Source: Candidatus Iainarchaeum sp. (lineage in GTDB: Archaea > B1Sed10-29 > WALL01). From it: DNA of 23,274 nt. The stretch lies in the NCBI GenBank assembly GCA_023129115.1, contig JAGMCR010000018.1, positions 1-23,274 of the forward strand. The letters are read 5' to 3'. The translations under genes and the position numbers were made by a program. The notes below the pieces were generated by a model. The model saw nothing but the letters and a program-made list of their open reading frames with translations, searched no databases and was not told the origin of the DNA. Below are positions 1 to 23,274 of this stretch, piece by piece. Each line of letters starts with the position of its first letter. Position 1 is the first letter of the stretch.

Positions 1-50
1 TTCTTGCGGCGCGAGGCCTAAAACTCTTTTTAATGGATTAACCCCCCTCA

Positions 51-88
51 CGATTTTCCTTCGCTTTTTCTTCCGCCGTTTCGGCTTT
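51..88 (+). repeat. Direct repeat, copy 1 (about 38 bp; partner at 4310-4348)
   Basis: cgattttccttcgctttttcttccgccgtttcggcttt; the 27-nt core 62-88 is identical to 4322-4348. Confidence 0.9.
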
Positions 89-401
89 AGCCCATTTCAG
101 CAACCAGTTCGATTCCGTGCTTTTCTGGCCTTATTTTTAATTCCTTGCCCGCCTCCAAGTGATAGACCGAAACCAATTCCATTGGGAGGCGGACGGCAAT
201 GCTGTTCCCTGACTTGAAAACCTTGGCTGACAAGCCACGCTTCATGGCCTTGTTGAACTTGAGTATGTGCGCCACTTCATTGGCATTGAATACCTCTTCA
301 CCGCACTTTCCGCAGCGATAGCCCTTAACCATGAAGCCGCCTAGCCCTATGTCGTCGACCAACTTCATCGCCGCACCGCACTTGTGGCATTTATCCCTCA
401 T
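87..401 (-). CDS. Putative antitoxin/regulator: MqsA/YgiT-type zinc ribbon fused to an AbrB/MazE/SpoVT DNA-binding domain
   Basis: CHKCG...YRCGKCGEEVF zinc ribbon, then KVFKSGNSIAVRLP (AbrB/MazE signature); overlaps the upstream small ORF. Confidence 0.8.
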   Translation of the reverse strand: MRDKCHKCGAAMKLVDDIGLGGFMVKGYRCGKCGEEVFNANEVAHILKFNKAMKRGLSAKVFKSGNSIAVRLPMELVSVYHLEAGKELKIRPEKHGIELVAEMG

Positions 402-651
402 GCATCAACCTCATTTTCTTTTTTGTTTTTGTGAAGCGGCCGACATGCACCACACGCCAAGCATTCCCAACGTCGACAACAACGACATTGTAAATGTGTT
501 TCCCGTGCACAAGCCACTTTTCAACCACGCCCTCTTTTCTCCTTCTTACGGGCTTTCCGAACTCGAGGACGTCAACAACGTCATCGACGTCAAGAGCAAG
601 CTGCAGCAGTTCCACGGCCGCGCTCCTCGCCAACTGCAATGGCTTATCCTT
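391..651 (-). CDS. Putative toxin, DUF4258/RelE-BrnT-like fold; start codon uncertain
   Basis: Small basic ORF (AAVELLQLALDVDDVVDVLEFGK...YNVVVVD...WRVVHVGRF) directly upstream of the Zn-ribbon/AbrB gene; the ORF-track start at 696 runs through the apparent promoter. Confidence 0.55.
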   Translation of the reverse strand, partial: KDKPLQLARSAAVELLQLALDVDDVVDVLEFGKPVRRRKEGVVEKWLVHGKHIYNVVVVDVGNAWRVVHVGRFTKTKKKMRLMHEG

Positions 652-690
652 GTATATACTTTTATGTATATACATATATTTAAGTTTGTC
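652..690 (-). promoter_or_regulatory. TATA box and tandem palindromic operator of the TA-like pair
   Basis: TTAAATAT on the minus strand (683-676), then two GTATATAC palindromes (666-673, 652-659). Confidence 0.65.
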
Positions 691-801
691 GGTCATCTCC
701 CCACCCCCCCTTTAGCAGCATATCTTGCTGTTTTCGCATATTTAAGGATAATGCTTTATAAATGGCCCGATTTAAGTCCAAGCAGCGCCACATTCACTTG
801 A

Positions 802-3800
802 TTAAATCCTCTTTTCCCGCAGCCGCTTGTGCATTTCCTTGAGGTCATTGAGCTTGGCGAACCATCCCTGCCTGCGGCCGCCGAGGTCCTGGTAGCACTC
901 GTCTTCGTCGGGCTCTTTTGACCCCTTCTTTGGGACGGTCTTCTGCATTTTCGCGAACCCCTGCTTCTTTATCGACTTGTTCAGGTCTTTGATGTATTTG
1001 ATTTGGTCATTGCTCAGCGAGTGCAGGAACAGATTCTTGTTGTTGTGCACTGCAGTGGCTATCAGCGCGCGAATCCATGTCTCGCCCGTGGGGTGGGCAA
1101 GGCTGGTGTAGACTCCAAGTTCGTTGATGTGGCTTAGGGTGCCCCTGCCTCTGAGCTGGGTCATCTGTACTCTTGTCCTCTGCCCCTCATTGCTCTCAAG
1201 CGTTAGGATTGGCATTGCGTTTTCTGTGGCATTGACTTTGGCGTTTTCCTTGTACTCCCCCTCGGTGATTCTCAGGCACGAGCCGAGCGATGCATGGTTC
1301 CTGTCCAGCCCGAGGAATAGGCGATCCAGCCCCCTTAGCTTGTGCAGCGTTACCCCGACATCGCCCTTACCAACGTTCGTCTTTAGGTCAGAGAGCATTT
1401 TTGTTGTGTCCACGGCTTCGCCCAAACTCCTTTCAATGCCCTCGCTCCTTAGAGAACCCGACCGCCTTTTAATTCCCTTCAAGTGGTCCCTAATGCTTTC
1501 GAGGTCAGTGCCCGTCTTGATTCCTCCTTTAACAGCTTCCTTGAGGCCGTTGACGTGCCCTCTGAGCACTGTTCGCACGCTCTCCTTGCCGATTTTTTTC
1601 AGTTTTGATTCATCGCAGCCCGTTAGAACAAAGTCTATGTGGCCTTGCAGTGCCTTTGCTTGTGAGTCGAACGCCTCCTTGTTGAACCCCCCGCCACTCA
1701 GCGTTTCCTCGAAGTCAGGAACCTCAATTTCGGTGCCCTTGCCCTTGTTGTGCCCCAGGTTATTGATGAACTCTTCTGCCGCGTCCTCGCCGCCCTTAAG
1801 GTGAGCGGAAACAAGGCCTTTCGTGACGTCGTCGCCTTCCTCCCGGTGGTAGGCATACGTTAGCATTAGGTGGGTGTCAATGTCCTCTGTGTCGACGCCG
1901 AACTCCTTCCTGAACTCTGCCTTCTGCTTTTCCTTGGCCAGCCATGCTGCTTTCTTGCTCTTCGCAATCTTGTGGAATACAGCATAGTCCTTCTCGTCTT
2001 TCGGGAGGCGGTGGAAGGCAACCATGTCGCCGACCCCTTCCTTGCCCTCGTGCTCCTTCGCCTGCTCGAACCTCCTCAGCACGTTCTTGGAGCGGAACCC
2101 AACGATTGTGTCCAGCATCTCTTCCGCGCTCTTCCCTTCCACGTCCTTCTGTTTGAACCTCTTTGTGAGCTCCGCCCTCAGTGCCTCCTCGTCGGTTTCC
2201 ACGCCATGCTCTTCCCTCGCTTTTTCCACGAGCTTTTTCTTGAGCTCTTCCGCCATTCTCTTGACGTCGCTCTTCTTCTTCGGGATGACGTTGTTGGCGA
2301 TGCAGAACGCCAACAATGGCTTGTCTTTCTCCTTGAGCTTCGTGTGCAGGTCAAACTCCTTTGCTTTGGGCATCTTCATGTCCATCTGGGCCAGTTTGTA
2401 CCTCTCCTTGAACTCTTCCCAGAGCACGCTCCGGAAAAGCTCCCTGTCAGTCTTGTTGTTGGCGTCCGTCGCGGCTGTCTCGGGGATAAAGTCTTCGCTG
2501 TGCTCGAGCACGTCATACATGTTGTCAATGAAGTGGATTTCCTTTTCTGACTTCAGCACCTGTCCCGCGAAATCCGGGTCTACACTCCACTCCAGCAGGG
2601 CAGGCAGGGAGTCCTCTATGAATTTCTCAATCTTTTTGCCGGGGTACACCTCCATTATCTTGTGCGCTGCCCGCACCATGCGCTCCATGTCCTCAGGAGT
2701 CTTTGACTCGTAAGCTGCAGGCCGCAAGATATACTCGCCGAAGCCCTCTGTGCCAAGGGTTTCTGGCATCTCCCGCGTGAGCCTGTGCGCGGCTTCGCCC
2801 CACTCAGCCATCTGGGCGAGCCTTTTCTTTGCGTCCTTCACCCCCTTGAGCTTGTCCTCCATGACTATGGGGAGGAACTTCCTGCAAAAAGCGTTTATGT
2901 CGCCCCCTTTCGGGTGGTCTTGTATGAGCTTGTTCAATGCTACTACTTCTTCCACGCTTCTTGCTTTGTCTATGAGCTTTGGCATGCCAGCCCATACCAA
3001 TCGGTCCAGGTCCGCGTTTTTCGCGTTTTTTGGGTAGCTGCTCACGGTCTTGTTCACCGCCTCACCCATTGCCCTAAGTTCTTCTGCGTTGTTCGCTTTC
3101 CCGAGCATGGCACTGAGCGTGTATCCTATAAAGTGTTCTTGGGTGTTGGGGTCCTGGTACTTCCTTATGAGTTGGTACGCTGTCTTTCCCAACTCCCTTA
3201 TCTCTTCCGCGTTTTTTGCTGTTTTGGCTATATCTTTTAGGCACGCTGCAACGAACTCTTCCATGTACCCCTCCTTTGGATGGGTTCGTATGAGCTTGTC
3301 CACTTCCATGAGTTCTTCTGGTGTCGTCGTGTTTTTCATCACGTCCAAGAGGATGTCATTGAAGTCGCCTGTAGTCACGAGTCTTGTTTTCGTATAGGTC
3401 TGTATGATTTGGCTTGCTGCCCTTATTCTTTCCGTGCCGTTCGCTGCTTCGAGCATGTCTGGGAGAATCCCCTCTACAAAGCCACCTATGTCCCATTCCC
3501 TTGGGTAATCTCTTATGGCATCGCTCATTGCCCGCAGTTCTTCCACAGTCTTTGGCTTGTTGAGTATCTCTGTTGGAGTAAGTCGCATGAAGTGGTCTAC
3601 TGAGTCTATGATTCCTTCCGCATCTCTCTTGAACTCGGGGGCGGCTTGCGTGAGCTTCTTCCGGTACGTTTGTATGGCTTGGTTTATCGCGTGCAGCTCT
3701 TCCGGCGTCCTTGCCGCATCGATTATTTTCGGGAGAATATTCTCTCTTCGGTAGTAGAAGGCCTCCGGGGGGTGGTCAAGCACGAGCTGGTCGACCGCCT

Positions 3801-4266
3801 TGCCGAAGTCCAGCACTTCTTTCGCGTTCCCGGATTTTTCCAGTATTTCCGGAAGGGCTGTGTCTGCGAAGAAGCTCCCCGTACTTACCAAGAAATCCCC
3901 CTCATCTTGTGCAGCCGTGCTCACTATCTTCGCGTGCTTTGCGTACTCTTTTATGACCTGGTTCGCTGCACGTATCGCTGCTGCGTCCTTCGCGTTGATG
4001 ATTATGTCGCGGAAGACAGCTAGAGGGAAGGGTTCATCTGGGTCTTCGGGCACTGGGTAATCCGCCACCATCTGCTTTACTGCGCTGAAGAACTCCTCGT
4101 CCTCCAGCTTCTTCATTATCCTTCTCTTTTTGCCGAACAAGCCGATGAAGTTTTCTTCAACGAATTCCTTTACCAGCTTCCTCGGCACCTTCCCAAGAAG
4201 CTGTTTCCCCCGCGCCTTCTTCTTTGTTACACGGGTTTTCGCTTTTACCCCGCCCTTTTTCCCCAT
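802..4266 (-). CDS. Large orphan protein (about 1154 aa) with alpha-helical repeats of about 35-40 aa
   Basis: Long ORF; ATG at 4266 (MGKKGG) lies 32 nt from a TTTATAT box starting at 4298; recurrent F-x4-LP-x-hh-x2-A-x-[TN]-x-EEL-x-A...I-x2-[YH]P pattern. Confidence 0.85.
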   Translation of the reverse strand: MGKKGGVKAKTRVTKKKARGKQLLGKVPRKLVKEFVEENFIGLFGKKRRIMKKLEDEEFFSAVKQMVADYPVPEDPDEPFPLAVFRDIIINAKDAAAIRAANQVIKEYAKHAKIVSTAAQDEGDFLVSTGSFFADTALPEILEKSGNAKEVLDFGKAVDQLVLDHPPEAFYYRRENILPKIIDAARTPEELHAINQAIQTYRKKLTQAAPEFKRDAEGIIDSVDHFMRLTPTEILNKPKTVEELRAMSDAIRDYPREWDIGGFVEGILPDMLEAANGTERIRAASQIIQTYTKTRLVTTGDFNDILLDVMKNTTTPEELMEVDKLIRTHPKEGYMEEFVAACLKDIAKTAKNAEEIRELGKTAYQLIRKYQDPNTQEHFIGYTLSAMLGKANNAEELRAMGEAVNKTVSSYPKNAKNADLDRLVWAGMPKLIDKARSVEEVVALNKLIQDHPKGGDINAFCRKFLPIVMEDKLKGVKDAKKRLAQMAEWGEAAHRLTREMPETLGTEGFGEYILRPAAYESKTPEDMERMVRAAHKIMEVYPGKKIEKFIEDSLPALLEWSVDPDFAGQVLKSEKEIHFIDNMYDVLEHSEDFIPETAATDANNKTDRELFRSVLWEEFKERYKLAQMDMKMPKAKEFDLHTKLKEKDKPLLAFCIANNVIPKKKSDVKRMAEELKKKLVEKAREEHGVETDEEALRAELTKRFKQKDVEGKSAEEMLDTIVGFRSKNVLRRFEQAKEHEGKEGVGDMVAFHRLPKDEKDYAVFHKIAKSKKAAWLAKEKQKAEFRKEFGVDTEDIDTHLMLTYAYHREEGDDVTKGLVSAHLKGGEDAAEEFINNLGHNKGKGTEIEVPDFEETLSGGGFNKEAFDSQAKALQGHIDFVLTGCDESKLKKIGKESVRTVLRGHVNGLKEAVKGGIKTGTDLESIRDHLKGIKRRSGSLRSEGIERSLGEAVDTTKMLSDLKTNVGKGDVGVTLHKLRGLDRLFLGLDRNHASLGSCLRITEGEYKENAKVNATENAMPILTLESNEGQRTRVQMTQLRGRGTLSHINELGVYTSLAHPTGETWIRALIATAVHNNKNLFLHSLSNDQIKYIKDLNKSIKKQGFAKMQKTVPKKGSKEPDEDECYQDLGGRRQGWFAKLNDLKEMHKRLREKRI

Positions 4267-4309
4267 TGTAAGCAATTATGTTTTATCCGGAATATAAATC
4301 CACCTCCCG

Positions 4310-4348
4310 CGATTTTTCCTACGCTTTTTCTTCCGCCGTTTCGGCTTT
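4310..4348 (+). repeat. Direct repeat, copy 2; continues into an imperfect hairpin (4335-4393)
   Basis: cgatttttcctacgctttttcttccgccgtttcggcttt matches 51-88. Confidence 0.9.
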
Positions 4349-4515
4349 CTTAAGAATTTTCGCCTGCGGCTAAAATCCTAAGAGCCGAAAGGCTACAGAC
4401 ACGCTCCGTAAAAATTGCTTTGGAGGCCGTAAAAAATGAATGTCAAAACATACAGGCTTTGCCAAAACTCAAAAAGAAGACCCTTACAAACGGCTCCAGA
4501 AAGGGAGATTCCACG

Positions 4516-4546
4516 AAAACCTTTATAAACGGACCCATTCAGAATA
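4516..4546 (+). promoter_or_regulatory. BRE/TATA promoter of the infB operon
   Basis: aaaacctttataaacggacccattcagaata; 28/31 identical to the rps15 promoter at 15160-15190. Confidence 0.8.
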
Positions 4547-4620
4547 GTCTCCACCGTCCTCGGGGCAGGGCTGATTAAGTTCCCACCAAAGCCGCTGAGG
4601 GACAACGGAATTTTACACCG

Positions 4621-6426
4621 GTGATAAACACGATTAGACAACCGATTATCGTGGTCCTTGGACATTGATTGCAGCTCCGGCTACAATCGACCAAAAATGT
4701 TGACCACGGGAAAACGACGTTGTTAGATAAAATTAGGGACAGCGCTATAGCCACAGGAGAACCAGGAGCAATCACCCAGTCAATAGGCGCAAGCGTAATA
4801 CCAAAAAAAACCATCGAAGAAATCTGTGGAAAACAACTAGGGAAAATGGGTATTAAGTTAACAATCCCTGGGTTGCTCATAATCGATTCGCCTGGCCACG
4901 AGGCGTTCACCACCCTGCGGAAGAGGGGGGGAAGCATCGCGGATTTTGCGGTGCTGCTTGTGGATATTAACGAGGGGCTGCAGCCGCAGACACTGGAGAG
5001 CATGGAAATACTCAAGAGCTACAAGGTGCCGTTTGTTGTGGCGGCTAATAAGATTGACCGGTTGGAGGGGTGGTACACCGAAAAGGAGAACGCTCCCTTC
5101 CTCGAGACGATACAGCGGCAGAAGGACGACGTCAAGGAAAGGCTGGACAAAAAGATTTACGAGCTCGTCGGGGCATTGCACGAAAACGGTGGGTACAGTT
5201 CCGAGAGGTTCGACCGGGTTGACGACTTCACGCAGCAGGTCGTGATTGTGCCGACCAGCGGCAAGACAGGCGAGGGGATTCCAGAGCTATTGCTGTTCAT
5301 CGCCGGATTGACGCAGAAGTACATGGAGGACAAGCTCAAGACCGGCGACAAGCCAGCCAGGGGCACTGTTCTTGAAGTGAAGGAAGTCCAGGGGTTGGGG
5401 ACTACTATTGACGCGATTATTTACGACGGGGTATTGAGCGTCGGGGACACGATTGTGGTCGGCGGCAAGAACGGGCCGATTACCACAAAAGTGAGGGCGC
5501 TGCTCGAGCCGAAGCCATTACAGGAGATAAGGGACCCCAAGAAAAAGTTCGAGCACGTGCAGAGCGTGGTTGCGTCCGCAGGCGTGAAAATCAATGCGCC
5601 CGACCTGGACGAGGCAATGGCCGGGAGCACAGTCATGGTCGCGGAAGAACTCGAGGCTGCCCAGCAGAGCATCGCGGAAGAGCTCGAGGACGTCACGATA
5701 CGCAAGGAGAGCACTGGCGTCGTCGTCAAGACCGACTCGATTGGCTCGCTCGAGGCGATTGTGCGGCTGTTAGAAAAGCGCGGCATACCGCTGAAGAGCG
5801 CAGCCGTTGGGAACGTCACGAGGAAGGATGTTCTCGAGGCAGAGGCAGTGCACGGCAAGGACAGGTATTTGGGAGTGGTGTTCGCGTTCAACACGCCGGT
5901 CTTGAAAGAGGCTGAGGGAGAGGCGCTGGAGGCGGGGGTCACTGTCTTCGAGAGCCCGGTGGTCTACAAGCTTATTGAGGAGTACGACAAGTGGCATGGG
6001 AAGGAAAGGGAAGTTGAGAAAGAAGAGGCGCTGAAGAACTCACACTACCCCGTCAAGCTCGAGCTGCTGCCGGGCTACGTGTTCCGGTCCAGCAAGCCCG
6101 CCATAATCGGCGTGGAAATCGTGGACGGGATACTCAAGGTGCCGTGCCCACTCATGAACGAGCACGGCAAAAGGTGCGGGCGGGTGAAGGAGATACAGAA
6201 GGACAAGGAAAACGTCCAGACGGCAGAGGCCGGCGAGCGGGTGTCGATTTCGGTCACCGGCATAACCATCGGGAGGCAAGTCAACGAGGGCGACGTGCTC
6301 CTGACTAACATTCCTCTAAAGGAAATCCCCAGGCTGATGAACGAGGTAAAGCACGCTTCATTGCTTGCGGAAATAAAAAAGATAAAGAAAGAACGTAAAG
6401 AACCAACTTCAATCAAAGAGGTGTAG
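4621..6426 (+). CDS. infB: Translation initiation factor aIF5B (IF-2); predicted join(4621..4663,4697..6426), about 590 aa
   Basis: IRQPIIVVLGH + [53 protein letters not shown]; canonical position upstream of rps6e; exact start codon uncertain. Confidence 0.95.
4664..4696 (+). other. Candidate 33-nt BHB/BHL-type mRNA intron in infB
   Basis: In-frame TGA at 4666; central helix TTGG(4658-61)/CCAA(4691-94); bulges AC^A and AA^A; intron stem TTGATTG/CAATCGA; removal gives CTT GGA CAT GTT GAC CAC (LGHVDH). Confidence 0.8.
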
Positions 6427-6428
6427 AA

Positions 6429-6941
6429 ATGAAGATTGTAGTGTCAAACCCAACTGACGGGAAGAGCTACCAGAAAGAGCTTGAGTCCAACCAGGACAAG
6501 ATGCTCTACGGGAAAAAGATTGGGGACGCCATCAAGGGGGACACGCTCGGCATGGGCGGGTACGAGCTTGAGCTTACCGGCGGCTCCGACAAGCAGGGAT
6601 TCCCGATGAGGGTGGACTTCCACGGCACGAGCCGCAAGAGGCTCCTGCTCTCTACCGGGCCGGGGTACAAGGCCAAAAGGAAGGGCGAGCGCAGGCGCAA
6701 GAACATCCGCGGAAACACCGTGGCCGAGGACATCGCACAGGTGAACCTCAAGGTCGTAGCCAAGGGGAAGGACCCACTGGAAAAGCTCCTTGGAAAGAAG
6801 GAAGAGGCTGCTCCCGGAAAGAAGGAAGAAAAGGCAAAAGAGAAAAAGGAAGAAAAGCCAAAGGCTGAGGAAAAAAAGCCCGAGAAGAAGGAAGAGGCCC
6901 CAAAGGCTGAAGAAAAGAAGGCCACGGAGAAGAAAGAATGA
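6429..6941 (+). CDS. rps6e: 30S ribosomal protein S6e with K/E-rich C-terminal tail
   Basis: [32 protein letters not shown]. Confidence 0.96.
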
Positions 6942-8119
6942 GCCAGGCTGAAGTCAACATTGGTTTGGTGGGCCACGTAGACCACGGCAAGACCACGCTG
7001 GTCAAGGCACTCACCGGGAAATGGACCGACACGCACAGCGAAGAGCTCAAGCGCGGCATCACAATCCGGCTCGGCTACGCCGACGTCGAGATAAAGTGCT
7101 GCTGCGACCACGCCACGGCAAAAGAGGAGTGCCCAATCTGCGGCAAGAAAACGAAGGCGAAGAGGAAAGTCGCTTTCGTCGACGCGCCGGGGCACGAGAC
7201 CCTGATGGCGGTCATGATTTCCGGGTCGGCCATAATGGACGGCGCAATCCTCGTGATTGCAGCGAACGAGCAGTGCCCGCAGCCACAGACCTACGAGCAC
7301 TTGACTGCTTTGTCGGTCATGGGGATAAAGAACCTCATCGTGGTCCAAAACAAGATAGACCTCGTCAGCAGGGAAGATGCCCTCGAGAACTACAAGCAGA
7401 TAAAGGGGTTCCTCAAGGGCACGATTGCTGAGGGGGCGCCCGTGATTCCTGTCGCGGCGCACCACGGGATAAACCTTGACTCCTTGGCAGAGGCGATAGA
7501 GGAGTACATCCCGACACCCAAGCGCGACCCCAACAAGCCGGTGCTGATGTACGTGGCCAGGAGCTTCGACGTCAACAAGCCCGGGACCGACGTTGGCAAG
7601 ATTGTCGGCGGCGTGGTCGGCGGCAGCATCATCCAGGGAAAGCTCTCCATCGGCGACGAAATCGAGATACGGCCAGGGACCAGCCGCGACGACAAGTACT
7701 CCCCCATAAAGACCAAAGTCGTCGGGCTCAACACGTGCGGCAAAACCGTCAAGGACGCCATTCCCGGGGGGCTCATCGGGGTTGGGACCGAACTGGACCC
7801 GAGCCTGACCAAGACCGACCGGTTAGTGGGCAACATCGCCGGCGACCCTGCCGCGCTCCCGCCAGTGCGGAAGCAGCTGCAGATTACTGTCGAGATGATG
7901 GATCGCGCGGTCGGGATGGAGACAGTCGAGCCACTCAAGGAAAAGGAGCCGCTCGTGCTGAACGTCGGCACCGCAACGACCATCGGCGTCGTGACCAGCC
8001 TCAAGCCGGTCACGCTCACGCTGAAGCGGCCAGTTTGTGCCGCGGACGGCAGCAAAGTCGCAATCTCCCGAAGGGTCGGAAACCGGTGGAGGCTGGTGGG
8101 CTATGGCGAAATACAGTGA
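6938..8119 (+). CDS. eif2g: Translation initiation factor aIF2 gamma subunit
   Basis: [69 protein letters not shown]. Confidence 0.98.
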
Positions 8120-8456
8120 GCTCCTGCTGGACACGAACTTCCTCGTCGAGGCGGAAAAGAGGAGAGTAATCGACAAGGCGAGGGAGCTTGTGCCGGGGGC
8201 CAAGCTGGTGACGCTGCAGGCCGTCGTAGACGAGCTCGAGGGGCACCCGGTGGCGCTGGAGCTGATAAAGGCGAACGGCGTCGAGGTCCTGCCGATAGGC
8301 GGGTACGCCGACAAGGCGATTGAGGACTACGCCGAAAAGGAAGGCGTGGCAGTCGCGACGAACGACAAGGCCCTCACCGAGAGGCTGAGGGGAAAAGGCA
8401 TCGGGGTCGTGTTCCCGACAAAGGCGGGATGCGACTTCGTTGGAGGAATAGCATAA
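8103..8456 (+). CDS. PIN-domain protein (Fcf1/Utp24-like)
   Basis: [23 protein letters not shown]; conserved position between eif2g and rpoE1; ATG at 8103. Confidence 0.88.
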
Positions 8457-8468
8457 GGAGGGGCAATA

Positions 8469-9053
8469 ATGTACAAATTGATAACCCTGAAGGACACCGT
8501 GCGTGTCCCGCCGGCACTGTTCGGCAAGAAAATAGACGAGTCCGTAGTGGACGTGCTTCGGCAGAAGTACGAGAACAAGATAGACGCTGACCTCGGTGTG
8601 ATCCTCGCGATTTCAAAAGTGAAGGACATCGGCGACGGGAGAATAATCCCTGGAGACGGCGCGGCATACCACGACCTCACGTTCGAGGCGCTGGCGTTCC
8701 AGCCCAAGCTCCACGAGACATTCACCGGCAAGGTCAGCGAAATCGCGCAGTTCGGCGCCTTCGTCCGCATGGGGCCGATTGACGGCCTGGTGCACGTGTC
8801 GCAGGTCACGGACGACTTCATCTCGTACAACGAGAAGACCGGCACGCTGACCGGGAAAGAAAGCGGCAAGATCCTGAAGGAAGGCGACAGCGTGCGCGCC
8901 AAGGTCGTGACGCTGAGCATGAAGCCCCTGTTAACGGACAGCAAGATTGGGCTAACCATGAGGCAACCGGGCCTAGGGAAGATTGACTGGATTGAGGACG
9001 CCAAGAAGCCAAAGAAAAAGCCCGCGGCAAAAGGGAGCAAGCCAAAGAGATAG
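8469..9053 (+). CDS. rpoE1: RNA polymerase subunit Rpo7 (E')
   Basis: MYKLITLKDTVRVPP, IIPGDGAAY, FGAFVRMGPIDGLVHVSQV, KIGLTMRQPGLGK; SD GGAGG. Confidence 0.97.
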   Translation: MYKLITLKDTVRVPPALFGKKIDESVVDVLRQKYENKIDADLGVILAISKVKDIGDGRIIPGDGAAYHDLTFEALAFQPKLHETFTGKVSEIAQFGAFVRMGPIDGLVHVSQVTDDFISYNEKTGTLTGKESGKILKEGDSVRAKVVTLSMKPLLTDSKIGLTMRQPGLGKIDWIEDAKKPKKKPAAKGSKPKR

Positions 9054-9063
9054 GTGATGACTG

Positions 9064-9255
9064 ATGGCAAGCAAGGCATGCAAGAACTGCAAGTTCGTGA
9101 TTGACGAGGGCGACGTCTGCCCCGCGTGCGGGGGGACCGAGCTCACGACGAACTGGAAGGGCTTCGTCGTAATCTTCGACGCATCGAAGTCGAACATAGC
9201 CCAGAAGATGGGGCTCTCGATGCCCGGAAAGTACGCCCTGAGGCTAAGCAAGTGA
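9064..9255 (+). CDS. spt4: Transcription elongation factor Spt4 (RpoE'')
   Basis: KACKNC...CPACG...WKGFVVIFD..KSNIAQKMG...PGKYAL; SD GGTGAT. Confidence 0.96.
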   Translation: MASKACKNCKFVIDEGDVCPACGGTELTTNWKGFVVIFDASKSNIAQKMGLSMPGKYALRLSK

Positions 9256-9743
9256 GCTACAGGCTGACGCCCGAGCTGCGTGCAAGGCTGAAGGAGCCGT
9301 TCGGGAAGCTCTTGCCAGAGCCGGACTGGGACGGCGAGTTCATTGCCGTCGGGGACGAATGTGCGTTCCTCGCGGCCAAGGCGGGCAAGGAGCCGATGGT
9401 TACGGTGTACGACTTCCGCATAAAGCGCAAGGAAATCTCCGAGGAAAAGCGGGAGGCCATCGAGAAGATGCCGGGCAAGACCATAACAGTCGACAACCCC
9501 GCCGGAGAAATAACCGGCGAGGCCGAGATGGCCATCCGGCTTGCGCTGGAAAGCAAGCCGTCCAAGGTGTGCGTGAACGGCGAGGAGGACCTGCTGGTCC
9601 TGCCGTGCATCGTGCACGCGCCGGAGGGGACCGTAGTGTACTACGGACAGCCCGACGACGGGGCCGTCAAAGTGGAAGTGACCGCCAAAAAAAAAGAAGA
9701 GGCAAGGGAAATCATGCTCTCAATGAAGGAGGTAGAACAATGA
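9252..9743 (+). CDS. DUF359 family GTP-dependent dephospho-CoA kinase
   Basis: LKEPFGKL, IAVGD, NPAGEIT, VNGEEDLLVLP, VYYGQPDDG; GTG start overlapping the spt4 stop. Confidence 0.92.
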   Translation: MSYRLTPELRARLKEPFGKLLPEPDWDGEFIAVGDECAFLAAKAGKEPMVTVYDFRIKRKEISEEKREAIEKMPGKTITVDNPAGEITGEAEMAIRLALESKPSKVCVNGEEDLLVLPCIVHAPEGTVVYYGQPDDGAVKVEVTAKKKEEAREIMLSMKEVEQ

Positions 9744-10201
9744 ACATTGAGGTGGAAAACGAGAACGTCAACCGCCTGCTCCACCGCACCGAGCTGAAGT
9801 GCAGGATGGAGACCGGCGGCGTGACTCCCTCGAGGAAAGAGATTATACGGCAGATAGCCGCGAAGAAGGGCGTAAAGGAAGAGCTCGTCGTCGTGGACAG
9901 GATAGACCAGGAGTACGGCAAGAAAGAAGCAACGGCGTACGTCAAGGTCTACGAGTCCGAGAAGGCGGCGCAGTCCATCGAGCCCAAGTACAAGATAGAG
10001 CGCGGCGCAAAAGCGCTGAAGCCGCCCGAAAAGAAGGAAGAGCCAAAGGCAGAGGAAAAGCCACCAGCTGAGGAAGCACCAACCGGGGAGTCGCCCGGTG
10101 GCGACTCCCCCAAGGAAGATGCGCCTGCCGAGGAGAAGAAGGAAGAAGAGGCTCCGAAAGCAGAGGAAGCCCCTGCTGAAGAAAAGAAGGAGGGAGAGTA
10201 A
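9740..10201 (+). CDS. rps24e: 30S ribosomal protein S24e with E/K/P/A-rich tail
   Basis: NRLLHRTE, TPSRKEI, YG...AYVKVYES, EPKY; ATG at 9740 with SD GGAGGT. Confidence 0.94.
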   Translation: MNIEVENENVNRLLHRTELKCRMETGGVTPSRKEIIRQIAAKKGVKEELVVVDRIDQEYGKKEATAYVKVYESEKAAQSIEPKYKIERGAKALKPPEKKEEPKAEEKPPAEEAPTGESPGGDSPKEDAPAEEKKEEEAPKAEEAPAEEKKEGE

Positions 10202-10407
10202 TGGGAAAGAAGAGTGGTGAGCGCAAGGGCAAGAAAGCACCCCGCAAGAGGAACCGCGTCAAGAAGTCCTCGCTCTACGAGGCCAAGGAAGGGCGGCTGG
10301 AGCGCAAGCGCACCCCATGCCCCAAGTGCGGCGCCGGAGTGTTCATGGCAGAGCACGAGAACCGGATGAGCTGCGGCAAGTGCGGCTACACCAAGTGGAA
10401 GAAATGA
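10201..10407 (+). CDS. rps27ae: 30S ribosomal protein S27ae
   Basis: CPKCGAGVFMAEHENRMSCGKCGYT. Confidence 0.97.
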   Translation: MGKKSGERKGKKAPRKRNRVKKSSLYEAKEGRLERKRTPCPKCGAGVFMAEHENRMSCGKCGYTKWKK

Positions 10408-11357
10408 TTTGCCTCGGCATCGAAAGCACCGCCCACACTTTTGGGGTGGGCGTGTTCGACGGCAAGGCACGCGCGAACGAGAAAGCTGTCTATCGGACGA
10501 TGGGCGGCATCCACCCCCGCGAGGCCTCGCAGTTCATGTGCACGCACGCGGCGGAAGTGGCCGAGGCGGCCCTCGAAAAAGCAGGGATTGGGCTGGGGGA
10601 CGTTGATGCGTTCGCGTTCGCCCAGGGCCCGGGCCTCGGGCCATGCCTCCGGGTGGGCGCGGCAGTTGGCCAGGCTCTGGCAGGCTATTACGGTAAGCCA
10701 GTAGTTGGCGTGAACCACTGCGTTGCGCACATAGATGTCGGGAAATGGAACCGGAAGGCGAGGGACCCGCTGGTGGCCTATGTCTCCGGGGCCAACACCC
10801 AGATACTCGGCCTGAACGGGGGGAGGTACAGGGTGTACGGCGAGACCCTGGACATAGGGATGGGCAACGCGCTGGACGTTTTCGGGAGGTCAATCGGGCT
10901 TGAGTTCCCAGCGGGGCCGGCGATAGAAAAATTGGCCGCCAAGGGAAAAAAGTTCCACTTCCTGCCTTATTCTGTCAAGGGGATGGACCTCGCGTTCGCG
11001 GGCCTGGTGACTGCGGCGTCGAAGTCGAAAATTCCGAGGGCTGACTTGTGCCACTCGTTCCAGGAAACTGTTTTTGCGATGCTTGTCGAGGTCAGCGAGC
11101 GGGCGCTGGCGCACACAAAGAAAGAGGAGCTGATGCTCGTGGGGGGGGTCGCGCAGAACAAACGCCTCGGCGCAATGCTGTCGCAGATGGCAGAGGAGCA
11201 CGGCGCGAAGTTCTTTGTCCCCGAAAACCAGTACAACGCGGACAACGGGCTTATGATTGCACTGACCGGGTGGAAGATGCTCAGGGCGAAAGTCAGGCAG
11301 GGGGGCCTGAAGACGAACCAGAAGTGGCGGACCGACGAAGTGGCTATTGCCTGGTGA
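10404..11357 (+). CDS. kae1: KEOPS t6A tRNA threonylcarbamoyltransferase Kae1
   Basis: LGIESTAHTFG, GGIHPREA, GPGLGPCL, VNHCVAH, GETLDIGMGN, ADNGLMIA; ATGA overlap with rps27ae. Confidence 0.97.
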   Translation: MICLGIESTAHTFGVGVFDGKARANEKAVYRTMGGIHPREASQFMCTHAAEVAEAALEKAGIGLGDVDAFAFAQGPGLGPCLRVGAAVGQALAGYYGKPVVGVNHCVAHIDVGKWNRKARDPLVAYVSGANTQILGLNGGRYRVYGETLDIGMGNALDVFGRSIGLEFPAGPAIEKLAAKGKKFHFLPYSVKGMDLAFAGLVTAASKSKIPRADLCHSFQETVFAMLVEVSERALAHTKKEELMLVGGVAQNKRLGAMLSQMAEEHGAKFFVPENQYNADNGLMIALTGWKMLRAKVRQGGLKTNQKWRTDEVAIAW

Positions 11358-11556
11358 GGTATTCGTAGCAATACGGGCAGACCTCTTTCCCACCGAAGCC
11401 GAGGAAGCCGCCCAGGCTTTTCGCGCACAGGGCGCAGAGGCGCATGCCGCACTCGCTGCACGTGTGGACCGCCCACGGGCCCCTCATTCTGCAGCCGCAC
11501 ACGGGACAAAATGCCGATGCAGGGGTTGGGGTTCCGCCGCCCCGGTCAAGGAACAT
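11344..11556 (-). CDS. Small protein (70 aa) with four CxxC pairs; FYVE/RING-like double zinc finger
   Basis: CPVC...HTCSECG..LCALC...VCPYCY; ATG at 11556 lies 29 nt from a TTATATA box. Confidence 0.75.
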   Translation of the reverse strand: MFLDRGGGTPTPASAFCPVCGCRMRGPWAVHTCSECGMRLCALCAKSLGGFLGFGGKEVCPYCYEYLTRQ

Positions 11557-11594
11557 AACAAAGAATAAAAAGCGTCGGTATATAATGGTTCCCC

Positions 11595-12296
11595 ATGACC
11601 GAGCTTTTGTACATGCAGGACTGCTACGCCAAGGAGTTCGACGCGAGCGTTGTCTCTTTTGGGAAGGGATACGCCGTGCTGGACAGGAGCGCGTTCTACC
11701 CCGGGGGCGGGGGACAGCCCAGTGACACAGGCACGCTGAACGGCGTGGGGGTGAGGGAAACCAGGAAGAAAGAGGGGGAGATAAGGCATTACGTGGAAGG
11801 GCCGCTTGATGGCGGGGTGCACGGCGTGCTGGACTGGGGACCAAGGTACGCGCACATGAGGATGCACACGGCACAGCATTTGCTGTCCGCCCTCGTGCTC
11901 GACAAGTACGGCGCAGAGACTGTTGGGAACCAGATACACGCCGATTATTCGCGGATGGACTTTGCGCTGGCTTCCGTTGACGACGAGATGCGCGGCTGGC
12001 TGGCGCACGAGTTCGACAAGGCAGTGGGCGAGGCGAGGGAAGTCAGGATTTACACTACGGGGAGGGACGACGTGATTGCGTCGGTGGACCCGAGGCGCAG
12101 GAAGCTCTTCGAGCGCGTGCCGCCGTTCGTCAAGGAAGTGCGGGTCGTTGAGATAGACGGCATCGACAAGTGCCCCTGTGCCGGGACGCACGTTGCGAAC
12201 ACGAAAGAAATCGGGGGCATTACGATAACGCGCGCCGAAAACAAGGGCGCGGGCAAAACGCGCCTCGTTTTTGAGCTGGGGCAGGGAAACCTTTAA
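11595..12296 (+). CDS. alaXM: Free-standing alanyl-tRNA editing protein AlaX-M
   Basis: FYPGGGGQPSDTG, MRMHTAQHLL (HxxxH), CPCAGTHV (CxxxH). Confidence 0.95.
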   Translation: MTELLYMQDCYAKEFDASVVSFGKGYAVLDRSAFYPGGGGQPSDTGTLNGVGVRETRKKEGEIRHYVEGPLDGGVHGVLDWGPRYAHMRMHTAQHLLSALVLDKYGAETVGNQIHADYSRMDFALASVDDEMRGWLAHEFDKAVGEAREVRIYTTGRDDVIASVDPRRRKLFERVPPFVKEVRVVEIDGIDKCPCAGTHVANTKEIGGITITRAENKGAGKTRLVFELGQGNL

Positions 12297-12332
12297 AAAG
12301 CGTGCCCAGTTAATTGCTTTTGGTGATAGCCA

Positions 12333-12971
12333 ATGCCTAGAACTAAAATGGAACGGCTCTTGGTGAACCCAGAAAAGTTTTTTGAGAAAGTTGTGAAAGA
12401 AGACGTCAAAGAGGCTTGGAAATACATGGCCTACTGGGCGCTTCTGCCTAGCCTGGTTGCCATAATTGCCATCGGCTTTCTGGACGTGCCGCTCGGCGGC
12501 TACGTCGCGATGCCGACATGGCTTGGGGACCTCGTGCTTGGCGGCATGCCCTTGGCTGGAGTAAGCCTCGGAGTCGCGACCGGAATCGCTATTTATTTGG
12601 GCATCTTCATTGGTGTATTCATAACATCCATAGTGGCCCACGCGGTTGCAAGCGTAATGAAAGGGAGGGGCAAGTTCGAGGACACGCTGCAGGCAGTCAT
12701 CTACGGCACGTCTCCGTTCTATGCCTTTGGATGGCTCCCGATTTTCGGCCCGCTCTTTGGGCTGTACTCGGTGCTTGTCCAGGTCCCTGGCTTCAAGGCA
12801 CTGCACAGGACGAAGTACGTCAAATCTGTGCTGATTGTCCTTGGGACGCTGCTGCTGATTGGCGTGCTTACCGGAATTATGCCCATTCTCACGGGCGTGT
12901 TTGCAACTGGGTACCACCCTGGAATCGTTGTTAACGGCATAAAGGGGATTATCACACTGATGCTGGTGTGA
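12333..12971 (+). CDS. Yip1-domain integral membrane protein
   Basis: LLVNPEKFFEKV N-terminus, GRGKFEDTLQAVIYG..P, about 5 hydrophobic segments; SD GGTGAT. Confidence 0.8.
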   Translation: MPRTKMERLLVNPEKFFEKVVKEDVKEAWKYMAYWALLPSLVAIIAIGFLDVPLGGYVAMPTWLGDLVLGGMPLAGVSLGVATGIAIYLGIFIGVFITSIVAHAVASVMKGRGKFEDTLQAVIYGTSPFYAFGWLPIFGPLFGLYSVLVQVPGFKALHRTKYVKSVLIVLGTLLLIGVLTGIMPILTGVFATGYHPGIVVNGIKGIITLMLV

Positions 12972-12984
12972 ATTCCCCCCACTC

Positions 12985-12998
12985 CTTTTTTATTTTTC
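12985..12998 (+). terminator. Oligo-T tract after the Yip1 gene (may double as the bud32 promoter)
   Basis: ttttttatttttc shortly after the stop codon. Confidence 0.4.
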
Positions 12999-13017
12999 AC
13001 TGCGCAAAAGCATAGCC

Positions 13018-13599
13018 ATGCTTATTTACAGGGGCGCCGAGGCCGAACTCTACAAGGGAAAGTTTTTTGGCATCGACTGCGTCCGCAAGGTAAGAAAGGA
13101 AAAGAAGTACAAGGAAGCACAGCTGGACCGGAAGCTGCGGGGAGAGCGGCTGCGCAACGAGGCGCGCATGCTTTCCCGGGCGAGGGAAGTGGTTTCCACG
13201 CCCCGCGTGCTGGCAGTGAGTGGCGATACTTTGGTGATTGAGTACGTCGATGGCGACAAGGTAAAAGACCTGTTTTTGAGTGGGGACACGAAGGCCGCGT
13301 CAAGGATAGGGAAGGCAATCCGGCGGATGCACGACAGCGGCATCGTGCACAACGACTTGACGACCAGCAATTTGATTCTGAAGGCTGGGAAAGTGTTTTT
13401 CATCGACTTCGGGCTGGCCCAGCAGAGCACAGCGCTCGAGGACAGGGCGGTCGACCTCGTGGTGTTCAAGAGGATGCTGTCGTCCACGCACTACGATGTT
13501 TTTGGGCGGGTGTGGCCCAGGGTGCTCGCGGGGTACGGCGCCGGGGACAGGATTCTGGCCAAAGTGCAGGAAATCGAGTCCAGAGCAAAATACAAGTAA
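13018..13599 (+). CDS. bud32: KEOPS kinase/ATPase Bud32
   Basis: RGAEAEL, LDRKLR..R...EAR, IVHNDLTTSN, FIDFGL, EDRAVDL, IESRAKY. Confidence 0.95.
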   Translation: MLIYRGAEAELYKGKFFGIDCVRKVRKEKKYKEAQLDRKLRGERLRNEARMLSRAREVVSTPRVLAVSGDTLVIEYVDGDKVKDLFLSGDTKAASRIGKAIRRMHDSGIVHNDLTTSNLILKAGKVFFIDFGLAQQSTALEDRAVDLVVFKRMLSSTHYDVFGRVWPRVLAGYGAGDRILAKVQEIESRAKYK

Positions 13600-13633
13600 A
13601 CCCTTTTAAAGCAAAAATGTCACAGGTATTAGC

Positions 13634-14629
13634 ATGGGCAAAATGAGGAGCTGGGGCAAGAAGAAGAGAGAACCGCAGGTAGCCATGCGAATGGGTTTCA
13701 AGGAAGACCTAGCAACAAAGAAAGATAAGGGGAAAAGGATAAGAGACACGCTTGTGGAGCCCGGCGCCAGGCTGCCCGAGCAGAAGGCACTGCCCCCCGC
13801 GCCCGCGGAAATCGAGGCGGAGCTGGAGAAGGTAAGCACTGCCAGGAAGGTGTGGCCGTTCGGGGGGGATAAGGACAACCTGGTGGACAAGGGCGAGATT
13901 TACCAGGCCCTGCTGCGGAGAGCTAGGGACGTGCCCCTGATTTACAAGAAGCTCATGAATTCCCACCACGGAATCATAGAGGGGAGGCCCCACGAGAACA
14001 TCTACATCCTCACGCTTAGGGTGAGGCCGCTTTACAAGAAGAGCTTGGGCGAGCAGGTTGACGTGAGGTGGCTCCCGAAGAAGCCATGGGAGTGGGTACA
14101 GGCCGCCAAGGTATACTTCACCAAGGAAAACATTCTCAGCAAGCTGTGGAGCCCGAACCCGGACGACGTGACGCACTTTGGCAGCGAAGTGATGATTGTG
14201 CACGACCGTGAGCCCGACGAAACCCAAGAATTCGTGACGGACTACTCTCCGGACCCCAGGTACGGCACATTCAATAGAAACAGGTACAGGCATTCCGTAA
14301 GGAGCCGGCGCACGGACACCATCGACAAAATCTATGAGAACCGCGAAGTGGAGAACACGTTCGACGTGCACATGCTCATCGGACAGTCGACGATGGACCC
14401 CAAGTCAAAGGTCAAGAAAAGGGTTGGCAAGGACATGGTGGTCAGGGGGGGGCTGTACGTAAAGCCAGACATAGAGCTCCTCAACTTGATTGAGGGCAGC
14501 GTCAGGCCGCTAATCCCCAAGACCCTAAGAAAGAAGACGTTCGAGGCTATACAGGCCATGCGCAAGAAGCAGTATGACTTTGCTACAACAGGCATAGAAT
14601 TGCTGCCGAAACTGGTAGGGGTGGAGTGA
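13634..14629 (+). CDS. Hypothetical basic protein (331 aa)
   Basis: Long ORF filling the bud32-rdgB gap, with its own TTTTAAA box about 30 nt upstream; no family recognised. Confidence 0.8.
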   Translation: MGKMRSWGKKKREPQVAMRMGFKEDLATKKDKGKRIRDTLVEPGARLPEQKALPPAPAEIEAELEKVSTARKVWPFGGDKDNLVDKGEIYQALLRRARDVPLIYKKLMNSHHGIIEGRPHENIYILTLRVRPLYKKSLGEQVDVRWLPKKPWEWVQAAKVYFTKENILSKLWSPNPDDVTHFGSEVMIVHDREPDETQEFVTDYSPDPRYGTFNRNRYRHSVRSRRTDTIDKIYENREVENTFDVHMLIGQSTMDPKSKVKKRVGKDMVVRGGLYVKPDIELLNLIEGSVRPLIPKTLRKKTFEAIQAMRKKQYDFATTGIELLPKLVGVE

Positions 14630-14635
14630 AACGCC

Positions 14636-15172
14636 GTGTTTTTCGTTACCGGCAACCCCGGCAAGTTCAAAGAGGCAGTGGGGCTTATTCCCGGGCTGAA
14701 GCAATCCGACATCCACCCACTGGAACTCCAGGCAGATTCGCTGGAAGAAGTCGCTGTTTTCAGCATAAGGCACGCGTTCGAGGAATTGGAGGAGCCGTGC
14801 TTTGTCGAGGACGCTGGGCTGTTCATTTCGGCGCTGAACGGGTTTCCGGGGGTCTACAGCAAGCCAGTTTGGGAGAAGATTGGGCTCAAGGGCGTTCTGA
14901 AGCTGCTTGACGGAGCGGGGAATCGTTCTGCGGTGTTTCGGGCGGTGATTGCCTATCATGACGGCGAAAAGATTCACACGTTTAAAGGGGAGTGCAGGGG
15001 CAGCATCGCGATGGAAAAGCGGGGGACAAGTGGGTTCGGGTTCGACCCCGTGTTCGTGCCAGAGGGGCACGAAAAGACGTTTGCAGAGGACTTCGCGTAT
15101 AAACAACAAGTGAGCCACAGGGCGAGGGCCTTGAAGGCTTTTCTGAGGACTTTACAGCCAAAACCTTTATAA
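14636..15172 (+). CDS. rdgB: dITP/XTP pyrophosphatase (HAM1/RdgB family)
   Basis: FVTGNPGKFKE, VEDAGLFISALNGFPGVYS, GFGFDPVF, SHRARAL. Confidence 0.95.
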   Translation: MFFVTGNPGKFKEAVGLIPGLKQSDIHPLELQADSLEEVAVFSIRHAFEELEEPCFVEDAGLFISALNGFPGVYSKPVWEKIGLKGVLKLLDGAGNRSAVFRAVIAYHDGEKIHTFKGECRGSIAMEKRGTSGFGFDPVFVPEGHEKTFAEDFAYKQQVSHRARALKAFLRTLQPKPL

Positions 15173-15190
15173 ATGGACGGATTCAGAATA
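15160..15190 (+). promoter_or_regulatory. BRE/TATA promoter of the rps15 operon
   Basis: aaaacctttataaatggacggattcagaata; overlaps the rdgB stop; near-identical to 4516-4546. Confidence 0.8.
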
Positions 15191-15263
15191 AGGGCACGGA
15201 CGCCCTTCGCCAAAGGAATCCGACTCGTTTTGACGTTCCAGTAGAACAAGAATAGTGGTTATC

Positions 15264-15719
15264 ATGGCAAGAATGCACGCACGAAAAAGGGGCAAGAGCG
15301 GCTCCAAAAAGCCCGCCGTCAAGGCCAAGCCCGACTGGGTAGAGGCAGACAAAAGGGAAGTGGAGGGCCTAATCGTCAAGTTCGCCAAGGAAGGCATGGC
15401 GCCCAGCGCCATCGGCCGAGAGCTGAGGGACAGCTACGGCATCCCAAGCGCCAAAGACGTCGTCGGCAAGACAATCAACGCCGTGCTCAAGGAGCAGAAG
15501 GCCGCGCCAGACTATCCAGAGGACTTATTGAGCCTGATTAAGAAGGCCGTCTTCCTGCGCAAGCACTTGGAAAAGAATCCGAAGGACACCCACAACAAGC
15601 GTGGGCTCACGCTGATTGAGTCCAAGATAAGGCGGCTCCAGAAGTACTACAAAAGGAAAAAGGTTCTGCCCAAGGACTGGTACTACAAGCCCGAAGAGGC
15701 GGGCCTCCTGGTGAAGTGA
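15264..15719 (+). CDS. rps15: 30S ribosomal protein uS15 (S15/S13e)
   Basis: [49 protein letters not shown]. Confidence 0.98.
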
Positions 15720-15844
15720 TGAAGTACGGGGCAAGAGCCAAGCTGGGGGACAAGGAGATAAAAGGCAACTACAGCATCATGGAACTGCTCGGGAAAATAG
15801 AGGAAATGGTGGAAAAGCATGTCGAAAAAGAAAAAAGCCATTAA
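15719..15844 (+). CDS. 41-aa micro-ORF in the syntenic slot of KEOPS Pcc1
   Basis: [41 protein letters not shown]; TGATG overlap with rps15 and overlap with the rps3ae start; too short for the ORF track. Confidence 0.6.
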   Translation: MKYGARAKLGDKEIKGNYSIMELLGKIEEMVEKHVEKEKSH

Positions 15845-16472
15845 GGCCGCAAAGAAGGCGGCAAAAGCCAAGGCACCCATAAAGAAAAAGAAGAAGGTGC
15901 GGGCCGTCGACACCTGGAAGTCAAAGCGCTGGTACACCATCAAGGCGCCAAAAATCTTCGAGGAAAAGGAAATCGGCAAGGCAGTGAGCTCAGACCCCAA
16001 ACTGCTCACCGGCAGGTCAATCAAGGTCACGATGCGCGACATCACGGGCAACATCCCCCAGCAGAACATCAAGCTCAACTTCAAGGTCACGGACGTCAAG
16101 GGCGAGAGCCTCGAGACCATGCCAGTGGCCTACGAGTACAACCGCGGCTATATATCGCGCCAGACCAGGAGGATGCACTCCATCATAACCACCATCGCAG
16201 ACGTCGCCACAAAAGACGGCTACCGCCTGCGCGTGAAGGCGCTCTCCTTCGGCCACGGCAAGATGAAGCTCATCCAGCGCAAGGAAATCAGGCGCATCAC
16301 AGAGGAAATGCTCAAGGCCACTGCCGCCAAGACAACCTACGACAGGCTCTTCCTTGACATGCTCCACGGGAAAGTCGGCAGCGAAATCTACAAGAGCGCC
16401 AAGAAAATTTATCCCATTACGAGGAGCGAAATAGTGAAGAGCCGCATTCTGGCAGCGCCGCAGAAGAAGTGA
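15819..16472 (+). CDS. rps3ae: 30S ribosomal protein S3Ae (eS1) with K/A-rich N-terminal extension
   Basis: DTWKSKRWYTIKAPKIF, GRSIKVT..DITG, TKDGYRLRV, AKKIYP...EIVKS. Confidence 0.96.
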   Translation: MSKKKKAIKAAKKAAKAKAPIKKKKKVRAVDTWKSKRWYTIKAPKIFEEKEIGKAVSSDPKLLTGRSIKVTMRDITGNIPQQNIKLNFKVTDVKGESLETMPVAYEYNRGYISRQTRRMHSIITTIADVATKDGYRLRVKALSFGHGKMKLIQRKEIRRITEEMLKATAAKTTYDRLFLDMLHGKVGSEIYKSAKKIYPITRSEIVKSRILAAPQKK

Positions 16473-16477
16473 AGCCG

Positions 16478-17146
16478 ATGGATCCCTGGCTTTTTGTCCC
16501 AGCAATGATGACCGGCCTAGCCCTCTTCACCGGCGGGCTGGACAAGCTCAGCGCCGTCACGGGCGGCGTCATGGGATACATGGTGCTTTTCACTGGGGGG
16601 TGGCAGTGGCTCGTCGTGCTCGTCCTCTTCTTTGCCCTTAGCATGGCCGCCACTGGCTACAAGTACTCCACCAAGTCAAAGTATGGGCTGTCACAGAAGA
16701 AGCGCGCAGTCGAAAACGTGCTGGGCAACGGCCTCGTGCCGCTGGCATTCGCCATGCAGGGGAACCTCTTCGGCTTCGCGGCCGCGCTGGCGACCGCGAC
16801 TGGGGACACCCTGTCGTCAGAAATCGGCGTGCTCTCAAAGAAACAGCCCGTCAGCGTGCTGGACTTCGAGACCAAGGTCAAGCGCGGGGACAACGGCGGC
16901 GTCACCACGCTCGGCAATACAATGATGGTGGCCGGCGCCGGAGCCATAGCAGTCCTCTGCCTCGTGCTCTTCGGGGACTGGAGCCTGTTCTGGATAACGC
17001 TGTGGGCCGGGGTGTTTGGCACTATGCTTGATTCGGTGCTTGGGGCGACGCTAGAAAATGAGGGAGTCATTGGCAACCACTTGGTGAACCTGTCGTCGAC
17101 GCTCGGCGGCGGGCTCCTTGCGATTGCCTTGTCCACACTCTTCTAA
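16478..17146 (+). CDS. DUF92 (TMEM19-like) membrane protein
   Basis: R..ENVLGNG, ATATGDTLSSEIG, GDNGGVTTLG, LDSVLGATLE, NHLVN. Confidence 0.92.
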   Translation: MDPWLFVPAMMTGLALFTGGLDKLSAVTGGVMGYMVLFTGGWQWLVVLVLFFALSMAATGYKYSTKSKYGLSQKKRAVENVLGNGLVPLAFAMQGNLFGFAAALATATGDTLSSEIGVLSKKQPVSVLDFETKVKRGDNGGVTTLGNTMMVAGAGAIAVLCLVLFGDWSLFWITLWAGVFGTMLDSVLGATLENEGVIGNHLVNLSSTLGGGLLAIALSTLF

Positions 17147-17160
17147 AAAAAATTGGTGGC

Positions 17161-17340
17161 CTACTTCATCATGCCGATGAGGACGTAGACCAAGCCAAAG
17201 ACAAATACCATCGTTGGCCAAAGGGACATCTGCGCGGGGAGAATCTGCATGCCAAAGTCCCTGAGGACGAACAGCAGGCCGACCACGAGCGGGATTATCC
17301 CAAAGAACCACATCTCATTCTTTTCCATAACCTTGTTCAT
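17161..17340 (-). CDS. Small two-helix membrane protein (59 aa), LiaI/LiaF-TM (DUF5668)-like
   Basis: MNKVMEKNEMWFFGIIPLVVGLLFVLRDFGMQILPAQMSLWPTMVFVFGLVYVLIGMMK; strong SD GGAGGTGA (17354-17347), TTTAAATA box near 17377-17384, T-run after the stop; too short for the ORF track. Confidence 0.8.
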   Translation of the reverse strand: MNKVMEKNEMWFFGIIPLVVGLLFVLRDFGMQILPAQMSLWPTMVFVFGLVYVLIGMMK

Positions 17341-17406
17341 AGTGGGTCACCTCCAATACAGAAAAGAATGCCACGGTATTTAAAGTTGCCGCTGTTTTTT
17401 CGCCAA

Positions 17407-18939
17407 TCAGCGAGGCTGCTCGTGCCGCCACAAGCGCTTGACCCTCGACTCGACAATAAGCCCGACGTCGCCGGAGACGCCGAGCGACCTGCCCTTCGAC
17501 TTGATGTACCTGCGCACCAGCTCCGGCACGGCGATGTTGGCGTCCGCAGGGTCACTGACTTTCCCGAGCGCCACTCGCTGGCCCGCCGCCGGGCTCTGCT
17601 CGATGACGCAGCCCGCATAGTCCGCGAACGCCCGGACAAACGAGATGCCGGTGCGCGTGCCCTTGGCGACTGCCTCCTTCTCCAGCTCGCTTGCGCCCAT
17701 GGCTGGCGACGAAACCAGGTTCCCGTCGTAGACAAAGAGCTCGTTGTCATAGTCCCTGCCGCACAGCGTGCCTTGCTCCGCCAGGAGCCAGACCTCAACG
17801 CGGTTGTCCCCAATGTCCTTCTCCAGGAGCTTGAACTCACACGGCGCCTGCTGCTGGGAATAGAGGGAGCACGTCTTGATGATTTTGGAGGCGACTTCCT
17901 TGCCCCAAGAGAAAGGCGTGGTGGAAATGCGCACCAGGCGCGCGAGTTCGGCGTCAGGCATCATCCACTCCCCGAAGAACTGGGGCTGGTGGAACTCGTT
18001 CTCTTCTTTTGCCATGCCGAGCAGCACTCCCAGCCTGGCGACAATCAACTCAAACACGAACACAGGCGTGGCCACGCCGTAGGCGGACAGCGCGATGGGC
18101 GAAAGCATGCCAATCCTGCCGACCGCGGCCCCGCGGCACGAGACCACGAGCTCGGTGCCTGGGATGAATAGCTTGGAAGTTGCCGCAACCTTCTCAAAAG
18201 ACGGCTCGATGCCAAGCGCGGAAAAAAGCGACGTGACGAGGGACCTGCCGTCCTCGACAGACACAGCGTCGCTCACCACCGCGCCAGACGCGACGTAGCC
18301 GGGGTTGCCACCGCGGCGGAAGCCAAGGCCAATCGAAAAGAGCTGGAGCGGCGGAGACTCTTTCTTCGCCAGCACGGCAAGCGTCTCGAACCATGACTCC
18401 ACCAAGCCGTTTCTCAGCAGGAGGCCCGTGGCCTTTGGCGGGGACTCGCTGAACAGCAAGGTGACAATCTCCGACGCCTGGTCCATGCGGACCCCTGTCT
18501 TTTCGACGACACACGAGAGCAGGGCGTCAGAGTCCAGCTCGCCCCTCGAAAAGTCTGCCGCGAGTAACTTGAGCTCCTCGAGCTTGGCCTCGTTGAACGA
18601 GGGGGCGATGGCGCGCATCTTTTCAAGCGGATTGGCTGCCGGGGGCGAGCTGCGGGGGAAAGCGGAGACTGCGTAGCTGTCCAGGAGCGCCAGGCGCGCC
18701 TCTGGCCCACGCTGCTGGCGCGCCTCTGCCTCGTCGACAAAGACCGGGAGCGCAACCTCGGTGTAGCCTGCACTGATTAGCTGGATTCTTAGCTTTTGGA
18801 TGAACTCGGCCTCGGCATGCGGCTTTCCGGCCTGCTTGCTGGAGTAGCCGCCTGAAGGAATAAGGTCAATAGTCTTCATCCAAGCGCCCTCGAAGTCCTT
18901 CGAGGCCAGGCCGCTGATGTCGCTAGGGGACCATGACAT
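17407..18939 (-). CDS. O-phosphoseryl-tRNA synthetase (SepRS) homolog with degenerate active-site motifs
   Basis: LASKDFEGAW, GKPH, GPEA, LFSI..FRR, VSVEDG, SPIALSAY, PQFFGEW, NELFVYDGN are colinear with SepRS as I recall it; ATG at 18939 lies 29 nt from a TTAAATA box. Confidence 0.85.
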   Translation of the reverse strand: MSWSPSDISGLASKDFEGAWMKTIDLIPSGGYSSKQAGKPHAEAEFIQKLRIQLISAGYTEVALPVFVDEAEARQQRGPEARLALLDSYAVSAFPRSSPPAANPLEKMRAIAPSFNEAKLEELKLLAADFSRGELDSDALLSCVVEKTGVRMDQASEIVTLLFSESPPKATGLLLRNGLVESWFETLAVLAKKESPPLQLFSIGLGFRRGGNPGYVASGAVVSDAVSVEDGRSLVTSLFSALGIEPSFEKVAATSKLFIPGTELVVSCRGAAVGRIGMLSPIALSAYGVATPVFVFELIVARLGVLLGMAKEENEFHQPQFFGEWMMPDAELARLVRISTTPFSWGKEVASKIIKTCSLYSQQQAPCEFKLLEKDIGDNRVEVWLLAEQGTLCGRDYDNELFVYDGNLVSSPAMGASELEKEAVAKGTRTGISFVRAFADYAGCVIEQSPAAGQRVALGKVSDPADANIAVPELVRRYIKSKGRSLGVSGDVGLIVESRVKRLWRHEQPR

Positions 18940-18959
18940 GCGGAAAATAACGGCGCCGC

Positions 18960-18993
18960 GGTATTTAACGGTTTTGGGCAAAGATTAATAAGC
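18960..18993. promoter_or_regulatory. Back-to-back TATA boxes for the SepRS-like and KaiC-like genes
   Basis: tatttaa 18962-18968 (minus-strand box) and ttaataa 18986-18992 (plus-strand box), each about 29 nt from an ATG. Confidence 0.6.
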
Positions 18994-19014
18994 CATTCCC
19001 GATTAATGAGAACC

Positions 19015-19689
19015 ATGCGCCGAGTCCATACGGCAATTCCGGGGCTGGACAGGCTCCTCGAGGGCGGCTTCCCGGAGGGGTCGTCAGTCGTGGTGAGCGG
19101 GTCGCACGGCACCGGCAAGACCCTGCTTGGGCTGCAGTTCCTCTACGGCGGAGTGAAGGAGTACGGCGAGCCCGGCGTCCTGATACAGGTCGGCGGGTTC
19201 AGCGACACGCTGATGAGGTACGAGAACATGATGGGGTGGAACCTCGCGAAGCTCCAGGAAAAGGGAAAGCTCGTTATTTACTCGTTCAAGCCCAAGGACT
19301 ACGACAAGTTCGAGCCCACCAAGATACAGGGCGAAGTCCTTGGGAAGCTTAGGAACATAATCGTGCCCATGGGCACGAGAAGGGTCGTGATTGACTCCAT
19401 AACGCCACTCGCGGAAAGGATTGGCAACAAGGCGGACTACCGCCGCAGCCTCTACGAGACTGTGGAGTTCTTCAAGGAGAACGGCATAACGTCCATAATA
19501 CTCTCGGAAGACGGAGACGTCGAGAAGCACGTGTGCGACGGCGCCATAATCCTGCGGCAACTCGAGGAGCACAACGGCGAGTACAGGAAGCAGCTCCTGC
19601 TGTCCAAGATGCTCGCCACGAATTTCCCAATCGCGTGGTACCCAATCACAATAAGCGAGCGCGGGTTCTCGGTGCGGCCGTTTTTGTGA
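19015..19689 (+). CDS. KaiC/RAD55-like single-domain RecA-superfamily ATPase (alternative start 19006)
   Basis: TAIPGLDRLLEGGFP, Walker A GSHGTGKT, Walker B RVVIDS, CDGAIIL. Confidence 0.92.
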   Translation: MRRVHTAIPGLDRLLEGGFPEGSSVVVSGSHGTGKTLLGLQFLYGGVKEYGEPGVLIQVGGFSDTLMRYENMMGWNLAKLQEKGKLVIYSFKPKDYDKFEPTKIQGEVLGKLRNIIVPMGTRRVVIDSITPLAERIGNKADYRRSLYETVEFFKENGITSIILSEDGDVEKHVCDGAIILRQLEEHNGEYRKQLLLSKMLATNFPIAWYPITISERGFSVRPFL

Positions 19690-19762
19690 AGGTTTAAATA
19701 TCCAATAAACACAGAAACTAGCCACGGCAGCCGACGTTGGTCCAAGCCAACGTCACTCGCAA

Positions 19763-19835
19763 AGCCCCGTAGTGTAGCGGCCAAGCATGATGGCCTTTGG
19801 AGCCATTGACCCCGGTTCGAATCCGGGCGGGGCTA
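19763..19835 (+). tRNA. trnQ: tRNA-Gln (anticodon TTG), intronless, CCA not encoded
   Basis: Acceptor AGCCCCG/CGGGGCT with the A1-U72 pair typical of archaeal tRNA-Gln; anticodon stem ATGGC/GCCAT with TTG at 19797-19799; GGTTCGAATCC T-arm; TTTAAATA promoter near 19693. Confidence 0.97.
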
Positions 19836-19843
19836 TCTATTTT

Positions 19844-20359
19844 TTACCAGGGCACCTTCTTGATTCCCGCCTTGTAGGCGACTACGTTCGTCCCGACGTG
19901 GAAAAATGCCGTCATGACGAGGATGCCTAGCAGCTCGGTTAGCGATGGGAATGCAATGGGCACCCACGCCTGGAGGAGCCAGTGCCCTAGGAACGCAAAG
20001 AGCACGAAGTCCCACTGGTCCAAAAATGGGGCGGCCTGGCCCTGCTTCAGGTCGAACCGGCGCTTGACAAAAGAGCCGACCGAGTCGCCGACCATCGCGA
20101 AGAACGAGAGGACGAGCGCGAGCGTCGCGCGCGGGATGACAGAGCCCTCGACGAAGCCGAGAATGGCGCCAACCAGGACGCCGACGAACACCGCGAAGAC
20201 GAAGCCCTTGATGGTCTTTCCCTTGCCGAGCAGGGGCTTGCCGTCGATGAACTTGATGTTCTGGTCGATTGGCGTGTTGCCCTTCGCGAGCATTGCCGAG
20301 GCGTTGGCCACATAGGCGGGGACAATGTACCAGAAAATGGCTGCAATGGTCTCGAGCAT
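19844..20359 (-). CDS. carS: CDP-archaeol synthase (DUF46)
   Basis: PAYVAN, PID...DGKPLLGKGKT..G, GDSVGSFVKRR, LDQWDF, NVVAYKAGIKKVPW. Confidence 0.95.
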   Translation of the reverse strand: MLETIAAIFWYIVPAYVANASAMLAKGNTPIDQNIKFIDGKPLLGKGKTIKGFVFAVFVGVLVGAILGFVEGSVIPRATLALVLSFFAMVGDSVGSFVKRRFDLKQGQAAPFLDQWDFVLFAFLGHWLLQAWVPIAFPSLTELLGILVMTAFFHVGTNVVAYKAGIKKVPW

Positions 20360-20429
20360 CAAAAATAGTTTCTCCCCGGAAGTTTTTAATAATATTGGTT
20401 TATATCCCAGCTTGCGCACAACTGGGGGC

Positions 20430-20582
20430 ATGTCACACTTCAGGGAAACGTGCCCAGACTGCTACATGAACAAGGGGTATTCAATTGCGCTCACGGAAGA
20501 GGGCGGCGCCTGGAAGTGTGGGCAGTGCGGCAGCAGGTTTGTGGTGGGGGAGGACGGATACTTCAAGCAGGTCAGGGACTAG
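20430..20582 (+). CDS. Zinc-ribbon microprotein (50 aa)
   Basis: CPDC...WKCGQCGSRF; ATG at 20430 lies 31 nt after a TTTATAT box. Confidence 0.7.
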   Translation: MSHFRETCPDCYMNKGYSIALTEEGGAWKCGQCGSRFVVGEDGYFKQVRD

Positions 20583-21271
20583 ACCTTGTGGTCATCTTCC
20601 TCGTGCGCCAGGCCAATCTTTTCCTTGTACGTCGAGCGCGTCTTCTTGAACCCGTAGGACTCCTTTCCGTAGTCCATGTGGAAGGCCACGAGGGCAAAAG
20701 TCTTCCTTGGGCCGTCCACCAGCAGGCCGGTCACGGACCGCGGGTTCTTCTTCAGGAAGTGGGTCATCAGGATTTCCGCTATTTCCTTCTCGGCCTTCTT
20801 TGTCTTTATTTCCTCGGGCGCGCTTCCGCGGAAGTAGTCCACCACCATCAGGATTTCGCTGATGGGCAGGTTGCGCTTCAGGAAAATCACGTTGGTCACG
20901 TTTGCGAGCCTGCGCCTCACGAGGGGGGTGAACTCGGAAAAAAGCTTTTCCGACTTGTCGGGCTTCATTTCCTTGACCCGCGACACCACTACGTGGGACA
21001 CAACGTGGTCGAGCACGTCCTTGAACTTGCCCTCGAAGTCAAGCGTGACAATCCGGTTCAGGTAAGTCTTCAGTAGCTTTGGGTGGATTTTTGACAGCTT
21101 GAGGATGGGAATGTCCACCGTCCCTCTGTGGTAGACCTTCCTGCCCTCGGCCAGCATGAGCATGCTCTGCGACTTTTGGAACACTCCCTTGAAGTGCGTC
21201 TTCACGTCCCTCCCAGTGAGCTCGAAGACAACGTCCTTCTGCACGCCGCGCTTCTTCTTTGGACTCAGCAT
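20579..21271 (-). CDS. Hypothetical basic protein (230 aa)
   Basis: Uninterrupted ORF with host-like codon usage; TTAAATA box 30 nt upstream; no family recognised. Confidence 0.8.
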   Translation of the reverse strand: MLSPKKKRGVQKDVVFELTGRDVKTHFKGVFQKSQSMLMLAEGRKVYHRGTVDIPILKLSKIHPKLLKTYLNRIVTLDFEGKFKDVLDHVVSHVVVSRVKEMKPDKSEKLFSEFTPLVRRRLANVTNVIFLKRNLPISEILMVVDYFRGSAPEEIKTKKAEKEIAEILMTHFLKKNPRSVTGLLVDGPRKTFALVAFHMDYGKESYGFKKTRSTYKEKIGLAHEEDDHKV

Positions 21272-21343
21272 AGTATACAGTTTCCCGCCAAGGGTATTTA
21301 AGCATAGCGCTGGTTTTTATTCGGCGGGAACAAGAACTAATGC

Positions 21344-22126
21344 GTGATAGGCATAGTGGCGTCCGAAAAAGACATTGCCGGCATGAGCATGCTGGAGTCG
21401 CTAAAGGCAAGGGGGTTCGAGGACACGTTCGAGGAATGGGCCGGAACGCCAGTGCTCGGGAAAGGAGATTTGCGGGCGGCGACAATCCCACAGGACATTA
21501 TTCACGCCGAGTCAATGGACGGGCTGGCGGAGCTGTTTGATTTGGAATTCCTCGTTTTTGCGTCGAGGCACCGCAGCCAGGCAGGCACGCCGTCCCTTAC
21601 AGTGCACTCGACCGGGAACTTTGGCAAGGCCGAGTTCGGCGGGAGGGAAAAGGAGCTGCAGGCCACGCTCGCCAACGCAAAGCACAATGTCTATCTGGAA
21701 CTGCGGGAGTGCACGCTTGACTACGAAGTGGCGCTGGAGGTCACGCACCACGGCCCCACCGGGTTCAGGACGCCATTGTTTTTCGTGGAAATCGGGTCAA
21801 GCGAAAAGCAGTGGCGGGACAAGGAAGCCGCGGAGTTTGTGGTCGATTGTATCCTGGCCGGGCTCGAGAGCAACAAAAAGCACCAGCACGCGATTGGGTT
21901 CGGCGGCGGGCACTACGCACCGAGGTTCTCGGAAATGGAGGAAGTGGCTTTCGGGCACATTTGCCCGAAGTACGCGGCTGATTTATTGGACGACGGGCTT
22001 GTGAAGCAGATGGTGGAGAAGACCGTGGACCGTGTGGACTGCGCAGTGATTGACGAGAAGGGCCTGAAGGGGCGGCAGAAGCTGGTGATTAAAAAGGCGC
22101 TCGACGGGCTCGGGGTGGAGTATTAA
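21344..22126 (+). CDS. dtdA: Archaeal D-aminoacyl-tRNA deacylase (DTD2)
   Basis: FASRHRS, SLTVHSTGN, EVTHHGPT, FVEIGS...W, GFGGGHYAP, FGHICPKY. Confidence 0.96.
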   Translation: MIGIVASEKDIAGMSMLESLKARGFEDTFEEWAGTPVLGKGDLRAATIPQDIIHAESMDGLAELFDLEFLVFASRHRSQAGTPSLTVHSTGNFGKAEFGGREKELQATLANAKHNVYLELRECTLDYEVALEVTHHGPTGFRTPLFFVEIGSSEKQWRDKEAAEFVVDCILAGLESNKKHQHAIGFGGGHYAPRFSEMEEVAFGHICPKYAADLLDDGLVKQMVEKTVDRVDCAVIDEKGLKGRQKLVIKKALDGLGVEY

Positions 22127-22153
22127 AAACCGCGCCGCACAAAAAGTAGTTGT

Positions 22154-23248
22154 ATGCCAAAAGTGAGGATAGGGGGCCTTGGACTTGCCAAGCTGGTGGA
22201 GAAGCTGAAAGAGCTCCAGAAAGAGCAGGAAGAGCTGGGCTTGCATATAGAAGAGGAAAAGGAAAACGCGGAAGAGTACATGGACATCGCGTACAACGAT
22301 GCGGTCAAGAACCCCACAGAAGGAAAAAGGAAGCTGGCTGGGACTGGGGCCAAGTTTTGGATTGACGGGAAAAAGCCCGTCCCAAGGAGCAAGTTCAGGA
22401 AAGCGTTTATAGCGCAGCTCGTCACTAGGGCGAAACCCGGGAAGGATATATCGAAGTATGCCAAAGCAAGCAGCGCGTTTACCAAAAAAAAGACCGGGCA
22501 GCAATTCACAGATGAACAAGAAAAAGAAAACCTGGGCGAATTCAATAGGATTGTCAATTATTTCCGGGCAGTCGAGCGCAGGCGTCAGGTCAAGAAAGAG
22601 CTCAAGAGAGTGAAGTCCGAGATAAGGAGAAAAGGAAAAACTGGCACGGGAAAGCCGAAACAGAAAAAGCCGCGGGAAAAGAAGGCGGAGGAATTCGACC
22701 CCGGTGCGGAACTTTTGGCGCTTGATGGCCTGCTCAAGGCCGCGGAGGGAAAGCGGGAAGAAGTGGAAGGCCTGGCCGCCAAGCTCGAGGCCAAGGCAAA
22801 AGAAAGCCGGGAAAAGCACGAGCAGGTCAAGAAAGAATTGTTGGCCGACATCAGAAAGTGGGGGATGAGGCAAGAGCTTATTGAACAGCTCGAGGAAGAG
22901 TTCAACGAGCTCACCATGGACCCGCTCTACCCGAAGATACGGGGAGTCAGGCTGGACCTCAAGAAAGGCATAATCCCGAGCGAAGAAGACCTCATGCGGG
23001 TCGTGGGCCACGCCCCGAGCGTCAAGCGCAGGAAGCCCGGGAGCTTTGGCGAAGACGGGTTCCCGTTCCTGAGCGAGCACGGCGACAACTTCCTGAGCCT
23101 CGTCACCAGGAGGCTCAAGGCCAACAAGCACAAAGAGGACGCCGAGCGCCTGCTCAAGAAGAGCAGGGAACTGCGGGAAAAGCACCAGGAAAGAGTGGAC
23201 ATGCTCAAGAAGAGGCGCAAAGGGCTGAGGGAAACGCTCAAGGCGTGA
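22154..23248 (+). CDS. Hypothetical K/E-rich coiled-coil protein (364 aa)
   Basis: Long charged helical ORF with a TTAAAAA box about 31 nt upstream; no family recognised. Confidence 0.8.
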   Translation: MPKVRIGGLGLAKLVEKLKELQKEQEELGLHIEEEKENAEEYMDIAYNDAVKNPTEGKRKLAGTGAKFWIDGKKPVPRSKFRKAFIAQLVTRAKPGKDISKYAKASSAFTKKKTGQQFTDEQEKENLGEFNRIVNYFRAVERRRQVKKELKRVKSEIRRKGKTGTGKPKQKKPREKKAEEFDPGAELLALDGLLKAAEGKREEVEGLAAKLEAKAKESREKHEQVKKELLADIRKWGMRQELIEQLEEEFNELTMDPLYPKIRGVRLDLKKGIIPSEEDLMRVVGHAPSVKRRKPGSFGEDGFPFLSEHGDNFLSLVTRRLKANKHKEDAERLLKKSRELREKHQERVDMLKKRRKGLRETLKA

Positions 23249-23274
23249 GCTATAAAAGCCCACTGCTAGCTCGG

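Follow-up and report, generated by a model that had tools for sequence, protein, structure and literature searches.

A candidate endonuclease-spliced intron in the P-loop codons of a DPANN aIF5B gene

The aIF5B gene and its insert

Can the initiation factor aIF5B be produced from a gene whose P-loop codons are interrupted by a stop codon? This question is raised by a contig of Candidatus Iainarchaeum sp. (JAGMCR010000018.1), of which a stretch of 23,274 nucleotides, hereafter the window, was analysed. The gene runs on the + strand from GTG 4621 to TAG 6424-6426 and is split by an insert between the GH and VDHGKT codons of the P-loop. From GTG 4621 the frame reads ...QPIIVVLGH, then TGA (4666-4668), then LQLRLQSTKN and VDHGKT..., and stays open to the TAG. 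An earlier note on this DNA had described a 33-nt insert with an in-frame stop at this place, and every coordinate was confirmed. We consider it likely that positions 4664-4696 are a pre-mRNA intron in the coding sequence, of relaxed bulge-helix-bulge (BHB) type, i.e. bulge-helix-loop (BHL), which would be removed by endonuclease and ligase as in cbf5.

Table 1. Features of the aIF5B locus, in positions of the window
Feature	Position	Strand	Basis and remarks
TATA-like box TTTATAAA, putative promoter of the aIF5B-S6e-aIF2gamma cluster	4523..4530	+	Read from the sequence; promoter role inferred
Conserved leader element upstream of aIF5B	4558..4600	+	41 of 43 positions identical to L001 2917-2959; flanks diverged
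Exon 1	4621..4663	+	GTG start, INTIRQPIIVVLG codons, first base of the His codon
Exon helix h, 5' strand	4649..4656	+	8 bp with 4702-4709; MFE; pair probabilities 0.85-0.99
Central 4-bp helix H, exon strand UUGG	4658..4661	+	Pairs with intron CCAA 4691-4694; MFE; pair probabilities 0.53-0.62
5' three-nt bulge ACA	4662..4664	+	MFE; predicted cut 4663|4664 by the rule in PMC2738675 (partial text)
Intervening sequence, 33 nt, predicted BHB/BHL intron	4664..4696	+	In-frame TGA 4666-4668; gap relative to L001 and to PDB aIF5B
Intron hairpin h'	4665..4690	+	7 bp 4665-4671/4684-4690, C-A mismatch, 3-bp tip; pair probabilities 0.76-1.0
3' splice-site loop AAAUGUU, relaxed second 'bulge'	4695..4701	+	Opposite C4657; MFE; predicted cut 4696|4697
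Exon 2	4697..6426	+	Last two bases of the His codon, VDHGKT..., rest of aIF5B through TAG; 575 open codons
Exon helix h, 3' strand	4702..4709	+	Pairs with 4649-4656; MFE, pair probabilities

After TAA 4576-4578, GTG 4621 is the sole canonical in-frame start. We inferred this start because the ATG of L001, an intron-less aIF5B orthologue with 74% amino acid identity and the same gene order, aligned opposite ACG 4630-4632. Residues 3-15 of exon 1 matched residues 22-34 of the solved aIF5B 7yzn_A in the alignment. Exon 2 contained the Pfam domains GTP_EFTU (5.5e-30, from profile position 12), GTP_EFTU_D2, IF-2 and GTP_EFTU_D4, and aligned to PDB 5fg3_A at 9.1e-179, beginning at chain residue 25. 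Taken by itself, the downstream ORF is devoid of strand beta-1 and of GH: it matches Pfam from profile position 11-12 onwards, and its alignments begin at residue 25 of 5fg3 and residue 14 of 1g7r. The truncation that had been predicted for gene callers is found in the public call for this contig, P0001, a protein of 526 aa starting with MGIKLT.

Aligned as DNA, L001 lacks the insert in one gap of 33 columns; translated with X in place of the stop, the insert corresponds to an 11-residue gap relative to the solved PDB structures of aIF5B. No second copy occurs in the window, even at up to 3 mismatches, and the insert does not duplicate its flanks. A promoter scan placed a sigma-70-like site inside it, which is irrelevant for an archaeon.

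The absence of repeats and flank duplications bears on an explanation that we judge unlikely: recent inactivation through insertion of a small element of palindromic or hairpin type, or else an artefact of assembly, with the aIF5B copy dead or mis-assembled and the BHB geometry coincidental. The gene is otherwise intact, which also speaks against this: the remaining 575 codons are open, strongly conserved and code for all four aIF5B domains. So does its orthologous, syntenic position in the gene order aIF5B-S6e-aIF2gamma-PIN-RpoE-Spt4, which is conserved and common to L001. Moreover, aIF5B is normally a single-copy universal factor. Among the other genes of the cluster, PIN, RpoE, Spt4, DUF359, S24e and S27ae are intact, and in the downstream aIF2-gamma gene GHVDHGKT is uninterrupted, as the earlier note had it.

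It is hardly credible that the insert is translated, either by readthrough or recoding of the TGA, giving an 11-residue insertion in the P-loop, or from a start at TTG 4669 within the insert, giving an aIF5B with a different N-terminus. Its 33 nt do preserve the frame, and an ORF of 585 open codons begins at TTG 4669. TGA, however, ends 12 of the 24 genes in the window and is therefore an ordinary stop here, which excludes recoding. Furthermore, an 11-residue insertion between GH and VDHGKT, as well as the loss of beta-1 and GH, would disrupt the G1 motif, which is present in 164 of 176 homologues and in the solved structures. The other twelve homologues comprise nine without an N-terminus and three Ser or Ala variants.

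Upstream of the gene, the conserved leader element had no Rfam match near any gathering score and its fold was no more stable than shuffles. The only Rfam match at gathering level was tRNA-Gln, and a search of region 4276-4760 at E-values up to 10 gave nothing meaningful. The antisense ORFs 4393-4665 and 4575-5015 matched no Pfam family, and none of the 22 main ORFs in the window contained an EndA domain.

Predicted fold and cut sites

The minimum free energy (MFE) fold of 4645-4713 had −23.6 kcal/mol (z = −3.46), and one of 200 dinucleotide shuffles was equally stable. The same local fold appeared in the centroid of a 161-nt context. All helices listed in the earlier note exist and together make up this MFE fold; the exon stem was recovered, at 8 bp, two more than had been listed. 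The intron hairpin ends in a tip of 3 bp (4673-4675/4680-4682) with a 4-nt UCCG loop. At the 3' site, the seven nucleotides 4695-4701 face the single unpaired C4657 in a 7x1 internal loop, and the pair C4657-G4699 had a probability of just 0.12.

The strict hBHBh' form consists of two 3-nt bulges separated by a 4-bp helix, with flanking helices. The fold of the insert has the 5' bulge (4662-4664), the 4-bp helix and the two flanking helices, but its 3' site is a 7-nt loop, and the strict form is thus incomplete. The fold does correspond to the relaxed BHL or HBh' form, in which a 4-bp helix and one canonical closed 3-nt bulge are combined with a loop in which the second cut lies two nucleotides beyond the central helix on the 3' side. 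The relaxed assignment that had been proposed was reproduced by MFE and centroid folds alike. Endonucleases of strict specificity would not be expected to cut such a 7x1-loop 3' site.

A competing helix, 4662-4666/4696-4700, exists thermodynamically as well, with a pair probability of about 0.34 as compared to 0.53-0.62 for the central helix; forcing it cost 0.9 kcal/mol. A role of this helix as a regulatory 'switch' would be purely conjectural.

The archaeal endonuclease cleaves between the second and third bulge residues, according to the partial text of PMC2738675. When this rule was applied in silico, as had been done in the earlier note, cuts at 4663|4664 and 4696|4697 removed exactly 33 nt and gave ...LGHVDHGKT..., colinear with the homologues; cutting after the second bulge nucleotide on both strands thus gives, in silico, a functional mature RNA. 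Only three 33-nt deletions can restore the motif. One of them coincides with the cuts predicted from the structure, and in the other two registers the sequence makes a central helix impossible.

How far does this geometry exceed chance? We shuffled the insert 200,000 times by mononucleotides, each time replacing it at the same site. A 4-bp central helix in the frame-restoring register arose in 16,513 of these shuffles. An additional flush intron helix of at least 5 bp was found in 38, and the observed 7 bp were reached once. The two strands of the window contain 46,482 33-mers, counting the real insert; of these, 25 reached at least 5 bp and two reached 7 bp. These numbers cut both ways for an inactivating element or artefact. 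A hairpin-forming insert would by itself explain the intron stem, and the 4-bp helix in the right register would then be obtained in about 8% of shuffles. The hairpin must, however, begin exactly one base past the predicted cut and directly abut the central helix at its other end, the arrangement met by 38 of 200,000 shuffles at 5 bp or more.

Mere presence of the motif was rejected as evidence, since a loose scanner gave 85 BHB-like matches in the window (29 on the + strand and 56 on the − strand); that this pattern is so common fits a coincidental geometry. The 8-bp exon helix was likewise discarded as a sign of selection: synonymous resampling of the same peptides produced an exon helix of at least 8 bp in 17.7% of 100,000 trials (P = 0.18). 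Val-Val (GUN GUN) and Asp-His (GAY CAY) codons are inherently complementary, so that the outer helix comes free and the site is favourable. One other in-frame 33-nt scanner match, at 10883-10915 in Kae1, was in phase 2 and inside a conserved FGRSIGLEFPAG segment, and was attributed to chance.

Programmed ribosomal bypassing of the phage T4 gene 60 type, in which the ribosome would take off from the His codon and land 33 nt further on, would leave the RNA uncut. The would-be take-off codon CAU (4663-4665) is directly followed by a stop, and a stable stem-loop begins there, both being features of the gene 60 gap. We nevertheless regard bypassing as highly improbable. A matched landing codon is absent, the triplet before GUU 4699 being AAU (4696-4698) and not His, and landing at the next CAC (4705-4707) would remove Val-Asp from the P-loop. 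Bypassing also needs neither the 4-bp helix nor the 3-nt bulge, yet both are present.

For the preferred reading, removal of an intron by splicing, the following course may be proposed. The gene would be transcribed with the insert, and the pre-mRNA is predicted to fold so that exon positions 4658-4661 pair with intron positions 4691-4694. In the in silico fold, the bulge 4662-4664 and the intron hairpin flank this helix on one strand, the loop 4695-4701 and the exon-exon helix on the other. By the established rule, EndA would cut at 4663|4664 and 4696|4697, in each case behind the second nucleotide, and, as in the established pathway, a ligase of the RtcB type would join the exons and probably circularise the 33-mer. 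The spliced mRNA would code for an aIF5B of 590 aa with an intact GHVDHGKT P-loop. Translation of unspliced RNA would end after 15 codons, and production of aIF5B would therefore depend on splicing.

Distribution among relatives

The P-loop codons were uninterrupted in 32 of 32 genomic aIF5B loci retrieved, L001 being the only close relative among them. Comparison of infB 5' ends from relatives thus yielded the exact gap relative to L001 but no second insert-bearing DNA among the 32 loci; that the insert occurs in one DNA sequence only, that of the window, is in line with a recent insertion or an artefact. Against this stand the proteins, since independent assemblies of relatives give P-loop-truncated calls too. 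The N-terminus was missing in 7 of the 20 closest aIF5B proteins as compared to 2 of the 156 others, and P0013, P0131 and P0145 start exactly at (V)DHGKT, at the same H|V junction. The best named homologues were from DPANN (Diapherotrites, Micrarchaeota).

That the interruptions in the clade arose only once was not supported. On a quick tree, the label 'interrupted' was scattered, with 9 changes for 9 rows, which is no better than shuffles. Gene-calling or assembly noise could explain part of this scatter, which would again favor an artefact. P0007 and P0014, from different subclades, share an identical, non-homologous N-terminus of 9 residues; a protein search with P0007 as query gave no further close relatives.

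A wider reading can be put forward tentatively, and as a whole it is doubtful: short BHB introns might recur at the His|Val site of aIF5B in unrelated archaeal lineages, some of them maybe mobile, with aIF5B supply tied to EndA and RtcB and the competing fold masking the splice site. Recurrence is suggested by the ready-made exon helix that the conserved Val-Val and Asp-His codons provide, and mobility by the N-terminus common to P0007 and P0014.

Comparison with known systems

The closest parallel to the aIF5B insert is the intron of cbf5 (Watanabe 2002; Yokobori 2009, PMC2738675), which in the part of the latter source consulted is likewise short, located in coding sequence and mostly of relaxed BHB form. 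There, the crenarchaeal cbf5 introns are given as 16-44 bp long, some in frame (33 bp in Stetteria), and are said to interrupt the catalytic Asp codon behind its first base (PMC2738675). The aIF5B insert follows the first base of the codon for the P-loop His, so that in both genes the codon of a catalytic or essential residue is interrupted and splicing would be obligatory. The distribution among relatives is patchy for cbf5 introns and appears to be so for the aIF5B insert, and both genes are mis-annotated by gene callers. The differences concern the gene, a pseudouridine synthase versus a GTPase, and the hosts, Desulfurococcales and Sulfolobales with a hetero-tetrameric type of endonuclease versus DPANN. 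Splicing of cbf5 is backed by cDNA and in-vitro cleavage, whereas the aIF5B case is read from DNA. With aIF5B as host gene and DPANN relatives, the insert falls outside the cbf5-type family as defined by gene, catalytic Asp codon and Crenarchaeota. It would rather be a new case of a known but very small class than a cbf5 member by descent. The earlier note knew of no intron in infB, and our literature search found no report of one in aIF5B/infB.

A second comparison is offered by the HVO_1309 mRNA of Haloferax volcanii, whose 5' UTR carries, according to the partial text of PMC7714728, a BHB intron demonstrated both in vivo and in vitro. Like the proposed aIF5B transcript, it is a substrate of the archaeal splicing endonuclease that is neither tRNA nor rRNA, and intron removal matters for expression; its intron, however, lies in the untranslated leader, in a euryarchaeon, and not in coding sequence.

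As to the enzyme, excerpts of PMC5829648 and PMC12397907 report that the EndAs of DPANN often contain inserts, which are linked to disrupted tRNA genes and to cleavage of relaxed motifs, and that BHL or HBh' pre-tRNA introns are cleaved by broad-specificity EndAs, namely epsilon2 (ARMAN-2), (alpha-beta)2 (Crenarchaeota) and loop-bearing DPANN enzymes. According to these excerpts, such introns resemble the aIF5B insert in having one closed 3-nt bulge, a 4-bp helix and a second site in a loop, and the hosts of the loop-bearing enzymes belong to the same superphylum as the aIF5B host. The aIF5B RNA differs in being an mRNA, without a tRNA body to aid recognition.

In eukaryotes, HAC1/XBP1 splicing by IRE1 and RtcB or tRNA ligase also removes a short mRNA intron independently of the spliceosome, by an endonuclease and a tRNA-type ligase, and gates production of a functional protein, as proposed here for aIF5B. 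It relies on another endonuclease and a twin stem-loop motif, and is stress-regulated.

In the portions of PMC7714728 and PMC2738675 consulted, two archaeal mRNAs are given as known substrates of the tRNA-splicing machinery, cbf5 (in the coding sequence) and HVO_1309 (in the leader). Relative to these, a validated aIF5B intron would bring the number of interrupted coding sequences to just two, would be without precedent in DPANN and would lie in a universal translation GTPase. In annotation, genes of this kind appear as truncated or are missed, with consequences for completeness and marker-gene analyses in archaea with small genomes. If the reading is true, the substrate range of the DPANN endonuclease would extend past tRNA, and how BHB introns enter protein genes, a long-standing question, would become testable at a defined, possibly recurrent site.

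Gene context and boundaries of the insert

The window is a DPANN-type archaeal genome fragment; its main ORFs, assigned from Pfam matches and ORF reading, are listed in the table. The best named homologues of its aIF5B belong to Candidatus Diapherotrites (58-61% identity) and Micrarchaeota (51-56%), and relatives without names reached 74-78%. A 1157-aa ORF on the minus strand (802-4275) matched no Pfam family, nor did a 477-aa ORF (11484-12917) lying on the opposite strand between Kae1 (10317-11357) and a Bud32-like kinase (13018-13599). The longest ORF containing S24e (9359-10201, 280 aa) showed its Pfam match only from residue 132 and overlapped the DUF359 gene; it is probably over-extended rather than a fusion.

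The aIF5B frame reads as the earlier note described: from GTG 4621 it gives INTIRQPIIVVLGH, TGA 4666-4668, LQLRLQSTKN and VDHGKTT. After the insert it stays open for 575 further codons up to TAG 6424-6426. GTG 4621 is the sole canonical in-frame start beyond the upstream TAA 4576-4578. We infer the exact start, since the ATG of the intron-less locus L001 lies opposite ACG 4630-4632 in the DNA alignment.

L001 (WALL01000012.1, a 'Nanobdellati archaeon' MAG) was the one close genomic relative compared. Its aIF5B is 74% identical in amino acids and continuous across the P-loop, and the gene order aIF5B-S6e-aIF2gamma-PIN-...-RpoE'-Spt4 is common to both, with an extra 185-aa ORF between PIN and RpoE' in L001 only. 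The insert length of 33 nt proposed earlier was borne out by one 33-column gap in L001, facing window 4664-4696. P-loop codons were uninterrupted in all 32 genomic aIF5B loci compared, L001 among them. Residues 3-15 of the window protein (X at the stop) correspond to residues 22-34 of the solved aIF5B chain 7yzn_A; an 11-residue gap and VDHGKT follow. The ORF without exon 1 aligns only from residue 25 of 5fg3_A, from residue 14 of 1g7r_A and from Pfam GTP_EFTU profile position 11-12 onward; it therefore has neither strand beta-1 nor the P-loop's first two residues. Read-through of the insert, or initiation within it, is very unlikely indeed: TGA ends 12 of the 24 window genes, and the P-loop would be lost whether G1 gained 11 residues or translation began at TTG 4669.

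Directly upstream of aIF5B, a 43-nt element (4558-4600; L001 2917-2959) was identical at 41 of 43 positions, in surrounding non-coding DNA and behind upstream genes that differ between window and L001. Its position after the TATA-like TTTATAAA (4523-4530) makes it a probable conserved 5' leader. It had no Rfam match and folded no more stably than shuffles.

Predicted RNA fold and cut sites

The fold proposed in the earlier note proved to be both the MFE and the centroid structure of 4645-4713 (−23.6 kcal/mol, z = −3.46; 1 of 200 shuffles equally stable) and was still the centroid within a 161-nt context. Its overall layout is that of a pre-tRNA bulge-helix-bulge (BHB). Since the second site lies in a 7-nt loop, the motif fails the strict hBHBh' definition and takes the relaxed bulge-helix-loop (BHL) form, again as proposed.

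Elements of the predicted fold and gene content of the window
Feature	Position	Detail	Basis
Outer exon-exon helix	4649-4656/4702-4709		Predicted fold
Central helix	exon 4658-4661/intron 4691-4694	4 bp	Predicted fold
Canonical bulge	4662-4664	3 nt; closed by 7-bp intron helix and 3-bp tip	Predicted fold
Second splice site	4695-4701	7-nt loop facing one unpaired C; no 3-nt bulge	Predicted fold
Main ORFs		aIF5B, ribosomal protein S6e, aIF2-gamma, PIN-like protein, RpoE', Spt4, DUF359 protein, S24e, S27ae, Kae1, Bud32-like kinase, Ham1, S15, S3Ae, PheRS-beta, KaiC-like ATPase, CDP-archaeol synthase, D-Tyr-tRNA deacylase	Pfam, ORF reading
RNA gene		tRNA-Gln (one in the window)	

According to a passage in PMC2738675, BHB cleavage falls after the second of the three bulge residues. 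This rule puts the cuts at 4663|4664 and 4696|4697, and deleting 4664-4696 restores the P-loop, as had been claimed; the product is colinear with homologues. Only three 33-nt deletions (4664-96, 4665-97, 4666-98) yield the restored product, and the structure picks one of them: on reading the sequence, no central helix is possible in the other two registers. The insert follows the first base of the P-loop His codon. The competing helix 4662-4666/4696-4700 suggested earlier is indeed present, with a pair probability of about 0.34 (−23.8 kcal/mol when forced vs −24.7); a part for it in a regulatory coupling of aIF5B to splicing would be speculative.

Chance was assessed with 200,000 insert shuffles and with 46,482 window 33-mers placed at the insert site. 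A central helix in the restoring register arose in 16,513 shuffles (8.3%), together with a flush intron helix of at least 5 bp in 38, and the observed 7-bp intron helix was matched once. Among the window 33-mers, 25 combined the restoring central helix with a flush intron helix of at least 5 bp, and two, the real insert being one, had a 7-bp intron helix. Presence of the motif alone means little, because a loose BHB-like scanner found 29 plus- and 56 minus-strand matches in the window. The observed helix lengths were met by four plus-strand matches in three places, three of them antisense to ORF 802-4275. On that antisense strand (~886-1229), several long hairpin or BHB-like matches (e.g. 1022-1046, 1104-1177) suggest internal inverted repeats. 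A second 33-nt match (10883-10915, within Kae1) was rejected as an intron and judged chance, because it has codon phase 2 and covers a conserved FGRSIGLEFPAG segment.

An exon helix of at least 8 bp appeared in 17.7% of 100,000 synonymous-codon resamplings. The peptide alone leads one to expect the 8-bp helix: codons for Val-Val (GUN-GUN) are by their nature complementary to those for Asp-His (GAY-CAY). This suggests a reason why the site might tolerate or attract a BHB intron. No exon helix was seen in L001, which has Val-Ala-Val at the matching position.

In silico, the insert has defined boundaries and the predicted fold, the predicted cuts coincide with the needed deletion and the alternatives are incompatible. 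We consider it probable that the insert is an intron in the aIF5B coding sequence spliced by EndA and RtcB. By the established pathway of these enzymes, EndA would cleave the transcript, the exons would be ligated and the intron would form a circle. A ribosome skipping the insert by translational bypass would meet, immediately past its take-off codon, both a stop and a stem-loop, but no matched landing codon (AAU 4696-4698 vs CAU), and we regard this as highly improbable.

Homologues with a missing N-terminus

An inactivating insertion, leaving a dead gene, or an artefact would also interrupt the frame. This is rather unlikely, given that the rest of aIF5B is intact, conserved and syntenic, that the insert sequence is unique within the window and that P-loop-truncated calls also occur in independent assemblies of relatives. 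In a survey of 176 aIF5B proteins, where the truncated ones are known from protein calls alone, the N-terminal strand and GH were absent in nine. Seven rank among the 20 proteins nearest the window: its own 526-aa call P0001 and, in addition, P0006, P0007, P0013, P0014, P0015 and P0018; the others, P0131 and P0145, were two of the remaining 156. P0013 (M-DHGKTT), P0131 and P0145 (VDHGKT...), from separate lineages, start exactly at the window's interrupted junction, which hints that the His|Val site may be recurrently interrupted. P0007 and P0014 both begin with MKRPVSADV, which runs straight into KTTLLD and stands where the strand and GHVDHG would be. They are 65% identical and belong to different subclades, with intact sisters P0008 and P0010. 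The shared stretch could stem from one insert present in both lineages, be preserved because it pairs with the exon, or reflect a genuine P-loop-less form.

On a quick IQ-TREE tree of 36 rows, the interrupted proteins were scattered (9 changes for 9 rows; shuffle mean 8.1), each with an intact nearest neighbour; the window aIF5B clustered with intact P0002 (SH-aLRT 92). Recurrent gain and loss, which has been described for cbf5, would fit this pattern; partial gene-calling noise fits it equally.

Relation to known archaeal mRNA introns

According to a passage in PMC7714728, mRNA BHB introns had as of 2020 been reported only within the coding sequence of crenarchaeal cbf5 and in the leader of Haloferax HVO_1309; searches of open-access article texts turned up no report of one in aIF5B/infB. 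According to excerpts of PMC2738675, cbf5 introns measure 16-44 bp and mostly form unconventional BHBs; several keep the frame, such as the 33-bp one in Stetteria. They interrupt the catalytic Asp codon behind its first base. The aIF5B insert has the same codon phase, both following the first base of an essential-residue codon; by gene and lineage, however, it stands outside that family, although it would work alike. For DPANN, portions of PMC5829648 and PMC12397907 report that endonucleases occur as (alpha-beta)2, epsilon2 and an alpha4 type bearing an additional loop, that they go together with numerous disrupted tRNA genes, and that the epsilon2 enzyme of ARMAN-2 cuts BHL substrates.

We would place the aIF5B insert among the endonuclease-spliced introns of archaeal protein-coding genes. 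If it is spliced, aIF5B would join just one other coding sequence of this kind. The case would concern a universal translation factor in DPANN, and there are hints that the site is recurrent.

Follow-up and report, generated by a model that had tools for sequence, protein, structure and literature searches.

A probable tRNA-type mRNA intron in the P-loop codons of archaeal infB and its association with a LAGLIDADG-fold endonuclease cassette

The infB gene of an archaeon of the Candidatus Iainarchaeum lineage, which encodes translation initiation factor aIF5B, is interrupted within its P-loop codons by a 33-nt insert containing a stop codon. We interpret this insert as a spliced mRNA intron that was spread by homing and that probably shields the target site of the homing nuclease, and judge this full reading, on analysis of sequences, to be correct with a probability of about two in three. 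According to this reading, the pre-mRNA would fold into a bulge-helix-bulge (BHB) with a loose exon side, the tRNA endonuclease EndA would cut each bulge behind its second base, with RtcB then ligating the exons for synthesis of full-length aIF5B, as in the known pathway. The mobile unit would be a cassette consisting of a left element, a free-standing LAGLIDADG endonuclease gene, a promoter with leader, and a new 5' end of infB that carries the intron and replaces the resident one. By analogy with known homing systems, the nuclease would cut uninvaded infB at the conserved P-loop codons, repair would copy the cassette together with about 190 bases of the downstream exon, and the intron, by breaking the recognition site, would spare the invaded allele from re-cutting. 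In this genome the nuclease gene would later have been deleted, the intron staying behind.

Within the window (the whole stretch of DNA analysed, 23,274 nt), the frame from position 4621 reads VVLGH, stop, LQLRLQSTKN and VDHGKT, and the G1 motif is split. The motif of eif2g is uninterrupted. Both features had been pointed out in a first-pass annotation of the window, which proposed an intron spliced by the tRNA endonuclease, and its coordinates all hold. The features of the interrupted gene are as follows.

4621..4663, + strand: infB exon 1, with presumed start GTG at 4621
4658..4661, + strand: central helix (4 bp), 5' exon strand; bulge 4662-4664, predicted cut 4663^4664
4664..4696, + strand: BHB/BHL-type intron, 33 nt; stem 4665-4671 with 4684-4690, in-frame TGA at 4666-4668
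4691..4697, + strand: central helix, 3' strand (4691-4694); bulge 4695-4697 on the 3' side, predicted cut 4696^4697
4697..6426, + strand: infB exon 2 (aIF5B), with Pfam domains GTP_EFTU, GTP_EFTU_D2, IF-2 and GTP_EFTU_D4

The spliced aIF5B is 590 aa long, and the GTP_EFTU match of the downstream frame alone starts at model position 12. The position of the infB start (window 4620-4635) is not certain. GTG 4621 shares bases with GGTGA, which resembles a ribosome-binding site, and translation may instead begin at the non-standard codon ATT 4633; in several relatives, too, no ATG lies nearby.

The register of the insert was examined by making all in-frame deletions of 3-60 nt with starts at 4641-4705. 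The motif was restored free of stops only by 33-nt deletions starting at 4664, 4665 or 4666, and one of these three, 4664-4696, is the deletion given by the EndA rule. The claim that this rule gives back the G1 motif exactly was thus confirmed. The RNA fold proposed in the annotation turned out to be the minimum-energy structure; the fold of 4651-4707 has z = -3.5, and none of 200 shuffles was equally stable. A 4-bp central helix lies between two 3-nt bulges, with the intron stem right after the 5' bulge, and this geometry was found at offset 0 alone among offsets -4 to +4. When the insert was shuffled within its exon context, equal geometry at any of 5 registers appeared in 0 of 20,000 trials. 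The structure is the relaxed BHB form. Its exon-side helix, already described as relaxed, carries a 1x7 internal loop in the minimum-energy fold (1x3 in the alleles L047, L048 and L051), and it departs from the strict canonical form (hBHBh') in that the in-register exon-helix pairs have probability 0. A group I or group II intron does not fit, the insert being 33 nt against a ribozyme core of several hundred bases. Within 4200-4800, no Rfam match at gathering score was found, and a promoter scan was uninformative.

BHB motifs were also scanned over the whole genome. Owing to unusual codon usage in the sequences on either side of it, the infB intron escaped detection under the first two sets of filters; the third recovered both infB and an insert in rnhB. 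Among the 142 rows of the third scan, of which the candidates were judged by eye and not by homology, a restored conserved motif was recognised only for infB and rnhB, and no third intron was recognised. As BHB-like geometry is this common in the genome, the case rests on the coincidence of a homology-defined insert with the cut register.

Relatives were then compared. Of 31 genomes of the phylum, 26 matched the N-terminal query, one of them being cut by a contig end. Among the 25 readable infB genes, two carry an intron and 23, including that of the same-genus G001, do not. In G003 (same family, other genus), a different 32-nt frameshifting insert lies after the H-G codons of the same motif, about 10 exon bases downstream of the junction in the window, and it also obeys the cut rule. 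Directly upstream of infB in G003 is a 447-aa ORF (L041:5388-6731), of which the product P0002 gave a weak Pfam LAGLIDADG_3 match (E = 0.004, score 17.8 vs 22.5 cut-off). This protein has 8 relatives at 31-43%, with E151 and D281 invariant in the family, and the best fold matches of its model (pLDDT 88.5) are LAGLIDADG homing endonucleases (E down to 3e-7). P0002 is a putative homing endonuclease of the LAGLIDADG fold.

A metagenome scan with the alignment of this nuclease family gave 10 loci. All seven with downstream DNA run straight into infB, as does G003, and five of the seven carry an insert at exactly the junction of the window. Since two of these five are identical, four distinct alleles remain, with lengths of 32, 30, 30 and 29 nt. 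Every one frameshifts or contains a stop, and all are restored by the cut rule. For the five same-site alleles including the window, 39 of 40 cells are paired, and 5 of 8 pairs are changed on both sides, including a swap from U-A to C-G in a central-helix pair that joins exon to intron. This covariation score comes from five sequences, which also supplied the structure and in which homology of the stems is uncertain; it was reached by 0 of 500 shuffles, and slid registers pair 7.5-52.5%. The alignment of relatives recommended in the first-pass annotation gave a patchy presence and absence, with pairing kept by compensatory changes. A search for the same-site pattern, which would miss inserts of the L045 and G003 types, gave one chance match in 401 genomes of another DPANN phylum (an unrelated membrane-protein ORF) and nine matches in viral contigs, none of them in infB; no nuclease relative was found in the viral contigs. 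In a protein search for truncated infB, 119 of 120 among the matches listed were intact. One Woesearchaeota aIF5B marked as partial (P0125) starts exactly at VDHGKT, which may reflect truncation at the end of a contig or a further interrupted allele.

The alleles bear on the possibility that the protein is made without splicing, by ribosomes that read through the stop, bypass the insert or initiate at TTG 4669. In the window the insert length is divisible by three and the stop is followed in frame by a TTG codon, and the type of EndA, described below, is also in favour of this possibility. Three of the five other alleles (32, 29 and 32 nt), however, are frameshifting. Read-through would bring 11 extra residues into the P-loop at a TGA codon that is the commonest stop in the genome (259 of 568 long ORFs), an internal start would lose the first 11 positions of the GTP_EFTU model, and neither route explains the bulge register. 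Expression in the unspliced form is thus very improbable. Reassignment of TGA was also rejected.

Genes for both EndA and RtcB are present in the genome. EndA, encoded on the minus strand of C14 at about 23070-23580, is one subunit of about 169 aa with a gap-free alignment to the alpha4 enzyme of M. jannaschii (1a79). No second or hidden subunit was found in this genome; among five relatives searched, EndA was single-copy in four and none was found in the fifth. No recognisable specificity loop was detected by alignment, and a 5-residue insert of the ARMAN-2 enzyme, which by sequence probably represents loop L3, is missing. The determination of EndA type, put forward in the annotation as a check, thus turned out unfavourable: the enzyme is not of a recognisable broad-specificity type. 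Relaxed motifs are cut well only by looped (alpha-beta)2 and epsilon2 enzymes and poorly by enzymes without the specificity loop (Kaneta 2018; PMC5829648), and the role of EndA specificity loops is supported by PMC12397907. The alpha4-like EndA is the main result against our reading, because the exon-side helix of the intron is relaxed. On the other hand, a loop-less enzyme must nevertheless remove such an intron in vivo, and loop L3 is present in some DPANN alpha4 enzymes (Kaneta 2018; PMC5829648). The proposal of an EndA-spliced mRNA intron is well supported by the comparative evidence of recurrence, register and compensatory pairs, and splicing of the infB insert from mRNA as a tRNA-type intron is considered very likely.

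Some other observations were made on the RNA-processing genes. The open frame of rtcB (G000:C4:41556-44339, +), 994 codons long, includes an in-frame insertion of about 1.5 kb, probably an intein. Two intron-bearing tRNA genes were missed by ARAGORN and identified by eye: tRNA-Lys(UUU) at G000:C13 ~1400-1530 (+), with a strict BHB intron at the non-canonical position 30/31, and tRNA-Ala(CGC) at G000:C18 ~19060-19190 (-), with an intron at 37/38.

The insert is present in DNA beyond the first assembly. A 595-base contig assembled in that study from a second sample spans 4533-5127 with 0 differences and 0 gaps, this support coming from assembled contigs and not from raw reads. The first-pass annotation had also raised the question of a second, intact infB with this copy decaying; the copy described here is the only infB found in the genome, which is 88.6% complete. 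An assembly error, or a dead gene accompanied by a working infB in unassembled DNA, would find room in that incompleteness and in the use of contigs only. Against these stand the identical insert of the second sample, the recurrence of an insert at one junction in distant lineages and the position of infB in its conserved operon. Exon 2, moreover, has an open frame of 575 codons, the first 234 of which show 77-78% identity to the nearest relative. Neither event is at all likely. The closest named infB match is L036 (77%), titled Nanobdellati (DPANN) archaeon.

Linkage between intron and nuclease was observed repeatedly. All five distinct intron alleles outside this genome (four same-site alleles and that of G003) sit behind a nuclease gene, which stands free beside the intron-bearing gene in G003 and in five of the seven metagenome loci and is represented by a relic only in the window. 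Beside the 23 intronless infB genes of the phylum, no strong match to the nuclease family was found, G003 alone being strong. An orphan 5' stub of infB ending at the L/G/H codons was detected upstream of the nuclease gene at 5 of 11 loci, three of them distinct. The stub appears to mark the insertion point, at which the cassette would be inserted together with a new gene start. Both intron sites and the stub breakpoints lie within about 15 bases.

The intron might instead be spliced and yet merely ride along with the cassette, or be gained separately in each lineage, with no protection against the nuclease. Two of the seven nuclease loci have a downstream infB without intron, and the partnership is therefore not obligatory; the G003 cassette has its intron at another site, and the intron stems of different alleles share little sequence. 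The regular position of all five outside alleles behind a nuclease, the score of 0 of 23 among intronless genes and the clustering of intron sites and breakpoints argue against such independence. The two intronless nuclease loci also differ in their G1 codons, although a nuclease-free tree neighbour differs likewise and this is also a lineage trait. Altogether we regard an unprotective passenger intron as unlikely, and a homing partnership of intron and nuclease, given splicing, as likely from the combined analysis.

No intact copy of the nuclease gene was found in this genome by tblastn with the G003 protein. The family profile gave a weak match (E = 1.4e-5) to a 425-codon ORF between two gatD-like frames (L059; G000:C19:52290-53567). 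In the window, the following traces of a cassette were recognised around the intron.

4297..4469, + strand: putative left end of the homing cassette, a hairpin-rich element 86% identical to L041:5068-5240, just 5' of the G003 endonuclease gene
4496..4547, + strand: putative remnant of the final codons of the nuclease gene, now deleted, with a probable TATA box at 4522-4529
4699..4881, + strand: probable co-converted (foreign) tract of exon 2, marked by low G+C at third positions and an identity drop

The segment 4496-4648 is 80% identical to L041:6677-6832, which covers the last nuclease codons, promoter and leader, this 3' similarity overlapping a promoter and leader that are common to the whole family anyway. 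The probable TATA box was assigned by conservation in alignment A1. Between the two cassette ends, about 1,436 bases of G003 are replaced by 26 in the window, which points to a cassette whose nuclease gene was deleted with both ends kept. The core of the left element is 78% identical to DNA before an endonuclease-like gene at rnhB of this genome. Among the loci compared, the element was found only there and in G003; it was not found in the longer stretches of G001, G004 or G005. The first-pass annotation was correct as to the insert and its structure, and it missed the deleted homing-endonuclease cassette upstream, by which the presence of the intron would be explained.

Elsewhere in the window, a 35-base piece at 54-88 is 97% identical to the start of the left element. 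A 1157-aa ORF at 802-4275 (-), divergent from infB, contains helical repeats and has no significant match in Pfam, and repeated ends around it in the view of the whole contig suggest an insertion or rearrangement adjoining infB.

Among the 55 codons at 4717-4881, downstream of the intron, 21 end in G or C, compared with 390 of the remaining 514, and a drop this large was found in 2 of 213 long ORFs. Identity to the same-genus G001 is 64% in the same segment and 85% in the next 145 codons, and where A-H is found in all five of the nearest readable relatives, the window has G-H. The boundary of this tract was chosen by eye; in composition it fits a co-conversion tract, probably acquired with the cassette. 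In the exon 2 tree of 33 rows, this genome (G000) is sister to the intronless G001 at 100/99. In a 26-row tree, which left out L015, L021, L023, L028, L029, L030 and L039, a single clade of four same-site hosts was rejected (p-AU 2.4e-5), and the intron label requires 4 changes, a number not below that typical of shuffled labels; L048 was too short for either tree. The trees and the low-G+C tract, with its boundary set by eye, support horizontal spread and co-conversion of the flanking exon. Many losses from an ancient intron might also give this distribution, but would not account for the foreign tract.

In the first-pass annotation the intron was explained as a regulatory link, by which aIF5B synthesis is tied to tRNA splicing, with a competing helix as the switch. 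This helix indeed exists in the computed ensemble, where its outer three pairs account for about 34% (-22.7 vs -23.6 kcal/mol), a strict EndA might cut slowly enough to hold expression down, and removal of a 5'-UTR BHB intron in Haloferax seems to matter for expression (PMC7714728). Its pairs, however, are complete (5/5) in only three of the five same-site alleles, are reduced to 3/5 in the other two and to 2/5 in G003, and follow largely from the palindromic exon junction. With 23 of 25 infB genes of the phylum intronless, a link to tRNA splicing is not supported, and the signs of recent horizontal arrival stand against it as well. Because the competing helix is incomplete and the distribution patchy, a regulatory switch is quite improbable as the reason for the intron.

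A second mRNA intron, of 52 nt, is present in rnhB of the same genome (L040; G000:C18:27715-27766, -). It obeys the cut rule, and its layout is alike, rnhB lying behind a 340-aa nuclease-like gene with the same left element.

Outside the mobile insert, the leader of infB carries a conserved element.

4558..4600, + strand: conserved 5' leader hairpin of infB, found at 22 of the 25 loci of the phylum in which the 5' end is readable

The phylum loci concerned are L007-L031, and no Rfam match was found for the hairpin. Its 16-base short form (L009, L014, L019) equals a hairpin of 16S rRNA in three of five 16S loci of relatives (L073-L075), which we take to be helix 8. By sequence, the leader hairpin is a candidate rRNA mimic that may autoregulate the infB-rps6e-eif2g operon. 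Neither infB nor S6e occurs in the available text of the r-leader paper PMC7247131.

New in these results are the infB intron alleles directly behind a LAGLIDADG-fold endonuclease gene and the deletion relic of a cassette in the window. The genomes together suggest a plausible life cycle, from the empty site to a cassette with nuclease and intron, and then to deletion of the nuclease. In the literature searched, cbf5 is the only archaeal gene with such an intron in its coding sequence, and infB encodes a universal, essential translation factor. The rule that relaxed motifs need looped or two-subunit EndA enzymes is also challenged. Gene callers truncate infB here, and split genes of this kind may pass as assembly frameshifts; in a preprint, 325 split-gene events were counted across 208 complete genomes of Nanobdellota, and introns are not named as the cause in its available text. 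As a wider idea, to which we give an even chance, archaeal mRNA mini-introns would be immunity tags of free-standing LAGLIDADG cassettes. Such a cassette would invade conserved early codons of an essential gene, supply a new promoter and start, and break its own target with a 30-base hairpin that a plain alpha4 EndA removes; it would jump between DPANN lineages and later lose the nuclease, leaving an orphan intron as here. If so, a route is given for the origin of introns like that of cbf5, and relaxed motifs would need no looped EndA. The question of how such introns arise is made testable.

The nearest known case is the intron of cbf5 pre-mRNA in Desulfurococcales and Sulfolobales, of which the origin was called unclear (Yokobori 2009; PMC2738675). 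Both introns are short (16-44 nt in cbf5, 29-33 in infB), BHB-like and often relaxed, have their cut sites (predicted in infB) behind the second of the three bulge bases, interrupt a functionally critical codon and are too short to encode a nuclease. The infB intron differs in its host gene, in its DPANN host with a single-subunit alpha4-like EndA instead of a hetero-oligomeric enzyme, and in being patchy, apparently horizontally spread and linked to a free-standing endonuclease. Splicing of cbf5 has been demonstrated, whereas the infB intron is known from sequence. In 2020, cbf5 was given as the only earlier mRNA case, to which a 5'-UTR intron was added (PMC7714728): that of Haloferax HVO_1309, likewise an mRNA substrate of EndA, differs from infB in its non-coding position, and no link to mobility is reported in the text available. 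mRNA introns appear only in the references of the available part of Sakai 2022 (PMC8784108). Neither an infB intron nor the pairing of an archaeal mini-intron with a free-standing nuclease was found in print, the search covering main texts and few subscription papers, while cases could also be tabulated in supplements. Sequence look-ups likewise gave nothing for either the nuclease or the infB region of the window.

Three systems resemble the proposed cassette. The archaeal rRNA BHB introns of I-DmoI and I-Tsp061I, both fold matches of the G003 model, share with infB the splicing machinery and the nuclease fold (PMC2738675), but there the nuclease gene lies inside an intron of the rRNA gene and here outside, upstream of a protein-coding gene. 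In fungal mitochondria, free-standing homing endonuclease genes lie by duplicated pieces of atp9 and atp6 (PMC7487136); as with infB, insertion of the nuclease gene goes along with duplication of one end of the host gene and leaves a stub, but the genomes are organellar and the described cases have no mini-intron. In collaborative homing, F-CphI stands beside a group I intron in psbA of cyanophage S-PM2 (PMC6083498), and as in infB a free-standing nuclease gene adjoins a conserved gene with an intron in the presumed target site. The infB case differs in its cellular archaeal chromosome, in a 30-nt intron spliced by proteins instead of a ribozyme, in the LAGLIDADG fold, in a cassette that would bring a replacement gene start, and in protection that is predicted only. 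In its spread the infB intron looks like collaborative homing, and we do not assign it as a member of that class.

Follow-up and report, generated by a model that had tools for sequence, protein, structure and literature searches.

An intact and conserved SepRS descendant in a DPANN archaeal order, with an apparently lost active site and partner enzyme

The stretch of DNA analysed here (the window; 23,274 nucleotides, contig JAGMCR010000018.1 of Candidatus Iainarchaeum sp.) carries a gene for a protein related to O-phosphoseryl-tRNA synthetase (SepRS). As judged from alignments, profile searches and trees, this gene is an intact, conserved SepRS descendant of which the active site and the partner enzyme, SepCysS, have been lost. 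On balance, and with modest confidence, we favour the reading that its product would be a stand-alone, non-enzymatic RNA- or tRNA-binding relic of SepRS that is kept under purifying selection. The features of the gene are listed in Table 1.

Table 1. Features of the SepRS-like gene and its upstream region, in window coordinates.
Feature	Position	Strand	Basis
SepRS-like CDS, 510 aa + stop	17407..18939	-	ORF list, translation, full-length TIGR00470 and PDB 2du3 matches
TTAAATA, candidate archaeal TATA box, 22-28 nt upstream of ATG, leaderless-type arrangement	18961..18967	-	By-eye reading
N-terminal extension and motif 1 region (GYTEVALPVFV), residues 1-92, retained	18664..18939	-	Alignment to 2du3
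Insertion domain with clade-specific motif G(V/I)RMEQA, residues 93-172	18424..18663	-	Alignments
Degenerate class IIc catalytic-like core, residues 173-330	17950..18423	-	2du3 and clade alignments; PF17759 50.5 bits, PF01409 34.3 bits
Linker, residues 331-352	17884..17949	-	Conserved D329, P342, G346 at or inside
Anticodon-binding domain (ABD), residues 353-498, loops altered	17446..17883	-	Alignments
Clade-specific basic C-terminal tail RVKRLWRHEQPR, residues 499-510	17410..17445	-	Clade alignment

The open reading frame starts with an ATG at 18939 and runs without internal stops to the stop codon at 17407-17409. An upstream TTG at 18981 is an alternative start that would add 14 residues; nevertheless, the N-termini of the orthologues line up with the ATG at 18939. 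Residues 6-500 aligned to positions 6-532 of the 533 in the NCBIfam sepS model, TIGR00470, with a score of 215.2 bits. This is below the curated cut-off of this equivalog model (380.65 bits), while canonical relatives score 465-902 bits. A phmmer search against the PDB chains retrieved A. fulgidus SepRS (2du3, E 5e-49) over residues 2-499. These alignments bore out the assignment of the gene to a full-length SepRS homologue in the initial annotation and, together with the clade alignments, its view that the reading frame is intact and that the N-terminal part, the insertion domain and the ABD are retained. Its ABD sequence NELFVYDGN was found at residues 399-407.

The catalytic-like core, by contrast with these retained parts, has lost the SepRS signatures. 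In the alignment with 2du3, LTLRSHMTTGW, of which SHMT belongs to the phosphoserine pocket, has become LLLRNGLVESW (residues 175-183, window 18391-18417), so that SHMT is replaced by NGLV. Motif 2, FSIDRCFRREQGEDATRLYTYFSAS in 2du3, reads FSIGLGFRRG-GNPG------YVAS (residues 201-218, window 18286-18339); its Glu is replaced by Gly, giving FRRGG, and six residues of the loop are deleted. Motif 3 has changed from MNLGLGVERLA to FVFELIVARLG (residues 294-304, window 18028-18060). Here N-x-G-x-G-x-E-R is replaced by V-F-E-L-I-V-A-R, including N-L-G of Asn-x-Gly by V-F-E, and motif 3 has lost its glycines. Each motif replacement named in the initial annotation was thereby seen residue by residue. 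Since the class II arginines of motif 2 (R209) and motif 3 (R302) persist together with F208, not every ATP-contact position is gone; the earlier view of a dead catalytic site holds for the phosphoserine pocket and the motif 2 and 3 signatures, but not for all ATP contacts. The motif 2 contacts to ATP in M. jannaschii SepRS are Arg228, Glu230, His237 and Tyr240 (PMC5688128), of which the Glu is Gly in our protein and the His-bearing stretch is deleted. Furthermore, the Asn-x-Gly motif has been described as perfectly conserved in SepRS (PMC8762117). SHMT, FR[RN]E, the full loop and N-x-G-x-G-x-E-R were kept in 14 of 14 canonical SepRS representatives and lost in 12 of 13 clade members. In addition, of the columns with at least 90% conservation among 23 canonical sequences, 21 showed at most 30% in the clade, and 18 of these 21 lie at positions 86-312. 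From these alignments, we judge that the loss of the catalytic motifs is not chance drift.

The partner enzyme was missing as well. In the genome, which is 88.6% complete, the best match to SepCysS reached 46.8 bits against a cut-off of 365.25. Of 41 related genomes, 5 had a SepCysS above this cut-off; the eight gene-bearing ones had none. As had been noted before, there is no SepCysS among the genes of the window. A second SepRS-type gene was likewise not found in the genome, the other match being PheRS alpha only, and intact sepS was not found in the seven other gene-bearing genomes, including G004 (98% complete) and G007 (96%). The genome search that the initial annotation had proposed for sepS, pscS (SepCysS) and cysS yielded only cysS. 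CysRS scored 522 bits, and it was over the cut-off in all eight gene-bearing genomes. Since SepCysS is lost, the two-step pathway would be gone. A CysK-like gene is present (324.6 bits), and in G004 the SepRS-like gene adjoins CysK and CysRS. The single tRNA-Cys gene of the genome has a GCA anticodon, G37 and U73. A tRNA(Cys) that differs between gene-bearing and gene-less genomes was considered and rejected, since GCA, G37 and U73 occur in 6 of 6 aligned tRNA-Cys genes. Beside the gene, there is no TRAX neighbour in the window. The KaiC-like neighbour was also dismissed as a partner, because the S3Ae-DUF92-KaiC block stands closed without the gene in G005, G006 and G009.

Among the 13 species genomes in its order, 8 carry the gene, which forms one single clade. 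In the tree, 16 tail-bearing sequences fell on one side of a branch with an SH-aLRT support of 99, and P0009, which combines the tail with near-canonical motifs, branched at the base of this clade. The canonical SepRS nearest to the tail clade belong to the same phylum, and the tree places the gene as a descendant of the canonical SepRS of that phylum. Tail-bearing sequences made up 15 of 134 proteins from the protein searches and 4 of 43 metagenome loci. A related-locus search of genome contigs matched canonical SepRS of Methanobacterium-type records only. Purifying selection acts on the gene: in a Nei-Gojobori comparison with the closest relative (L048), dN was 0.258 and dS 1.016, a ratio of ∼0.25, with 0.17 for the catalytic-like core and 0.28 for the ABD and linker; neutral decay of orthologues, the outcome for which the initial annotation had suggested looking, was not seen. 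Clade identity, set against that of canonical SepRS, amounts to 0.65-0.77 fold for the catalytic parts and 1.25 fold for the linker and ABD, and the tail is 65% identical. Two RNA-labelled libraries (X4 and X5) contained one 219-nt contig with 98% identity, which may be DNA and is too little to argue for transcription.

Conservation was most evident outside the core. In motif 1, G58 and E61 are invariant and P65 is nearly so across the clade and canonical SepRS; the limits of the N-terminal domain were placed by what we take to be the domain limits within 2du3. V145, G149 and Q154 of the insertion domain are invariant in 16 clade sequences, and D329, P342 and G346 are invariant across the canonical, tail-clade and short SepRS forms. 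The ABD is the best-conserved domain in the clade, with a pairwise identity of 0.42 versus 0.34 in canonical SepRS, and it has L359, Y360, W384 and P450 as clade-specific invariant positions. However, its loops deviate from canonical SepRS. Opposite the A. fulgidus Glu pair, the loop has two residues fewer, GPxF has become GDVG, and A388 and Q390 are aligned with the two Glu residues by which 2du3 and the 2du5 mutant chain are distinguished. The Glu pair and GPxF are presumably the anticodon-reading elements of the SepRS ABD. Since both are changed, the ligand may not be tRNA(Cys), or may not be RNA. The mean net charge of the ABD was -2.3 in 13 clade members versus +2.3 in 14 canonical sequences.

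The tail, with the consensus RVKRLWxHEQPR, is missing from every canonical SepRS aligned. Its R499 and W504 do not vary among 19 clade sequences, its 12 residues carry a net charge of +4, and a six-frame translation of the genome contains it a single time. A PDB sequence search with the ABD and tail gave SepRS matches only, with the tail unmatched, and an ESM Atlas search with residues 331-510 returned no usable match. When shorter proteins were searched for tail-bearing ABD-only forms, the sole match was P0012 (172 aa), probably a fragment. In total, 24 clade-specific conserved columns were detected, clustered at 323-384, 438-450 and 497-509.

The initial annotation had likened the core to the inactive catalytic-like domain of PheRS beta. 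Indeed, among the Pfam models the beta CLM model PF17759 fitted the core better than PF01409 (Table 1), and in BLASTP against the PheRS of the organism itself, which is complete with alpha and beta, the beta subunit scored 38.1 bits (29.5% identity over 139 aa) and alpha 23.1 bits. With four of four canonical SepRS the preference was for alpha, at 53-62 bits, beta reaching at most 29 bits. This part of the comparison stood, whereas membership of the PheRS beta family and descent from it did not: the scores were 24.1 bits for pheT_arch (cut-off 282.65) and 31.1 bits for pheT_bact (cut-off 402.65), and the protein nests within SepRS on the tree. Since it does so, since the CLM is the only PheRS beta domain that Pfam finds in it, and since the shift toward beta is mostly a loss of alpha-type motif score, the likeness appears to be convergent. 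We therefore regard it as weak, and as a likeness of state rather than of descent, as far as profiles and tree can tell.

These data bear on several other explanations. A decaying, functionless and neutral remnant was already disfavoured and is highly improbable. The gene is dispensable, since it is missing from 5 of the 13 genomes of the order and the S3Ae-DUF92-KaiC block is closed up in three of these (G005, G006, G009), and the branches of the clade are long; yet the frames are intact in all clade members seen, at 30-67% identity, and both the dN/dS ratio and the invariant clade-specific and tail positions speak against neutrality. An active ligase that has changed its substrate, to a different amino acid or to an acceptor other than tRNA, would fit the retention of R209, F208 and R302 and the purifying selection on the core in the genus, and Mukai et al. 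suggested a changed substrate in general terms for degenerate SepRS genes (PMC8762117). Even so, we consider it unlikely: motif 2 has lost its Glu and loop, and the motif 3 Arg is missing in 8 of 12 degenerate clade members, its position being occupied by R, R, K, G, R and R in the six closest relatives. Because, in addition, the pocket replacements vary from member to member (NGL, HGI, SSL, DSL, RTA, GSM, SDV), no conserved new pocket is visible. For this genus, ligand binding in the old catalytic site may nonetheless occur.

The non-catalytic subunit of a heterotetramer that the initial annotation had envisaged, pairing with an intact SepRS paralogue as PheRS beta does with alpha, has very little probability left. 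SepRS is an alpha4 enzyme with a core that resembles that of PheRS (PMC2330236), motif 1, the dimer interface, is retained, and the dead core fits beta CLM models better than alpha models. However, neither this genome, at 88.6% completeness, nor the seven other gene-bearing genomes yielded a second SepRS-type gene, and as SepCysS did not reach the cut-off in any of the eight, Sep-tRNA would be useless. Less easily dismissed, but still improbable, is a scaffold or regulator whose ABD and tail would now serve a protein partner, without binding RNA. The ABD net charge below that of canonical SepRS and the altered, presumed anticodon-reading loops would suit such a role. In methanogens, a SepCysE helix is bound at the interface of two SepRS ABDs, so that the ABD surface can bind protein (PMC5688128). 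On the other hand, no conserved neighbour hints at a partner, the KaiC-like gene belonging to the S3Ae-DUF92-KaiC block, and the strongly basic tail suits nucleic acid.

According to the favoured reading as an RNA-binding relic, the protein would descend vertically from O-phosphoseryl-tRNA synthetase but would have ceased to make Sep-tRNA(Cys), in an order of small-genome DPANN archaea where tRNA(Cys) would be charged by CysRS and a cysteine-synthase-type gene is present. Selection would have conserved the motif 1 scaffold, the linker, the ABD and the basic, Trp-containing tail, and the protein would act on its own, probably as a homo-oligomer, as an RNA-binding factor without enzymatic activity, with tRNA(Cys) or another tRNA as its likeliest ligand. 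The tRNA-binding scaffold with a new role that had been offered earlier is compatible with this conservation pattern. We also observed features that run against this reading, namely an ABD less basic than in canonical SepRS, changed loops on the presumed anticodon side, the dispensability of the gene, the survival of both class II arginines and F208, and the constraint on the core itself. More speculatively, and with a rather low probability, the dead SepRS could be a trans-acting holder of tRNA(Cys) beside CysRS, with the basic Trp tail as a docking or RNA-clamping element; a SepRS:tRNA(Cys):CysRS ternary complex was speculated on from the A. fulgidus SepRS structure (PMC2330236). If true, the series from P0009 (active with tail) via G004 (half-degraded) to the present gene (dead) would represent the rise of a PheRS-beta-type non-catalytic subunit.

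The clade matters for annotation, since its members P0006, P0010 and P0011 are called 'O-phosphoseryl-tRNA synthetase' by JGI/IMG, and DPANN genomes could thereby be wrongly credited with tRNA-dependent cysteine synthesis. The TIGR00470 cut-off and the motif table tell the dead clade from real SepRS. Mukai et al. raised the question of function for non-canonical SepRS homologues (PMC8762117). One phylum presents a graded series, comprising canonical SepRS with SepCysS, the tail with near-intact motifs, half-degraded and dead forms, a 389-aa truncation and the ABD only, and this is comparative material for the transition from a synthetase to a non-catalytic protein, the process assumed for PheRS beta. 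Targets for mutagenesis are the tail and the clade-specific W325, L359, Y360, W384, P450, R499 and W504.

Compared with canonical SepRS (TIGR00470; PDB 2du3, 2du7, 2odr), the protein has the same length, domain order, motif 1, linker and ABD, but differs in its sub-cut-off score, the missing phosphoserine pocket and motif 2 and 3 signatures, the lack of a SepCysS partner and the added C-terminal tail. With the PheRS beta module (PF17759), it shares a class IIc catalytic fold that is retained after losing motifs 2 and 3; it differs by its sub-cut-off pheT scores, the lack of other beta domains and its position inside SepRS. The HisRS-like domain of GCN2 is also a synthetase fold retained for binding or regulation. 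The same applies to HisZ, in which this fold was kept for binding or regulation after the loss of aminoacylation (PMC5388404). HisZ and the GCN2 domain derive from a synthetase family other than that of the SepRS-like protein. The SepRS-like proteins of Thermoplasmata also lack SepCysS and have Asn-x-Gly replaced, but belong to a TRAX operon and possibly charge another amino acid (PMC8762117), whereas our gene has no TRAX neighbour and its ATP motifs are degraded too.

Short SepRS forms occur elsewhere in the phylum, namely ABD-only forms of ∼200 aa in 5 of 5 genomes of one other family and a 389-aa truncation in 5 of 6 genomes of another. Like the present protein, these fragments (the small homologues of the 'pISA35 group', PMC8762117) are non-catalytic SepRS remnants in CysRS-containing genomes with a shortened loop and without GPxF; unlike it, they have neither the N-terminal half nor the tail, and lie divergently beside asnS in 7 of 7 loci examined. 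The shared loop changes suggest that the tail clade and the ABD-only forms have one origin, although the short forms were separated from that clade in an ABD-only tree (SH-aLRT 93, which is not decisive). That the ABD was kept alone in two other families is an independent hint that it matters.

A clade member has already been described in print as a degenerated SepRS homolog, that of the 'Micrarchaeota Alv-FOS5 group', which in the text of Mukai et al. 2022 is a single example with no other found (PMC8762117). Since that homolog belongs to the clade, the kind is already known; no printed account was found of the wider clade, the tail or the intermediate form, Fig. 8 of PMC8762117 having been compared by its legend only. 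Contigs named in this legend correspond to L050 and L051 of the 99-supported group, which have a variant tail (RIRRLWVYKKG), have lost the catalytic motifs and are 31-34% identical to the present protein. Both proteins are full-length with a degraded core, in a genome with a full set of aminoacyl-tRNA synthetases as far as checked, which for our genome covers CysRS, PheRS and AsnRS only. The protein described here differs from the Alv-FOS5 homologue in belonging to a different family of the order, in having the consensus tail and in keeping both class II arginines.

Judged from its sequence, the SepRS (phosphoseryl-tRNA synthetase) homologue encoded in the window is a real, conserved SepRS descendant that almost certainly does not aminoacylate. 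Its reading frame starts at an ATG; starting from the upstream TTG (18981) would lengthen the protein by 14 residues, but the N-termini of aligned orthologues match the ATG instead. NCBIfam TIGR00470 (sepS) matched residues 6-500 (model positions 6-532 of 533) with 215.2 bits, below its curated cut-off of 380.65 bits, and phmmer matched only SepRS structures among PDB chains, A. fulgidus 2du3 with an E of 5e-49 over residues 2-499. A 219-nt contig with 98% identity to window 18548-18766, present in two libraries labelled as RNA, which come from two studies, may be a weak hint of expression, its source possibly being DNA.

Features of the SepRS-like gene and of the remainder of the window
Feature	Position	Strand	Basis or remark
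SepRS-like CDS, 510 codons, single open frame	ATG 18939 to stop 17407-17409	-	ORF call and translation
TTAAATA box	22-28 nt upstream of ATG	-	read by eye
Small ORF, MazE/AbrB-type antitoxin domain	87-401	-	27 bits; at window edge
1157-aa ORF, largest gene of the window	802-4275	-	no Pfam family at E <=1e-4
Dense translation/tRNA-related gene run: aIF5B, S6e, aIF2-gamma, Rpo7, DUF359, S24e, Kae1, AlaX-like tRNA_SAD protein, Bud32-like kinase, Ham1, S15, S3Ae, archaeal D-aminoacyl-tRNA deacylase	4669-16472 and 21344-22126		
tRNA-Gln (UUG), between KaiC-like gene and CarS	19763-19835	+	sole Rfam match in window

The phmmer alignment to 2du3 bore out, position included, the three catalytic motif replacements that the initial annotation had read. 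LTLRSHMTTGW of 2du3 becomes LLLRNGLVESW, motif 2 (FSIDRCFRREQGEDATRLYTYFSAS) becomes FSIGLGFRRG-GNPG------YVAS, and MNLGLGVERLA becomes FVFELIVARLG. As given in the text of Chen et al. (PMC5688128), motif 2 of M. jannaschii SepRS contacts ATP through Arg228, Glu230, His237 and Tyr240; at these positions the Arg was kept, Gly has taken the place of the Glu, and the His falls within a deleted stretch. The Asn-x-Gly element, termed perfectly conserved across SepRS in the text of Mukai et al. (PMC8762117), reads V-F-E. Motif 1 is retained (G58, E61 and P65), and F208, R209 and R302, the Arg of motif 3, are still present. These losses extend to the tail clade, the SepRS-like proteins with a basic C-terminal tail to which this protein belongs: all 14 canonical representatives retained SHMT, FR[RN]E, N-x-G-x-G-x-E-R and a motif 2 loop of full length, which were gone in 12 of 13 tail-clade members. 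Furthermore, 21 columns conserved to at least 90% in 23 canonical SepRS dropped to at most 30% in the tail clade, 18 of them at positions 86-312.

The tail, R(V/I)(K/R)RLWxHEQPR, ends all tail-clade members and was absent from every canonical SepRS aligned. With a net charge of +4, it is the best conserved stretch of the clade (65% pairwise identity; R499 and W504 invariant in 19 sequences), and the subject genome, translated in six frames, contains it a single time. Other clade-specific invariant positions lie in the linker and the anticodon-binding domain (ABD; W325, L359, Y360, W384 and P450), and the insertion domain has a conserved G(V/I)RMEQA. Relative to canonical SepRS, pairwise identity within the clade was 0.65-0.77-fold in the catalytic parts and 1.25-fold in the linker and ABD. 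Less degenerate proteins were also found: P0009 (532 aa, 42% identical) combines the tail with LRSHMTSAW, FRNEQ with a full loop and N-M-D-F-G-I-E-R, scoring 119.6 bits on PF01409, and the protein of the related genome G004 is an intermediate form with 329 bits on sepS.

A 49-row tree placed 16 tail-bearing sequences on one side of a branch with an SH-aLRT of 99; P0009 was basal to the tail clade, and the closest canonical SepRS came from the same phylum. Neutral decay of the gene was not borne out. The Nei-Gojobori comparison with the closest relative, L048 (67% identical), gave a dN of 0.258, a dS of 1.016 and a ratio of about 0.25 (catalytic-like core, 0.17; insertion domain, 0.42; ABD and linker, 0.28), all rough figures as dS is close to saturation. 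Since, in addition, the frame was intact in every tail-clade member seen, we reject neutral decay. The gene is nevertheless dispensable: 5 of the order's 13 genomes lack it. The KaiC-like neighbour was ruled out as a partner, as the S3Ae-DUF92-KaiC block is closed up in three of these five genomes (G005, G006 and G009), leaving the site empty of a SepRS-like gene.

The initial annotation had also noted a likeness to PheRS beta. This likeness was measurable. In BLASTP against the PheRS subunits of the subject organism, canonical SepRS (4/4) and P0009 scored 53-67 bits on alpha and at most 29 bits on beta, whereas the subject protein scored 23.1 bits on alpha and 38.1 bits on beta. Among five degenerate members, beta was clearly preferred by three and weakly by a fourth (22.7 bits, E 0.058); the G004 protein, also compared, preferred alpha (35.0 versus 25.8 bits). 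The Pfam class II core (F) model PF01409 gave 129-205 bits with canonical SepRS and at most 57 bits with degenerate members; the PheRS-beta CLM model PF17759 gave 25-37 and still 21-50 bits, respectively, and in the subject protein exceeded PF01409 (50.5 versus 34.3 bits). Kinship with PheRS beta did not hold up, as the tree places the protein inside SepRS. The shift thus reflects loss of the alpha-type motif score in a protein nested inside SepRS, and, on these alignments, the likeness is convergent.

The suggestion that the protein is one subunit of a heteromeric SepRS was likewise unsupported. The subject genome (1.25 Mb, 19 contigs, 88.6% complete) contained no second SepRS-type gene, the next match being the PheRS alpha region, and no SepCysS over cut-off, the best candidate being a class-V aminotransferase (46.8 bits versus 365.25). 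Its CysRS (522 bits) and its PheRS beta (496 bits, adjoining alpha) are canonical, and a Trm5-family gene is present. The single tRNA-Cys (GCA, G37, U73) directly follows a CysK-like gene (324.6 bits). Among 41 related genomes, SepCysS exceeded the cut-off in 5 and CysRS in 34; for the 8 with a tail-clade gene the counts were 0 and 8. The cysteine cluster of G004 (L036, G004:C26:66000-78166) holds an alanine aminotransferase, SufS-type and NifS/IscS-type desulfurases, CysRS, a 260-aa no-family protein and CysK/M, followed by the divergently transcribed SepRS-like gene. The counterpart in the subject genome lies on contig C1, apart from the SepRS-like gene, and comprises Thi4, CysK-like, tRNA-Cys, 2-hydroxyacid dehydrogenase, TBP, RidA, CysRS and two class-V aminotransferases.

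We lean towards a role in RNA binding without catalysis, tRNA(Cys) being the first candidate ligand, because the tRNA-holding parts of SepRS are conserved with a basic tail added, and because two other families of the phylum kept the ABD alone. Several findings count against such a role. The mean net charge of the ABD is -2.3 in the tail clade versus +2.3 in canonical SepRS; the Glu pair distinguishing 2du3 from the 2du5 mutant chain aligns with A388 and Q390, where the loop is shorter by two residues; and GPxF became GDVG. We take the Glu pair and GPxF to be anticodon-reading elements of SepRS. According to the text of a review (PMC2330236), SepRS and CysRS reach tRNA(Cys) from opposite grooves, and a ternary SepRS:tRNA:CysRS complex was speculated. 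This speculation, together with the G004 gene adjoining CysK, CysRS and two cysteine desulfurase-type genes, is what suggests a putative tRNA(Cys) holder working beside CysRS, a reading we consider improbable.

In the species-genome set, where the phylum appears as a class of 31 genomes, 20 had a SepRS-type match at E <=1e-9, 8 of them the tail-clade form (8 of 13 genomes of the order), and 11 had none at 1e-9. Family f5 has canonical SepRS in 2/2 genomes (465-473 bits on sepS) with SepCysS and CysRS, f8 an ABD-only protein of about 200 aa in 5/5, and f10 a 389-aa truncation in 5/6. An exhaustive search of 1.84 billion protein representatives returned 128 SepRS-type proteins at E <=0.001; the tail or a variant ended 15 of 134 collected proteins, and of 43 metagenomic loci, 4 belonged to the tail clade and 39 had canonical motif 3. 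In the phylum's two genomes with canonical SepRS, a ThiF-family E1-like gene lies immediately upstream on the same strand (L016:783-1496, L017:3082-3774), with SepCysS and CysRS within about 12 kb. Locus L037 (G034:C30:1-9000) encodes a 444-bit SepRS, a NifU/IscU-type scaffold and a SepCysS that reads as two ORFs with one in-frame TGA; no CysRS over cut-off was found in that genome. The subject genome holds a second synthetase-derived non-synthetase, a 326-aa AsnRS-like paralogue of the asparagine synthetase A type (G000:C2:237-2507, 174 bits on asnS); the true AsnRS (415 bits) follows directly downstream.

The text of Mukai et al. 2022 (PMC8762117) describes, from a 'Micrarchaeota Alv-FOS5 group' bin, a single SepRS homologue of full length, called 'highly degenerated', and states that no further example was found. 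It also describes small ABD homologues adjoining asnS in 'pISA35 group' bins; the function of both types was left open. In our seven loci with ABD-only proteins (about 200 aa) or 389-aa fragments (L029-L035), asnS was the divergent neighbour in 7/7, and aCPSF1 lay on the other side in 5/7. Full-text searches on SepRS-like proteins led only to Mukai et al. 2022 and its 2017 predecessor, and in their text we found no mention of the tail, of the intermediate form or of how far the clade extends. The degenerated kind itself is already in print, because two loci (L050 and L051) on contigs named in the Fig. 8 legend of PMC8762117 both fall inside the tail clade. The subject protein stands at the centre of a wider clade, whose kind had been reported once before.
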